Origin: Longimicrobiales bacterium
Lineage (GTDB): Bacteria; Gemmatimonadota; Gemmatimonadetes; Longimicrobiales; Gaopeijiaceae
Reading direction: 5' to 3'
DNA length: 64,000 nt
Assembly (NCBI GenBank): GCA_965203485.1
Contig: OZ241892.1
Span: 320,001-384,000, forward strand
Part shown: piece by piece, positions 1 to 64,000 of the stretch
How the letters are laid out: every line of letters begins with the position of its first letter
Numbering within the stretch: position 1 is the first letter of the stretch
Notes under the pieces: generated by a model
Told to the model about the DNA's origin: nothing
What the model saw: the letters and a program-made list of their open reading frames with translations, nothing else
Database searches by the model: none
Made by a program: the position numbers and the translations under genes

Positions 1-3000
1 CTCCACGTCGGGCTATTGCCACGAGCACAATCGTCCACTGGGGCGTGACACTCTCGAATACCCAGCCCGCACGGTTCTTGAGGGCGACCGCGTCCATAGT
101 GCTCGCCTCGCCAAACACGGCCTTTCGAAACTCCTGCGATCCCTTGGCTTGCAACGCGCTCCTCGGCAACACGACGCCGATTCTTCCGTCATCCTCGGCT
201 GTCAGTCGCCAGAATCGCCAGCAGAACGCCTTGTACACGTCGGCGTCGCCGGTTCCCATGCCGGGGAAGTCGCCTCCCAGCAGTGCCCTTCGCACGTCGG
301 CGTTCTCCTTGACCTCGGCGTCCAATGCGGCGACCAAGTCGGGGCGTTCCCGGCGGAACCGCGCCTTCTCGGCCTCCTGGTCGCGCTGGGACATGCCGCG
401 CAACCCGGGGAAATGTCGAGCCCAGAACCCATGTTCCTCCACCTTCGGCTTCTTCCACGGCGGATTGCCCAAAATCACGTCGAAGCCGGAGCGGTCGCGC
501 AAGAAGACTTCCGGAAACGCCACCGGGAAATGCAACGCGACGAGGTCGGCCAGCTCTTGCGCCGCCACGGCCGCTTCGGGCACCGCTTCCAGGTTCTCGA
601 TGCGATCCTCCAAGTCCTGGAACTGAAATCCCGTGATCATCTTCCTGTCCGAGATGGGCTGGGCGGTGATCAGGTCGCACAGCGCCTTGGCGGCCGCTAC
701 CGCTTCGTTGGCCTCCTGCTGCGCCTCCCGTGCCTGGCGAACTTCGGCCACCGTGGCGTCGTTCAGGTTGGCGAGCCGGCGCAACGGCTTGGCGGCCTTG
801 CCGAGCAACGACTCGGCGTCGCATGGAAACAGCGGAGTGTTTGTGGCGTCGAGCTTGGCCTTGATCTCGCCCACCGTTCCAATGCCGACGAGCGAGTTGC
901 CGCGAACCAAATTGCGGTCGAGAAACGAGAGCGGGAGACCGGGCACGAACGTGTGAATCCAGACGGCCAAGCGCGCCAGCTGGACGGAAATGTTGTTCAG
1001 GTCCACGCCGTAAACGCACCGCCGGGCGATCAGGCGGCGCAACAGCTGGCCGTCTTCAATCAGTGACGCGCCCACCGCATCGTCGTCGTCCAATGCTGTT
1101 CGAGCGGCTTGGCGAAGCCCAGCCAGTTCGTTGCGCACGCCCGGCAGATCGCGACCGACTAGGAAGTCGGCCATGCCCTTCTCGATGCGGTCGATGGCAC
1201 CGACCAGGAAATGGCCCGATCCCATGGCGATGTCGGCGACCCGGAAGTCGAAGAAGCTCTCGGCGGCGGTGGCGTCGTCCATGGCGTCCAAGCGTCGGAA
1301 GTGGTCCTTCAGCGCGGGCGCCAGCGCCTTGTCCAGCAAGTGCTCCACGGCGAAGGACTTCGTGTAGTAGCTGCCCGTGAACTTGCGAACGCCGGAACGG
1401 TTGTGGAGGTAGGTCTCTCCCCTCTTGACAACGACTCGCGCATTCGGCTTGGCGGGCATGTAGGTGCCCTTGGCGTCCACCGTCAAGTCCGCGGTTGCAA
1501 CGGCCAGCTCGGATTCCAGCAAGCCCTCGTAAATCGTGCCGAACTCGCGCACGCCCAGAGATCTGAAGTCCACCGGACCTAGTCCGCCTTCGTGCGTCTC
1601 GATGATCAGGAGGTGACGCAAGGCGGGCTCGAAGGACTCGTTGGACAGCGAGACGCTGGCGAGTTCCGCGCCCACATCCGACACTTCGGGATCATTGGCG
1701 AAGAGTGCGCCGTCGTATTCGGGCACACCCCACTCGGGATTGCCGGCGGCCACTGCTTCGCACAAGCGGGCCACTTCCTGCCAATGAGCGTGGCCCGGAG
1801 CCACGGGCGTGTTGTCCCGCGCTTGCTTGGCCAGCTCCTGCGCCTTCTGCTTGAGCGACCGGCGACGGTAGGCGTCGTTGGTTCGATAGGGAAGCAGGTC
1901 GCAATCCTCCGCGTACGCGATGAAGAGAAGGCGAAACAGCACCGTCAGAGCCATGTCGTAGGTACGGGCCAGCTCCTGCGCCGTCGTGGAGCCGAGCGGC
2001 CTTGCGTCAGCGATGCCCCGGGCGAGCTTGGGCACCACTTGGTCGTAGATGCGTTCGCGCAACCGCTCGGCCAAGTCGCCGGCGAAGCGCCGAGACTCGT
2101 CGAGGATTTGGTCCAAGCTGCCGTTTGGCGCCAGCGCGTCGGCCGAGAAGATCAGCCACAAGTACGCCAAGTCGGAGTCGGCCAACAGCGGCGCTTGGCA
2201 CTCCACGTAGGTTTCGGTGCGGCCGCGCCTGCCGACGCCGCGGTCGGTGGCCGTCGAGTAGAGGCGCAAGCGGTTGCCTTGGACCATCACCACCCAGGAC
2301 AGGTCTTCGTCGTCGGCCTTCTTGAGCGCGTAGGTGACCGGCGACAGGCTGTTGAAGCGCGGATTGCCGGCCTCGGCCGATTCACGATCGCGCAAGAGGA
2401 CGGCCAAGGCCGTGCGTCGTCGGCCGTCGTCGCCGCTCGTAAGGAGGTGCGTCAGGTTGTCCAGCGGGACGACGTGGAAGCCCAGCGCGCCCAGCAGGCC
2501 GTGCGCGTGTGCGCCGACCGCCTTCTTGGCCTTCTTGCCGGCGGCGGCCCAGTCGGTTCGGTTGCGAACGCCGTGACGCAGGTTGTGGAGGGCCAGCAGG
2601 CCCTCGTTGTGGATGCCCGGCAGATCCGTCTCCAGCGACGGCAGGGCTTGCGAGAGGAAGCGCAGAGCCGAGTGACGGTCGGGTTGTGCCAGAGCTTCGC
2701 GGCAAATCCGCTCGACCCGTTCGGCGTCCAAGCGAAGTCGGACGGCGGGCTTCTCGCCGGACGGGCCGCAGAGGGCGGCGCCCTCGGGGTGAAGAACCAC
2801 CAGGAGCACGGGCGCGGCACGTCCCGCACGCCGGATCTTGTGAGCACCGGCGACGGCTGATCGGGACGGGATGGTGGGTGTGCGGGCGACCACCACTTCC
2901 AAGCCGTGGTCGCCCGGCCCGACGAATAGGCCGCCGAATCGAGAGCCGAGACGCGGGTCCGGCGACCAGGGACGCCGGACGAATTCAGGGAGGAAGTCCA

Positions 3001-3016
3001 AGGATGAGGCGTTCAC
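1..3016 (-). CDS. Large amino-DNA methyltransferase / type IIG (Eco57I-like) restriction-modification protein, 3' end beyond the window edge
   Basis: Absent from the ORF track because it has no stop in the window. Manual translation from GTG 3016 (MNASSLDFLPEF...) gives RKFTGSYYT, motif I VADIAMGSGHFLV (~1205-1240) and motif IV ILGNPPW (~455-480); over 1000 aa. Confidence 0.85.
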   Translation of the reverse strand, partial: MNASSLDFLPEFVRRPWSPDPRLGSRFGGLFVGPGDHGLEVVVARTPTIPSRSAVAGAHKIRRAGRAAPVLLVVLHPEGAALCGPSGEKPAVRLRLDAERVERICREALAQPDRHSALRFLSQALPSLETDLPGIHNEGLLALHNLRHGVRNRTDWAAAGKKAKKAVGAHAHGLLGALGFHVVPLDNLTHLLTSGDDGRRRTALAVLLRDRESAEAGNPRFNSLSPVTYALKKADDEDLSWVVMVQGNRLRLYSTATDRGVGRRGRTETYVECQAPLLADSDLAYLWLIFSADALAPNGSLDQILDESRRFAGDLAERLRERIYDQVVPKLARGIADARPLGSTTAQELARTYDMALTVLFRLLFIAYAEDCDLLPYRTNDAYRRRSLKQKAQELAKQARDNTPVAPGHAHWQEVARLCEAVAAGNPEWGVPEYDGALFANDPEVSDVGAELASVSLSNESFEPALRHLLIIETHEGGLGPVDFRSLGVREFGTIYEGLLESELAVATADLTVDAKGTYMPAKPNARVVVKRGETYLHNRSGVRKFTGSYYTKSFAVEHLLDKALAPALKDHFRRLDAMDDATAAESFFDFRVADIAMGSGHFLVGAIDRIEKGMADFLVGRDLPGVRNELAGLRQAARTALDDDDAVGASLIEDGQLLRRLIARRCVYGVDLNNISVQLARLAVWIHTFVPGLPLSFLDRNLVRGNSLVGIGTVGEIKAKLDATNTPLFPCDAESLLGKAAKPLRRLANLNDATVAEVRQAREAQQEANEAVAAAKALCDLITAQPISDRKMITGFQFQDLEDRIENLEAVPEAAVAAQELADLVALHFPVAFPEVFLRDRSGFDVILGNPPWKKPKVEEHGFWARHFPGLRGMSQRDQEAEKARFRRERPDLVAALDAEVKENADVRRALLGGDFPGMGTGDADVYKAFCWRFWRLTAEDDGRIGVVLPRSALQAKGSQEFRKAVFGEASTMDAVALKNRAGWVFESVTPQWTIVLVAIARRG

Positions 3017-3042
3017 GGTGCCATCATCCGGTCTCTTCTGAA

Positions 3043-3693
3043 TTATTGTTGACAAGCCCCATCTCCTTCTTGGCCCATGAGGAGCAGCTGGCCGTCGTCC
3101 CGCCGCCGCGTCACGCCGATGAACGCGTTCAGCTTGGACGCGCTCGGAAACACCCACTTGCCGAGCCCCCACGATCCGCCCGCGTCTTGTCCCTTGGGCG
3201 AGATGCCGACGCTTCTGAACAAGCCCCAGAAGTGGTTGTTCTTGGCCCGCGGGTCGTTGGCGCGGACATCGCCTCGCAAGCCTATTGTGCCGAAGTCCTC
3301 CACGATCAGAAACGGCATGGCGCGGTCGAACAGCGACTTGCGCTCCTCAAGATCGCTATTGTCTCCGCGCGCGGTGCGCTGGGCATCCACCACTGCGCAG
3401 AGGTGCGGCTTCAGGCCCGTCAAGTAGCACGTTGCCCGACTGGGTTCCAGCGCGTCGTCCGAGCCGCTGATCACAAAGCGGACCCGCACGGGTCCGTCCC
3501 CAGCTCTGGCGTCCAGCGAATTCTGAATCGACTCCCTGACGAAGCGCTTGGGCAGGTCGGGACTGAAGAACTCGCCTTGCACGGGGTTCTCGTTGATCTC
3601 CGACGGCGACATGACGCGGAAGCGCCAATGGGGCGCGCGCTGGGCCTCGGACGGCTTACGACGATCGAGAGGCGCCCGGGACTGAGGCATCAT
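3043..3693 (-). pseudogene. Truncated GHKL (HATPase-fold) ATPase, N-terminal ~216 aa only
   Basis: Bergerat motifs RESIQNSLDA, VEDFGTIGL and GGSWGLGK, then an abrupt stop in an AT-rich patch just upstream of the MTase. Confidence 0.6.
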
Positions 3694-3793
3694 GTATCGG
3701 CGGTCGCGCATTCGGTCTTGTCTCCCATGCATTCGGCCGTTGGCAAGCGAGAGACGACCGGGTTCCACGGGCCGCATCTTCCCGGCGGCAAGA

Positions 3794-5383
3794 TCACATC
3801 CCCCAAACGGCAATCTCTGCGCCCGTCCGGGTGCTTCGCCGCTCGCGGAACACCTTGTCGTCCCAGTTGCGATCCTCGCTCCGGTCGAAGACGACCAAAT
3901 GGCCCCCCTCCGCACCGTAGCGGTCCATGTAGGCCGCCGTCTGCTCTACACCGTCGGCCACCGTGCGCTCCAAGCCCCGTCTCTCGTGGTGGACCTTGCA
4001 CTCCACCACGTACTTGCGCACCCGCTCGCCCTGCGGCCACGCGACCAGCACGTCGGTGCGCCCGCCGCCCAGCGCGTACTCGCGGTCGATCCGCCCGCCG
4101 CTGTTGACGACCCGCTGCAGGAACGCCTGCAAGAGCAACTGCGGTCCCGCCTCCCTGAACCCGTAGCGTTCCGTCCAGTGCTCGGAGTTCTCGCGGTAGA
4201 ACTCCTGGAACGCTCCCAACAACTTGTCCAAGCGCAGAGCGCCATCGGCGTCCACGTACCAAGCCGGGTCGTGCGGCAGATCGTCTTGGGCAAGCCACGT
4301 CAGCTCCCTGGGGACGACTTCGGCGTAGATCGGGTTCGCCATGCGGATCGGGGGATCGCGGGCGATCAGCCCCAGGTCCCGGACGTACTCCACGTCGCGC
4401 GCGGTGTAGCTGGACTCGGGGGCGCCGGCGAGGATCGGCTCGACCACTCGCCACACCCGGTCCTCCTGAAGCTTGTCCGTCAGCTGGTCCAGGTGAGTGT
4501 CGCGGCGCCGGATCAGCGCTTCGCGGGCGTCCATCACGTCGTCCTCGGCCACCGGCCGCGACCGGTCCGCCGCCAAGTCGCCGCGGAAGCAGGTCTCGTA
4601 GGCGAGCGCGTTGACCAGCCAGGGCTGGCCCTGGGTCTGCGTCCAAACCGCCTCCAGCGCGCCGTCGGCGAACGGTTGCCCCGTCTCGTCGGTGTGCTGA
4701 CCAAGGAGCTCGTGCACCTCGTCCCGAGAAAAGTCGCCCAGGCGCAGCGACTCCGCCTTGACGTTGAACGCGCTGCCGCCGGCCACCATGGTATTGGCGG
4801 AGGCAGAATGAATGCGGTAGTCCCGCACGTCCCGCACGCCGCACAGGACCACGCTCTGCGGGAAGCCTTGGGGACGCATGTCGTAGCCGGCCCGCAACTG
4901 CCGCAGCACGGCCAGCAGCGAGTCGCCCACCAGCGCGTCGATCTCGTCGATCAGCAGCACCAGCGGATCCGGCGCGGCGCGGGCCCAGCGGCCGAGCGCG
5001 TCGCGCAGGGCGCTGTGGCCGCCCGCCTTGGCCAGAACGGCCGGCCATGCCTCTTCCAGGTAGTCGTCCCCAAGCGTGTCCCGCGCCCGTCCGGCCAGCT
5101 CGTTGAGCACTGTGCGGATCGCTGCTTCGACGTCTTCGCGCGCCGTCTGCGCCCCCTCCACGTTGACGTATACGCAACGGCAACCGCCCTCCGCGTTCAG
5201 CAGGTCCTTGAGCGCGAGGAGAGCGGACGTCTTGCCTGTCTGCCGGGGCGCGTGAAGCACAAAGTACTGCTTGCGGTCGATCAGTTGCCGGAGTTCGGCG
5301 AGACCGAGCCTGGCCAGCGGCGGAATGCGGTAGTGGTCCTCCGCCACCACGGGGCCGGACGTGTTGAAGCGGCGCATTCCCAA
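3794..5383 (-). CDS. AAA-family ATP-binding protein with C-terminal PD-(D/E)xK-like nuclease domain
   Basis: MRRFNTSGP start, Walker A APRQTGKT, Walker B LLIDEID, C-terminal REYALGGGRTD...VVECK. Confidence 0.85.
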   Translation of the reverse strand: MGMRRFNTSGPVVAEDHYRIPPLARLGLAELRQLIDRKQYFVLHAPRQTGKTSALLALKDLLNAEGGCRCVYVNVEGAQTAREDVEAAIRTVLNELAGRARDTLGDDYLEEAWPAVLAKAGGHSALRDALGRWARAAPDPLVLLIDEIDALVGDSLLAVLRQLRAGYDMRPQGFPQSVVLCGVRDVRDYRIHSASANTMVAGGSAFNVKAESLRLGDFSRDEVHELLGQHTDETGQPFADGALEAVWTQTQGQPWLVNALAYETCFRGDLAADRSRPVAEDDVMDAREALIRRRDTHLDQLTDKLQEDRVWRVVEPILAGAPESSYTARDVEYVRDLGLIARDPPIRMANPIYAEVVPRELTWLAQDDLPHDPAWYVDADGALRLDKLLGAFQEFYRENSEHWTERYGFREAGPQLLLQAFLQRVVNSGGRIDREYALGGGRTDVLVAWPQGERVRKYVVECKVHHERRGLERTVADGVEQTAAYMDRYGAEGGHLVVFDRSEDRNWDDKVFRERRSTRTGAEIAVWGM

Positions 5384-5446
5384 CGATAACCCAGCGGCCC
5401 TGCTCGGCCCCGCTTCTGCTGGCGCTGGCGACGATCGAGGGAGGCG

Positions 5447-6736
5447 CTAGGCCGGGGCTCCGTTGCTCGCGCCCGCGCAGTGCGCTTGGTGGGCGGGCAG
5501 AACGACCGTGAAGTAAGTGCGCCCCTCGTCGAACTCGAAGCGGGGCGGGGGCGAGCCGTTGCGGGCCATGGCCTCGTGGATCTTGTCGAGGCCGGTCAGG
5601 CGGGCTTCCGCCAGCTCCAGGTCCTTCAGGAACTCGCCGACGCGCCGGTTGCGGGCGGGGATGTTTGGCTTGGGCGCTCCTGGCTCGAAGTGCTCCGGCT
5701 CGATGCCCGGCAACGGGCCCGGATAGCTGGTGACCGTCATGCGTTCGGGGTAGACGTAGACCTTGACGGGTTCCGGCGCATCGGCCTCGTAGCTGCGGTG
5801 GTAGACGGCGTTGACGAGGGCCTCGCGAACCGCCGCGGCCGGCCAGCGGGCGGTGCGCCCGGCGTAGGGCGTGTCGGCGCGCTTTTCCACGCGAACGTCC
5901 GACAGGCTCTCCAGGTGCGCGAGGCAGCGCCGCACTTGGTCGGCCAAGCCGCCGCGAAAGACGGTTTCGGCCAACGTGTCGCCGGCCGGGCCGTCGGGGA
6001 AGTGGGCCAGCTCGGTCGTCGCGCCGCGAAACCATCGCGAGGGGTCGTTCGAGAAGAAGAGAATTCCCACGTTGCGGGGCGTGTCGTGGTCGTTCGCGCG
6101 GGCGGCGATGCGCATTCGGCGGAAGATTTCGCGCGGGTCGGCCAGCTCTCGCAAGCCGCTCCCCACGTCCCGGAGGAACTCGCGCACCAGGGCTTCGCGG
6201 AGATCGTCCATGCTGGCGCCGAGCGCGCGGCGGTCGTCCCAGGGCGTTCTCGCGGTTTGGCGCATCAGGGCCGGCAGAAGACCGTTGGCCGCGGCGTCCA
6301 CCGTCTCGGCGCCCAGGCGAATCCAGAACTTCCGCCCGCGCTTTCGTCCGGCGGGCGCGCTGTGCGGCCGCGTCTCGCTCGCCGGCGCCCAAATCACGAG
6401 CACGTTGCGCCCGTCGGCCGTCTCGGGCGACACCACGGGCTGGTAGGCCGGGTCGATTCGGTTGCAGGCGCCTCGAATCCACTTGGCCGCCGCTTGCATC
6501 TCGCAGTCCGAGAGGCCGCGCGGGGGCAGCACGGCGCGTCCGCCCTGCTCGGCCACGCCCAGCACGAGGTAGCCGCCGTTCAGGTGAAGATGGTCGTTCG
6601 CAAAGGCGCAGATGGTGGCCAGCGCTTGCAGGCCCGTCGTCTCCGGGTCCCACCGCGCCTTCAGCTCGAGGCGGGCCGACTCGGTCCGGCGTCCGCCCAG
6701 CAGAGCGTGCAAGTTGGTGGGGAGAAGCGCGCTCAC
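5447..6736 (-). CDS. Schlafen/AlbA_2 domain + HATPase_c_4 (RecG-C-like) protein
   Basis: ESARLELK, ICAFAN, GGYLVLGV (AlbA_2); AVREALVNAVYHRSY, RNRRVGEFLKDL, TGLDKI (HATPase_c_4). Confidence 0.85.
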   Translation of the reverse strand: MSALLPTNLHALLGGRRTESARLELKARWDPETTGLQALATICAFANDHLHLNGGYLVLGVAEQGGRAVLPPRGLSDCEMQAAAKWIRGACNRIDPAYQPVVSPETADGRNVLVIWAPASETRPHSAPAGRKRGRKFWIRLGAETVDAAANGLLPALMRQTARTPWDDRRALGASMDDLREALVREFLRDVGSGLRELADPREIFRRMRIAARANDHDTPRNVGILFFSNDPSRWFRGATTELAHFPDGPAGDTLAETVFRGGLADQVRRCLAHLESLSDVRVEKRADTPYAGRTARWPAAAVREALVNAVYHRSYEADAPEPVKVYVYPERMTVTSYPGPLPGIEPEHFEPGAPKPNIPARNRRVGEFLKDLELAEARLTGLDKIHEAMARNGSPPPRFEFDEGRTYFTVVLPAHQAHCAGASNGAPA

Positions 6737-6950
6737 TTCGGCCGGCCGGCCCGGGCCACCTGGGCGGAACCGGTTGCCATGGCGGCCGGCCGCACGGCGC
6801 CGACGAGCAACACGGCGCCCAAGCTGGCGGCGAGCGGACGAAGTCCTGCTTCTCGGGGCATCTCGGGAGCCTTTGGTGCGCCACGGGCGGCGGGCCGGGG
6901 GTGGACGCGGCCTTCGGACGGACTGAACGGGGCGGCGGGACCCCCGAACG

Positions 6951-7961
6951 CTACTGCTCCGGATTGCCCGTTGCCAGACCGGCCAGCCGGCGCGCGATGT
7001 CGCGGACCCGGCGCCGCAAGTCCTCCGGCCCTTCCACGACGGCTTCTCCTCCGTAGCGAAGCACGTGGCGGGCCAGCCAATCGGGGTCTGCGACGCTGTG
7101 GCACACGGTTACGCTGCCGTCGCCGTTGTCTTCCATGGAAATGCTGCGGTACGACGCCCTCTCTCTGATCCAGCGACCGACGCGGGGCGAATAGCGCACG
7201 TAGGCCCGGCGGCTCACCGACGCGAAGAGCAGCTCGTCGAGCCCGCCGTCCAGGTATGGGCCGGGGTCGAAGTCGCTCGGGATGTCGAACGTCCCCTCGT
7301 CCAGCGACGCGTGAAGAATCCTGTCCATCCTGAAGATTCGCATGCCTTGCGATACGACGCAGTGGCCGACGACGTACCAAGTCTCGTCCGAGAAGACGAC
7401 CAGGTAAGGATGGACGACGCGGCGCGACTCCTCGCCGGCGGCCAGCTTCAGATAGCCCATGACGCATGGACGGCGAGCGTAGGCGGCGGCCACGACCGTC
7501 CTGTGCACCTCCGTGCGGCCCATGCGACGGTCGGAGAGCGTCAGGCCCGGAGCCGAGCCCAGAGCCTCGCCGGGGTCCCGGCCGCCGGCAACGAGAGACG
7601 GGCCGAGGCGAAGCAGGTCCTCCGCGTCCGGCGCCCGCGATCCTTGGGCGGGCTCGCCCCGCAAGGCCAGCGCGAGGCAAAGGTGTTCGTGCCCCGATAG
7701 GCGAAGGGGGCGGTCCAGAAAGCTGGTGTGCTCTACCCGGACGCGGTCGTTGTCGAGGAACACGAGAATGTCTCCCGGCCAGCCGCCGGGCCGGTAGTCT
7801 CCTCTCGTGGTGAGTTCCCGGAGGTCGTCGAGGACGCCCGCTTCGCAGGTCCCGAGGTTGCGGGCCAACGACGCGACCTCCGCGCCGCCCTCCCGGCTTG
7901 CCGCCGCGATGATGTGCGCCAGCCGCTCGAAGCGGGTGCGGGCGGAGGCGGCCTCAGCCAC
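6951..7961 (-). CDS. PafC-like HTH-WYL-WCX transcriptional regulator
   Basis: N-terminal HTH, RVVHPY, WYVVGHC, RIFRMDRI, C-terminal WLARHVLRYG (WCX). Overlaps the upstream paralog. Confidence 0.85.
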   Translation of the reverse strand: MAEAASARTRFERLAHIIAAASREGGAEVASLARNLGTCEAGVLDDLRELTTRGDYRPGGWPGDILVFLDNDRVRVEHTSFLDRPLRLSGHEHLCLALALRGEPAQGSRAPDAEDLLRLGPSLVAGGRDPGEALGSAPGLTLSDRRMGRTEVHRTVVAAAYARRPCVMGYLKLAAGEESRRVVHPYLVVFSDETWYVVGHCVVSQGMRIFRMDRILHASLDEGTFDIPSDFDPGPYLDGGLDELLFASVSRRAYVRYSPRVGRWIRERASYRSISMEDNGDGSVTVCHSVADPDWLARHVLRYGGEAVVEGPEDLRRRVRDIARRLAGLATGNPEQ

Positions 7962-9066
7962 TGCGGGAAGCGGAAGTTCCGCCGTGAGCTTCGGCGACGG
8001 CGGCGGCCATCTCTTGGAAGCGCCGCCGAAAGGGACCGGGCTTCTCGATTCGGGCCTGTCCCGCGAGACCCAGCGTCCAGCGCGCGAGCCGGTCGCGGTC
8101 CCGCACGCGAAACCGGCGCAGCGAAGAGCCGTCGTCGCGCTCCAGCACGAGTTCGCCGTGGCCGTTGCGGTCCGCCCACTCGGAGCACGGGAAGTCGAAG
8201 TGCACGATCGCTTCTTCTTCGGCCGCCTCGGGTCCCATCTCCCAGACCTGCCTGTTCGCGTAGCCGCTCAGGTCGAAGTCGGCGGGAAGCTCGAAGTCGG
8301 GCGCACCGGGCGATTTCTGGTTGGCGCGCACGGTGCTCATTCGGCCGACGCGAAACACGCGCACGTCGTCGCGGACTTCGTCGTGTCCCACCAAGTACCA
8401 ACGTCCGAGCTCGAAGAGGAGCCCGTAGGGCCGAACCCGCCGCTCGATCTCGCCGGCGCGCGTCATCGCCTTGTAGCTGAAGGACAGCTTCTTCTTGCGC
8501 GAAACCGCGTCGAAGAGACGAGCGAGCGCCCTCGATGCGCGTTCGGCTTCGGCCGATGCCGCATACCGCACCGGAGAGTCGCCCGATCCGCCGGGCATGA
8601 GGTCGAACGACAGCTTCCGAAAGGCCGACTCCGCATGGCTGGCCAGGGGAAAGCCGGGCAACGTCGCGAGTTCGCGAAGCCCGCCCAAGGCCTGGAACGC
8701 CTCGTCGGGCGACACCACGGCGGTTCCGGGCGCTCTGCAGGCCGGGTGGCCCCGCGGCTTGGGCCCGCGCTTGGCGACTCGCAGCCGGGGCAGGTAGAAG
8801 TCGCGGGCCAGCCGATAGCCGGCCGCGTCGCTCGATTCGCCGCGAACGGGACCGACGACCGTTTCGATGGCTATCCCCATGGCCCGCAACTCGTCCTTGT
8901 CCCGCTCGAACATGCGGCTCGCCGCGGCCCTTTCTTGCGGCGCTCCGTTCAGTCCACGCGAGTAGGCCGGGAGTTCCCGCCAAAGAACTTCCTTGCTCAC
9001 CGGAAATCTCCGGGAGGCGAGGAAGGCCACGAGATCGATCCAGCGCTGAAGCTTGGTTGGTTCCAT
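7954..9066 (-). CDS. PafB-like HTH-WYL-WCX transcriptional regulator
   Basis: Start MEPTKLQRWIDL; PafB-type RMFERDKDELRAMGIAIET; RRVRPYGL, WYLVGHD, RVFRVGRM. Confidence 0.87.
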   Translation of the reverse strand: MEPTKLQRWIDLVAFLASRRFPVSKEVLWRELPAYSRGLNGAPQERAAASRMFERDKDELRAMGIAIETVVGPVRGESSDAAGYRLARDFYLPRLRVAKRGPKPRGHPACRAPGTAVVSPDEAFQALGGLRELATLPGFPLASHAESAFRKLSFDLMPGGSGDSPVRYAASAEAERASRALARLFDAVSRKKKLSFSYKAMTRAGEIERRVRPYGLLFELGRWYLVGHDEVRDDVRVFRVGRMSTVRANQKSPGAPDFELPADFDLSGYANRQVWEMGPEAAEEEAIVHFDFPCSEWADRNGHGELVLERDDGSSLRRFRVRDRDRLARWTLGLAGQARIEKPGPFRRRFQEMAAAVAEAHGGTSASRSG

Positions 9067-9133
9067 GTGGGCGGTGCGTCTCGCGGAGGTGGTGCGCCTC
9101 CGGGCAAAGCCATTGCAGGCAGGGCAACCTTCA

Positions 9134-9155
9134 AAGATAAGGACCGCCTGTGACA
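9134..9155 (-). promoter_or_regulatory. PafBC-type promoter motif TGTCAC-N10-TATCTT facing the WYL pair
   Basis: Minus strand reads TGTCAC AGGCGGTCCT TATCTT, ending ~68 bp upstream of the pafB-like ATG. Same geometry as the mycobacterial TGTCGG-N10-TA-N3-T motif. Confidence 0.5.
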
Positions 9156-9571
9156 CCCGTCCGGCGGACGCGGCCTCACGCAGGAGGAGGCGGGCCGGCG
9201 CCCGTGCAGCTCCCGGACGCAACTCGAGAACACGGCCTCACGCGGGAGGAGGCGGGACTGGTCCGTGTCCACGGTCCGCCGAGCCCGGCGTGCGTTGGCC
9301 GCTTCACGCGGAGACAGCCTTAAGGCGCGCAACCGCGTTGGACGGTCGAGACTCCGCTTCATGTAGGCGGGTGTCCCGTGCGCGACCAGCTTCACCGCCG
9401 CGTCGCCTCCGCTTCATGAGCGCGGGGATGCCGGACTCGGCCTCGCCGCGACCAACCCGGGCCGACCGCGGCTTCGCACGTGCGGGTCTCGCCCCGTCTC
9501 CGCGCCGCGCGTGCCAAGTGGCCGTGCCGGCCCGGCTCCTGGGCCCCGAGTCGTGCGGGACCAAGACCCGC

Positions 9572-9593
9572 TGTCATACCCCCCCGATACGTT
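9572..9593 (+). promoter_or_regulatory. PafBC-type promoter motif TGTCAT-N10-TACGTT facing the lipoprotein/M48 genes
   Basis: Plus strand reads TGTCAT ACCCCCCCGA TACGTT. Second, divergent instance in the same intergenic region. Confidence 0.5.
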
Positions 9594-9750
9594 GCCTGCC
9601 GCGTTTTCGCGACCGGTGCGCCTCCCGGCCCCGGTTCGCCTCGTTCGGTGTTGCGCAGCCGTTTGCGGAGGCCGAGCGGATGCGGGACCGCCGAGCGGAG
9701 CCCGGTCGCGAGCAACTCCATCCCAACACATCCCAAGGAGGGAAAGGGAA

Positions 9751-10098
9751 TTGAACAGGCTTGCTAGAATCAGAATCGTTTCCAGGATGTGCGCGCTGGG
9801 CGCCGCCGTGGCGCTGGCCGGATGCTGGGACGAAGCCGAAGTGCGGGGCCGGTGGACGGGAGCCGACGAGCGCCCCAACATCGGAGTCCGGGTCGTGGAC
9901 AGCGGGGAAGTGCACGAGATCAGATACGTCGACGACGAGGGCCGCTTCAGCTTCAAGATCGCGTGCCCGGGCCACTACTCGTTCGTGGTGCACACCAACC
10001 CGCCGATTGTCGCGTTCCTTTGGACCGAACGCACGTTCACGGGCTGCAAGGCCAACGGAGCCGAGAAGCTGAAGTCGCTGCCCGAGTCGGCCGGGTAG
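9751..10098 (+). CDS. Small putative lipoprotein, unknown function
   Basis: Purine-rich RBS before TTG 9751 (alternative ATG 9787); hydrophobic leader with lipobox LAGC. Confidence 0.6.
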   Translation: MNRLARIRIVSRMCALGAAVALAGCWDEAEVRGRWTGADERPNIGVRVVDSGEVHEIRYVDDEGRFSFKIACPGHYSFVVHTNPPIVAFLWTERTFTGCKANGAEKLKSLPESAG

Positions 10099-10231
10099 GC
10101 CCCGTCGATCACGCCGTGCTTCTATCGGTTGCAGGTGCGGCGGCGCGATCTCGCCTTCCGGCAACCATGTCCGGGCGCGCCCTGGTCCAGACGTGGCAAC
10201 AGATCCCGACGGGGCACGAGGAGACGCAAAC

Positions 10232-11224
10232 ATGAAGGCAACTGGCAGGTCGGCCGGCTTGGCCGCCGCCGCGTTCCTTGCCGGGTGCGCTGGCGCGATG
10301 TACAAGCCAATGGCGGTGGCGGACAGGGCAATCGAGCAACGCATCCTGACCGAGCGCAACAGCGACTACTGGGCGATGCTGGCCCGTCTCGACGGCATTT
10401 CTTGGCAGGTGCGCCGCGCGAACCGCCATCTCTGCACCGGGAAGATCGCGCACGAAGTGGGCGTGCGCGTCGCCGACCTCGGCGGATACGTCCGCAACGA
10501 ACCCCTGTTGCACTTGCCACGCGACGAGCGGGGAACATACACGGTTCAATCCGTGACTCCCGGTTCTCCCGGCCACCGAGACGGCATCCAGCCCGGCGAT
10601 GTGCTCACGAAGGAGGAGCTGGAGGGCCATGCGCGCCAAGAAGTGTGCATGGGTAGCGTGCTCCTTCTCCGACCGCGGGATGTTGAAGCCGCCGGCTCGC
10701 TGGAAGCATACACGAACGGCCAGCAAGTCGCACTTACGACGGCTGTGGTGGAGTGGCTCGACACGGACGACAGAATCGCGGCGGTAGTGGCGCACGAGAC
10801 GGCTCACATTGCCATGAGGCACATCGACAAGCGCCGGAACAACGCGGCCGCCGGAGCCGTTCTGGGCGCGGTGACCGATGGGCTCTTGTGCGGAGCGCTG
10901 GGTGGTCTCTCGTGCTATACCGCGTCGAACGCTGGAGCTGGTGCGCGGGCCGGTGCGGCGGCGTACTCGGTGGACTTCGAACGCGAGGCGGACTACGTGG
11001 GGATGTACATGGCGTTCAACGCGGGCTTCGACACGTCGGTGTGGTCCGACCTTTTCTTGGACATTGGGGTGCGCTTCGGCCAGGGATTCGGCTCGACGCA
11101 CCCCTCCAACCCCGATCGGGCGGCGAGCATGGTGGTTTGGCATGAGAACATCCAGGCCGAACGCGAGGCCGCCGATGCTCGCGGGCTGGCGGAGGAACCA
11201 CTCTTTCCCAAGCCGAATCGGTGA
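10232..11224 (+). CDS. M48-family zinc metalloprotease lipoprotein with PDZ-like segment
   Basis: Lipobox LAGC; VTPGSPGHRDGIQPGD (PDZ-like); HETAH (HExxH), EREAD, STHPS. Confidence 0.85.
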   Translation: MKATGRSAGLAAAAFLAGCAGAMYKPMAVADRAIEQRILTERNSDYWAMLARLDGISWQVRRANRHLCTGKIAHEVGVRVADLGGYVRNEPLLHLPRDERGTYTVQSVTPGSPGHRDGIQPGDVLTKEELEGHARQEVCMGSVLLLRPRDVEAAGSLEAYTNGQQVALTTAVVEWLDTDDRIAAVVAHETAHIAMRHIDKRRNNAAAGAVLGAVTDGLLCGALGGLSCYTASNAGAGARAGAAAYSVDFEREADYVGMYMAFNAGFDTSVWSDLFLDIGVRFGQGFGSTHPSNPDRAASMVVWHENIQAEREAADARGLAEEPLFPKPNR

Positions 11225-11661
11225 GTGGTCGGCCGCCGGGCGCCGCGGCCCGGCGGCCGGTTCCCAGGGGCGTTTCGGCGCAGGGCGCACGCGGTGCCGG
11301 GCAGCCGAGCCAAGCGCGGCCGCGTCGAGAGGCCGCGTGGGAGCGCGCCGCTCCGGCGTCCGGGTGCGGTTCGCTGGGGCGCCCACTTGCGCGGCTCGGG
11401 CTTGTCGGCCACCTTAACGAAGCCGTCGTCGAGCCGGCGGGAGCGAGGCGCCACCTAAGCGGCGTCTCCACGCGCACGCTCTGCCGACGGCCACGCGCTT
11501 GGCTGGCGCAAGGATCGGCGACCGGGCGGGCGCACTGAATCGCCGCAATGCGGCCATGCTTCGAGACTGGCGTTGTGGCGAGGCGCGCCCCGGTCTCGGC
11601 GCATGACCCCGCCGGAGTGCGCATGGCCGCGCACACGAACCCTTTGAAGCGAGAACAGAAC

Positions 11662-12615
11662 ATGCCGACCCGACGCGAATGGATTCAGTCCGCCGCCGCC
11701 ACGAGCGCCCTGCTCGCGCTCGATCCGCGCTCGATCCGCGCTCTGGGACCGCAGGAACTCCTGATCAGACAGATCCCCGGCGCCGACGAGCACCTGCCGA
11801 TCATCGGCCTGGGGAGTTCCGCCTCGTTCCGCAGGATGGCGGCCGACGGCGACTTGAGCCGCCTGACCGAGGTCATCCGCGTCTTCGTCGAGAACGGCGC
11901 GCGAGTGTTCGACACGGCGCCCAGCTACGGGCCGTCGGAGGAAGCGGCGGGCGCCATCGCGGCCGACCTTGGGGTCTCCGAGGAGATCTTCTGGGCCACC
12001 AAGGTCAACGTCGCGGGTCGCAGGGGGGGCGCGGCCGATCCCGCCGCGGCGCGAGCGCAGATCGAGCGCTCCTTCGAGCGCTTGCAGGTTCCTGTCGTGG
12101 ACTTGATTCAAGTGCACAATCTCGGGGACCCGCCGACGCAGGTCGGCATTCTGCAGGAACTCAAGGCCGAGGGACGCGTCCGCTACATCGGCATCACGAG
12201 CACCAGCGCGCGGCAGTACGACGCGCTGGCCCAGGCCATGCGCGACTATCCCTTGGACTTCATAGGGATCGACTACGCGGTGGACGACCGGGCGTCGGCG
12301 GAGACGATTCTGCCCTTGGCGGCCGAGCGCGGCATCGGCGTCCTCGTCTACGTTCCGTTCGGGCGCACGCGGCTGTTCCAGCGGGTCGGCGACCGAGAGG
12401 TCCCCGACTGGGCGGCGGACTTCGGCGCGGACACGTGGGCGCGCTTCTTCCTCAAGTTCGCGGCGGCCCACCCGGCCGTCACGGTCGTGACGCCGGCGAC
12501 CAGCAACCCGGAGCACATGCTGGACAACATCGGCGCGGCGCACGGCCGGTTGCCGGACGAGGACGAGCAGGCGCGCATGATCGAGCTGGTGGACGGCCTG
12601 CCCCAAGCGGGCTGA
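11662..12615 (+). CDS. Aldo/keto reductase with Tat signal peptide
   Basis: TRREWI twin-arginine leader; IIGLG, FDTAPSYG, ATKV, DLIQVHNL. Confidence 0.9.
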   Translation: MPTRREWIQSAAATSALLALDPRSIRALGPQELLIRQIPGADEHLPIIGLGSSASFRRMAADGDLSRLTEVIRVFVENGARVFDTAPSYGPSEEAAGAIAADLGVSEEIFWATKVNVAGRRGGAADPAAARAQIERSFERLQVPVVDLIQVHNLGDPPTQVGILQELKAEGRVRYIGITSTSARQYDALAQAMRDYPLDFIGIDYAVDDRASAETILPLAAERGIGVLVYVPFGRTRLFQRVGDREVPDWAADFGADTWARFFLKFAAAHPAVTVVTPATSNPEHMLDNIGAAHGRLPDEDEQARMIELVDGLPQAG

Positions 12616-12654
12616 CTGCAAGCGGCGCCTGGGACAACGGGGAGGCGGTCGAGC

Positions 12655-13116
12655 ATGATGAGGAAAATCGGTGGCGCGGCGCTGGGCTTCTGGAACTTGG
12701 CGACCTTCGCATGCTTCTCGCTCTTGTGGTTCGCGCTCGGGGCCGACGGGTCGTTCCAGCCGGGCAGCTGGGAAGTCTCTGGAGCGTGGGCGGCCGCGGC
12801 CCTTGCCGTCTACCTCCTTTCGGGCGGGTCGGCCGGATTCACGGCGGCCAAGGTAGGGCGGGGGCTCCTGGGGCCCGCCATCTTGCTCGTGCTCGTGGCG
12901 GCCATGGGCGTGTACGCGGCGGTCGTCGGAGGCGCGGGAGTCGACCCGCGCCCCGACGACGTGTCGATCTTCGATGCCGGCGGAGATGCGCGGTATCCCG
13001 CGTGGGCGGCTTGGCTCAACGCGTTCGTTGGGCCCTTGGGAGTTCTGTGCGGCGCGTGCAAGGCGCGGCGCCGAGCCGAGGCAGAAGGAGACGCATCCTA
13101 CAGCGGCGCCGAGTGA
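12655..13116 (+). CDS. Hypothetical multi-pass membrane protein
   Basis: About four hydrophobic segments; co-oriented with its neighbours. Confidence 0.65.
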   Translation: MMRKIGGAALGFWNLATFACFSLLWFALGADGSFQPGSWEVSGAWAAAALAVYLLSGGSAGFTAAKVGRGLLGPAILLVLVAAMGVYAAVVGGAGVDPRPDDVSIFDAGGDARYPAWAAWLNAFVGPLGVLCGACKARRRAEAEGDASYSGAE

Positions 13117-13331
13117 TGGGCGGCGAGGCGTTGGCTCTGGCCTACATGGGTCCGGGAGCTGGCATTGCCGCCGTCGGAGCGCTGATCGGCTTGGTGTGGG
13201 TCGTCGTCAACGTGATCGTCGGCTTGGTCTGGCATCCCGTTCGCCAGTTGCGGAGGTGGTGGAGAGAGCGCCGCTTCGCGGGACGGGGCGCCTCTTCCGC
13301 CGACAACGAGAGGACCGGGACGGCGAGTTAG
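13116..13331 (+). CDS. Small single-TM membrane protein
   Basis: TGATG overlap with the upstream stop; AYMGPGAG followed by a TM helix and basic tail. Confidence 0.55.
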   Translation: MGGEALALAYMGPGAGIAAVGALIGLVWVVVNVIVGLVWHPVRQLRRWWRERRFAGRGASSADNERTGTAS

Positions 13332-14353
13332 GGCGAAACGCAACGCCCTCGTACGCCTCGGCATCGAAGCTGACCGAGGGCGTTCTAGACCGAAGTTCCG
13401 GGCGGTGCGTAGGGCTCGTCATCCTTCTGCCTCCTTGCTCGGTGCCATTGGGCAGATCGGATGCGGCCATCGTTACCGTCCCAACACGCCACATGATTTC
13501 TTCCGAAATAGTGCCTTCCACAGGTAGCGCACCGGCGGAACGCTCCCTGCCTTGACAATGTCCACAAATCCACCATCGCCGCCGTCCTCGACCTGCCTCG
13601 ATACCGGCCCCGAGTAGAAATCTTCCGGAACCGTTCGCAGAACGCCCGACTCGTCCGGCACATCATCATATCCAATGGACAGAATGTTCACTTCATTCGA
13701 TCGCTCGGCTGCATACGCCTCCAAATCGAGACCGGTCGTAGTCGAAATGTAGTCGGCCAATAAGTCCTGCAAGATCCAAATAGTCTTCGCATTCCATGCC
13801 GTCGCAACCTGAGACTTCACAATCAGTTGGCTTGCCATGCGCGCCCACACCTGCCTATAGTTGATTCCGGGGCCTTCATGTCTCTCTCCTTTCAACAGTG
13901 CATCCTCAAAAGCCATGCTGATCCGCGTCCGTTTCCTTTTGTTGCCACCGGACGTCGATGACGACATCACTTCGACAATCACGAGCGGCACCGATGGCCA
14001 GTCGTCGATCCATACTTCGCCGTCACGTCTAACGATCTCGAGACCATTGCCTTGTGCTATGCGCAGACATCTGTCCTCTGACATATCCAACGCACTTGAT
14101 ATCCTTGACGCCGGCATCGCTGTCTTGTCCGCGAGGACATAATCGAAAGTATAGTTGAACAAATGCGTCTTTTCAGATCGATCAGTCATTGGCACTGTCA
14201 TCTTGACCTCCGACCATGCGCGATATGGAGTTGCCCCGGTATGGTGGACGGGCAAGGATCTTGGGTTCAGATGGTGCAATGTGAAACATGACTTTAGGAA
14301 GGACGGAGGCGCAAGGGCGCCGAACGGTCTCGTGTCGAGGGGGTCGGTGCACT

Positions 14354-15202
14354 TTACGCGACCGCACGCTTGCGCTCGAAGCCGGCGGGGGATTCGTAGC
14401 CGAGCGCCGAGTGTCGGCGCCGCGAGTTGTAGAAGCCTTCGATGAAGGCGAAGACGGCGCGCCGGGCTTCGGCCGGACTTGTGAACTGGCAACGGTCCAG
14501 CAACTCGCATTCCAACGTGGCGAAGAAGCTCTCGCACATCGCGTTGTCGTAGGCGTCGCCCACCGAGCCCGTCGAGCGACGCACGCCGGCCTTCCTGCAC
14601 CGCTCGCCGAACGCCCAGGACGTGTACTGCGACCCCTGGTCCGAGTGATGGATCACGGTCTCTGGACTGCGGTTCTCGACGGCCATGGCGAGCGCGCGCT
14701 CGACGAGTTCGCCGCGCAGGTGCGTCTCCATGGCCCAGCCGACGACGCGGCGGCTCCAGGCGTCGACGACGACCGCCAGGTAGAGCCATCCGGCCCCGGC
14801 CGGCACGTACGTGATGTCGGCGACCCAGAGCTGGTCGGGGCCTTCGGCGCTGAAGTCGCGCTCGACCAAGTCCGGAGCCGGGCGCGCGTGGGCGTCGCGC
14901 ACCGTCAGCGCCACCTTGCGGCGCCTGCGGCTCGCGCCTTCGATGCCCTCCTCGCGCATGAGGCGGGCGACGCGCTTCGGACCGACGCGCTCGCCCCAGG
15001 CCGCGAGATCGGCGTGGATGCGCGGTCGCCCGTACGTCCGCCGGCTCGCTTCCCAGCTGCGGCGCACCAAGACGCGCAACGCGTCGTCGCGCAACGCGCT
15101 CGCCGATCGGGGACGCTTCAGCCATGCATAGAAGCCGCTCGGGGAGAGACCGAGGACGCGGCACATCGCGCGCACGGGAAACACGGCCCGGTGCGCTTTC
15201 AC
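14354..15202 (-). CDS. IS3 transposase OrfB (DDE/rve)
   Basis: WVADITY, HHSDQGSQY, DNAMCESFF. Confidence 0.95.
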   Translation of the reverse strand: MKAHRAVFPVRAMCRVLGLSPSGFYAWLKRPRSASALRDDALRVLVRRSWEASRRTYGRPRIHADLAAWGERVGPKRVARLMREEGIEGASRRRRKVALTVRDAHARPAPDLVERDFSAEGPDQLWVADITYVPAGAGWLYLAVVVDAWSRRVVGWAMETHLRGELVERALAMAVENRSPETVIHHSDQGSQYTSWAFGERCRKAGVRRSTGSVGDAYDNAMCESFFATLECELLDRCQFTSPAEARRAVFAFIEGFYNSRRRHSALGYESPAGFERKRAVA

Positions 15203-15513
15203 GAACTCGAACCCTCTCCGGGAATCGAGCCGCTCTCCCGAGCGAACCAGGCCGCGGCTTTTTTTAGAATGTCGCGCTCGAGGCGCAACTGCTTGTTCTC
15301 CCGCTTCAGGCGGCGCAACTCGTCCCGCTCGCGCGTCGTCGTCCCGTCGTCGCGACGGCCCTCGTCGAGATCGGCCTGCTCGACCCAGTTGCGGATCGTC
15401 GGCGCCGACGGCTCGAACTCACGCGCCAGCGCCTCCGGCGACCGGCCCGAACGCGCCAGATCCACCATTCGCCGCCGGTACTCCAGCGGGTACTGCTTGC
15501 GTTTCTTCGGCAT
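15199..15513 (-). CDS. IS3 transposase OrfA (HTH + leucine zipper)
   Basis: LRRLKRENKQLRLERDILKKAAAWFA. Confidence 0.95.
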   Translation of the reverse strand: MPKKRKQYPLEYRRRMVDLARSGRSPEALAREFEPSAPTIRNWVEQADLDEGRRDDGTTTRERDELRRLKRENKQLRLERDILKKAAAWFARESGSIPGEGSSS

Positions 15514-15920
15514 CGTGGACTCCTCCTCGTCCCGAAAGATTGAACGTGTCCACCATGCCGGGGCAACTCCAATATTCCTTGGTCGGCGACAGACCGCCGT
15601 ATCGCACGATACGGTCTCTAACTGCCCCTTGCAGAGGCGACAGCTTCCTCCCGTGCAACGCCAATAGGCGTCGCGGGCACACGATCCACGGCTTCTGCCC
15701 TACCATGAGAGAACATACACCCGCTTGGACGGTTGGCTTCCTGAAGAAATATTCAAACAGCTCATCTCCTTCCTTCAAATGCAATGCCGATGCATGTCGA
15801 TTGCCACCGCCGTCGCACTCCGCGTTCATGAATGGACACCGTGCACGCCTTCTGCTTTCGTTTACATCTACTCCAGAAGCCTCAAGGGGATATCCTAGCA
15901 GTTCGTATATTTTGCTCATT

Positions 15921-17042
15921 TCAAGCCACCTGAGCCAAGCTGTCTCGAATTTTTTCGGCAATACCCATGGCAACCGGCGGAGGGACCGAATTGGCCACTT
16001 GCCTATGCTGGTCAAGGTTCTTCACCGATCCCGTTCTGCTTCGAATCGGCCCCTTTAGAACGTAGGAATCCGGGTAGCCATGAATTCTCATGTATTCCCG
16101 CGGCGTGAGATACCTATCTTCCGTCGGATGATAGAAAATCTCGCCGCATCGAAGAGTGTTCGCCGGCTTGCGCCGATGCAATCGCAAGAATTTGGTCGTG
16201 TCCTTCCTGGTCAATCCCCTTATCACACTTTCGCTCAAATGCGTCTGTGCGGCCAAGTAGGATCCTTCGGGCACTTGGGCAATGCGTTCTCGGTCTCTTT
16301 CCGGCGTCACGTCTACATGACTGTCTTCTCTGGGATGGAAGGTCGTCCCCTTTATTTTTGGTGCAGGCCTTCCCAAGTCGAAAATGACGTCCCCAACACC
16401 AGTATACGGTTTCATCGGAAAGAGATCATTGCAATCTCTTTTTGGGATGTGAGTGCGGCCAGGGAAAACAAAATTGCCGCCACTTCGTTCTGCAACGACA
16501 AACAGACGTTCTCGTAGCTGGGGTACGCCAAGGTCAGCAGCACAGACAACCTGCCACTTGACAACATAACCCGTTTCTTCAAGATCCGCCAGAAAGGCCG
16601 AGAACACTTCTCCTCGTTCTTGCCGTGGCCCCTTCGACGACAACAAGCCCTTCACCTGTTCAACGAGTACGACTCTAGGCTGGAATTCTCGTGCAAACCG
16701 CACGACCTGGAACAAGAGCAATCCGCGTTCGTCCCTTATGCCCAGTTGCTTTCCCGCCAGAGAGAACGATTGACACGGAGGTCCGCCAAAGAGCAGATCG
16801 AGATCGCCATTCGCTATCCCCAAAGTCTGGCGCAAGGTTTGTGCGTCGACGTGACGGATGTCTGCATTGACTATTCGAGTCGATCGAGTGTTTCGCTGCT
16901 TTGCCGCCCGTAGCGTACTGCAACAGTGTTCGTCGATCTCCAATTGTGCCAAGATATCGAAGCCTGCCGCTTCGACACCGATGTCCATCCCTCCAGCACC
17001 AGAGAAGAGGCTGAGTGCTTGCAAGTCGTTCTCGTCTTGCAT
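15921..17042 (-). CDS. DNA (cytosine-5)-methyltransferase
   Basis: LSLFSGAGG (motif I), GGPPCQSFS (motif IV), QLRERLF (motif VIII), RQVANSVPP (motif X); lower GC than the flanks. Confidence 0.95.
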   Translation of the reverse strand: MQDENDLQALSLFSGAGGMDIGVEAAGFDILAQLEIDEHCCSTLRAAKQRNTRSTRIVNADIRHVDAQTLRQTLGIANGDLDLLFGGPPCQSFSLAGKQLGIRDERGLLLFQVVRFAREFQPRVVLVEQVKGLLSSKGPRQERGEVFSAFLADLEETGYVVKWQVVCAADLGVPQLRERLFVVAERSGGNFVFPGRTHIPKRDCNDLFPMKPYTGVGDVIFDLGRPAPKIKGTTFHPREDSHVDVTPERDRERIAQVPEGSYLAAQTHLSESVIRGLTRKDTTKFLRLHRRKPANTLRCGEIFYHPTEDRYLTPREYMRIHGYPDSYVLKGPIRSRTGSVKNLDQHRQVANSVPPPVAMGIAEKIRDSLAQVA

Positions 17043-17293
17043 TTCTATCCTCCAGGAGACGTTGGGCGATCAGATCGGGAATCTTCGAAGGTAGTGATGG
17101 AAGTGCACGCCGTCAACGAGGCCCGACCATGTGCCCGGGGCTCGTCGGGCGGTGGTGCCGGATCGTCGTTTTTGCCGTGGCCAGCGTCCCCTCGGTGCCC
17201 CAGGTCGATCGGCTTCTTGGGCGGGAGCGACGTAACTCCTTGCCACGAAACAACTTGCGAGCCTCATGGCCGCAAATCCTTCGGAACTTCGGG

Positions 17294-17602
17294 CTAGACC
17301 GACTTCAAGACGCGCGCCAGGCCCGGTGCGTCGGGATTGTATCCCGGCGCGGGAGCCTCGAACGTCGCCGACGACACGACTACGGCCTCGATCTTGGCCA
17401 AGTTGAAGTTCCGCCAACCCGCGCTCCGCTTGGTTCCGGCCCCGTGTTGCCACGCCAGCAGCGTGGGATTGCCCCGGTCGCTGATGCCCAGCGCGTGCGG
17501 CCAGACGAGCCGCACGCTCACCGCGGAGCCGTAGACGAGCCTGACTTCGCGGCGGCAGTCGATGGCGCTGGCCAGCCTCGCTACGAGGTCATCGGGCTTC
17601 AT
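17294..17602 (-). CDS. Stand-alone WYL-domain-like protein (102 aa)
   Basis: AIDCRREVRLVY...RLVWPHALG...WRNFNLAKI...PGYNP; no HTH. Confidence 0.65.
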   Translation of the reverse strand: MKPDDLVARLASAIDCRREVRLVYGSAVSVRLVWPHALGISDRGNPTLLAWQHGAGTKRSAGWRNFNLAKIEAVVVSSATFEAPAPGYNPDAPGLARVLKSV

Positions 17603-20600
17603 CGCTCCCCGGCCCGGGGTCCGCCACGCGCTCTTCGCCGTTCGTCGCGAGGTTGTCGTGGTGCATGAGGACGTTGAACAGAAGTGCGTAGGATCCGTGC
17701 GTGTGCGAGCGCCAGAACGGATTGAACGAGAAGAGGACCACGTGGCCGTCGCCCAGCGGCACATCCACCAGGGCGGGCGCGCCTGCAAGAGCGGCGCCGT
17801 TCTGCAATCCCCCGCTGACGAGCAGCTCCTCGGCCTTCGCCGCAAAGCGCATGACGATCCGAACGTGGTCCGTTCGCGGCGCGGCCGACGGCCCGCTGCT
17901 GTTCGGGGCCCCGGCCCCCTCCTCTCGGCGCGCCTCCCTGAACTCCGAGACGCCGGCCTGGCCCAGATCGCGGGCCCGCCCCTGGACGATGTCCTCCTCG
18001 TCGGCCCCGCCCCTGCCGGTTCGGCGCTCCGTCGTGTCGCCGGGCCCGCGCCCGCTTGTCGCGCCGCCCCCTCGTCTTCCACCGAAAGGGCCGCCTCCGC
18101 CGATCCCGAAGACGGGGCCGGTGTTGAACGCCACCCCGAGGTCGTCGTAGCCGTAGGCGATCGGGCTGCTCGCGTCCGTCACCCGCGTGGCGAACACGCC
18201 GCCGCGCGCCCACAGGCCGGGCGTGCTGCGGATCGAGACGCCCTCGGCCAAGCCGAAGTGGACGGGCAACCGCGACGCGCCCGCCATCGCCACGAACACC
18301 CCGCCCTCTTCGACGAACCGCTTCAGGTGCAGCACGCCCTCGATCCCCAGCCCGCCCCGCATGTCGTCCGTCGAGTCCTGCCGCCCTATGTTTGGCGTCA
18401 GCTCCGTCGCCTTCCAAGGAACCGGCTTGTCGCCGCGCAGGCCGCGAACCAGCGACATCGCGTCGCCCCGTTGCTGTCCCATCACCAGCACGTCGTAGTC
18501 GCGCCGCAGCTCGGGGTTGTCGCGAACCTCGTGCACGGAGACGTAGTCGTAGGGAATGCCGTACTCGTCCAGCCCCACGCGCAGCCAGCCTTCGTCCTGC
18601 GTGTTCGTCCAGGCGTGCACGACCGCGATCCTCGGCGTGCGCACGGCGTGCACGGGCGCGGACGGCTCTTCGCGAACGCGATGGGCAGTGAAGCCGAATT
18701 CCCGTCCAGCCTCCTCGAGGAGCGCGTGCAGGTCCATGCCGGGGTTGTCCGTCTCGCGAATCACGAACGATCCGGGGCCGAAGGACTGGTCCGCGACTGA
18801 GAACGCCGTCTCGGCGGCCATGACCGCCAGCGAGTCGTGCGCGAAGCGAAACGCCGCGAGCGCGTTGTCCGCATTGTACCCGACCACGTAAGCGCCGCCC
18901 GTTCGTCCTTCGACTCCGCCCGGCGCCGCGACCGCGCCGACCAGGGTCATCTTGGCGTCCAGGATGGCCGTGTCCTCAACGCGCGCGGTCTGCGCGTTGA
19001 ACAATGGACCCAGCGTCCAGCCCACGTCGTCGTAGGGACGCGGGTCGTTGGGATTGTAGTACTGCTTGTCGAGAAGCATGTCCGCGCCGCGCGAGAAGGG
19101 CTGGTCCATGCGGACGACGTAGCTGCCTCGCTCGAACTCGGCGTCGCCCAGCTTGACGTCTTCGTCGGTCCTGTGCACTTCGAACGCGTGCGCGGCCATG
19201 AGTTGCAGCAGCCGCGCCTGCTGGCCGGGCCGGGGGTCGCTTGCGGGCAGGACGTAGGCCGCGGGCCCCTCGTCGCGGGCCTTGGCGACCGAGCGCTGCG
19301 ACTTGCGATAGAAGTTGAGAAGGAACTCCTCGCGGTTCGTCGCCACCTCGTGCATTGCGATCAGCACTGCGCTTTGCTGAAGGTTGACGTTGTTGCGAAT
19401 GCTCCAGACGACTTCTCCGAGAGGCGTGCTGGGCCGGTGCCATTGGCGCTGAACGTTGGACCTCACGATGCGCGTGGACGCGTCGCCCGCGCCTTGCGTC
19501 TCGTAGAAGCGGCCGATGGAATTGCGCATGTGCGCCACCCACATCATGTAGTTCGCGCCCCAGCCGTCGTAGAAGTCGTAGGTGTAGACGCCGGGCACGC
19601 CGAAGGCGGTCATGTCCTGGACCTCCTTGTACGCCAACCGGTTCCATTCGTTTATCACGATGGGGTCGAGCCACGCGTTGTACGGTCCTCGGCCCGTGGA
19701 CGTGTAGAGGTGCGAAGCGGATTCGTGGTGGTCGTGGAAGACGGTCGGACGATGCTCCAGGTACGTGCGGGTCACGGCGCGAGACAGGGCCAGAGACAAG
19801 CCGATGTTGTCGCGGTTGTTGTCGTGGGCGACGTACTTGCCCCAGTACAGCGGCCGCGTGGGAAGGTTGGCGCCCGGGTCCTTGCGCTTGCCCATGTGCA
19901 GGTCCACGACCTTGGCGCGGCCGTCCACTTCCACGACCGGCGTGATCATGTAGATCAGTCCGTCGCGAATCTCCCTCAGGAAGTCGCTTTCGCCTACCGC
20001 GAGCCGGTACGCGAGCTCCATGAACATCTCGGGCGAGCCCGTTTCGGGCGAATGAATGGCGCCCACGGACCAGTAGGCCGCCTTCGCGGATCGGACGATT
20101 CTCTGCGCCTCCTCCGGTGCAGTCTCGCGCGGGTCCGCCAGGGCGCGCAGCGCCGCCTTGTTCGCCTCGAGTTCGGCGACGGACTCCTCCGAGCCCACCA
20201 CGACGAGAATCATCTCGCGCCCTTCTTCCGACTCGCCGATGGTGAACACCTCGACGCGAGGAGAAGCTGCGGCCAGGGCCCGCATGTAGGAGTGGACCTC
20301 CTCCGGATAGCTCAGCACGTCCGGCGCTCCCGCAATGCGCCCGAGATGGTCCAGCGGAGTCGGCGCCGTTTCGCTGGCCGGCAGATGATCCACCAGAGGC
20401 GTGGTGAAGAACGGTTCCGTCGTGGCTTCCGCGATGAGCGAGGTGTAGGTCGTGTCGATCGCCTGTTGCGCCGAAGCGGCTCCGTCGCCGGCGACCGCCG
20501 CCGCCAGTGCAATGCCGAGCGTCCGGCCTGCCGAAAGCGCTCGCCGCCGTTGGCCGTCCTGGGCCGGGCGGCCGAGAATCGTGCGAGGGGGCGCGGGCGG

Positions 20601-20639
20601 AACGGGCGCCCGCCGACTGGAGGACATCATTCTCTTCAT
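17589..20639 (-). CDS. Secreted M14-family zinc carboxypeptidase
   Basis: AIHSPE (HxxE), HDNNRD, HDHHE; signal-like segment before AQQ. Start uncertain (ATGA overlap at 20639). Confidence 0.88.
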   Translation of the reverse strand: MKRMMSSSRRAPVPPAPPRTILGRPAQDGQRRRALSAGRTLGIALAAAVAGDGAASAQQAIDTTYTSLIAEATTEPFFTTPLVDHLPASETAPTPLDHLGRIAGAPDVLSYPEEVHSYMRALAAASPRVEVFTIGESEEGREMILVVVGSEESVAELEANKAALRALADPRETAPEEAQRIVRSAKAAYWSVGAIHSPETGSPEMFMELAYRLAVGESDFLREIRDGLIYMITPVVEVDGRAKVVDLHMGKRKDPGANLPTRPLYWGKYVAHDNNRDNIGLSLALSRAVTRTYLEHRPTVFHDHHESASHLYTSTGRGPYNAWLDPIVINEWNRLAYKEVQDMTAFGVPGVYTYDFYDGWGANYMMWVAHMRNSIGRFYETQGAGDASTRIVRSNVQRQWHRPSTPLGEVVWSIRNNVNLQQSAVLIAMHEVATNREEFLLNFYRKSQRSVAKARDEGPAAYVLPASDPRPGQQARLLQLMAAHAFEVHRTDEDVKLGDAEFERGSYVVRMDQPFSRGADMLLDKQYYNPNDPRPYDDVGWTLGPLFNAQTARVEDTAILDAKMTLVGAVAAPGGVEGRTGGAYVVGYNADNALAAFRFAHDSLAVMAAETAFSVADQSFGPGSFVIRETDNPGMDLHALLEEAGREFGFTAHRVREEPSAPVHAVRTPRIAVVHAWTNTQDEGWLRVGLDEYGIPYDYVSVHEVRDNPELRRDYDVLVMGQQRGDAMSLVRGLRGDKPVPWKATELTPNIGRQDSTDDMRGGLGIEGVLHLKRFVEEGGVFVAMAGASRLPVHFGLAEGVSIRSTPGLWARGGVFATRVTDASSPIAYGYDDLGVAFNTGPVFGIGGGGPFGGRRGGGATSGRGPGDTTERRTGRGGADEEDIVQGRARDLGQAGVSEFREARREEGAGAPNSSGPSAAPRTDHVRIVMRFAAKAEELLVSGGLQNGAALAGAPALVDVPLGDGHVVLFSFNPFWRSHTHGSYALLFNVLMHHDNLATNGEERVADPGPGSDEAR

Positions 20640-23600
20640 CTCCTTGAAGTGCGGACGACGCGCCCGGTCTCGTCCAGGACCAGCACGGGCGACCGGGCGA
20701 TGTCGTTCTTCATGTGCACAGCTTGGCCGCGCCGCACGGCGGCCATGGCGTCCGGCACCGCACCGGCCGTGAACGTCCAGGCGTCCGCCGCGGCCGCATT
20801 GACGGTGTAGCCCAGGTCGGCAAGCGATTCGAGCGTGACCGCGCTCAGAGGATTCGCGGCGTTGTAGTAGATGAAGGCGTTCATCAGTTCGTTGCCGAAC
20901 ACGCCTTGCCGCCAATGGACGTCGCTGGAGCCCGGGATGGCGCGATTGTCCACGGGCACCTTCGCACCTGCCGTGTACGCCGTGCCCCCAGCCGAATCGA
21001 ACGCCGCTCGTGCCCGCGCGCCGGTGAAGTGCGTGTCGGCGTGCGCGCCCGCCGACAGAGAAGGGTTGGCGATAAGGCCGTGCCACATATGGCTGCCGAT
21101 TCCCAGCACATGGCCGATTTCGTGCAAGGTCACGTCGTGCAGGACATCAGCCTGCACGCGATCCAGATCCGCGGAGTCGTAGTAGAAGTAGCCGAAGAGG
21201 GGCAACCCGGTGTCCTCCGGACGACGCACGGCGCACAAGTTGGCTTGAGCCAGCGTTCCGCCGGGCCCGTCGATGTCGCGAACGGTGACGAATGCGACCA
21301 AGTCGTCCAAGTCGGCGAAGACGCGAAAGCGTTGCAAGCAGGCGTCGAACACGAAATCGCTTCTCACCAGCTGGTTCGGGAGGTCGCTCGCGATCGCTTG
21401 CTCCCAGCGCGCGACGGCTTGGCCGAACGATGGGTTGGCGCTGATGCCCATTCCGGTGAAGTCGGCAATGTCTATGTCGTAGCCCGAATCGTCCGGTACG
21501 GCCAGCACGGTCGCCCAAAACGTCTGGGACGCGGTTGCGCCGTCGGCGTCGGATGCGCTGATCCGGATCCTGGCCGATCCCGTCGCCGCCGGATCGACGA
21601 CGATCGTGTCCCGCCGCACGGAAACCCGCGCGACCGTCTGATCGCTGGTTGCGCCCGAGAAGTCGAGCGCATCGCCCTCGGGATCGCTGAACAGGGAGTC
21701 GCCCGCAAGCGCAACCGACGTTCCGCCCACTTGGAGCAGCAGCGTGGGGACGGCCGCGTCCACGCTGGGCGGCTGGTTTACGACCGGCCTCTCGAACGCA
21801 GTCGCCGTGACTTGCACGGACGGGCCGTCGGCGGCGGTCGCGACGAGGCGCTGCTGGCCGAGCGGCTCGCCGAGTATCCAGCGTGTCTGCGCCCGCCCCT
21901 CGGCGCGGGTGCGGTCCGACCCGGGGAACGCCTGGCCGTGGCCGGGCGCCGCCGCGAACGAGACCCGGATGCCCGGGACCGGGCGGCGCGCCGCGTCGAG
22001 GACCACCACCACGACGGGGGCGGGGAGCGAGCCGCCGCGGGGGCCGCCCTGCCGGTCGCCGGACACCACTTCGACGGCGGCGACGGCTTGCTCGGGCGTG
22101 AGCGCGGTGGCGGCGGCGAGGGCGGAGGGGCCGTCGGCGCGGGCGACGGCGGCGGCGAGGGACTGTGGGCCGGGCTGGTCGCCGAGGGTCCAGGCGGTTC
22201 GGGCGATGCCGTCGGCGCCGGTGGCGGCGGAGTCGGGGTCGGCGGAGCCGTGGCCGTCGGCGGTCGCGAAGGCGACGCGGACGCCGGGGACGGGCAGGCC
22301 GGCGTCGTCGAGGACGCGGAAGGCGACGGACAGGGGGAGCGCGGTTCCTTGGCGAGCGCGTTGCTGGTTTCCGGAAGCGACTTCGACGGAGTCGGCGGTC
22401 TGCTCGGGCGTGAGCGCGGTGGCGGCGGCGAGGGCGGAGGGGCCGTCGGCGCGGGCGACGGCGGCGGCGAGGGACTGTGGGCCGGGCTGGTCGCCGAGGG
22501 TCCAGGCGGTTCGGGCGATGCCGTCGGCGCCGGTGGCGGCGGAGTCGGGGTCGGCGGAGCCGTGGCCGTCGGCGGTCGCGAAGGCGACGCGGGCGCCGGG
22601 GACGGGCAGGCCGGCGTCGTCGAGGACGCGGAAGGCGACGGGCAGGGGGAGCGCGGTTCCTTGGCGAGCGCGTTGCTGGTTTCCGGAAGCGACTTCGACG
22701 GAGTCGGCGGTCTGCTCGGGCGTGAGCGCGGTGGCGGCGGCGAGGGCGGAGGGGCCGTCGGCGCGGGCGACGGCGGCGGCGAGGGACTGTGGGCCGGGCT
22801 GGTCGCCGAGGGTCCAGGCGGTTCGGGCGATGCCGTCGGCGCCGGTGGCGGCGGAGTCGGGGTCGGCGGAGCCGTGGCCGTCGGCGGTCGCGAAGGCGAC
22901 GCGGGCGCCGGGGACGGGCAGGCCGGCGTCGTCGAGGACTCGGAAGGCGACGGGCAGGGGGAGCGCGGTTCCTTGGCGAGCGCGTTGCTGGTTTCCGGAA
23001 GCGACTTCGACGGAGTCGGCGGTCTGCTCGGGCGTGAGCGCGGTGGCGGCGGCGAGGGCGGAGGGGCCGTCGGCGCGGGCGACGGCGGCGGCGAGGGACT
23101 GTGGGCCGGGCTGGTCGCCGAGGGTCCAGGCGGTTCGGGCGATGCCGTCGGCGCCGGTGGCGGCGGAGTCGGGGTCGGCGGAGCCGTGGCCGTCGGCGGT
23201 CGCGAAGGCGACGCGGACGCCCTCGACCGGCGAGCCTCGGGCGTCGGCCACGCGCACGGCGACCGAATCGGGAAGCGTCGTGCCCTGGCGCGCCGACTGT
23301 CCGTCGCCCGACGCCACGTCCAGCGACGCGGCCACTTGCACGACCGCGACGGCCGCCGTGGCGGCCAAGCCCTGGAACGACGCCGTGAGAACCGCCGACC
23401 CGTTCCCGACGGCCGTGACCACGCCGCCCGCCGACACCGCGAAGACCGACGGGTCGCCGCTCGCCCACGCGGCCGAACCAGCAAAGGCCGCCCCGTACTG
23501 GTCCACGATCGTCGCGCGAAACACGGCCGTGTCGCCGATCGACGACAGGCTCGCCGTGGCGGGCTCGACGGCCAGCGACTCGGCGCGCGGAGGATCCGGC

Positions 23601-23851
23601 TCGGCGGCCCCGTCTCCGCACGACGCGAGGCCGGCCGGCGCCAGCGCCGCGGCCCAGCGGACACGGGCAAGCCGCCGGCGCCGCAAACAGCCGCATCGCG
23701 GAACTGAGCCCGCCATCGGTGAAGCCCGCCCGGCGCGGATGGCCCTTCCGCACCGAGACCAGCCGTTTCTGCTGCCGGGGGGCCGCCGTTGCTCGTGGAG
23801 CGCCTCCGTGCCGTCGTCGCCGTCGTCGCGGGTGCGGTTCGGCCGCGTCAT
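20636..23851 (-). CDS. Ig-like (Big) repeat lipoprotein with C-terminal leishmanolysin-like (M8) metalloprotease domain
   Basis: Lipobox LASC; 104-aa Ig-like repeats; LHEIGHVLGIG, HWRQGVFGNELM. Start at 23851 or 23716. Confidence 0.85.
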   Translation of the reverse strand: MTRPNRTRDDGDDGTEALHEQRRPPGSRNGWSRCGRAIRAGRASPMAGSVPRCGCLRRRRLARVRWAAALAPAGLASCGDGAAEPDPPRAESLAVEPATASLSSIGDTAVFRATIVDQYGAAFAGSAAWASGDPSVFAVSAGGVVTAVGNGSAVLTASFQGLAATAAVAVVQVAASLDVASGDGQSARQGTTLPDSVAVRVADARGSPVEGVRVAFATADGHGSADPDSAATGADGIARTAWTLGDQPGPQSLAAAVARADGPSALAAATALTPEQTADSVEVASGNQQRARQGTALPLPVAFRVLDDAGLPVPGARVAFATADGHGSADPDSAATGADGIARTAWTLGDQPGPQSLAAAVARADGPSALAAATALTPEQTADSVEVASGNQQRARQGTALPLPVAFRVLDDAGLPVPGARVAFATADGHGSADPDSAATGADGIARTAWTLGDQPGPQSLAAAVARADGPSALAAATALTPEQTADSVEVASGNQQRARQGTALPLSVAFRVLDDAGLPVPGVRVAFATADGHGSADPDSAATGADGIARTAWTLGDQPGPQSLAAAVARADGPSALAAATALTPEQAVAAVEVVSGDRQGGPRGGSLPAPVVVVVLDAARRPVPGIRVSFAAAPGHGQAFPGSDRTRAEGRAQTRWILGEPLGQQRLVATAADGPSVQVTATAFERPVVNQPPSVDAAVPTLLLQVGGTSVALAGDSLFSDPEGDALDFSGATSDQTVARVSVRRDTIVVDPAATGSARIRISASDADGATASQTFWATVLAVPDDSGYDIDIADFTGMGISANPSFGQAVARWEQAIASDLPNQLVRSDFVFDACLQRFRVFADLDDLVAFVTVRDIDGPGGTLAQANLCAVRRPEDTGLPLFGYFYYDSADLDRVQADVLHDVTLHEIGHVLGIGSHMWHGLIANPSLSAGAHADTHFTGARARAAFDSAGGTAYTAGAKVPVDNRAIPGSSDVHWRQGVFGNELMNAFIYYNAANPLSAVTLESLADLGYTVNAAAADAWTFTAGAVPDAMAAVRRGQAVHMKNDIARSPVLVLDETGRVVRTSRR
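22089..23220. repeat. About 3.6 near-identical tandem 312-bp repeats (104-aa Ig-like units)
   Basis: Units begin at ~22089, 22401, 22713 and 23025 and differ by only a few SNPs; the ORF track shows near-identical shadow ORFs every 312 bp. Confidence 0.95.
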
Positions 23852-26568
23852 TGCCGGACCAAGCGAACGATTCGGCCGGCGTCGTCCACGACCAAAATCG
23901 GCCCCGAAGCGATGTGGGCGCCCAGCGGGATCGCTTCGCCCCGGCGAATCGCCGCGGCCGCGTCGAAGGATCGGCCGGACCAAGTCCAGGAATCCGCTTG
24001 GCCGGCGTCCACGGGATACCCGAGGTCCGCAAGCGACTGGATTGTGACGGCGCTCAGCGGCTGCGCTCTGTTCGGGTAGAGGTAGGGACCCATCAACTCG
24101 CCACGAAACACAGAATCCCTCCAATGACTGTTTCTGCCTCCTCCCGCGCCGTTCTGCACAGGCACCTTGGCGCCGGCGTACGCCGTGCCTCCCGCGGCGT
24201 CGAAAGCGGCGCGCGCGGCCGGGCCGGTGAAGTGCGTGTCCGCGTTTGGATTGCTTTCGCTGGACGGATCGACCAAGAAGCCCTTGTAGGCCCACAGCGT
24301 CCCGATCCCCAGGACGTGGCCCAATTCGTGCAACGCCGTGGCATATAGGTCGTCGTGGTCGAGATCCGCCACGTCGAACTCCACCGAGCCAACCAGGGCC
24401 AGGCCGCCGTTGCTGCGTATCAGGCACGGCCCTGCGCGAGCCAGGACGTTCTGCGGCCCGTCGATGTCGCCGACGTAGACGAACACGGCCAAGTCGTCCA
24501 ACTCCGCAAAGACGGCAAAGCGTTGTCCGCAAGCGTCGTACGTCTGGTTCCACACGGCAACGTTCTGCAGATCCCTGGTTACGATCTGCTCCCACCGCCG
24601 ATTCGAGTCCAGCGCGACTTTCGGCAGGTTGCGAGCCGGACCCGAAAAGTCCAGAAAGTCGATGTCGTAGCCGGTGTTGTCCGGGGCCGGCAGCACGGCC
24701 ACCCAGAAGCTCTGCGACACGGCTTCTCCGCTGGGGTCGGAGGCCGACACGACGACCCGGACGGTGCCTCGAGACACAGGCCGAATTGCGATTTCGCTTC
24801 CTTGCACGGATGCGCGTGCGCGTGCCGGGTCGCTCGAGACCGCCGAGTAGCGAAGCACGTCGCCGTCCGCGTCGCTGAAGTGGGCGCTGCCCGCGAGTTC
24901 CACCGTCGCCGCCCCCGTCTGCAGAATCAGCGTCGGAATCTCTTCGCTGGCCACGGGCGGCGTGTTGACCGGCCGCCGAAGCGCGGTGGCCGTCGCATCG
25001 ACCGACGGGCCGCCGGCGACTGAAGCCGTCATGCGCTGCGTGCCCAGCGGTTCGCCGAGAGTCCAGGAGGTCTGAGCGCGGCCCTGGGCGTTGCTGGTAG
25101 CGGTGCGCGGGTCGGCGCGCCCGTGGCCCGAAGCCGTCGCGAAGGACACTTCGGCGTTCGCTGCCGGGTCGCCTGCGCTGTCGAGCAACTGGACCACCAC
25201 GGGCGCGGGAAGCGGCTCGCCCCGGATCGCGCGCTGTTGGTCGCCGGCCGCCACCGAAATGGTCGCCACGGTCTGTTCCGGCGTGAGGGCGGTGGCCGAG
25301 GCCGACGCGGATGGGCCGCCGGCAACGGCAACGGCCGCCGTCAGGCGTTGCGTGCCCGGGCGGTTGCCGAGCGTCCATGTGGTTTGGGCGCGGCCGTCCG
25401 CATCCGTGGTTGCGGTGTCGGGATCGGCGGCGCCGTCGCCTTGGGCCGGCGTGAATGCGACGCGGGCGCCCTCGACCGGTTCGCCGGCGTCGTCGAGCAC
25501 CAGCGCCGCGACGGGGTTCGCAAGCGCCCGCGCTTGCAGCCCGCTCTGCCGGTCGCCGGAGACGATTCGGAGCGCGGCGGCGACCTCTTCGGGAGCTAGC
25601 GCGGTCGCGGCAGCCTGGACCGAAGGGCCGTCGGCCACGACCACGGCGCCCGCGAGGCTTTGGGCGCCTGCGTGGTTGCCGAGCGTCCACATAGTCTGGG
25701 CACGCCCGTCGGCGTCCGTGGTTGCGGTGTCGGGATCGGCGGCGCCGTCGCCTTGGGCGGGCGTGAATGCGACGCGGGCGCCCTCGACCGGTTCGCCGGC
25801 GTCGTCGAGCACCAGCGCCACGACGGGGTTCGCAAGCGCCCGCCCTTGCAGCCCGCTCTGCCGGTCGCCGGAGACGATCCGCACGGAGTCCGCGGTCTCC
25901 TCCGGCGTCAAGGCGGTGGCGGCGACGCGGGCGGATGGCCGTCCGGCGCCTGCGACCGAGGCCGTGAGGCTCTGTGCGCCCGGACGGTCCCCGAGCGTCC
26001 ACGTGGTCCGGGCGCGGCCGCCGGAGTCCGTGGCCACGGAATCGGGATCGACCACCCCGTTCCCGGCGGCCGGAGCGAAGACCACCATCACGTCCTCGAC
26101 CGGAGTCCCTCCGGCGTCGGTCACCTCGACGACCACCGCTTCGGCCAGCGCGAGCCCCTGGCGCGCGGCCTGCCCGTCGCCCGACGCCACGTCCATCGCC
26201 GCCGGCTCCTGCGCCACCACGACGGCGGCCGTGGCACTCAGCCCGGCGAACGAGGCCGTCAGCGTTCCCTGTCCGTTCGCGACCGCCTTCACCACGCCGG
26301 CGCCCGTCGCCGTGAACACGGAAGGTCGGCTGGTCCGCCACTCGACCGCGCCCGCGAACGCGTCCCCGTACTGATCGGTGATGGTCGCCGTGAACACCGC
26401 CGTGTCGCCGATCGAAGCCAACGCGACCGACGACGGCGCGACCGCCAACGACATGGCCTCCGGCGCGGCGGGGCCGTCGTCGCAGGAACCCAGCGACATG
26501 GCCAGCAGAGGTGCCGCACAGCGCCGGGCGACCCGGCGGCGGCTCCCGATTCCACAGCAAGCGAGCAT
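23848..26568 (-). CDS. Paralogous Ig-like repeat lipoprotein with leishmanolysin-like (M8) domain
   Basis: Lipobox LGSC; four Ig-like units; LHELGHVLGIG, HWRDSVFRGELM. Confidence 0.87.
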   Translation of the reverse strand: MLACCGIGSRRRVARRCAAPLLAMSLGSCDDGPAAPEAMSLAVAPSSVALASIGDTAVFTATITDQYGDAFAGAVEWRTSRPSVFTATGAGVVKAVANGQGTLTASFAGLSATAAVVVAQEPAAMDVASGDGQAARQGLALAEAVVVEVTDAGGTPVEDVMVVFAPAAGNGVVDPDSVATDSGGRARTTWTLGDRPGAQSLTASVAGAGRPSARVAATALTPEETADSVRIVSGDRQSGLQGRALANPVVALVLDDAGEPVEGARVAFTPAQGDGAADPDTATTDADGRAQTMWTLGNHAGAQSLAGAVVVADGPSVQAAATALAPEEVAAALRIVSGDRQSGLQARALANPVAALVLDDAGEPVEGARVAFTPAQGDGAADPDTATTDADGRAQTTWTLGNRPGTQRLTAAVAVAGGPSASASATALTPEQTVATISVAAGDQQRAIRGEPLPAPVVVQLLDSAGDPAANAEVSFATASGHGRADPRTATSNAQGRAQTSWTLGEPLGTQRMTASVAGGPSVDATATALRRPVNTPPVASEEIPTLILQTGAATVELAGSAHFSDADGDVLRYSAVSSDPARARASVQGSEIAIRPVSRGTVRVVVSASDPSGEAVSQSFWVAVLPAPDNTGYDIDFLDFSGPARNLPKVALDSNRRWEQIVTRDLQNVAVWNQTYDACGQRFAVFAELDDLAVFVYVGDIDGPQNVLARAGPCLIRSNGGLALVGSVEFDVADLDHDDLYATALHELGHVLGIGTLWAYKGFLVDPSSESNPNADTHFTGPAARAAFDAAGGTAYAGAKVPVQNGAGGGRNSHWRDSVFRGELMGPYLYPNRAQPLSAVTIQSLADLGYPVDAGQADSWTWSGRSFDAAAAIRRGEAIPLGAHIASGPILVVDDAGRIVRLVRQ
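25360..25880. repeat. Two near-identical 312-bp-period units inside the second M8 gene
   Basis: Shadow ORFs at 25455 and 25767 begin identically; protein repeat RIVSGDRQSGLQ.RALANPV.ALVLDDAGEPVEGARVAFTPAQGDG. Bounds approximate. Confidence 0.85.
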
Positions 26569-26660
26569 TCCGATATCTTATCCGCTGGCCCGTCGGCACG
26601 CGAGACGGCCGGTTTGCTCGAAGCGCCTCGGCGGCGAGTGTGGCAAAGGAGGGCGCGGCA

Positions 26661-27401
26661 ATGCAGCTTGCGATATGGCTGGGTTGCGTCGCGGTGATCG
26701 CCCTGGCGTCGTGCGAGGACGATCCCCCGCCCGCGGCCCAAGAGTCCGTGGTGCTGGTTCACGGCCTCGGGCGCACCGAACGCTCCATGGCCGTGCTCGC
26801 CCAACGCCTTCGCTGGGCCGGCTACGACGTCACCGCGTTCGGCTACGATTCGCGCATGGCCCCTGTCGCGCGCCAAGCCGAAGCCCTTGCGGAGACCGTC
26901 GCCCACTGTTGCCGGGAAGCCGGCCGCTTGCACTTCGTCGGACACTCGCTCGGCGGCATCGTCATTCGGACCTTTCTTGCCGCCAGCCCGCCGGAGTCGC
27001 TCGGCCGGGTCGTCCTCCTGGTGCCGCCCAGCCGAGGCAGCGAGCTGGCCGACTGGCTGCGCGACGTTCCGGTGGCCTCGCACGCGCTGGGCCCCGCCGG
27101 CCGCGCCTTGGGCACGGGAGAGTCCGACGTTCCGGCCACGTTGCCGCCCCCGGCCTACGAAATGGGCATCGTGGCAGGCGACCGAAGCGTCAACCCAATC
27201 GGCTCCGTCTTCATAGAGGGCCCCGACGACGGCATGGTCGCGCTCGACCGAACACGCGTGGACGGCGCGCCCATGATCGTCTTGCCCCGGTCGCACGCCT
27301 TCATCATGAACAGCCGCCATGCCGCGCGGGCCGTGGTCCAGTTTCTCCGGACGGGGGCGTTCGAGACCACACCCGTGACCGCGCCGCCCGACGACCTGTG
27401 A
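26661..27401 (+). CDS. Alpha/beta hydrolase (lipase/esterase-like) lipoprotein
   Basis: Lipobox LASC; VLVHGL, GHSLG nucleophile elbow, DGMV, H. Confidence 0.88.
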   Translation: MQLAIWLGCVAVIALASCEDDPPPAAQESVVLVHGLGRTERSMAVLAQRLRWAGYDVTAFGYDSRMAPVARQAEALAETVAHCCREAGRLHFVGHSLGGIVIRTFLAASPPESLGRVVLLVPPSRGSELADWLRDVPVASHALGPAGRALGTGESDVPATLPPPAYEMGIVAGDRSVNPIGSVFIEGPDDGMVALDRTRVDGAPMIVLPRSHAFIMNSRHAARAVVQFLRTGAFETTPVTAPPDDL

Positions 27402-28054
27402 CCGCGGAGCGCCGCACGGTCCGGCTTCGTCCCATGACGCCGGAGGACTGGCCTTCGGTGGCCGCGATCTACGGCGAGGGCATCGCGACCGGCGACGCCA
27501 CGTTCGAGACGGAGGTTCCGGATTGGGCCGCATGGGACCGCGCGCGCCGCCGCGATTGCAGGATCGTGGCCGAGTTCGGCCGACTCGAAGCGCCGCAACC
27601 CAAGGCTTGGGCCACCAGAGGAGATTCGGGAGTGATGCCCGCTGCGGCGCCATCGAGCCGCGGTGCGGGAAAGGAGCCGGGAGCCGCGGGGCCGGAGAAG
27701 CGTCCAGCGCCCGGGTCGCCGCGAGTCCTCGTCGGCTTTGCGTGCCTGAGCCCGGTCTCGGAGCGGCCCGCGTACGCAGGGGTAGCGGAAGTCATGGTCT
27801 ACGTGACGGCTCTGTGCCGTAGACGGGGGATCGGCGGCAGCCTCCTTCGCGCTCTGGTTCGCGAGGCGGACGGCGCGGGCATATGGACGTTGCAGGCCCA
27901 CGTCTTCCCCGAGAACGAGGCGTCCGTCCGGCTGCACGAGCGCGCCGGCTTCCGCGTGGCGGGCGTTCGCGAGCGCATTGGCCGCGCTTCCGGCGGCCGT
28001 TGGCGGGACACGGTCCTTTTGGAGCGTCGCAGCGATGCGGTCGGCTCGGAGTGA
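27398..28054 (+). CDS. GNAT N-acetyltransferase (phosphinothricin acetyltransferase-like)
   Basis: IYGEGIATGDATFET, RRRGIGGSLL, ENEASVRLHERAGF; carries a ~45-aa low-complexity insert. Confidence 0.88.
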   Translation: MTAERRTVRLRPMTPEDWPSVAAIYGEGIATGDATFETEVPDWAAWDRARRRDCRIVAEFGRLEAPQPKAWATRGDSGVMPAAAPSSRGAGKEPGAAGPEKRPAPGSPRVLVGFACLSPVSERPAYAGVAEVMVYVTALCRRRGIGGSLLRALVREADGAGIWTLQAHVFPENEASVRLHERAGFRVAGVRERIGRASGGRWRDTVLLERRSDAVGSE

Positions 28055-28129
28055 AGTGACGCCTTGCGACGACAGTACTGGTGTCGGCTTGAGTTGGTTG
28101 CTTCGCTTCGACTGGGGCCATGGACTGGA

Positions 28130-30451
28130 CTGAAGTACAGCGTGCTCGTGCGTTGTCCCGCGGGCTACTTGCTGGCCGAGAACGCTGCCGGCCCGCTCGC
28201 CGTCGGCGCCGTCGCCGCCGCCGACGAGGACGAGGGCGACGTGCTGTCGTACAGCCTCGTCTCGGGCGGCGGCGGCCTGTTCGAGCTGGACGCTGCGAGC
28301 GGCGCCGTGCGCTACGTCGGCACCGGCGAGGACTACGAGACGGGTCCGCGCGAGCACGCGCTCGTCGTCGCCGCGACGGACAGGGGCGGCCTGGCGGCGA
28401 CGGCGAACGCGACCGTCGTCGTGACCGACGTCAACGAGGCGCCCGAAGCGACCGCGCAGATCGCGGTGGCGGCGCTCGACGCGCACGGCGCGGCCGTGCA
28501 GGAGACGCTGGACGCGTACTTCCGGGACCCGGACGGCGACGCGCTCGCGTACGCCGCCGAGTCGTCGGACACGGCGGTGGCGGCGGCGAGCGTTGCGGGC
28601 GGCGTGCTGACCATCCGGCCGTTCGCGATCGGCACGGCGAGCGTGACGGTGACGGCGACCGATCCCGGCGGGCTGGCCGCCGAGCAGACCGTCGCCGTCG
28701 TCGTCGAGGCGTCGCGCTCCGAGCGAGCGCGCGTGCTCGAGGGCGCGCTGGCCGCGTTCGGGCGCTCGCTCGGCGCCGAGGCCGTCGACGTGATCGGCGG
28801 CCGGCTCGGGCTCGAGTCGGCCGGCGGACTCGGACGCTCGCACCTCCAGCTCGGCGGGCGCTCGATCGCCTGCGGCGACGGAGCGGGTGCAGGCGACGGG
28901 TGCGGCTGGCGGGCGCTGGCGCGCACGGCGTCCGGCCTGCTCGGCGTCCAAGTCGCGTTGCCGAGCGCCGGCGGCCTGGGTGGCGCGCCGTCCGCCGACG
29001 CGCTCAATCCGGCCGCGTTGCTGTTCGGCGGCCCGGGCGCGGGAGCAGGCGGATTCGGCGGCCCGGTCGGCGGCGCCGCTACCGGACTCGGCGTTGCCGG
29101 CGACTACCGGGGCCAGCAGGAGCCGGCGGCGGCCGCGCCGGGCGGCGTGACGTTCAATCCGCTGTCGGGCGGCGACCTGCTCGAGCGCAGCTCGTTCCAG
29201 CTCTCGCTCGGCGGCGGCGCGGCCAGCGACTCGGGCGCGTTCGGCGCGCAGGACGCCGCCGGCCTGCGTCCCGGCTGGACCGTCTGGGGCCGCGCGGGCA
29301 TGGGCGGCTACGAGGGCCGCCCGGCCGACGGCCTGCGCTTCGACGGCGGGCGCGCGCGCTCGGCGCACCTCGGCGCCGACTACCGCTTCGCGTCCGGCCT
29401 GCTCGTCGGCGTCGCCGGCGCGCGCAGCAGCTTCGAGACCGAGTTCGAGAGCGCCGTCAACGGCGCGGGCTCCGTCGCCGCGAGCTTGACCAGCGTGCAT
29501 CCCTACGTGCACTGGTCGCCCACCGGCGGGCTCGGCCTCTGGGCCCTCGCAGGCGCAGGAACCGGCGACGCGACGCTCGAGGAGACGGCCGGCGGCCGGT
29601 TCGGCGCCGACATCGCGATGCTGATGGGCGCGCTCGGCGCGCGCCGCGAGCTGGCGGGCGGCATCGCGCTCAAGGCCGACGCGTTCTCCGTGCGCGTCCG
29701 CTCCGACGACGCGGCCGACCTGGCCGGCGTGACCGCGCGCGCGCACCGCAGTCCGGCTCGCGCCCGAAGTCGCGAAGACCTGGGCGCTCGGCGGCGAAGC
29801 GTCGCTGCGCACGCTGCTCGCGCTCGGCGCGCGCCTCGACGCCGGCGACGCCGAGACTGGGCTGGGCGCCGAGGCGGGCGGCGAGGCGTCGTTCGACCAC
29901 GCGCCCACCGGCCTGTCCGTCGCGATGCGCGGGCGCGCGCTGCTCGCGCACCAGGCCAGGGGCTGCGCGAATGGGGCGCCGGCGTCTCGCTCCGGCTCCA
30001 GCCCGGCGGCGGCGCCGAGACCGGCCTGTCGCTCTCCGTCGAGCCGGCATGGGGCGCCGCCACCGACGCCACCGGCGAACTCTGGCGCCAAGGCCCCGGC
30101 ACGCTCGAACCCGCTGTGCAGACAGCGCAAACGGCGCCGACGACTGCGCCGTCCGGCTGGGCGCCCGGGCGCATGGCCATGGAACTCGGCTGGGGCGTCG
30201 CGCTCGACAACGGCGCCACGATCACGCCCTTCGGACGCTGGAGCCAAGACGCCGGCGCCGGCCAGCGCTTCAACGCCGGCGCGCGCTTCTCGCTGCTCGG
30301 CCAGTCCGCCCAGTCCGGCACGGGCGCGCACTCGCCCGCCGCCGAGAGCCCGCGCTTCATCCTCCACCTCTACGGCGAGCACGCCTCTTCGCCGCTCGAA
30401 CCTCCGCAACGCCGCCTCGGCCTAGCAGGCGCCATCCAGCTCAAGCAGTAG
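28130..30451 (+). pseudogene. 5'-truncated cadherin-domain + autotransporter-like beta-barrel gene with two compensating frameshifts
   Basis: Cadherin motifs DYE, ATDRGG and VTDVNEAP; barrel-like WTVWGRAG, GADYRF, HPYVHW. Barrel-like sequence moves to another frame between ~29750 and ~29960. No signal peptide. Confidence 0.7.
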
Positions 30452-30574
30452 CGCCCGAGGACGACCGCTTTCCTTGGACGCTCCGGGGGGCCGGCGCGCA
30501 ACAACCGCTACGCCGGCCCCCTTCGGCGCGTTTCCCTTTACATGCCGACAAGTCCTCCTGTGTGACCGTTTAAG

Positions 30575-30750
30575 GTGACGGCCAACGCTTCAGCCCGTAC
30601 TTTGGCCGCAGTCCGCTGTCCCCAAGCCCCAATCCCACGGAGAACAGCCTCGTGCGCACGCGCAACGACGCTCATCGGCGCCTGCCAACCTCGCGTCCTC
30701 GCCCAACGGCCTTCCCCGTCCCTCCCCGTCGGCAATTCATACGCCGAAGA
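30575..30750 (+). repeat. Diverged copy of 39318-39495 (upstream region and 5' end of the BNR-repeat gene)
   Basis: Shared GTGACGGCCAA.GC.TC.GCCCGTA, ACGGAGAACA.CCTCGTGCGCACGCGCAACGACGCT and TCCTCGCCCAAC. Confidence 0.85.
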
Positions 30751-30921
30751 ACGACCGTGGACACGTCGCCAAGCACGGTCGTTGCGCCGCCGCCTGGCAA
30801 GTCGGGGCTCCTTGACACCTGCGGCGGCCGATCCCTCGCCCAGTTGCGTTCGCTCTTGCGTCCGCTCCTCCCGATCTTCGCCGACGGGTCGGCGGCGGCG
30901 TCCTGGGCGTGAGCTTGGGAC

Positions 30922-31321
30922 GCCGCGGCGCGGAAAGGGAGCCGGGAGCCGCGGAGCCAGAGAAGCGTCCAGCCCCCGGGTCGCCGCGAGTCCTCGTCGG
31001 CTTTGCGTGCCTGAGCCCGGTCTCGGAGCGGCCCGGCGTACGCAGGGGTGGCGGAAGTCATGGTCTATGTGACGGCTCTGTGCCGTAGACGGGGGATCGG
31101 TGGTCGCCTCCTTCGCGGCTCTGGTTCGCGAAACGGACGGCGCGGGCACATGGACGTTGCAGGCCCATGTTTTCCCGAGAACGAGGCGTCCGTCCGGGGT
31201 GCACCAGCGCGCGGCTCTCCGCGTGGCGGCGTTCGCGAGCGCATTGGCCGCGCTTCCGGCGGCCGCTGGCGGGACAAGGGTCCTTTTGGAGCGTCGCAGC
31301 GATACGGTCGGATTGGAGTGA
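30922..31321 (+). pseudogene. Degenerate duplicate of the 3' ~400 bp of the GNAT gene (27657-28054)
   Basis: Near-colinear match ending at the same GGAGTGA stop, with many single-base indels and some substitutions. Confidence 0.92.
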
Positions 31322-31530
31322 GGAAGCGGGCGAGCCTTGATCGATGCCTCCTCGTCCCGTGCTTGCTCGGCCTTTGAAGCGAGCACGAGGAGGAAACGCT
31401 GGTAGCGATCCATGAGATGGTCGAAGCTACTGGCCTCCTCGCCACTCGCCCTCCTTTACGCACGCTTCCGATGGATCAAGGACGGGTTGACTCCGCTGTC
31501 GCAAACGACCATTGTGACGACAGTGTTGGC

Positions 31531-31836
31531 GTGAGCTGGCTGCTCTGCTTCGAATGGAACCCAGCCAAGGCCGCCGCCAACCGCCGCAAGCACGGCATTG
31601 CGTTCGATCTGGCAGCTACCGTGTTCCAGGACCCCGGCGCCATGTCGATTCCCGACGACGACCACAGCGAACACGAGGAAAGGTGGGCGACCATGGGCCG
31701 GGCGCGAGACGGACAGGTGCTGATTGTGATCCACACCGAACGCGACTCCGGTCCTGACGAGACCACCTTGCGACTCATCTCCGCCCGCCGCTCCACGCGC
31801 TCCGAACGTCGGCAGTACGAGGGAGTCTCGACATGA
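31531..31836 (+). CDS. brnT: BrnT-family ribonuclease toxin
   Basis: [34 protein letters not shown]...ERRQY. Confidence 0.9.
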
Positions 31837-34800
31837 AGTCGGAATACGACTTCTCCCGGGCGAGCATCGGGAAGTTCTACCGGGAGAGGGCCAGCGTTCG
31901 CCTGCCGGACGGGGGTCCCGACCAACGCCCGGATGACCGCCGGACCCCGCAGTTCGACAAGCTGATCGCCCTCCTGAAGGAACTATTCCAGCTAGACCGA
32001 CCCGACTTGGACTTCGGGTTCTACCGCATCATGCACGCCAAGAGCGCCGAGATCACGAAGTTCCTGGAACAGGACCTGCTGCCGCAGGTGCGCGACGCGC
32101 TATCTCAGTACCAGTCAGCGGACAAGGCCGTACTGGAACGAGAATTGACCGACGCCTTGCGAAGTGCCGAAGCCCTCGGCGTGAACCCCGACGACTCCAC
32201 CACCGTCAAGGATCTCAGGGCCCGACTCGACCACGCCGTGGACGTAAAAACGCTCGAAGCCGAGGTCTACGACCATCTCTACGGATTCTTCCGTCGCTAC
32301 TACTCCGACGGGGACTTCATCAGCAAGCGCGTGTACAAGCCCGGCGTGTACGCCATTCCCTACGCAGGCGAGGAAGTCAAGCTCCACTGGGCGAATGCGG
32401 ACCAGTACTACATCAAGACGACGGAGTACCTGCGCGACTACGCGTTTCGCTTGCAACCGGCCAGCGACGCCGATCCCATGCGCGTCCATTTCCGCCTTGC
32501 CGATGCGACCGAGGGCGAACACGGCAACATTAAGGAAGCTACGGCCAAAAAACGTGTCTTCGTGCTCCGGAACAGAGACTTCCTATCTGAGGAGAAAGGC
32601 GAACGAGGCAATGAGCTGGTGATCCGGTTTGAGTATCGTCCAGCGACGTTGGCCGACTGGCCAGAAGACCGACGAGCACACCAAAGAAAGCCGCCCACCC
32701 AGAAGGATCTGCTCCGTCTTGCCGAGGTCCGCCTATTGCAGGCAAGTGATCCAGGACTGGTCCGCTGGACCAAAGCTCTGGCCGCACCACACGTCAGTGC
32801 CACTGGTGAGCCGACCGGCAATTCACGGTTTGGCACACACCTAGATCGCTATACGGCACGCAATACCTTTGACTACTTCATCCACAAGAACCTGGACGGG
32901 TTTCTTCGCCGAGAGTTGGATTTCTATATCAAGAATGAAGTCATGTATCTGGATGACATCGATAACAGGGCCGCATTGGCCGTCGAGCAGTATTTCTCCA
33001 AGATCAAGGCAGTGCGGCACATCGGCTCAAAAATCATCAATTTCTTGGCACAGCTGGAAGATTTCCAGAAAAGGATGTGGCTGAAGAAAAAATTCGTAGT
33101 GGAAACTTCATACTGCGTTCGTTTGGACTGTGTACCAAAGAAATACTGGCCTAATGTCATGGCAAATCACGCCCAGCGTCACGAATGGACAACTCTATTG
33201 TCACATGACGGACACGATCGCGACTCGACTGGCATCGATTTCAACGGTTCCGGAGCCCTCGGTGATCATCCTGGCCTACTTGTCGATACATGCCATTATG
33301 ATAGTCAGTTTCGCGATCAACTATTGAGTGAATTCCAGAATATCGACAAACTAGTGGACGGAATTCTTATACACGGTGACAACTGGCAAGCACTTCGTAT
33401 GCTCGATCACAAGTATGACCGTAGCATCAAGCATGTCTACATCGACCCTCCGTACAACACAGACGCGACGGCGATTCCATACAAGAACGATTACAAGCAC
33501 TCCTCGTGGCTATCTCTCCTGGACAGTCGTCTTCGTCTATGTGCTAGGCTGTTGGAAGACGATGGCATCTTGGTGGTAGCAATAGACGAGAACGAACAGG
33601 AAAGGCTTGGCCTCTTGCTGAATGACCTATTCCCTAGCCACGCGCGCACGTGCGTGACAGTTGTCCACAACCCTGGCGGAATCCAGGGCGACAATTTCTC
33701 CTACAACAACGAGTTCGCGTACTTCATTTACCCGGCCAAAGGTCGTTCTATCGGACTCTGGAATCGTGAGGAAGCTCCGGACATCCGGCCGCTGAGGGAT
33801 GTTTCAACCGGGCAGCACATGAGAACAGACGCCCGGAATTGCTTCTATCCGATCTTGGTACGAGAGAACGACGTAGTAGGATTCGGCGACGTCTGTGATG
33901 ACGATTATCACCCGGAAGCTGCTAATGTTGTAGGTGCTGATGGTACTATTGAAGTATACCCAATAGATGCAAGAGGAAATGAACGCAAGTGGGTCTTTAG
34001 TCGGCAGACTGTAGAATCGATCAAAGGAGAACTCGCACCGAAATGGAATACGTCTAGAAAAATTGTCGACATCATCCGACGCAAGACTATGTTCAATTAC
34101 AAAACGGTATGGACCGACAAACGCTATAACGCAAACAGCTACGGATCAAAGTTGCTCAAGGACATCTTGGGCAAGCACTCAGCTTCGTTTATGTTTCCTA
34201 AGTCTTTGCATACCGTCTCAGATTGCATTGGTGCAGCGACTGACTCTGGAACCGACGGCCACCAGGTCGTGCTGGATTTTTTCGCAGGATCTGGAACCAC
34301 TGCTCACGCTGTCATGAAGCTGAACCGTGAGGATGGAGGCAGGCGGAAATTTGTGCTGGTGGAGATGGGCGACTATTTTGACTCGGTCCTGGTGCCACGC
34401 ATCAAAAAGATCAGTATTGCACCAGAATGGAAGGGTGGAAGGCCGAAGCGCGGTGCGACATCGGCGGAGAACGAGAGGTCGCCGCGCGTTATCAAGGTGG
34501 TCAGACTCGAGTCGTACGAGGATGCCATAGGCAATTTGCGTACACGAAGGGGCAATACGGCAGATCGGTCAGCACTCGACTTATTCTCGCGGGGGGACTC
34601 GGGGGAAGCTCGGGAACGGTACTTGCTCAACTACATGCTTGACGTGGAATCACAGGGTAGTGCGTCGTTGTTGAGCATTTCGGCATTCCACGACCCGACT
34701 TCCTACCGACTCAAGGTGAAGCGGCCGGGTACGGACGAGAGTCGGGAGGTCACTGTTGACCTGCTTGAGACGTTCAACTGGCTCATTGGACTAACGGTAC

Positions 34801-35180
34801 ATCGCATGACCGCGCCGCGAGCCTACTCGGCCGACACGGAACGAGATGCGGAAGGTCGGATGCAACTTGTCGGTGGATTGAGCGATCAGGACGATGGCCC
34901 ATGGTGGTTCCGCACGGTCACCGGTACGACGCCCGACGGTCGGCGCGTCCTCGTGATCTGGCGCAAGCGGCCGGGTGGCGAGTCGCCAGATGGCATTGAG
35001 GGAGACAACCTCGTGCTCGACGAGTGGTTCAAGCTTGCGAGCTCGTTTCGGGACGATGATGCGTACGACCTCATCTACGTCAACGGCAGCAACAATCTTG
35101 AGAACCTCAAGTCGCCGTCGGATACATGGACCGTTCGGCTCATCGAGGACGACTTCCATCGACTGATGTGGGAGCAGTGA
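31833..35180 (+). CDS. mod: Type III R-M methyltransferase (Mod) with N-terminal antitoxin-like peptide
   Basis: [36 protein letters not shown]. First ~25 aa ([17 protein letters not shown]...LP) resemble BrnT-partner antitoxin N-termini; ATGA overlap with brnT. Confidence 0.9.
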
Positions 35181-35182
35181 CC

Positions 35183-35780
35183 ATGGCGACACAGTATCGC
35201 GAAGGGAGCTTTCCGCCAGAAGACCGCATGGGGCAGGTGGGAGCGCTACATCCACGAGGACGCGGCCGATCGGCTGCGTCCAGCTTGCTGTCGTTCATGC
35301 CGAATTCGAGGCTCTTCACCCGTTCCTGGACGCTTGTTGGAGCACGGCGTGATCAGCCAACCCCTCTTCTCCATCAGTGCCTACCTCGAGGCTCGTCGAG
35401 CCGAATACTACGAAGGACTGCTCGCCGTCTCCCGCGACGACGAATGGACGGGATGTTGGTCTTCTTGAAGGCGGTGCTGGCCCATGCCATGGACCACCTG
35501 TCAAAGGCGAGAGCGCTCCTCGGCCTCTACGAGACGATGAAAGAGCGGGTGGCAGACGTTACCCGGTCCCAGTATGCCATTCCTGCGCTTGATTGGGTTC
35601 AACAGCGCCTGGTTCTCAGTCCATGCGGGCGTCCCAACCTGCACGGCCCGACGGCTCTTGGCGAAACTGGTCGACCATGGCGTACTGCGGGTCCTCCAGG
35701 ACCCCAGCGGCCATCGGGGATCCATCCTGGTGCTCCCGGACCTCCTGCACGTTGCCGAGGGAAGGGATGTCTTCCGACGG
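35183..35780 (+). pseudogene. Fic-family remnant
   Basis: HAEFEALHPFLD at 35296-35331 without the GNGR..R half of the motif; ISAYLEARRAEYYEGLLAVSRDDEW and a C-terminal HTH-like part in shifting frames. Confidence 0.75.
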
Positions 35781-36003
35781 TCACGGATGGCCGTCAAACT
35801 CGTTCGGTGGCCACTTCCGGCACTTGGTGGCCGTTGCTTTGTCCTCTTGGCGGTCATTTCTGGCACTATATGGCCGTCCTGCCTGCTTGGCGGTCACGGG
35901 CGAAATCGGTTTGGCGGTCACATTCGGCGTTCTGTGGCCGCTTGGTCATCTTTGCGGTCACGCGTGTCCGCGAAGCCAGGTCGGCGGCCATACTTCCGGT
36001 TAC

Positions 36004-39321
<3,318 letters not shown>

Positions 39322-39395
39322 CGGCCAAGGCCTCGGCCCGTAACTTTGGGTGGAAGTTCGCCGCTCCACGCCCCAATTCAACGGAGAACAACCTC

Positions 39396-42300
39396 GTGCG
39401 CACGCGCAACGACGCTTACCGGCGCTCCCCCGCCTCGCATCCTCGCCCAACCGCCTCCCTTCGTGCTCGTCCGTCGGCCGTCCCATCGCCGAAGACGAGC
39501 CGCCGACCCGTCGCCGAGCCGGCTTCATTGCGGCCTCTGCTCCTCCCGGTCCTCGTCGCCGGCCTGCTCGCGGCCTCCGCCGCCGTGCAGTCCCAGGCCC
39601 ACGCCCAGGACGCCGCCGCCGCCCCCGCCGATCCGCTCGCGCTCGCCACCGCGGCCCTCGAGTTCCGCGCCGTCGGCCCCACCATAATGGGCGGGCGCGT
39701 GGCCGACTTGGCCGTCGTCGAGTCCGATCCGCGCGTCTTCTACGTCGGCGTGGCCACGGGAGGCGTCTGGAAGACCGAGAACGCGGGCATCACCTTCGAG
39801 CACGTCTTCAAGGACGAAGCCACTGCTTCGGTGGGCGACGTGACGGTGGCGCCGTCCAACCCGAACGTCGTCTGGGTGGGAACCGGCGAGCCGCAGAACC
39901 GGCAGAGTTCGCCGTGGGGCGCCGGCGTGTACCGGTCGACCGACGCGGGCCGCACGTGGACGCATCTCGGACTCGAGAACACGCACCACATTGCGCGCAT
40001 TCAAGTCCACCCGCACGATCCCGACGTGGCCTACGTGGCCGCCGTGGGCCACCTGTGGGGCGCCAACCCCGAACGCGGCGTGTACCGAACCCGCGACGGC
40101 GGCGAGACCTGGGAGCGCGTGCTCTTCGTGGACGAGGACACGGGTGCCATCGACCTGGTCATGGACCCGTCCGATCCGCGCACGCTGTTCGCCGCGACGT
40201 ACCAGCGGCGGCGCCGGGCCTGGGGATTCAACGGCGGCGGGCCTGGGAGCGGCATCCACCGCACCACCGACGGCGGAGACGAATGGACCGAACTCACCCA
40301 CGGGTTGCCGGAAGGCGACAAGGGGCGGATCGGGCTTGCCGTCCACCGCGGAGACGGCAACATGGTGTTCGCGCTGGTGGAAGCCGACGCGCGCGCGCCC
40401 GGCCAGGGCTTCGGCGCGGGACAGCAGGAGGGACCGCGCCGCAACGGCGTCTACCGCTCGCTGGACCGGGGCGAGACGTGGGAGCACCTGAGCACCACCA
40501 ACAACCGGCCCATGTACTACAGCCAGATATGGGTGGATCCCAACGATCCCGAGCGCGTTTACCTGGGCGGCTCCAGCATGTACCGCTCGTCCGACGGGGG
40601 ACGCAGCTTCACGCCCGACGCGGCGTCCGGCGTCCACCTCGACCACCACGTCCTCTGGATCGACCCTGCCGACTCGGACCACCTGATCCTGGGCGGCGAC
40701 GGCGGCGTGTCGGTCAGCTGGGACCGCTCCGACAACTGGTACCAGCTGCGCAACCTGCCCATCGCCCAGTTCTACGAGATAGGCGTGGACATGCGCGATC
40801 CCTACCACGTGTGCGGCGGCCTCCAGGACAACGGGTCGTGGTGCGCACCCTCCGACACGTGGTCCAACCAGGGGATTCGCGCGCGCGACTGGTACAACGT
40901 GGGGTCGGGCGACGGCTTCTTCACGGTGATGCATCCGGCGAACCCGAAACTGATGTTTGCCGAATCGCAGGGCGGCAACCTGATGCGGGTCGACTTGGCC
41001 ACCGGCGAACGGGCCAGGATTCGTCCCCTCGCCAGACCCGCGGACGACGACGAGGAGCGGCGGTTTCGGTGGAACTGGAACACGCCCATGCTCCTCTCGG
41101 CGCACGACGACCAAGTCGTCTACGCGGGCGCCAACGTCGTCTTCCGATCCCCCGATCTGGGCCAGACTTGGCAAGAGATCAGTCCCGACCTGACCCACGC
41201 GATCGACCGCGACACGCTGGAGCTCATGGGCGTGCCCGGCAGCGAGCCGCAGATGTCGCGCAACGACGGCCAGTCCACCTACGGAAACCTGACCGCCCTC
41301 GCCGAGTCGCCGCTGGACCCCGCCGTCATCTATGCGGGCAGCGACGACGGACGCGTGCACGTCACCCGCGACGGCGGCGCCGCATGGCAGGACCTGACGC
41401 CCAACTTGGACGGCCTGCCGCCCCACACCTACGTCACGCGCATCGTGGCGTCCCACGGCGAGCCGGGCGCCGTCTTCGCGGCCTTCGACGGCCACCGCAA
41501 CGACGACTTCGCCCCCTACGTCTACGCCAGCGCGGACTTCGGCGAGAGCTGGGAGCGCGTCACCGACGGGTTGCCCCAGACCTCTCTCAACGCGCTTGCC
41601 CAGCATCCCGCCGCTCCGAACCTGCTCTTTGCGGGTAGCGAGACGGGCGTCCACTTCTCCATCGACGCGGGCCGGAGCTGGTCGCGCTTGGACGGAGGAC
41701 TGCCGACGGTTCCGGTGGACGACATTGTGGTGCATCCGCGGGACAACGACTTGGTCGTCGGCACGCACGGGCTGGGCATCTGGATCATGGACGACATTGC
41801 GCCCTTGGCGGAGCTGTCGGACGAGGTGCTGGCGTCCGACGCGCACTTGTTCTCGGTGCGCCGGGCCACGTCGTACAACCCGTACCGGCCGCAGGGCTGG
41901 ACGCCGGGCGTCTACGCCGCGCCGAACCCCGAGGCGGGTGCCCGGATTCGGTACTGGCTGGGCGAGCAGGCGGGCGGCGGCGTGAGGCTGGAGGTGAGCG
42001 ACGAGAGCGGGACCGTGGTGCGCGAGCTGCGGGGTGGCGGACGAGCCGGACTCACGGAAGTCGTGTGGGACTTGCGTTTGGCGGAGCGGACCGAGACTGC
42101 AACGGGAAACGAGACGACCGCGGCGGCAGGCCGGGAAGGCGAGTCCGCGAGCCCCTCGCCGCGGCGCAACCCTGCGATTCCCGGCCCGCGCGTCCTGCCC
42201 GGCCGGTACTCGGTGACGTTGCGTGCAGGCGCGGACACGCTCGAGACGTCCTTCGACGTGCGAATGGACCCGCGCACGTCGCTCTCGCGGGCCGACCTGG

Positions 42301-42731
42301 AGGCCCGGCATGCCGCGATGCTGGATTCCTACCGCCTCGCCCGCCCGGTGCAGGAGGCCCGCCGCCGGCTCCGGTCGATGGGCGAGCAGCTCGAGGCCGC
42401 CCAGGAGCGGGTGGACGCCGCGGCGGACAGCGTGCCGGAGGAGCTCTCCGACGAACTGGAAGCCTTCGGAGAGGCGCTGGACGAGGCCCGCGAAGCCCTC
42501 CAAGAGGCCGCCGCCGGCGCCGCCGCTTGGCGTACGATCGAAGGCTCCACCACCCTTCCCACCGCCGACCAGCTCTGGACGATCGACCGCTCGTGGGACG
42601 ACGTGCCGCCGGTGATCGAGTCCGTCAACGCGTTGCTGGAACGGCTCTCGGCGCTCCACGACATGCTGGCGGAGGCGGACGTGCGGCCGGACGCGGGCGA
42701 CCCGGTGCCCGTGCCCAAGCGGGGGAGCTGA
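39396..42731 (+). CDS. Secreted BNR/Asp-box (VPS10/sortilin-like) beta-propeller protein, putative glycosyl hydrolase
   Basis: Repeated S/T-x-D-x-G-x-T/S-W boxes; GPTIMGGRVADL N-terminus. Start uncertain. Confidence 0.88.
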   Translation: MRTRNDAYRRSPASHPRPTASLRARPSAVPSPKTSRRPVAEPASLRPLLLPVLVAGLLAASAAVQSQAHAQDAAAAPADPLALATAALEFRAVGPTIMGGRVADLAVVESDPRVFYVGVATGGVWKTENAGITFEHVFKDEATASVGDVTVAPSNPNVVWVGTGEPQNRQSSPWGAGVYRSTDAGRTWTHLGLENTHHIARIQVHPHDPDVAYVAAVGHLWGANPERGVYRTRDGGETWERVLFVDEDTGAIDLVMDPSDPRTLFAATYQRRRRAWGFNGGGPGSGIHRTTDGGDEWTELTHGLPEGDKGRIGLAVHRGDGNMVFALVEADARAPGQGFGAGQQEGPRRNGVYRSLDRGETWEHLSTTNNRPMYYSQIWVDPNDPERVYLGGSSMYRSSDGGRSFTPDAASGVHLDHHVLWIDPADSDHLILGGDGGVSVSWDRSDNWYQLRNLPIAQFYEIGVDMRDPYHVCGGLQDNGSWCAPSDTWSNQGIRARDWYNVGSGDGFFTVMHPANPKLMFAESQGGNLMRVDLATGERARIRPLARPADDDEERRFRWNWNTPMLLSAHDDQVVYAGANVVFRSPDLGQTWQEISPDLTHAIDRDTLELMGVPGSEPQMSRNDGQSTYGNLTALAESPLDPAVIYAGSDDGRVHVTRDGGAAWQDLTPNLDGLPPHTYVTRIVASHGEPGAVFAAFDGHRNDDFAPYVYASADFGESWERVTDGLPQTSLNALAQHPAAPNLLFAGSETGVHFSIDAGRSWSRLDGGLPTVPVDDIVVHPRDNDLVVGTHGLGIWIMDDIAPLAELSDEVLASDAHLFSVRRATSYNPYRPQGWTPGVYAAPNPEAGARIRYWLGEQAGGGVRLEVSDESGTVVRELRGGGRAGLTEVVWDLRLAERTETATGNETTAAAGREGESASPSPRRNPAIPGPRVLPGRYSVTLRAGADTLETSFDVRMDPRTSLSRADLEARHAAMLDSYRLARPVQEARRRLRSMGEQLEAAQERVDAAADSVPEELSDELEAFGEALDEAREALQEAAAGAAAWRTIEGSTTLPTADQLWTIDRSWDDVPPVIESVNALLERLSALHDMLAEADVRPDAGDPVPVPKRGS

Positions 42732-42788
42732 GGACCCTCGGCGGCTTCCGATGGCCCTGGTGCTTCGCGGCCCCTTGGACGAACAATC

Positions 42789-43553
42789 TTGACAGCGTGG
42801 AAAGTGCTCGTCCTTCGCGAAAAGCACGGAGCCTCGAGCTCGACCGTGGCCCTGACGGCTGCTAGCCCGCGTTGCGCTGTCGCTGCCGTCGTGCTTGCCG
42901 GTGCGGTTTCCGCGTGCGGCGGGGAGTCGGCGCGACCGTCCGAAGAGTTGCTGGAGGCGGTGGACTGGTACACGGGCGTGGCCGGGACCGTGGACGACGA
43001 GCGGGCGCGGGAGTTGTTGGGCGTGGCCGTCCGAGACGGCAATCCGCTGGCCGTGATGTGGATGGCGCGGGTGTACTCGCGCGGACGGATGGGCTACGAG
43101 CGGAACGAAGCGCGCGCGCGGTCGTTGGCGAGCGGCGTCGTCGGCGAAGTGCAGCGGGCCGCGGACGCCGGGGTGCTGGAAGCGGTCTTCTTGATGGGGA
43201 CGGCCTACGACGAAGGCTTGGGAAAGTCGGTCGACGCGTACGAGGCGGCGAAGTGGCATCGCCGGGCGGCGGAAGAAGGACACGTGCTGGCGGCGCACAA
43301 CCTTGGCAACGCGTACGCAGCGGGCCGGGGCGTGCCGCGTGATCCGCAGGAGGCCGTCAAGTGGTGGACGCTCGCGGCGGAAGCGGGCGACGCCATTCCG
43401 CAGCTGCGCTTGGGCGAGGCATACGAAGGCGGCGTCGGCGCGGACCGCGACGTCGAGCGGGCGGCCGAGTGGTACCGGCGAGCGGCGGCAGCCGGCAACG
43501 AGTCCGCTCAAGCCGCCTTGAGGCGACTGGAAGCGGGGCCGTCGAGCCACTAG
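42789..43553 (+). CDS. Sel1-like repeat (lipo)protein
   Basis: Several A...LG..Y..G.GV..D...A..W...AA..G repeats; possible lipobox VSAC. Start uncertain. Confidence 0.85.
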   Translation: MTAWKVLVLREKHGASSSTVALTAASPRCAVAAVVLAGAVSACGGESARPSEELLEAVDWYTGVAGTVDDERARELLGVAVRDGNPLAVMWMARVYSRGRMGYERNEARARSLASGVVGEVQRAADAGVLEAVFLMGTAYDEGLGKSVDAYEAAKWHRRAAEEGHVLAAHNLGNAYAAGRGVPRDPQEAVKWWTLAAEAGDAIPQLRLGEAYEGGVGADRDVERAAEWYRRAAAAGNESAQAALRRLEAGPSSH

Positions 43554-43777
43554 AGGCGCGCCCGACCCGCCGCCGTCTTTGCACGACCCATCCGGCCATG
43601 TTCCCGGCCCGGCAGTCGGGCCATCGTAATGGGGCTAGGCTGGCGCGCGGCCCGGCCGCGCCCGTTTGACGACTCCCGTTCGCGGCGCCCAAGTTGCTGT
43701 TACGTTACGATTCATTCTCCCTCGTTCTGGGACGCGATGAGACCCACCGGCGGCGCCAACACCACGACCGAGGCGCA

Positions 43778-44953
43778 ATGCCGCCGGACTGGGCCGTGAC
43801 GGGCCGCCCCGAAGTCTACCTGGACAACAACGCCACCACCCGCGTCCTGCCGGAGGTGGCGGAGGCCGTCGCCCGGACAATGCGGGACGGTTGCGGCAAT
43901 CCTTCGAGCGTGCACGCCGCCGGCGCGCGAGCCAGGAAGCGGCTGTGGTTGGCCCGGGAGCAGGTCGCGGCCCTCGTTGCGGCCGATCCGGCCGCCGTGG
44001 TGTTCACCGGAGGGGCCACCGAAGCCAACAACTTGGCGCTCCAGAGCCTCCTCGGCGGGCCGATGGACGGCTACCGCCTGGTCACGACGGCCGTGGAGCA
44101 CCCGTCGGTGCTGGCCGTTGCCGGTGCGCTCGCGCGGCTGGATCGCGAGGTCGTGACGTTGCCGGTGGATTCGAACGGTATCGTCTGCGAAGAGGAGATG
44201 GCCCGGGCGATCGCGCCGGAACGGACGCTGGTCTCCGTCCAGTGGGCGAACAACGAGACGGGCGTGGTCCAGCCGATCGCGCGGTTGGCGACGCGGGCGC
44301 GGGCGCTTGGGGCGCGCTTCCACGCGGACGCGGTCCAAGCCGTCGGCAAGCTGCCGGTGGACTTGAACGCCGTCCCCGTCGATTTCCTTTCCCTGTCCGG
44401 CCACAAGCTGCACGGCCCGCTCGGCGCGGGGGCGTTGGTGGCGCGAGACCGAAGCCTGTTGCGGCCGTTGATGTTCGGGGGAGACCAAGAGGCGGCCTTG
44501 CGCCCTGGCACCGAGAACGTCCCGGCGATCGTTGGCCTCGGCGTTGCCTTGGCGCACCGGGCGGACCGCTTCGAGGCGGTAGCAACGGCCACGCGCGACA
44601 TGCGGGACGCATTCGAGTCCGGCGTCGCCAGACGGGGACTCGCGCGAGCGGTGAACGGCTCGGGCGCCCCCCGCTTGCCCAACACGTCCAACGTCCACTT
44701 TCTGGACATGGACGGCGAGGCGCTCGTCGTCCGGCTCGACCAGGCGGGCGTTCGGTGTTCCCAGAGTTCGGCCTGCACCAACCAGCGCCCCGAGCCGTCC
44801 TACGTGCTCCGCGCCATGGGCCTATCCGAACGCCAAGCGTACGCCAGCGCGCGGTTTGCCTTCTCCGAACTCAACCGCATGGCCGACGCGAACGCCGCCG
44901 TCGAGGCCATTGCCGCCGTCCACGCGAAGCTGCTTCCCTTCGCCGTCGCCTGA
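43778..44953 (+). CDS. sspA: Cysteine desulfurase (IscS/DndA/SspA-like)
   Basis: YLDNNATT, NNETG, SGHKLHGP (PLP Lys), SSACT (catalytic Cys); first gene of the DUF4007-ATPase-PAPS reductase operon. Confidence 0.88.
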   Translation: MPPDWAVTGRPEVYLDNNATTRVLPEVAEAVARTMRDGCGNPSSVHAAGARARKRLWLAREQVAALVAADPAAVVFTGGATEANNLALQSLLGGPMDGYRLVTTAVEHPSVLAVAGALARLDREVVTLPVDSNGIVCEEEMARAIAPERTLVSVQWANNETGVVQPIARLATRARALGARFHADAVQAVGKLPVDLNAVPVDFLSLSGHKLHGPLGAGALVARDRSLLRPLMFGGDQEAALRPGTENVPAIVGLGVALAHRADRFEAVATATRDMRDAFESGVARRGLARAVNGSGAPRLPNTSNVHFLDMDGEALVVRLDQAGVRCSQSSACTNQRPEPSYVLRAMGLSERQAYASARFAFSELNRMADANAAVEAIAAVHAKLLPFAVA

Positions 44954-44964
44954 AGGAGAACTCG

Positions 44965-45921
44965 TTGCGCTTCGGGGGACACCAGACGTTCGCGATCCGC
45001 GGCGGCTGGCTCTACAAGGGCCTTCGCATGGTCGTGCAGAATCCGGAACGCATGGACGATCCGGACGTGGCGGACTGGCTGGGCGTGGGGCGTAACATGG
45101 CCAAGTCCATTCACCACTGGCTTCTGGCCACTGGCTTGGCCGAGAAGGAGTTGACCGGCGGCGGCCGCACCAGGGCGCTTCGCCCGACGGACCTCGGCAA
45201 GACGGTCTGGGAGCGCGACCGCTATTTCCTGCTGCCGGGGACTTGGTGGGCCGTCCACGTCCAGTTGATCGACCGGCCCGCGTTCGCGTTCACGTGGAAC
45301 TGGTTCTTCAACGTGTTCAGCTCCGCGCGGTTCGAGCGTCCGGTGTGCGCAGAGGCGTTGCGGCGCCACTTGGCTGCCGGCGGCGGCCGGACGCCCAGTC
45401 CGCGCACGCTCGACCGGGACGTGGCTTGCCTCCTCCGCTCCTATTCGGTGAGCGTGCCGCGCCCGGAAGAGGACCCGGAAGACGCGATGGAGTGCCCGCT
45501 GAGCGAGCTGGGCATCATGCTCCATTCCCGCCAGACGGGGTTCTACCATGTAAACCGCGGACTCAAGCCCATTCCGTTCGAGCTCTTCGGGTACGCTCTA
45601 GCTGTCGGCCGGAAGCGTCTTCTCGGACGGCAGGCCGCTGGTCGAGCTGCCGGCGGACAACGGCCCGGCGATGGGCTCCGCGTGAACGGAGACCGGTCGC
45701 TTGCCGAGCTTGTCCATGAAGCCGGCGCCCCCGGACGGGTCTTCGCGATGACCGCGGAATCCTTGTACGAACTGGTGGCGGGCTACGAGGCGGAAGGACG
45801 GGTACGGCTGGACGGCCAAGCCGGAGAAAGGATCGTCCGCGTTCGGACAAGCGGGCCCGGGCCGGAATGGATGGCGCGCTACTACGACTCGGCGGACCGA
45901 GCCGCGGAGCAGGCTGCCTAG
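44965..45921 (+). CDS. sspB: DUF4007-family protein (SspB-like)
   Basis: AAGGAG RBS + TTG; FGGHQTFAIRGGWLYKG, LGVGRNMAKSIHHWL, ECPLSELG. Confidence 0.85.
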   Translation: MRFGGHQTFAIRGGWLYKGLRMVVQNPERMDDPDVADWLGVGRNMAKSIHHWLLATGLAEKELTGGGRTRALRPTDLGKTVWERDRYFLLPGTWWAVHVQLIDRPAFAFTWNWFFNVFSSARFERPVCAEALRRHLAAGGGRTPSPRTLDRDVACLLRSYSVSVPRPEEDPEDAMECPLSELGIMLHSRQTGFYHVNRGLKPIPFELFGYALAVGRKRLLGRQAAGRAAGGQRPGDGLRVNGDRSLAELVHEAGAPGRVFAMTAESLYELVAGYEAEGRVRLDGQAGERIVRVRTSGPGPEWMARYYDSADRAAEQAA

Positions 45922-48186
45922 GCCATGGTCCAGACCGCCTTCCTCCGCTCCATCAACATCCAGCTCGACGCCGGGCATCCCGAGCGCTTCGAGCACTTTC
46001 GACCAACGTCCAAGTCCGTGCGCTTGGTCTCGTCGCTGCTCCAAGGCGAGACGGGGAACGCGGTCTTCGTCGTTGCGCCGTACGGGTCCGGCAAGTCCGT
46101 CACGGCGGGATACGTAGGGCACTTGGTGGAAAACCGCCCCGAGGCCGCGGCGATGTTGCGCTTGGTCGAGGATCGGTTGGCGGGAATCGGCCCGGATCTG
46201 CGCAACCAAGTGGCGCGTAGGCGGACGGCGCCGCGACGGGGGCTGTTCGTCCCCCTCTACGGCCATGTGGACTCCGCGCCGGCCGCTCTGCGGAAGGGGT
46301 TGCTGGACGCGATGCGCCGAACGTCTTTGGGCAGGGAAGCGCGATCCGTCGCCGCGTTGGACGCGACGCGCGCCAACGACGTCCCCGCCCTGGTGAACGC
46401 ATGCCTCTGCAAGCTCGAACAAAGCGGACGGGATCGCTTGGTGATCGTTTGGGACGAGTTCGGACGCCACCTTCAAGGCTTGGTCTCGGAGGGCAGGCCG
46501 GAGGAGCTGGACGTGCTGCAGGCGTTGGCCGAGGTGGCCAGCCGCAGCGCCGGCGTTCCCGTGTCGCTCGTGCTGCTCCTGCACCGGTCCCTTCTCGGCT
46601 ACGCAACCGGATTGCCGCCGGGCTTGCGGCGAGAGTGGGCCAAGATCGAAGGCCGGTTCGAGACCCTCCAGTACGTGGACGACTCCACGGAGTTGTACGA
46701 ACTGGTGAGCTCGCTCGTTGCCGAGAACCGAGCCGTAGCAACGCCGAAAGCGGACTTCGCGCGCTTGGCGGCCGAAGCGAGAGACGCCGGGATGTTCCCG
46801 GACGTCGCCGAGGACCGCTTGGCCGGCATTCTGGCGGCGGCCCACCCGCTGTCCCCGGCAACGGTCTACCTGCTGCCTCGCGCAGCAGCCCGCGTCGCCC
46901 AGAACGAGCGCACTCTGTTCTCGTTTCTGCAGTGGGCGTCCTTGGACGCGCCGGTCTCGCCCGGAGCCTTGTACGACTACTTCCGAGGCGACTTCCGCAC
47001 GGACGGAGGCGCCGGCGGAACGCAACGCCCGTGGCTGGAGACCGAGAGCGCCTTGGGCAAGGTGGCGGACGGCTCGCTGGAGGCGGAAGCGCTCAAGAGC
47101 GCGTTTCTCCTGGGCCTGGGCCTGAGCGGGGAGCGGGGCCACGCAACCCGCAAGCAGCTGGCCTTCGCGTTGAAGGATGCTTGCGAAGAGACCGAATCCG
47201 GCGCGGACGGCGCAAGCCTCCCCGCTCTGCGTCTTGAGCCGGGGGTTGCTGGTGAAGATCAAGCGACGGGGCCCGGCCGCGCGGTCGACGAACTCGTGAA
47301 GCGGAACCTTCTCGTGCACCGGCGCCATTCGGACCAAGTCGTCGTTTGGCACGGGACCGACGTGGACTTGCGCGGCCGCTTGGAGGACGAGAAGAAGCGC
47401 CACGCGGGCGACTTCGATCTGGTCTCCTTCCTGGGGCGGGAGTTGCGCCCCCCCGTGTGGAGGCCCGTGGAATACAACGCAAGGCACGGAATAAGGCGCT
47501 ACTTGGAGGCCGAATACGCCACCTTCGCGGGGTTGGAGGCATTTTGGGATCGAATTCGGCTGGAGGGCTGGACGCCCGGGACGGACGGCCGCGTGCTGCA
47601 CGTGCTGCCGCAAGACGCGGACGAACTTGTCCAGGCCGAGGACATGGCCGCCGGCATCGGCGATCCGAGATTGTTCGTCGCGGTGGCGCGTGAAGTCTCG
47701 GCCCTCCGCAACGCCGCCGTCGATCTGTGGTGCCTGTTGCGGATGCACGCCGACCAGGACATGATTGGCGCCGATCCCATGATTGGCGCCGAACTCAACC
47801 ATCTCACCGACGACGCCCGAGCTGGGTTGCAGTCGCTTGCGGACCGTGTGCTGCGCCCCCAGCCCAACGGCAGCCGCTGGTTCCGCAAGGGCCGTCCGGT
47901 CGAGGCGGCCGACTTGCCGCAGTTGCGCCGGGCGCTGTCGCAAGCCATGGAGGAGGTGTTTGCCCTCACGCCCGAGATCGATTCGGAAATGGTGGTCCGG
48001 CGGTCGCCGTCGCCGGTGATCGTGAACGCCCGCAAGAAGGTCGAACTCGGCTTGTTGGAACGGTACGGCCGGGAGGACCTCGGCATCGAGGGCAACTCCG
48101 CCGACAAGGCGATCTTCAGGAGCGTGTTCCTGAGGACGGGTCTGTACTGCCCAAACGGCAACTCCGCCGGTTCCCCGCGCGCGGGC

Positions 48187-48290
48187 GAGACCTGCCAAAA
48201 TGGCAGAACTCGGGTCTCGGAGGCCGAAGAAACCTGCCAAAATGGCAGTATGCTGAGGGCCAGAAAAGACGAAACCTGCCAAAATGGCAG
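48187..48290. repeat. Three 20-bp repeats GARACCTGCCAAAATGGCAG at 42-bp period with different 22-bp spacers
   Basis: Copies at 48187, 48229 and 48271; core CTGCCA-AAA-TGGCAG is a perfect inverted repeat; degenerate fourth copy near 48147. Confidence 0.9.
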
Positions 48291-48659
48291 AACCTGGTTC
48301 CTGGCCGCTCCCGAGGACATGACCGGTCGTCCTGGCTTGAAGGCCGTCTGGGGTCGCGTCCGGGACTTCTTCGCGGAGCCCGGCAGGTCCAAGCCCTTCG
48401 GTGTTCTGCTCGACGAACTGAAGGAGCCGCCCTTCGGCGTGCGAGAAGGTCTCCTGCCGTTGCTTCTCGCCGCCGGCTTCCGAGCATTTCCCTCCGCAGC
48501 AACAATCCGCAAGGGCCGCGTGTTAGTGGACGACGTGTTGCCCTCGACGGTCGAGGACATCGCAAAGCACCCTGACCAATACGTCCTGGACGTAGTGGAC
48601 CTCGGGTCGGCCGAGAGGGCGTACCTGAACGCGTTGTCCGGTTTGTTCGGCATTACTTC

Positions 48660-48684
48660 GGGGGGGGGGGGGGGGGGGGGGGGG
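48660..48684 (+). repeat. G25 homopolymer inside sspC
   Basis: Direct count: 25 consecutive G. Confidence 0.95.
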
Positions 48685-49563
48685 AGAGGCCCCATTACGC
48701 GGTTGCATAGCGGGTCTCCGAGAGTGGAGCCAACGGCTTCCGCGTAGCGCCGCGACGTCGCGTTTCCTCTCGCAGGAGGCGCGGACATTTGCCAGGGAAC
48801 TCGAGTCGGCCGACGCCGTCGCATTCCTCTTGGACCACCTGCCGCGTCTCGCGGGCGGATCCGTCGGCTCGCCCGAGTTGCTGGACGGAATCGCAGGGAT
48901 CAAGTCCGAGCTCGAGCGCGTAGGCACGACATTTCGGGACGAGGCCGTCCGTGCACTGCGCGAGGCCCTCGTGGCGCGTGGCGTCGCCGACGGCTTCGGC
49001 GGGTTGCCGAGTTGCCCTGCCGTGCGTGACGACGACCGCGCCACCGGTTGCGTTGTACCCAGTGCAACCAAAATTAACAACGCCGACTCGCACCCACCGG
49101 CGGTGGCTTTCACGTCTTGCGCCAGCGCCAACGCGCGCGATCACGCCGCGGCCTGGGCGGCGTGCTTCCCCGAGTCCTTCGTTGCCCACCTCGCGGACCG
49201 AGTGGCCAAGGGGGTCCTGACCCTTCTCGCCAAGCCGCACGACGACGACGGCGCGCTCGCAAACGCCCTGTCCACGCTGTTGCTGGGCCTGCCGCTCCAT
49301 CAGTGGAACGACGCCTCTCCGTCTTCGTTCCGCCGACAGCTGCACAGCGTGCTCGAGACGATCGAGGGCGCCGCGTTCGATCTGGCCCGCCGTCGCGGCC
49401 CGGATTCCGAGATCAGATCCGGGCTGGCCAAGCTGGCCGACGCCCGAACGCGCCAACTGGCCTCCCGTCTCGCCGAGTTGCTCGGCCGCGAAGAGGCCGC
49501 GCGCACGCTGGAAGCGGTCGCGGCACGCTTGCACGCGTCGGCCGGCGTCACCGCAGGCCGCCC

Positions 49564-50364
49564 ATGACGACCACCGACCAAGCCGCCGCGCTCGGCGCCG
49601 ACGGCGGGCACCGTCACATCGTCAACGTCTCGGGCGGCAAGGACTCGGCCGCCCTCGCCCTGTTCATGCAGGACCGCTACCCCTCCTTGGCCGTCGAGTA
49701 CGTCTTCTGCGACACCGGTTGCGAGTTGCCCGAGACCTACCAGTACCTGACCCGCCTCGAAGCCGTCTTGGGACAGAAGATCGCGCGCCTGAACGCCCTC
49801 GACCTGCTCGGCATCGCCAAGAAGCCCGGCCGAAACCCGTTCGACATCTGGTTGCACGAGGTCTACGGCGGCTTCCTCCCCAGCCCGCGCGCCCGCTGGT
49901 GCACCCGCGTACTGAAGATCAAGCCGTTCGAACACCATGTCGGCGACGACAAGGCGTTCAGCTACATCGGCATCCGCGGCGACGAGCACCGCGAAGGCTA
50001 CGCCTCCTCCAAGCCCCCCGTCTTCTCCGAGCAGCCGAACATCGTCCCCGTCTACCCATTCAAGGACCACGCCTTGGGACTCAACGACATCCACATGATC
50101 CTGGAGACCTCGGGACTCGGCCTGCCGAGCTACTACGAGTGGCGCTCTCGCTCAGGCTGCTACTTCTGCTTCTACCAGCAGGTGGGCGAATGGCAGGGGC
50201 TCAAGGAACGCCATCCCGAATGGTTCGAGCGGGCGAAGGAATACGAGGCGGCTGGCTTCACGTGGGTGGACGGTCGGACCTTGGAGGACATCGCCGCGCA
50301 GCCGAAGCGAGAACCGATTTCGGCGGCGGATGGCGGCGGCGGATGCGCGATATGCCATCTGTGA
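49564..50364 (+). CDS. sspD: PAPS-reductase-family protein (SspD-like)
   Basis: PP-loop SGGKDS, DTGCELPETY, RWCTRVLK, RSRSGCYFCFYQQ, C-terminal CAICHL. Confidence 0.88.
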   Translation: MTTTDQAAALGADGGHRHIVNVSGGKDSAALALFMQDRYPSLAVEYVFCDTGCELPETYQYLTRLEAVLGQKIARLNALDLLGIAKKPGRNPFDIWLHEVYGGFLPSPRARWCTRVLKIKPFEHHVGDDKAFSYIGIRGDEHREGYASSKPPVFSEQPNIVPVYPFKDHALGLNDIHMILETSGLGLPSYYEWRSRSGCYFCFYQQVGEWQGLKERHPEWFERAKEYEAAGFTWVDGRTLEDIAAQPKREPISAADGGGGCAICHL

Positions 50365-50852
50365 CGCAGACCTTGCCGCGAGGATGGAGCCTGGATACCA
50401 AGCACTGGCGCATGCTCGCCGACAGCGATCTCGGCTGCGGTTGGAAGGTCGTACCCTTCGTCGAACAATGGCGAAGGGACCCGCCGGAGACATCTGGCGT
50501 GTACGTGATCAGCGGCTCTCCTCCGATTGAAGGACCGCTGTCGTCGTCCTGGTGTCCGCTCTATGTCGGGCAGACGCAGAATCTACGCGCCCGTTTCGCA
50601 GATCATCTGGGCAACAAGACGAACGTGCGCCGCATTCGCTTCTTTTCGTCTTTGAGATTTCACTTCTTTACGGTTCCCGGCGACACGCGCAGGCGCCGGA
50701 TCGTAGAACAACTACTCCTGGACGCCTTTGGCCCGGCTGCGAACGCAAGGCGATCTCTCGGCGTCACCGTCGGTCCAGAAATAAAGGGCATCGTCAAGCG
50801 TGGCCTTGCCTTAGCCAAGACAACATCCATCAAGAAAGCCGAATCGACATGA
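50361..50852 (+). CDS. Small GIY-YIG nuclease-family protein (163 aa)
   Basis: SGVYVI...LYVGQTQNLRARFADH...E...N; GTGA and ATGA overlaps with both neighbours. Confidence 0.8.
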   Translation: MTQTLPRGWSLDTKHWRMLADSDLGCGWKVVPFVEQWRRDPPETSGVYVISGSPPIEGPLSSSWCPLYVGQTQNLRARFADHLGNKTNVRRIRFFSSLRFHFFTVPGDTRRRRIVEQLLLDAFGPAANARRSLGVTVGPEIKGIVKRGLALAKTTSIKKAEST

Positions 50853-51325
50853 ATCTTTATCCTGCAATTCACGCGACGATGGGCAGCTGGACCTATTACA
50901 TCGTAAAGCTCACGATGAGAGAGGTACAGGAACACATAAAATTCGCTCATGACATCCACGATGATCACACTCTCGATGATGCGATTCAGCGCACCATCAA
51001 CGAATCCAGAGTAAAGAAGGAAATCGTCTCGTATTTGCAGCGCCAGCACGATCGGTTCTTTTCTTCTCTTGTCGTCGCAGCTCTTGAAGGAAACCCCATC
51101 TGGTATCCAATTTCTATCGCCGACGACGAAAAATTTGCGATCTTCAAGGACGATTCCCGTCTTGCTTCTGCGTTCGGCGTCCTTAAGTTCGACGGGATGT
51201 CGAGCGACAACCAAGATGAGACGGTAGCGGCAACCAAGATGAGACTGCCGGAGGCGGCCGTGATCTGAGGTCGAGGGATTCGGACGCGGGTTCGGTCCTG
51301 TCGTTCGGAGGCCGGCCGTCGGTGA

Positions 51326-53748
<2,423 letters not shown>

Positions 53749-55644
53749 CCGCCCGGCTGCCCGGCCCAACGCCCGCGCCGACGACCGACCACCTGATCGG
53801 CGCCCGGGCTCGCTTCCACAACCGCCTCCGACTCGCAACCCCGGCGCCGGCGCTCGTGCGGAAGTCCCATGAAACAACCCGAATTCAGGGGTATCCCAGG
53901 TCGGGTCCGTGCGAGACCTCGCGTTAGACGGCCAGCAGCGGCCTCGAATTCCGGCAAGACCAGCCAACTCTCCGCGATCAAGCGCTTTGGGTCGGACGGG
54001 TGCCTGCTCCAGGGCCTCACTTGCCCCATGCCCAACCCCCTCGTCTTGACCCGTTCCACCTCCGTTGCCATCGTTCCTGTCACGATCCTGGACGTCTCAT
54101 CCTGATTGTCGCCGGGGTCTTATCCTGATTGTCGCTCTACAACGGGACGCAAAAATATTATGCATTGGACGGCCAGCACCGCCTCTCGGCAATCAGAACG
54201 CTCCTCGATTCTTCGGGAGACGAATGGAAGAACGCGCCGAAGGACTTCGCCAACGAAGAAATCTCCGTAATCATAGTGATGCCACCACAGGGGGATTCGT
54301 CGAACGACTTCTTCAAGCGATATCGGCGATTGTTCGGCAACCTTAATCGATATGCCAAACCGACTTCCCACTTTACCAACATCGTGATGGACGAGGACGA
54401 CACATTTGCGATTCTCACGCGACGATTGATCACCGAGCATGACTTCTTCAAGGCAAAAGAGGTGCCATACAAGGATTCACCCCGAATCAAGATGAAAAAA
54501 GGAAAAAACGTTGTCGGCAGGAGTACCGTATTCACAAGCCTGGAGACGCTCTACGCGATGAATGAACATCTTCTCAAGTCGCCGACGCGGCTCAATGCGG
54601 GATGGACGGACCGGACCTTCAAGGCATTTCGTCCGGATGACGACGAGCTGGACGACCTCTTCGGAGAATTGCGAAGACTCTGGGATGCTCTACTCGCGGT
54701 GTTGCCTGGCTTGCGCATGGACCCCGTCGTCATGCGATGTCATTCCAAAGAAAGCGACAAAGACTGCCTCCACAAGACCGAGAACATTGAGTGCGACGAT
54801 TCCGCGCTCTTTTGGCCCGTCACGCAGGAAATTCTTGCGAAGATGGCCCGAAAGTTAGTTGATGAAGACAACGTGGACGTCGATGGGACGTCGAGCTTCG
54901 AGAAGCGCTTGGAGCCATTGGCCCGGATCAAGTGGTCTCTTTGGATGCCTCCGTGGCGCAATTTGATTTTGATTCAGGACGGCAGCGGGTCCTGGAAGAT
55001 GAGAAACGAGGAACGAGCGAAGGCGGTAGAGGTCGCCGAGCGCATTCTCCTGTGGCAGCTGGGCATTGCATCTCTCGACCGCGACGGCCTGAGGGATCTC
55101 CGGGATGCTTGGCAACAATACCTGTTGCCCGACTTGGCGCCGCATAGGAAGGACGACATGTGGGAGGAGATCGAGTCGGCTCGCGCCCTTGGGTGATCGG
55201 CTTCGGCGAATCAGTTGTCGTCACCGAACGCTCGGCGTCGCCGTGGCGCGATATCAAATGACTGGACCAGGAAGGTCGACGACAGGCGACGCCCTTCCCT
55301 CTCGAACATATATCCACGCACGGCGAGTGGTTGCCGTTGGCGATTGCGGGCGTCGGCATTTGGTCGCCTGCGAGCGGCGTGGGAACGCCGGACGCCTTAC
55401 GGTGTCGCCGACGGCGGTGGAACCGCATCGAGGTGTTGTTGCCGGACGGTTTGCGAAAGCAGTGGAATGGAGTAGCCGGGCTGACGGTTGGGTCGCCGAT
55501 CGCTTGGACGGAGGTCTGGAGTTGCCCCGGTATGGTGGACGGGCAAGGATCTTGGGTTCAGATGGTGCAATGTGAAACATGACTTTAGGAAGGACGGAGG
55601 CGCAAGGGCGCCGAACGGTCTCGTGTCGAGGGGGTCGGTGCACT

Positions 55645-56493
55645 TTACGCGACCGCACGCTTGCGCTCGAAGCCGGCGGGGGATTCGTAGCCGAGCGCCG
55701 AGTGTCGGCGCCGCGAGTTGTAGAAGCCTTCGATGAAGGCGAAGACGGCGCGCCGGGCTTCGGCCGGACTTGTGAACTGGCAACGGTCCAGCAACTCGCA
55801 TTCCAACGTGGCGAAGAAGCTCTCGCACATCGCGTTGTCGTAGGCGTCGCCCACCGAGCCCGTCGAGCGACGCACGCCGGCCTTCCTGCACCGCTCGCCG
55901 AACGCCCAGGACGTGTACTGCGACCCCTGGTCCGAGTGATGGATCACGGTCTCTGGACTGCGGTTCTCGACGGCCATGGCGAGCGCGCGCTCGACGAGTT
56001 CGCCGCGCAGGTGCGTCTCCATGGCCCAGCCGACGACGCGGCGGCTCCAGGCGTCGACGACGACCGCCAGGTAGAGCCATCCGGCCCCGGCCGGCACGTA
56101 CGTGATGTCGGCGACCCAGAGCTGGTCGGGGCCTTCGGCGCTGAAGTCGCGCTCGACCAAGTCCGGAGCCGGGCGCGCGTGGGCGTCGCGCACCGTCAGC
56201 GCCACCTTGCGGCGCCTGCGGCTCGCGCCTTCGATGCCCTCCTCGCGCATGAGGCGGGCGACGCGCTTCGGACCGACGCGCTCGCCCCAGGCCGCGAGAT
56301 CGGCGTGGATGCGCGGTCGCCCGTACGTCCGCCGGCTCGCTTCCCAGCTGCGGCGCACCAAGACGCGCAACGCGTCGTCGCGCAACGCGCTCGCCGATCG
56401 GGGACGCTTCAGCCATGCATAGAAGCCGCTCGGGGAGAGACCGAGGACGCGGCACATCGCGCGCACGGGAAACACGGCCCGGTGCGCTTTCAC
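55645..56493 (-). CDS. IS3 transposase OrfB
   Basis: Translation identical to 14354-15202. Confidence 0.95.
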   Translation of the reverse strand: MKAHRAVFPVRAMCRVLGLSPSGFYAWLKRPRSASALRDDALRVLVRRSWEASRRTYGRPRIHADLAAWGERVGPKRVARLMREEGIEGASRRRRKVALTVRDAHARPAPDLVERDFSAEGPDQLWVADITYVPAGAGWLYLAVVVDAWSRRVVGWAMETHLRGELVERALAMAVENRSPETVIHHSDQGSQYTSWAFGERCRKAGVRRSTGSVGDAYDNAMCESFFATLECELLDRCQFTSPAEARRAVFAFIEGFYNSRRRHSALGYESPAGFERKRAVA

Positions 56494-56804
56494 GAACTCG
56501 AACCCTCTCCGGGAATCGAGCCGCTCTCCCGAGCGAACCAGGCCGCGGCTTTTTTTAGAATGTCGCGCTCGAGGCGCAACTGCTTGTTCTCCCGCTTCAG
56601 GCGGCGCAACTCGTCCCGCTCGCGCGTCGTCGTCCCGTCGTCGCGACGGCCCTCGTCGAGATCGGCCTGCTCGACCCAGTTGCGGATCGTCGGCGCCGAC
56701 GGCTCGAACTCACGCGCCAGCGCCTCCGGCGACCGGCCCGAACGCGCCAGATCCACCATTCGCCGCCGGTACTCCAGCGGGTACTGCTTGCGTTTCTTCG
56801 GCAT
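56490..56804 (-). CDS. IS3 transposase OrfA
   Basis: Translation identical to 15199-15513. Confidence 0.95.
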   Translation of the reverse strand: MPKKRKQYPLEYRRRMVDLARSGRSPEALAREFEPSAPTIRNWVEQADLDEGRRDDGTTTRERDELRRLKRENKQLRLERDILKKAAAWFARESGSIPGEGSSS

Positions 56805-58297
56805 CGTGGACTCCTCCTCGTCCCGAAAGATTGAACGTGTCCACCATGCCGGGGCAACTCCAGGTCGTCTGGTTGAGATCAGGCTTCCGGCGATCCGCGA
56901 GGGCTGGTCAAGTTACGAGGGCAGGTCGACGGTCGGCAGAATCATCATGCCGATGTTGACAACCGATCGACGGCGGCTTCCACTGTATGCGTACCAAAGA
57001 GAAGGACTCCGCAGGCTCATACGATCTCCCCGGTTTCTGCTTGCCGACGACATGGGGCTCGGAAAGACCATCCAGGCCGTAGTGGGCGCAAAACGATTGT
57101 TGGAAAGGGGACTCGTGCGCAGAATCTTGGTTGTGGCCCCGGTATCCGTCTTGCGCAATTGGGCCGTCGAGTTCGGGCGGTGGGCGCCAGAAGCATGCGT
57201 TCGAATTGCCATGGGGGCGTCGGCGCATGTCGCCTTTGAGGACTGCTGGAAGAACACTCATGTAATGGTGACGAACTACGAACAAATGCGTACGCCCGCT
57301 GCTGCGGTCTTGGAGCATCCGCCGGGATTGTTAGTGTTGGATGAAGCCCACAAGGTGAAGAAGTGGCGGTCGCAGAGGACGGAAGGAATTAGGAGAATTG
57401 ACGCGCGTTGCATATGGGCGCTGACGGGAACGCCGCTCGAGAAGGGCGAATTGGACCTTATTGGACTCATGAGTCTCCTGTTGCCGTCGAAGTTCAGTTT
57501 GCTGGATCGCGATCTTCCTCCGTCGATGTTGCGGGCACGAATCGAACCGTACGTGTGTAGACGAGAGAAGGCTGATGTACTCCGCGACTTGCCGCCAATA
57601 CAATATAGGAAGGAGAGTATACAGCTAACACCGAGGCAACGAGAAGCATACCAGAAGCTTGAATCGGAGATGAACACTACGGACGAACCTCTCGCCGTCT
57701 TTAGTCGGCTTCGCGAAGCCTGCGACTATGATCGCGCGACCGGCGACAGCGCGAAGATCGAGCGAGCATCAGAGCTCTTGGAGCGGATGTGCAGTAGCAG
57801 TGGGGCGAAGGCCGTTGTGTTCTCATACTTGCTGAAGCCGCTTAGACTTCTTCGAGCACGCTTGGAGGACATGAAACTGCCGTTCTGCGGCATCTATGAT
57901 GGTAGCTTGGAGGCATCGGAACGCCAGGCGCTCCTTGACGAGTTCTCGGCGCTCGAAAACGGAGCATTGCTGGCGTCGATGAGGGCGGCGGGAGAGGGCT
58001 TGACGCTTGTGGAGGCGAATCATGTGGTGCTGATCAATCGATGGTGGAACCCTTCGGCGAACCAACAAGCGATAGATCGCGTCCATCGCATTGGGCAACG
58101 GAAGCCCGTGACCGTCCATTGGCTGGAGGCGGTGAACACCCTGGACGAACGTTTGACCAAGATGTTGGGGAACAAGGAAGAGCGTTTTGAAGAGGTGATC
58201 GGACGTCTTCGACAAGGGCTGGCGACGCCGAAGGGGAGTCAGCCGAAGGCTTGAGGGCCGCTTCGGTCCTTGCGATCCGCTGGGTCCGAGCGAGCCG

Positions 58298-59473
58298 TCA
58301 GCGACTTCTGGCCGCCTGGGCCAGGAAGTCGCGTCCGGTGGCGCAGTCGATAAGCAGGTCGGCAATCTCGGCGAAGCGCTCCGCATCGGCGCGGTCGTCC
58401 AGCAACGCGGCAAGCTGGTCGGCGGTCTTTGGACCGAACTTCCGATGGGTTACGCGCAGCAAGGTGGCCCGTCTGCCCTCCCGCCGTCCGGCGCTCTGAC
58501 CTTCCGCGCGGCCTTTCGTGCGGCCTTCTTCAAGGCCTTTCGCGCGGCCTTCTTCAAGGCCCTCCTCGAGGCCCTTGGTGCGAGCCTCTCGGCGCTCCTT
58601 CGCCCACCATGTCTCGTAAACGGGGTTCTTGAGGTCTTCCAGCTCGTTCAGTCGCGCCATGGTCTCCTCCTTGGCTCCTTCGTTGATCATCGAACTGCGC
58701 ACCCAGTCCAGCAACGGCCGCCGGGCCGGGCTGTCCGGGGGCAACAGGCTCTTGAGCGTCGCCAGCGCCTCTCTAAACTCGTTGCGGCTCTGGGCGTAGC
58801 GCAACTGCAGACCCGCCGTTCGGGGCGTGTCGGCCGCCGCCAGCGACCTCGCCTCCGTTGCCTCCGACACTAACAGGAACTGTTGCCCGAGAGCGAACGG
58901 CAGGAACGCCTCGGCTTCGGTGGCCAGCATGTCCTGCAGGCGGGTAGGCGCGGTCCACGGGTCTGTGCCGACGTGCACGACGATGGGTAGCACGGGCGGT
59001 AGCTTGCCCGCCTTGCGCACCTCCGGCTCGTTGCAGATCTGGTCGTAGGCCAGTGCGGCTTCGAGCAGCATGCGCACGGGCATGCGCCGGTCTACGGTGG
59101 ACTGGACCTCGAAGAGGAAGACGACATGGAGCCACGATTCGCGAAGGGGCACCTTCCAAACGAGGTCTGTGTGGCGAACGGTCCTGGACTTGGGATCGAT
59201 GTGTTCGGTCGGGGCCTTCCAGAGTCGGCGGAGATCGACGCCCAGGGTGGCTTCGTCCGGGACGATCTTGCCGAAGACGTGCTTGCGGAGAAACTCCTCG
59301 ACCATCCCCCTGTCGCTGTAGAGGCGCTTGGCGGCCTTGTCCTTCGGCTGATGGACCGCCTTGCGGTGCAGCTCGTCCGGACGGGGGGCATCGGCGGGGG
59401 GATCCTTCCGGGGTGGCTGTTGGCGAGGCGGCCCCCGCTTGGGGTCACGGTCTCGGGGGTCGGCGGGGACCAT
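58298..59473 (-). CDS. Rpn/YhgA-like (Transposase_31) PD-(D/E)xK nuclease
   Basis: TDLVWKV, LFEVQSTVDRRMPVRML, LPPVLPIV, C-terminal EGLEEGRAKG repeats. Confidence 0.85.
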   Translation of the reverse strand: MVPADPRDRDPKRGPPRQQPPRKDPPADAPRPDELHRKAVHQPKDKAAKRLYSDRGMVEEFLRKHVFGKIVPDEATLGVDLRRLWKAPTEHIDPKSRTVRHTDLVWKVPLRESWLHVVFLFEVQSTVDRRMPVRMLLEAALAYDQICNEPEVRKAGKLPPVLPIVVHVGTDPWTAPTRLQDMLATEAEAFLPFALGQQFLLVSEATEARSLAAADTPRTAGLQLRYAQSRNEFREALATLKSLLPPDSPARRPLLDWVRSSMINEGAKEETMARLNELEDLKNPVYETWWAKERREARTKGLEEGLEEGRAKGLEEGRTKGRAEGQSAGRREGRRATLLRVTHRKFGPKTADQLAALLDDRADAERFAEIADLLIDCATGRDFLAQAARSR

Positions 59474-59775
59474 GGACGCTTCCTGGGTCGCTGGGGTTCC
59501 GGTGGTCTCCGGTCGAGCGGGCCATCGGCGGAGATCGTGGGGCGGGGCACGGAGCGCAACTGCAGTCGGCCCCTTAACCGTGGTGATTTCGTTGGGACAC
59601 CGGAATGGTTGAATGGGACGAGGCGCGGCACACTCGGACGACGGGCGGGAGGGCATCGGAGGACTCCTTGCCTTCCCGGCCGCCGTGCCTCACTTTGCCC
59701 GACTCCGCCGAGCGGTCTCCAAGCGCCGCAGGCGCGCCGTCCCACGAGAGAGTCGCTCCCAACGCCCGCACCATC

Positions 59776-62184
59776 ATGAAGCTCAACTTCCATCCGCTCC
59801 TTTCCCGGTCGGTCCCTGCCGTCGCGCTCGCAGTCCTCCCGGCCGCGCCCGCCACCGCCCAGACCGGCTACCGCGAGCCCCCGCCCGCCGTCGTCGACAT
59901 TCTCGACGCGCCGGCCGCGCCCTTCGTCTCGACGAGTCCGGACCGGCGGTGGCTGGCCCTCGCGCACCGAAAGAACATGCCGAGCATCGAGCAGCAGTCG
60001 CAGCCGATGTTGCGGCTGGCGGGCAGGAGGCTCAATCCGGTGACCAACGGGCCGTTCGGGGTGTCGCTGGTCACCGGCATCGGGTTGCTGGAGGTGGAGA
60101 GCGGGACCAAGTGGACGGTGGCGCTGCCCGGCGACGAGGGCTGGTCGACGCCGGTGTTCTCGGACGACGGCGAGCGGCTGGCGGTGGAACGGGCCACGTC
60201 GCAAGGCACGGAGCTGTGGGTCGTGGACGTCGCGACGCGCGAGGCGATTCGTCTCGTCGGGCCGCGGCTGAACGGGACGATGGGGCGTCCGTGCCAGTGG
60301 ATGCCTTCGGGGGACGAAGTGCTCTGCCGGCTGGTGCCGGAGGGCCGGGGCGCTCCGCCCGAGAGGCCGGCGACGCCGGGAGAGCCGGTGATCCAAGAGT
60401 CGGAAGGCCGGAGTGCGCCGGTGCGGACGTACCAGGACTTGCTGAGGGGGCCGCACGACGTGGCGCTCTACGAGCACTTCGCGACGGCTCAGCTGGCCCT
60501 CGTGGACGCCGAGGACGGGCAGGTGCGGGCGCTGGGAGAATCGGCCGCGTACGGGTCGGTTCAGGTGTCGCCCAGCGGCGAGTTGATTCTAGTTGAGCGA
60601 ATCAAGAAGCCGTTCTCGTACTTGGTGCCGGACCGGCTGTTCCCACGGTCCGTGGAGGTCTGGGACCGAGCGGGGAACCGGGTCGCCGAGGTGCACGAGG
60701 TCCCGCTGGGCGAGGGCATCCCCATCGGGGGCGTTCGGGACGGCCCGCGGAACCACCGCTGGATGGACGGCGCGGACCATGTCCTGCTCTACACCGAGGC
60801 GCTGGACGGGGGCGATCCGCGTGCGCAGGTGGCCGAACGGGACAGGCTCATGGCGTTGCACGCCCCCTTCGACGGGGCCCCGGAGGAGCTGGCGCGCACG
60901 GAGTTCCGCTTCGCCGGGCTCGTCCGTGGCGCGGGGGACTTCGCCTTCCTCTCCGAATACGACCGGCCCACCCGCACGCGGCGCACGTGGAAGGCCGACA
61001 CGGGCGCCCGTCCCTTCGCCACCGAGCTGCTCTGGGAGCTGAACTCCGAGGACCGCTACTCCGACCCGGGCGCTCCGGTCATGGATGCGACGGGAGAGCG
61101 AATGGTCCAAACCGGCGACTGGATTTTCCTGCGGGGCGCCGGGGCCTCCGACGAAGGCGACCGTCCCTTCCTGGACCGCATGAACGTGGAGACGGGCGAG
61201 ACGGAGCGGCTTTTCCAGTCCGGTCCCGCGTCGTACGAGAGCGTGGTCGCGTTGCTGGACGACGAGGGCCGCCGCGTGCTGACGCGCCACGAGTCCAAGA
61301 CGGAGCCGCCGAACTACTTCGTGCGCGTCCTGGGCAGCGACGACCGGCGCGCGCTCACGGAGTTCGCCGATCCCGCGCCGCAGCTGGCGGGCGTCGAGCG
61401 CGAGTTCCTGGTCTACGAGCGCGAGGACGGGGTGCAGCTGTCGGGCACGCTCTACCTGCCCGCGGACCACGGCGGCGGCCCGCTCCCGGCGATCGTGTGG
61501 GCCTACCCGCGCGAATACGCGAACGCGCGGACGGCGGGCCAAGTGAGGGGATCGCCGCACCGGTTCAACCGCATCGGCGGCGCGTCGCACATGTTCTTCC
61601 TCACGCAGGGCTACGCGGTCTTCGACGGACCCACCATGCCCATCGTCGGCGGCGACACGGCCAACGACCGCTACGTCGAGCAGCTCGTCTCATCGGCGAA
61701 GGCGGCGGTGGACTTGCTGGTGGAGATGGGCGTGGCGGACCCGGACCGGATAGGAATCGGCGGCCATTCCTACGGCGCCTTCATGACGGCGAACTTGCTG
61801 GCGCACTCCGACCTCTTCCAAGCGGGCATCGCGCGCAGCGGCGCGTACAACCGCACGCTCACGCCCTTTGGCTTCCAATCGGAGCGGCGCACCTTCTGGG
61901 AAGCGCCCGACCTCTACTTCGCGATGTCGCCCTTCATGCACGCGAACGACATCGACGAACCCATGCTGATGATCCACGGCGCCGCCGACAACAACTCGGG
62001 CACGTTCCCCGTGCAGTCGGAGCGCATGTACCACGCCATGAAGGGCCTCGGCGGCAAGGCGCGCTTGGTGATGCTGCCCAACGAGAGCCACGGGTACCGG
62101 GCCCGCGAGTCCGTGTTGCACGCCTTGGCCGAAATGATCGAGTGGTTCGACCGCTACGTGAAGAAGGAAAAGGACAAGGCGTGA
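59776..62184 (+). CDS. Secreted S9 (prolyl oligopeptidase family) serine peptidase
   Basis: Signal peptide; GGHSYG, HGAADNN, ESHGY catalytic triad. Confidence 0.92.
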   Translation: MKLNFHPLLSRSVPAVALAVLPAAPATAQTGYREPPPAVVDILDAPAAPFVSTSPDRRWLALAHRKNMPSIEQQSQPMLRLAGRRLNPVTNGPFGVSLVTGIGLLEVESGTKWTVALPGDEGWSTPVFSDDGERLAVERATSQGTELWVVDVATREAIRLVGPRLNGTMGRPCQWMPSGDEVLCRLVPEGRGAPPERPATPGEPVIQESEGRSAPVRTYQDLLRGPHDVALYEHFATAQLALVDAEDGQVRALGESAAYGSVQVSPSGELILVERIKKPFSYLVPDRLFPRSVEVWDRAGNRVAEVHEVPLGEGIPIGGVRDGPRNHRWMDGADHVLLYTEALDGGDPRAQVAERDRLMALHAPFDGAPEELARTEFRFAGLVRGAGDFAFLSEYDRPTRTRRTWKADTGARPFATELLWELNSEDRYSDPGAPVMDATGERMVQTGDWIFLRGAGASDEGDRPFLDRMNVETGETERLFQSGPASYESVVALLDDEGRRVLTRHESKTEPPNYFVRVLGSDDRRALTEFADPAPQLAGVEREFLVYEREDGVQLSGTLYLPADHGGGPLPAIVWAYPREYANARTAGQVRGSPHRFNRIGGASHMFFLTQGYAVFDGPTMPIVGGDTANDRYVEQLVSSAKAAVDLLVEMGVADPDRIGIGGHSYGAFMTANLLAHSDLFQAGIARSGAYNRTLTPFGFQSERRTFWEAPDLYFAMSPFMHANDIDEPMLMIHGAADNNSGTFPVQSERMYHAMKGLGGKARLVMLPNESHGYRARESVLHALAEMIEWFDRYVKKEKDKA

Positions 62185-62596
62185 TGTCGACAGCCCCAAC
62201 GTGGCGGATGGGGCTTGTGTTGCAACAGTGCGTAGCACGCAGAAGTCCCTACTTTGGCTTGGCGGGCGACGGCGCCCGGGGGCGCGATCGCCGTGCCGGG
62301 CGAGCGAGGCGTTGCACGCGGCTGGCCGAGGCGGCCAACGGGTAGCGCGAACAGGAGAAGAGCAAGACCTGCACGATGAAGATGATGTTTGCGGTGGGGC
62401 GCGTGACGCGCGGTTCGACCCGCGTGTTCGTGGCGCGGCAGGTAGCCGGGACGGCGGCCGGCCAGTTGGCTCCGGACGCGGACGCGAGCCCGGAGAAGCG
62501 GCCGGAGCCCGGGGACTTCCGCGCGGAAGTCGCGTCTCCCGGCACCGTCCACTGATCCCGGCCGCGCCGCCCGCGCTCCGTGCTCGGCTCGGCGCG

Positions 62597-63610
62597 TCAG
62601 GCGAACAGGGCCGGGTGTCCGCCGGTGTGCAGGAACACCCAGTGCTCCTCGGGCGCCGGGGCTTCGGTAGCTAGGGCGGCGATCATGGCCGCCGCCGCCT
62701 TGGCCGTGTAGACCGGATCCAGGACGACGCCCGCGGACCGGGCGAACGCGGCCAACGCGGACTCGCCCGCGGGCGTGGGGACCCCGTAGCCGGGACCGAC
62801 GAACTCGTCGGTGACGTGCATGTCGCGGGCGGCGCGGTCCACCCGGCGGAGCAGGGTATGCAGTGCAGCGCCGCCCACCAGCGCCGCCGCGTCCGCCGCT
62901 AGCCCGGCCACCTTCGCGCGGAGCGTGGTCGCGGATTCGTCGGCGCTGACCGCCGCCAAGCGCGCCGTCCATCCCGCCAGCGCGCACCCCAGCGCCAGTC
63001 CGGCCATGGTGCCGCCCGACGAAGCGGCGCAGAAGACTCGGGCCGGCGCGCCGTCCAGCTGTTGCCGCATCTCCAGTGCCGCGTGCGCGTAGCCCAGCGT
63101 GCCCAGCGGCGTGGACGCTCCCGCCGGCACCACGAGCGCCCTTCCCCCGGCGGCGTCGGCGCGGGCCGCCGCCTCTGCCATGCCGGCGGCTCGCTCCGCT
63201 CGCTCGGCGACGTGCACGATCCGGGCGCCCAGCAACCGGTGCAGCAGGGCGTTCCCGCGGGCCGGCGCGCCGCGGTCGCCGTCGACCACGAGCGTGCATG
63301 CGAGTCCCAGCCGCGCGGCCGCCGCCGCGGCGACCCGGCAGTGGTTGGACTGCGGCCCGCCCTCGGTTACCAGCTCCGTGACCCCGGCCAGCCTGTTCGG
63401 CGCAAGCTCGTACTCCAGCTTGCGGACCTTGTTGCCCCCCAACCCAAGGCCGGTCCAGGCGTCCGCCTTGATCCAGAGGCGCGCGCGCGTGCCGAGGCGG
63501 GCGGCCAGGCGGGGAGCCGGCAACAGCGGCGTCGGCGTCGCGGCCAGCGATGCGCGGGGCAGGCCGTGGAGCGTGGCGAGAGCCGCCTGGAGGGGTTCGT
63601 TGCGTGCCAT
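62597..63610 (-). CDS. PLP-dependent D-cysteine desulfhydrase / ACC deaminase-family enzyme
   Basis: GGNKVRKLEY, QSNHCR, SSGGT, LDPVYTAK, FLHTGG. Confidence 0.88.
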   Translation of the reverse strand: MARNEPLQAALATLHGLPRASLAATPTPLLPAPRLAARLGTRARLWIKADAWTGLGLGGNKVRKLEYELAPNRLAGVTELVTEGGPQSNHCRVAAAAAARLGLACTLVVDGDRGAPARGNALLHRLLGARIVHVAERAERAAGMAEAAARADAAGGRALVVPAGASTPLGTLGYAHAALEMRQQLDGAPARVFCAASSGGTMAGLALGCALAGWTARLAAVSADESATTLRAKVAGLAADAAALVGGAALHTLLRRVDRAARDMHVTDEFVGPGYGVPTPAGESALAAFARSAGVVLDPVYTAKAAAAMIAALATEAPAPEEHWVFLHTGGHPALFA

Positions 63611-63804
63611 GCGGACGCGAGCCGCGAAGGAGAGTGGAACTTTCTCGGGGCGTCGGGTGTAGAGCATTACAATCGCAGAGTTCCGCCCCGTCGTTCAACG
63701 GCAGGCGCGGGGGCGTTGTCGTCCGCCGGGCGGAACGGAGCGCCCGGAGTCCGGCGGTGCGCCGGGCCACCGGGCCGCGCAACGACCAAGGAGTCGAATC
63801 CATC

Positions 63805-64000
63805 ATGACGATATCTCGCCAAGGGCTGTTGCTCGCCGCCGCGGCCTGCATCCTGCCGCCGCCGCCCGCCGCCGCCCAGGACGCCGTGGTCGCGGGCAGA
63901 GTCTGGTCCGCCGAGGGCACGCCGCTCGAAGACGTGACCGTCGAACTCGTCTCCGTCGCCGATTCGGCCGTGCTGGGCGTGGCGCACACCGGCGAGCTGG
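63805..64000 (+). CDS. Secreted protein start with carboxypeptidase-regulatory-like domain (possibly TonB-dependent receptor), truncated by the window edge
   Basis: AAGGAG upstream; MTISRQGLLLAAAAC...AAAQ signal, then VAGRVWSAEGTPLEDVTVEL. Confidence 0.6.
   Translation, partial: MTISRQGLLLAAAACILPPPPAAAQDAVVAGRVWSAEGTPLEDVTVELVSVADSAVLGVAHTGEL

Follow-up and report, generated by a model that had tools for sequence, protein, structure and literature searches.

BrnT toxins are RNases whose gene is followed by that of a partner, as in BrnT/BrnA of Brucella abortus (PDB 3U97) and the Salmonella complex (PDB 7VD7). A class of one-chain BrnT–antitoxin proteins has also been noted, and these BrnT–BrnA fusions, as far as the accessible part of the source goes, join toxin to antitoxin and keep the RHH or HTH (PMC11980606). 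Toxins of other families sit in R-M loci and are believed to be restrained by R-M subunits of type I, as for PrrC with EcoprrI (type IC) and Ronin (RonA with HsdMS); their activation by phage proteins has been shown, and the available parts of these reports describe no antitoxin-derived peptide (PMC12409349; PMC12707154; bioRxiv 10.1101/2023.04.06.535777). A type III mod–res pair tied to programmed death is likewise on record, with no separate toxin in the accessible part of that account. In RtcR-associated CoCoNuTs, a brnT-like gene lies directly upstream of, and co-oriented with, the restriction system, without mention, in the available text, of an antitoxin peptide on the protein encoded downstream (PMC11090510). 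Finally, M.Ecl18kI, M.SsoII and M.EcoRII are R-M methyltransferases that, according to the accessible part of their description, gained a small foreign N-terminal module, a DNA-binding HTH (PMC12707154).

The locus considered here, in a 64,000-nt stretch of DNA from a Longimicrobiales bacterium (the whole of which we call the window), resembles each of these in part. As in BrnT/BrnA, a BrnT RNase gene precedes its partner; however, a small antitoxin gene and an RHH are both absent, the antitoxin-like segment being part of a 1115-aa methyltransferase, unlike the arrangement in the one-chain fusions. Compared with PrrC and Ronin, the toxin is a BrnT and the system is type III, and we regard the likeness to PrrC, Ronin and EcoR22I as one of logic only. 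Whereas the type III case above has no separate toxin, the window has brnT and a grafted segment, and whereas M.Ecl18kI and its like gained a DNA-binding module, the Mod graft dropped its donor's DNA-binding half. We found no description of a defence enzyme with a grafted antitoxin segment in the open-licence literature, supplements apart; there is none in the available parts of PMC11090510, PMC11980606, PMC5086665, PMC12707154, PMC12409349, PMC8616854, bioRxiv 10.1101/2023.04.06.535777 or bioRxiv 10.64898/2026.09.30.754977. Judged from comparative sequence analysis, the fusion is real, conserved and recurrent, a variant of toxin-linked defence.

Organization of the locus

The features of the locus, in window coordinates, are as follows.

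31487..31515, + strand: putative promoter-like element (TTGACT, 17 nt, CATTGT), a by-eye likeness found upstream of brnT or its remnant in genomes G148, G055 and G096
31531..31836, + strand: brnT, gene for a BrnT-family (RelE/BECR-fold) RNase toxin (PF04365, 87.4 bits; cut-off 34.5 bits)
31833..31907, + strand: grafted antitoxin N-terminus, Mod residues 1–25, a predicted toxin-binding segment without RHH, aligned gaplessly to free partners
31908..31952, + strand: variable linker, Mod residues 26–40, with in-frame length differences among fused Mods
31953..35180, + strand: long-form type III Mod body (DPPY at aa 538, FAGSGTT at aa 817, beta order)
35183..35780, + strand: fic pseudogene, with ~462-nt and 37-nt deletions relative to strains X5 and X6
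36004..39321, + strand: type III res, its start placed by reference to G148 (PADLOC REase_III, 6.4e-220)

The earlier observation that the ORF overlapping the end of brnT runs stop-free into Mod was borne out by a single open frame, 31833–35180, which overlaps the brnT stop as ATGA and extends over 1115 codons from ATG 31833 to TGA 35180. Its product is a type III methyltransferase (PADLOC 1.2e-184) with the features of a beta-class N6-adenine Mod, namely DPPY ahead of FxGxG and a variable target-recognition region (~aa 610–800) between DPPY and FAGSGTT, and the co-oriented res carries SF2 helicase motifs (ATGSGKT and DEGH) and a PD-(D/E)xK nuclease (PDFILW...DPKG). On every feature tested the locus is thus type III R-M, with Mod and Res catalytic motifs intact and putative activity. 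The toxin gene lies inside the R-M operon, and the order brnT–mod–fic–res is common to the window, to G148 and to X5 and X6, which are ~4% diverged strains from sponge metagenomes of another study, each with one contig that takes in brnT, sequence ahead of it and the whole of mod.

Downstream of codon 1, the frame offers no ATG, GTG or TTG before the conserved Mod start at F41; the first to follow are a TTG (codon 59) and an ATG (codon 67), and unfused Mod relatives begin 3–5 residues ahead of the conserved start point. The true brnT start, for its part, may lie upstream of 31531: at this codon G148 reads GCG, and both frames stay open in the 5′ direction. A consensus promoter scan scored nothing upstream of brnT, the element at 31487..31515 included, which could alternatively be a coding part of a longer BrnT N-terminus or a short leader peptide.

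The fic gene is intact in X5, X6, G148 and G101, and its deletions in the window are confirmed in runs X2 and X4. In G055 and G096 fic is the sole survivor and is there joined to the antitoxin arm. A low-depth X2 contig from the same sample carries a G055-type deleted allele, in which the peptide is joined to the mod C-terminus (window 31921 to 34871).

Elsewhere in the window, ORFs at 43778–51268 resemble by eye cysteine desulfurase, ATPase, PAPS reductase and DndB, and may form a phosphorothioate-related defence locus. By eye, we take 15419–17042 (− strand) to be a cytosine methyltransferase-like gene with a neighbouring ORF, 14354–15166 and 55645–56457 to be two copies of an IS3-like transposase ORF, and 51380–53748 to be an IS21-like pair.

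Origin of the Mod N-terminus

Mod had been described as having an antitoxin-like start, and its residues 1–25 indeed correspond to the N-terminus of the usual 66-aa BrnT partner, aligning gap-free to residues 1–25 of 41 free partners. Since the RHH of the free partner starts at about residue 23, the graft retains the N-terminal arm without the DNA-binding half. BrnT relatives of the window's subfamily normally have the 66-aa partner directly downstream, and in a metagenome sample of 80 loci (79 scored, 5 running off the contig) the peptide headed an ORF of more than 93 codons in 0 of the 79. Pfam returned no match for Mod residues 1–41. A profile of the arm, compared with 177,635 PDB sequences, had 7VD7_B as its sole match (E 0.075, weak taken alone), in the last 11 residues of a 44-aa antitoxin chain that ends on the same motif; the toxin chain of that same entry, 7VD7_A, is the best PDB match of the window BrnT (E 1.9e-15).

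Of the invariant antitoxin residues, the seven tested are all present in 9 of 10 Mod rows and in each of the 19 rows of a second, Tiamat-like family of carriers; in the latter, residues 1–17 are 84% identical, versus 33% for residues 26–32, and per-position conservation tracks that of the free antitoxins (Spearman 0.81). The Mod peptide shows drift at positions 10–12, where R12, conserved in 93% of free partners, has become V or I. In an AlphaFold2 model of a natural one-chain BrnT–antitoxin protein, L154, the linker has a pLDDT of 44 and the arm 79–93 (pTM 0.78), the arm being modelled as an extended strand without secondary structure of its own; the model fits docking of the arm on the toxin, with no contacts seen, and may recall 7VD7. 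The Mod model has a pLDDT of ~27 over residues 1–30, weak evidence for a disordered tail given a poor model overall (mean 57.9). The conservation, the 7VD7 motif match and the one-chain model point, indirectly, to a probable neutralization of BrnT through direct binding of the arm. Many one-chain BrnT–antitoxin proteins occur in this subfamily (L154:5665–6204; P0004–P0029), some of them natural in appearance and others probably frameshift errors.

The toxin and its selection

In Brucella BrnT, the RNase residues are Asp6, Glu7, Lys9, Arg41 and Glu78, with Asp6 needed for activity according to the accessible part of the source (PMC5086665). By alignment, the window BrnT keeps K13, R51 and E92 of this catalytic set. 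It has Pro at the Glu7 position, as does most of its subfamily, and Asn10 at the Asp6 position, as do 2 of the 41 free pairs. Because G148 and X5 carry Asp at codon 10, the Asn10 change appears to be recent, like the fic deletions, and the window copy of brnT may be weakening.

Purifying selection acts on brnT. Its dN/dS is 0.27 between the window and G148 (P 0.0009) and 0.28 between G314 and G353 of the Tiamat-like fused lineage, over dS values of 0.26 and 0.84 in the two fused lineages, and X5 differs from the window by nine silent and two replacement codons. Against G148, the Mod peptide has a dN/dS of 0.42, not significant over its 25 codons, and Mod residues 41–200 one of 0.13.

The absence of a visible separate antitoxin gene, noted at first from the sequence alone, extends to the assembled genome: the window genome (G000, 95% complete) and G148 (92% complete) have a single brnT each and no match to PF14384 or PF12441, and the separate small antitoxin with a C-terminal RHH that marks a BrnT/BrnA pair is not found in the window genome. 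An antitoxin acting in trans, searched for with three models, was found in neither G000 nor G148 and was rejected.

Conservation and loss of the Mod fusion

Other Mod proteins with this peptide do exist, as the original prediction required: they occur in G148 and in nine further protein clusters (90% level). G148, labelled Longimicrobiales, has the same brnT–ATGA–peptide–mod–fic–res order with a linker nine residues shorter. In a quick tree, the nine clusters fall into a single clade (SH-aLRT 86) with the window, G101 and four more cluster members. Residues 1–25 of the fused Mods share 68–96% identity with those of the window; in 11 of the 13 fused rows the target region shares 15–30% identity with that of the window, which places the graft before several specificity changes; it appears to have outlived both linker indels and target-domain swaps.

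The module also decays, as seen in G055, G096, G101, G356 and one G351 locus and in the broken fic of the window. G101 nests within the fused-Mod clade and has no brnT in its genome, and its Mod retains the linker but no longer has the YDFS..GKFY core, from which it appears that brnT and the peptide core were lost together. What is left in G055 and G096 is a collapsed locus with brnT deleted, where the peptide reads on into fic.

The upstream context differs among fused loci; in G148, what we take by eye to be an HTH plus Zn-peptidase-like gene (L033:12916–14067) lies directly ahead of brnT. Just ahead of the island in the window lies a 2.4-kb ORF between two direct copies, each about 400 nt long (27657–28054 and 30922–31321; 82–96%, varying by segment), of the 3′ portion of an acetyltransferase-like gene. 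In G096, which belongs to the same genus, the brnT remnant follows this gene too, a position suggestive of an insertion site. The window genome has a second long-form type III mod, without the peptide, at C1:1830823–1833603 (L029).

The graft on other enzymes

The graft extends beyond Mod, to enzymes that the original prediction did not cover. Among proteins of 131–2000 aa there were 64 matches, 29 to the whole antitoxin and 35 to the arm only, at or near the N-terminus. The 35 arm-only clusters comprise 9 Mods, 19 Tiamat-like ATPase–helicases, one DrmD-like SNF2 helicase (4e-111), one HEPN AbiU2-like protein by structure (TM 0.73, a lead), two SnoaL-like proteins, two small unassigned proteins and one Fic remnant. 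Defence-type enzymes thus make up 29 of the 35, a count that amounts to only two large clades and one singleton, the clusters being kin. One further arm carrier is a PD-(D/E)xK nuclease, the start of whose linker is shared with the DrmD-like fusion.

The Tiamat-like family (PADLOC TmtA, 3e-51) has by Pfam a GHL ATPase and a UvrB-like SF2 helicase, the same domain make-up as the Tiamat-like type III-A proteins described in bioRxiv 10.64898/2026.09.30.754977, the main text of which does not contain the word “BrnT”. In 53 genomes of a gammaproteobacterial family (an order-level search gave the same 53), the Tiamat-like graft follows brnT by ATGA in four. In G314, brnT is intact and the partner runs off the contig; in G353, brnT is intact and the partner truncated; in G351, brnT is frameshifted; and in G356 both are broken. 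The arm has a dN/dS of 0.12–0.34. Truncated partners beside an intact brnT, in G353 and G333, imply that the enzyme body is not protected and can be done without, provided that the arm is still produced.

In G332, the gene after brnT is a 1756-codon nuclease–helicase–methyltransferase frame that starts with the N-terminus of another antitoxin class. From its domain order we take this enzyme to be type ISP-like; PADLOC calls it IIG. The G332 toxin does not group with the other toxins (p-AU 0.044, marginal), and therefore the grafts have at least two origins; for the Mod and Tiamat-like grafts, one origin and two are indistinguishable (p-AU 0.50).

As a baseline, a co-oriented defence gene, in both cases the same type I hsdR, lies directly downstream in 2 of 59 free pairs with at least 600 nt downstream, of which 29 had an ORF to scan. 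Because this baseline comes from other habitats and the arm-only clusters are kin, the enrichment of grafts on defence enzymes is suggestive only. The two hsdR cases have a free brnT–antitoxin pair 8 nt upstream of the gene (L167:1898, L175:983), a layout that could represent a pre-fusion precursor state.

These counts reflect peptide-based searches, which miss brnT without the peptide, and protein searches, which catch in-frame joins only. A search for grafts of other antitoxin classes was dominated by one-chain toxin–antitoxin proteins, none of the 120 listed of 1355 matches exceeding 196 aa, and bears little on how common such grafts are; a representative-protein search gave one protein above 200 aa among the best 150 of 1211. 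Viral contigs yielded two loci, neither a fusion. At L152:1182–1410, an RHH-less arm runs into a small domain that we presume to be YegP/DUF1508-like, where the contig ends.

A proposed tethered tag and its alternatives

The suggestion that Mod may act as the antitoxin gains support from the identity of its N-terminus with that of the BrnT partner, the conserved fusion, the lack of any other antitoxin, the invariant residues, and the joint loss with brnT. We consider it somewhat more probable than not that the Mod tag neutralizes the BrnT encoded upstream, so that Mod would be the antitoxin and its loss would bring addiction or back-up killing. Most likely, the first part of the antitoxin gene was fused to the gene behind it by an old deletion; RHH loss would have ended autorepression of the operon by the antitoxin. 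BrnT, presumably an active RNase in the window's clade, would then be carried on a flexible Mod tail, with 1:1 supply ensured by the ATGA coupling. If the supply of Mod stopped, through island loss or host shut-off, or if Mod were degraded, BrnT would be freed and translation stopped, the result being an addiction module doubling as back-up defence. Against this reading stand the Asn at the Asp6 position, the drift of the Mod arm and the truncated partners beside intact brnT, together with the frequent module loss and the fusions to non-defence proteins (the two SnoaL-like, the two small proteins and the Fic remnants).

The last two of these observations, the decay in G055, G096, G101, G351 and G356 and the non-defence fusions, lend weight to an alternative in which the fusion is a scar: through the deletion, mod would have acquired a promoter freed from repression and a coupled start, and the toxin, useless for defence, is lost whenever mutated. 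The peptide would be retained because Mod has no other in-frame start and a live BrnT must be covered, and a ready precursor exists in the free pairs ahead of hsdR in L167 and L175. However, selection on brnT is purifying in the two fused lineages compared, at dS 0.26 and 0.84, distances over which a useless RNase should vanish, and the long-lived, multi-cluster fusions are all on defence enzymes. On this evidence we hold the scar to be unlikely, although not by any means far-fetched.

Less probable still is a true guard of the PrrC or Ronin kind, in which a phage anti-restriction protein would bind Mod or Res, changing the complex and releasing BrnT for abortive infection. The toxin does lie in the R-M operon, tethered to the methyltransferase by the graft; the grafts favour defence enzymes; the drifted residues 10–12 could lower affinity; and for PrrC, Ronin and EcoR22I the accessible parts of the reports describe death triggerable by R-M inhibition (PMC12409349; bioRxiv 10.1101/2023.04.06.535777). 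A built allosteric path is nevertheless hard to reconcile with a linker that varies in length and sequence and with the same tag on unrelated folds, and truncated partners are tolerated; their persistence beside an intact brnT, and the Asn at the catalytic Asp of the window toxin, argue against a tight guard. Thus, of the original prediction, which coupled Mod as antitoxin to release of the toxin upon R-M inhibition, the first part has good comparative support and the second is disfavoured by the variable linker, the unrelated scaffolds and the truncated partners. A tethered neutralizing tag, with addiction and release on loss or degradation, fits the sequences better than PrrC-like allosteric sensing, because the linker varies freely, the scaffolds are unrelated and truncated partners persist beside intact brnT.

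That a missing or extra base in sequencing or assembly joined a small antitoxin remnant to a normal Mod, as an out-of-frame ATG 20 nt ahead of the conserved Mod start might hint, is a negligible prospect and was rejected, considering indel-free contigs in six runs from two studies and in-frame fusions in G148, which lacks that stretch, and in nine protein clusters. Across 31900–31960, contigs of runs X1, X2, X3 and X4 show 0 differences and 0 gaps, and no indel in this interval is among those listed for X5 and X6; X1–X3 possibly represent the source sample, the independent support therefore coming from X4, X5 and X6. The caveat that ATG 31933 might be a normal Mod start falls, since it opens a frame of only 10 codons and the junction in the contigs is without indels.

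A broader and more tentative idea, to which we assign less than an even chance, is a portable, self-guarding design: brnT and a 25-residue tag would have been grafted in at least two independent events onto unrelated anti-phage enzymes, with the enzyme as antitoxin, such that a phage destroying, silencing or jamming the enzyme frees the RNase. The carriers would be the type III Mod, the Tiamat-like proteins, the presumed type ISP-like R-M enzyme, the DrmD-like helicase, the PD-(D/E)xK nuclease and possibly the HEPN protein.

Implications

The fusion points to a one-step evolutionary route, taken more than once, by which an ordinary toxin–antitoxin pair gives rise to a defence enzyme that carries its own toxin. 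Whereas PrrC and Ronin need dedicated interfaces, a short transferable tag would serve on any scaffold. This makes the origin of guarded immunity testable and defines a likely minimal BrnT-neutralizing peptide. It also offers one explanation for “orphan” brnT genes beside defence genes, which may be covered by a hidden N-terminal tag missed in annotation.

Follow-up and report, generated by a model that had tools for sequence, protein, structure and literature searches.

The seven-gene operon analysed here is, by its gene content, an SspABCD phosphorothioation (PT) operon that runs on into genes for a GIY-YIG nuclease, a ParB-like DGQHR protein and an SNF2 motor, and this trio probably constitutes an undescribed anti-phage arm. 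On balance, we favour the reading that it is a third Ssp restriction arm, neither SspE nor SspFGH, in which an SspE-like logic is split over several proteins.

Layout and condition of the operon

The operon lies in a window, the whole stretch of DNA that was analysed, of 64,000 nucleotides. All seven genes are found on the + strand, from sspA to the end of the SNF2 gene at 58254, co-oriented as the first-pass annotation had reported. An intact orthologous operon (L001), with amino-acid identities of 63-87% gene by gene, served as reference.

43694..44953, + strand: sspA, cysteine desulfurase (Aminotran_5, 4.3e-65; PADLOC SspA, 9.4e-117)
44965..45921, + strand: sspB, DUF4007 (DUF4007, 1.9e-53; PADLOC SspB, 2e-97)
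45925..48659, + strand: sspC, N-terminal 912 codons, first frame (PADLOC SspC, 6.4e-120)
48660..48684, + strand: 25-G run inside sspC, the frame-change site (from the sequence; frames to the left and right differ)
48685..49567, + strand: sspC, C-terminal part in the +1 frame, ending in an ATGA overlap with sspD (GC3 0.79)
49564..50364, + strand: sspD, PAPS-reductase-type, 266 aa (PADLOC SspD, 6.9e-89; PAPS_reduct, 3.3e-8)
50361..50852, + strand: GIY-YIG nuclease gene, intact, 163 aa (GTGA overlap with sspD; 63% identity to L001)
50849..51197, + strand: DGQHR (ParB/DndB-like) gene, 5' part, 116 codons (DndB profile 1-71, 9.6e-8; TIGR03187, 2.6e-10)
51198..54141, + strand: IS21-family element, 2,944 bp (IstB_IS21, 3.6e-64)
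54148..55196, + strand: DGQHR gene, 3' part, with the DGQHR motif (DndB profile 99-328, 8.8e-22)
55258..55516, + strand: SNF2 gene, 5' part, inferred start ATG 55258 (L001 SNF2 residues 2-81 against 55288-55515, 56% identity)
55517..56862, - strand: IS3-family element, 1,346 bp, TG...CA ends (rve, 5.7e-26; HTH_21; HTH_Tnp_1)
56867..58254, + strand: SNF2 gene, 3' part, with all helicase motifs (L001 residues 79-531, 65% identity)

Reading the junctions confirmed the tight spacing described earlier: an 11-nt gap between sspA and sspB (AGGAGAACTCG, with AGGAG inside), a 3-nt gap between sspB and sspC, and three 4-bp stop/start overlaps, ATGA (49564), GTGA (50361) and ATGA (50849). The assignment of the first four genes to SspABCD also stands, as the complete four-gene set in one operon is matched by the PADLOC SspA-D families (E 1e-89 to 1e-120); the products of sspA and sspD share 79% and 83% identity with their L001 orthologs. 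Candidate starts for sspA are TTG 43694 and ATG 43778, the latter chosen in the first pass. The four genes are not all intact: sspC changes frame at 48660-48684. Positions 45925-48651 align with residues 1-856 of L001 SspC and positions 48695-49531, in a different frame, with residues 869-1150, so that comparison with the intact ortholog brackets the change to 48651-48695. Elsewhere the window has the character of a defence island: positions 31833-39321 encode a type III Mod/Res pair, and an Eco57I-like gene occupies positions 2-3346.

Three lesions are present in the operon, namely this frame change, an IS21 insertion in the DGQHR gene and an IS3-family insertion in the SNF2 gene. The IS21 element carries istA (51380-52954) and istB (to 53748), has the inverted ends TGTCGAGCGACA / TGTAGAGCGACA and is flanked by a 6-bp target duplication, ACGGGA (51192-51197 and 54142-54147). 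Rejoined, the DGQHR gene measures 1,398 nt and encodes 465 aa in frame, its 5' part being 87% identical to L001 residues 1-116 and its 3' part 69% identical to residues 114-460. The IS3-family element, with a 4-bp duplication (GGTC), is 100% identical to 14226-15571; without it the SNF2 gene comes to about 1,647 nt and 548 aa, most relatives having 539-584 aa. The first annotation placed a helicase gene on the DndB stop or immediately behind it, and this had to be given up: the open reading frame 55579-58254 (891 aa) is a chimera with, in part, the antisense strand of the IS3-family transposase element, and we rejected it as a real gene. Both insertions are recent, since the three IS21 copies and the eight full IS3-family copies in the genome are all 100% identical. 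With one element splitting the DGQHR gene and the other the SNF2 gene, the restriction arm is predicted to be dead in this genome.

The family assignments of the trio draw on conserved residues as well as profiles. For the nuclease the Pfam GIY-YIG match is weak (E 0.0045; 17.7 bits against a cut-off of 22.6), and membership follows from the invariant residues, comprising the GIY and YIG tyrosines, Arg, Glu and Asn. Invariant among 28 family members are G46, Y48, Y68, G70, R78, H82, E116, P125 and N128, of which G46 Y48, Y68 G70, R78, H82, E116 and N128 are what we take to be the GIY-YIG catalytic set. The SNF2 protein matches SNF2-rel_dom (6.7e-36 to 9.5e-37) and Helicase_C (1.3e-15 to 6.2e-16), contains LADDMGLGKT, DEAH, TGTP and WWNPS..QA.DR..RIGQ, and belongs to the SNF2 ATPases by the conservation of Walker A, DEAH and motif VI across the alignment. 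As a ZorD, DrmD or DpdE it was rejected, because only the SNF2 core matches and the NCBIfam equivalog cut-offs are missed (114.9 against 1500, 78.7 against 950 and 76.6 against 500 bits, respectively).

The DGQHR protein is placed in its domain family by the domain model and the motif, and in the ParB/Srx fold by weak matches at Z 5-6. D124, G125, Q126, H127 and R128 are invariant in an alignment of 20 sequences, and the intact ortholog passes the generic DGQHR-domain model TIGR03187 (108.9 bits; cut-off 58.85). A structural model of the N-terminal domain (pLDDT 77) matched ParB/Srx proteins, SspE included: PadC and sulfiredoxin (Z 6.0 each), pNOB8 ParB (5.7), SspE (6jiv; 5.7, 128 aligned), KorB (5.2) and BrxU (5.1), all below Z 8, where the tool warns of a common arrangement. 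A Foldseek search with the model returned nothing at E<=0.001, and a search for a solved relative of the 260-aa C-terminal domain (pLDDT 90) found none that was recognisable.

Linkage to Ssp and exchange of the nuclease

Recurrence of the trio beside sspBCD, proposed as a check in the first pass, was found in many unrelated genomes, so that the refuting condition set there on co-occurrence does not apply. Of 77 related loci, from nine phyla going by their record titles, 68 have sspD within 10 kb, as do 55 of the 57 with full 10-kb flanks; of the two exceptions, the L008 genome has sspD about 13 kb away and the L042 genome has none. Where linked, sspD is upstream on the same strand in 58 of 68 loci, and in 29 loci the DGQHR gene follows it directly (<1.2 kb), in fixed order on the same strand. 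A sample of 301 genomes from the window's phylum, 20 SspD-positive and 281 SspD-negative, gave the same picture: 11 carry the DGQHR gene, all 11 have SspD, and none of the 281 SspD-negative genomes has a DGQHR gene. Because this set of genes is found again in tens of unrelated genomes, the trio is, on comparative sequence evidence, no chance neighbour of the ssp genes.

These counts also bear on whether the trio could be an independent defence, for instance a modification-dependent nuclease with a motor, that shares islands with Ssp without using PT. The window is a defence island, the SNF2 core resembles those of ZorD, DpdE and DrmD, and the L042 genome has a DGQHR protein without SspD. However, the co-occurrence is far above what island sharing would give, the order directly after sspD is fixed, and stop and start codons overlap in this operon. 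We thus regard such independence as very improbable.

The typical cassette comprises a small GIY-YIG nuclease, a 460-aa DGQHR protein and usually an SNF2 ATPase of about 550 aa. The SNF2 gene occurs in 52 of the 77 loci and, being absent from 25, notably in Poribacteria, is not a core part. The GIY-YIG profile matches 66 loci, in 55 of which the distance from the end of the nuclease gene to the DGQHR start is -4 to +124 nt. For three of the 11 loci without a match (L012, L014, L074) the upstream DNA is too short for a judgement; in six of the remaining eight, another nuclease stands upstream of the DGQHR gene:

L023 and L024: GmrSD_N+GmrSD_C
L026: GmrSD_N+HNH
L030: HNH+HIT
L042 and L075: HNH_2

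This variation in nuclease family upstream of the DGQHR gene fits a constant DGQHR partner with a putatively exchangeable effector.

Relation to known systems and proposed function

The trio resembles neither of the known Ssp effectors at the profile level. Both the window pieces and the intact orthologs from five loci lack matches at E<=0.01 to the PADLOC families named SspE, SspF, SspG and SspH, in agreement with the original expectation; SspE profiles are present in that library, and SspFGH is set apart by described domains. Nor do the trio or the intact orthologs match GmrSD_N or GmrSD_C in Pfam, so that an identity with SspE was rejected. Elsewhere in the genome, matches to SspE profiles are weak (<30 bits) and separated from the operon by at least some 0.7 Mb. 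An identity with SspFGH was likewise rejected: the trio consists of GIY-YIG, DGQHR and SNF2 domains, whereas in PMC8092258 SspF is given a Walker A motif and SspH an FtsK/SpoIIIE-like C-terminus, features that, going by the descriptions, the trio lacks. A multi-gene restriction cassette adjoining sspBCD is nevertheless common to both. That paper counts 2,211 of 2,678 sspBCD clusters that lack both SspE and SspFGH and suggests further partners (PMC8092258). No description of the trio was found in the papers searched, which sustains the earlier proposal of an undescribed subtype.

The label of an Ssp/Dnd hybrid, by contrast, does not hold. Only the generic TIGR03187 was passed, and the DndB equivalog TIGR03233 failed (59 bits for the intact ortholog P0002 against a cut-off of 328; 24 and 28.8 bits for the window pieces). 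Dnd-specific genes were searched for and none found beyond weak cross-matches, such as SspD to DndC at about 16 bits (E ~1e-3). With DndB of Dnd systems the protein has the DGQHR/ParB-type domain in common, matching Pfam DndB and TIGR03187, but it is about 100 aa longer and its gene, which follows one for a nuclease, sits at the 3' end of an ssp operon. The module need not derive from Dnd, because the N-terminus of SspE also has a ParB-type domain.

The Dpd 7-deazaguanine system contains DpdB together with the SNF2 protein DpdE. There as here, a ParB-like protein accompanies an SNF2-type ATPase in modification-based defence, and the SNF2 protein matches DpdE profiles at 1e-48 to 1e-53, although it falls short of the NCBIfam DpdE cut-off given above. 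TGT and the Dpd modification genes are absent from this operon, in which the modification is PT.

The closest parallel is SspABCD-SspE. SspE is a single protein that joins an N-terminal DUF262 (GmrSD_N) NTPase domain, of ParB/Srx fold, to a C-terminal DUF1524 (GmrSD_C) HNH nuclease. It is described as sensing PT before cutting DNA (PMC8092258, PMC8713573, PMC10853773), and its restriction is reported to require PT to fire (PMC8092258, PMC8713573). Both systems contain the same SspA-D genes, a nuclease and a ParB/Srx-fold partner, here matched to the SspE structure at Z 5.7, and the proposed logic of sensing PT and then cutting is alike. They differ in that the DUF262/DUF1524 protein is missing from this operon, the GIY-YIG nuclease is encoded on its own where SspE has an HNH domain fused to it, no solved relative was found for the C-terminal domain of the DGQHR protein, and an SNF2 motor is added. 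In the mechanism we propose, SspABCD would mark host DNA with PT, and the DGQHR protein would act as a nucleotide-dependent PT sensor or switch, in the role of the ParB-like N-domain of SspE. The GIY-YIG protein would supply the DNA cutting carried in SspE by the fused HNH domain, and the SNF2 motor might translocate the complex along DNA. The PT-stimulated logic, which is also that of SspE, is inferred from loci in which sspC is out of frame beside an uninterrupted cassette (see below).

Some observations run against a restriction arm. L023 and L024 carry a full SspE-like gene (GmrSD_N+GmrSD_C) beside the DGQHR gene, which means that the DGQHR protein is no simple SspE replacement and could be a DndB-like regulator, and the L042 genome encodes the DGQHR protein but no SspD. 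The two loci with an SspE-like gene also speak for a role in modification, with the DGQHR protein as a DndB-like brake on PT level or a DpdB-like ATPase needed to install the mark and the GIY-YIG and SNF2 proteins nicking or remodelling DNA for sulfur insertion. The best DGQHR family matches are indeed DndB-type (Pfam DndB; PADLOC DndB at 41-58 bits for intact orthologs), and the cassette genes are translationally coupled to sspD. DndB is described as a regulator of PT modification in PMC4507180, PMC10853773 and PMC12839542, the last of which describes DpdB as a ParB-like ATPase driving base insertion. Yet PT formation does not call for a further nickase or motor, as IscS-SspBCD was sufficient for it in E. 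coli (PMC8092258). The cassette is also missing from nine of the 20 genomes in the phylum sample that have SspD, the upstream partner of the DGQHR gene is consistently a nuclease whose family varies between GIY-YIG, HNH and GmrSD, as is typical of effectors, and the DndB equivalog failed. We consider a role in modification unlikely and retain the restriction arm as the preferred reading.

G/C runs in sspB and sspC

The 25-G run in sspC, for which in-frame lengths would be 24 or 27, has no counterpart in the L001 ortholog. Across 1.46 Mb, 14 of 17 G/C runs of >=12 nt fall inside the sspB-sspC span, which makes up 22% of the DNA (binomial P 2e-7; 5e-4 after relatives were collapsed, 8 of 11). 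Because of this concentration, the recurrent runs suggest phase-variable phosphorothioation. Their positions within sspB or sspC vary between lineages and their lengths between related genomes: L029 and L073 have a common left flank at one site and 16 versus 14 G, and at one coordinate L060 has 14 G in frame versus 16 G out of frame in L057. The contig name of L060 suggests a short-read assembly. In at least six loci (L029, L055, L057, L067, L073, L076) a G/C run puts sspC out of frame beside an uninterrupted cassette, a state that would be tolerable if restriction, as reported for SspE, depends on PT.

The window's own genome has 42 G/C runs of 14-30, and its A/T runs are never longer than 8. 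The runs lie within or next to genes for methylases, restriction and outer-membrane receptors, and giant open reading frames, which is a classic contingency-gene set. The ssp tracts are like those of phasevarions, in which simple repeats make restriction-modification genes phase-variable, in placing a long homopolymer in a DNA-modification gene, with frames that differ across the run and a length that differs between relatives; at 12-32 nt, however, they are unusually long. The Streptomyces Pgl system has a comparable poly-G switch, in pglX. Simple repeats were not seen in dnd genes and their promoter according to a 2018 review (PMC6435447), and we found no report of phase variation by repeats in PT systems in the literature searched.

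ON and OFF states were read from assembled consensus, in which homopolymer lengths are unreliable, and the sspC frame change, as the one lesion concerned, may instead be an assembly homopolymer-length error or a dead-end mutation, the runs having no switching role. Many records are genomes of uncultured organisms (MAGs) assembled as one contig, in which homopolymer length is error-prone, and an out-of-frame share of eight in ten evaluable intragenic runs is suspiciously high. Four public sequencing runs provided only short-read contigs, which break at the G run (ending at 48650 and restarting at 48696), and no run of >=11 occurs in the 226 kb of 13 further Ssp loci from this phylum. Against this stand the non-random placement of real runs, the different sites used by different lineages, the two pairs of differing length and the contingency-type genes at which the genome's other runs are found. 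An error or dead end is, in our estimate, less likely than not, and we interpret the loss of frame in sspC as a slipped-strand switch in its OFF state or a miscalled length, and not as decay.

The combined picture of a third restriction arm that has spread horizontally over at least nine phyla as a split, PT-stimulated machine of SspE type, composed of a DGQHR sensor, an exchangeable and usually GIY-YIG nuclease and an SNF2 motor, with the whole defence switched by G/C-run slippage in sspB or sspC, is put forward tentatively, as a possibility we would rate somewhat short of even. If true, it would be the first case in which repeats drive the phase variation of a DNA-backbone epigenome.

The seven-gene Ssp operon and its lesions

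The window occupies positions 320001-384000 of a single contig of 3.557 Mb, and its G+C content ranges from about 0.54 to 0.78 in 2-kb windows. Seven plus-strand genes lie at 43.7-58.3 kb of this stretch.

Genes of the operon, with Pfam and PADLOC matches and their E-values
SspA, plus strand: Aminotran_5 4.3e-65 (Pfam), SspA 9.4e-117 (PADLOC)
SspB, plus strand: DUF4007 1.9e-53 (Pfam), SspB 2e-97 (PADLOC)
SspC, plus strand: SspC 6.4e-120 (PADLOC)
SspD, plus strand: SspD 6.9e-89 (PADLOC)
Small GIY-YIG protein, plus strand: gene after sspD
DGQHR/DndB-like protein, plus strand: in two pieces
SNF2 ATPase, plus strand: last of the seven genes

The operon described in the first-pass annotation is borne out by Pfam and PADLOC with one gene model, that of SNF2, corrected, and rereading the sequence confirmed the gene junctions: an 11-nt gap with AGGAG, a 3-nt gap, and the overlaps ATGA at 49564, GTGA at 50361 and ATGA at 50849. 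The operon is a recently inactivated copy of a candidate new form of defence based on phosphorothioation (PT), with lesions in three of its genes.

Lesions of the operon
48660-48684, in sspC (plus strand): run of 25 G
51198-54141, in the DGQHR gene (plus strand): IS21 element of 2,944 bp with IstA, IstB and matching terminal repeats; 6-bp target duplication ACGGGA
55517-56862, in the SNF2 gene (plus strand): IS3-family element of 1,346 bp, identical to 14226-15571, with its transposase on the minus strand

Gene models of the broken genes were taken by comparison with the intact orthologous operon of L001, a related locus from another genome. This comparison placed the frame shift of sspC between 48651 and 48695, an interval that contains the G run; the L001 ortholog has no such run, and sspC would be back in frame if the run were 24 or 27 G. 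The two parts of the DGQHR gene sum to 1,398 nt, or 465 amino acids, and its closest intact relatives measure 448-502 amino acids. An 891-amino-acid helicase reading frame proposed earlier had to be abandoned: it reads through the antisense strand of the IS3-family element, and the true SNF2 gene comprises about 55258-55516 plus 56867-58254 (548 amino acids). Both elements are active in this genome, which holds three copies of IS21 and eight of the IS3-family element, each set 100% identical. The contigs of four public sequencing runs (one study, two samples) cover the two elements at about 3x and 11x the depth of the flanks; they stop at 48650 and pick up again at 48696, breaking at the G run. 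None of them joins an empty IS21 or IS3 target site, which says nothing about absence as contigs drop rare variants.

Several other features share the window. A type III restriction-modification pair (31833-39321, plus strand) lies a short way upstream of the Ssp operon, where the G+C content drops to 0.54-0.58, and consists of a Mod gene with N6_N4_Mtase at 31833-35180 and a Res gene at 35593-39321 (PADLOC REase_III, 6.4e-220). At 3794-7108 on the minus strand an AAA_22 ATPase gene adjoins a Schlafen gene with AlbA_2 and HATPase_c_4; the two may be further defence-type genes of the same island. Eight copies of a tandem unit of about 312 nt, 63-71% alike, lie at 21830-23377 and 25015-25938, the latter block inside an open reading frame (23848-26577) with bacterial Ig-like (Big_1) repeats and a leishmanolysin-like domain. 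Two stretches of about 400 nt, 27657-28054 and 30922-31321, are 92-95% alike at a distance of 3.27 kb, which points to a local duplication. Finally, an S9 peptidase gene forms the right flank of the operon (59587-62184) and recurs at L053:11666-14524, a locus whose cassette stops after the DGQHR gene, without SNF2.

Linkage of the GIY-YIG, DGQHR and SNF2 genes to Ssp

With the C-terminal part of the DGQHR protein as query, 1,317 of 4,801 candidates, mostly of about 460 amino acids, matched at E≤0.001; when a profile was run against 1.84 billion cluster representatives, 470 matched at E≤1e-30. In species-representative genomes a scan guided by a profile picked out 187 stretches, 174 of which encode a relative; the best 80 yielded the 77 loci compared here. 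Searching these with the window proteins (tblastn, E≤1e-5) located sspD in 68, sspC in 67 and sspB in 63. Where the full 10-kb flanks are available sspD is found in 55 of 57 loci, and of the two exceptions one has sspD in its genome at a distance of about 13 kb, and the genome of the other has none. The sspD gene is upstream and co-oriented in 58 of the 68 loci, at a distance of at most 1.2 kb in 29. A GIY-YIG profile built from upstream reading frames matches 66 of the 77 loci, and in 55 of these its end falls between -4 and +124 nt relative to the start of the DGQHR gene. SNF2 was detected in 52 of the 77, with a strong SNF2-related domain in 32 of the 55 downstream reading frames scanned; it is mostly missing from the Poribacteria loci. 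The titles of the records name nine phyla; Poribacteria account for 16 loci and Candidatus Poriferisodalis for two, both of them lineages that occur in sponges. In Acidithrix ferrooxidans PY-F3 the GIY-YIG, DGQHR and SNF2 genes share one contig, and sspD is on a different one.

Among 301 genomes sampled from the window's own phylum, SspD occurs in 20 and the DGQHR protein in 11, all of them SspD-positive, and the latter is found in none of the 281 SspD-negative genomes; the sampled genomes are kin to one another, so this co-occurrence falls short of a clean statistical test, yet it points in one direction only. That the trio is merely co-located with Ssp we regard as very improbable. Eight of the 11 genomes carry the close, full-length form; in the other three a less closely related GIY-YIG/DGQHR pair sits some 8 kb from sspD. 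This pair (loci L129, L130 and L131, in genomes G199, G231 and G058) shares 31-38% identity with that of the window, has no SNF2 match at these three loci, and seems to be another subfamily of the GIY-YIG and DGQHR pairing. A plasmid collection yielded no full-length member of the DGQHR family; its five records were all partial (<60% coverage), about 33%-identical DndB/DGQHR proteins. Gene content also varies within the cassettes (L011, L021, L073; L062, L063, L070, L071, L077): some have two tandem DGQHR-type genes and others an extra reading frame of 607-651 amino acids upstream of the DGQHR gene, whose sole Pfam match is a weak DndB-like one in two of the five loci (L071, L077).

Protein families and a proposed restriction arm

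As the first-pass annotation had anticipated, the trio does not match the known restriction partners: for the window pieces and the intact orthologs, from five loci, no PADLOC family named SspE, SspF, SspG or SspH was matched. SspE profiles are confirmed in the PADLOC library; for SspF, SspG and SspH the result means that no family so named was among the matches. The only SspE-profile matches elsewhere in the genome are weak (<30 bits) and fall in two GmrSD-like reading frames, at distances of about 0.7 Mb and 2.8 Mb. An intact ortholog of the DGQHR protein exceeds the cut-off of the generic DGQHR domain (108.9 versus 58.85 bits) and falls short of the DndB equivalog (59 versus 328 bits). The earlier interpretation holds in substance; its label of an Ssp/Dnd hybrid is, on these scores, not apt.

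The N-terminal domain of the DGQHR protein is modelled as a ParB/Srx fold, with matches, all weak (Z 5-6), that include SspE (6jiv, Z 5.7), BrxU and ParB proteins. The C-terminal domain of 260 amino acids is confidently modelled (pLDDT 90). Foldseek returned no match at E≤0.001 for this domain or the full model, and VIA-align gave generic helical matches for the domain (best Z 4.8) and no convincing relative, which does not make the fold new; the alignment profile of the DGQHR family matched solved structures at chance level (E about 0.5). A complex prediction of DGQHR with GIY-YIG scored 0.00, a "no answer" that speaks neither for nor against binding. The GIY-YIG family has nine invariant columns in 28 sequences, among them two Tyr, Arg, His, Glu and Asn, which we take to be the catalytic set. 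In the SNF2 family Walker A, DEAH and motif VI are conserved, and its scores stay below the cut-offs of ZorD, DrmD and DpdE alike.

In 11 of the loci the GIY-YIG match is absent. For three of them (L012, L014, L074) the upstream DNA is too short for a verdict, and six of the remaining eight encode another nuclease just upstream of the DGQHR gene.

Nuclease genes upstream of the DGQHR gene in loci without GIY-YIG
L023, L024: full GmrSD_N+GmrSD_C (SspE-like) protein
L026: GmrSD_N+HNH
L030: HNH+HIT
L042, L075: HNH_2

A ParB-like partner that stays constant while its nuclease is exchanged is the pattern that would be expected of a sensor-effector pair. The coexistence of an SspE-like gene with the DGQHR gene, however, is also compatible with a regulatory role like that of DndB. 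That the cassette serves regulation or modification seems unlikely to us. We favour the cassette as the restriction arm of the Ssp PT system, which we hold to be probable. SspABCD would mark self DNA, the DGQHR protein may read the PT or nucleotide state by analogy with what is reported for the N-domain of SspE, the GIY-YIG protein would cut and SNF2 would translocate. SspFGH was described by Wang et al. (PMC8092258). PMC10853773 and PMC12839542 equate SspE with DndB and regard SspB as a triple-wHTH protein; the passages of them that were searched do not describe the cassette. No paper on the trio beside ssp genes was found in a literature search that covered few subscription journals.

G/C runs and the evolution of PT-based defence

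The 77 related loci (1.46 Mb) contain 17 G/C runs of at least 12 nt, 14 of them in the sspB-sspC span, which makes up 22% of the DNA (binomial P 2e-7, or 5e-4 with relatives collapsed to 8 of 11).

Position of runs of at least 12 nt
Within sspC: L020, L029, L055, L057, L060, L067, L073, L076
Within sspB: L070
At the 5' end of sspB: L071
Between sspB and sspC: L072
About 220 nt upstream of sspB: Poribacteria loci L011, L013, L022

The frames on the two sides of the run differ in the window, L029, L055, L057, L067, L070, L073 and L076, and agree in L020 and L060. Run length varies at one site among related genomes (16 G in L029 versus 14 G in L073). Frames and lengths alike come from consensus assemblies, in which homopolymer lengths are unreliable. 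At least six loci with an out-of-frame run have unbroken cassette genes, a combination that would be tolerable if restriction needs PT to fire. Thirteen other Ssp loci of the phylum have no run of 11 nt or more anywhere; 14 of the 77 cassette loci have a run of at least 12 nt in the sspB-sspC span against none of these 13, a sample too small to claim a link between runs and cassette. A review from 2018 states that simple repeats are absent from the dnd genes and the dnd promoter (PMC6435447), and our search, which covered few subscription journals, found no report of repeat-driven switching or phase variation of PT genes.

The genome itself holds 44 G/C runs of at least 11 nt (11-30 nt), 42 of them 14-30 nt long, and no A/T run longer than 8. 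The run at 48660-48684 is the only one of the set inside the window.

Genes other than sspC in or beside which G/C runs lie
Two Eco57I-like methylase genes
An N6_N4 methylase gene
Two Mrr-ResIII-methylase genes
A TonB-dependent receptor gene
A sugar transferase gene and GDSL hydrolase genes
An fn3 reading frame of 13,392 codons
Six reading frames of 3,846-4,901 codons

With its DNA methylase and restriction genes, outer-membrane receptor genes, polysaccharide genes and giant reading frames (3,800-13,400 codons), this gene set looks like a contingency-gene repertoire. Outside the window, eight long G/C runs cluster at 2327773-2332623 of the genome (G000), and the spacing of four G24 runs by 925-926 nt suggests a tandem array with one run per unit. 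The Eco57I-like restriction-methylase gene at 2-3346 of the window (minus strand) extends left to G000 318849, and a C22 run just outside the window start (G000 319758-319779) divides it into two parts in different frames.

According to PMC8092258, 2,211 of 2,678 sspBCD clusters (~84%) lack both SspE and SspFGH, and its authors ask about further restriction partners. The cassette is a tangible candidate to fill part of this gap: it is present in 11 of the 20 SspD-positive genomes of the phylum sample, eight with the closely related form, and at least 174 matching stretches occur in the species-representative collection. With its split architecture, sensing, cutting and translocation could be studied apart by experiment, which the fused SspE does not permit. 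The decayed copy in the window illustrates how such systems are lost, through recent IS insertions in the presumed restriction genes, and recurrent G/C runs in sspB and sspC would make the PT epigenome heritably switchable.
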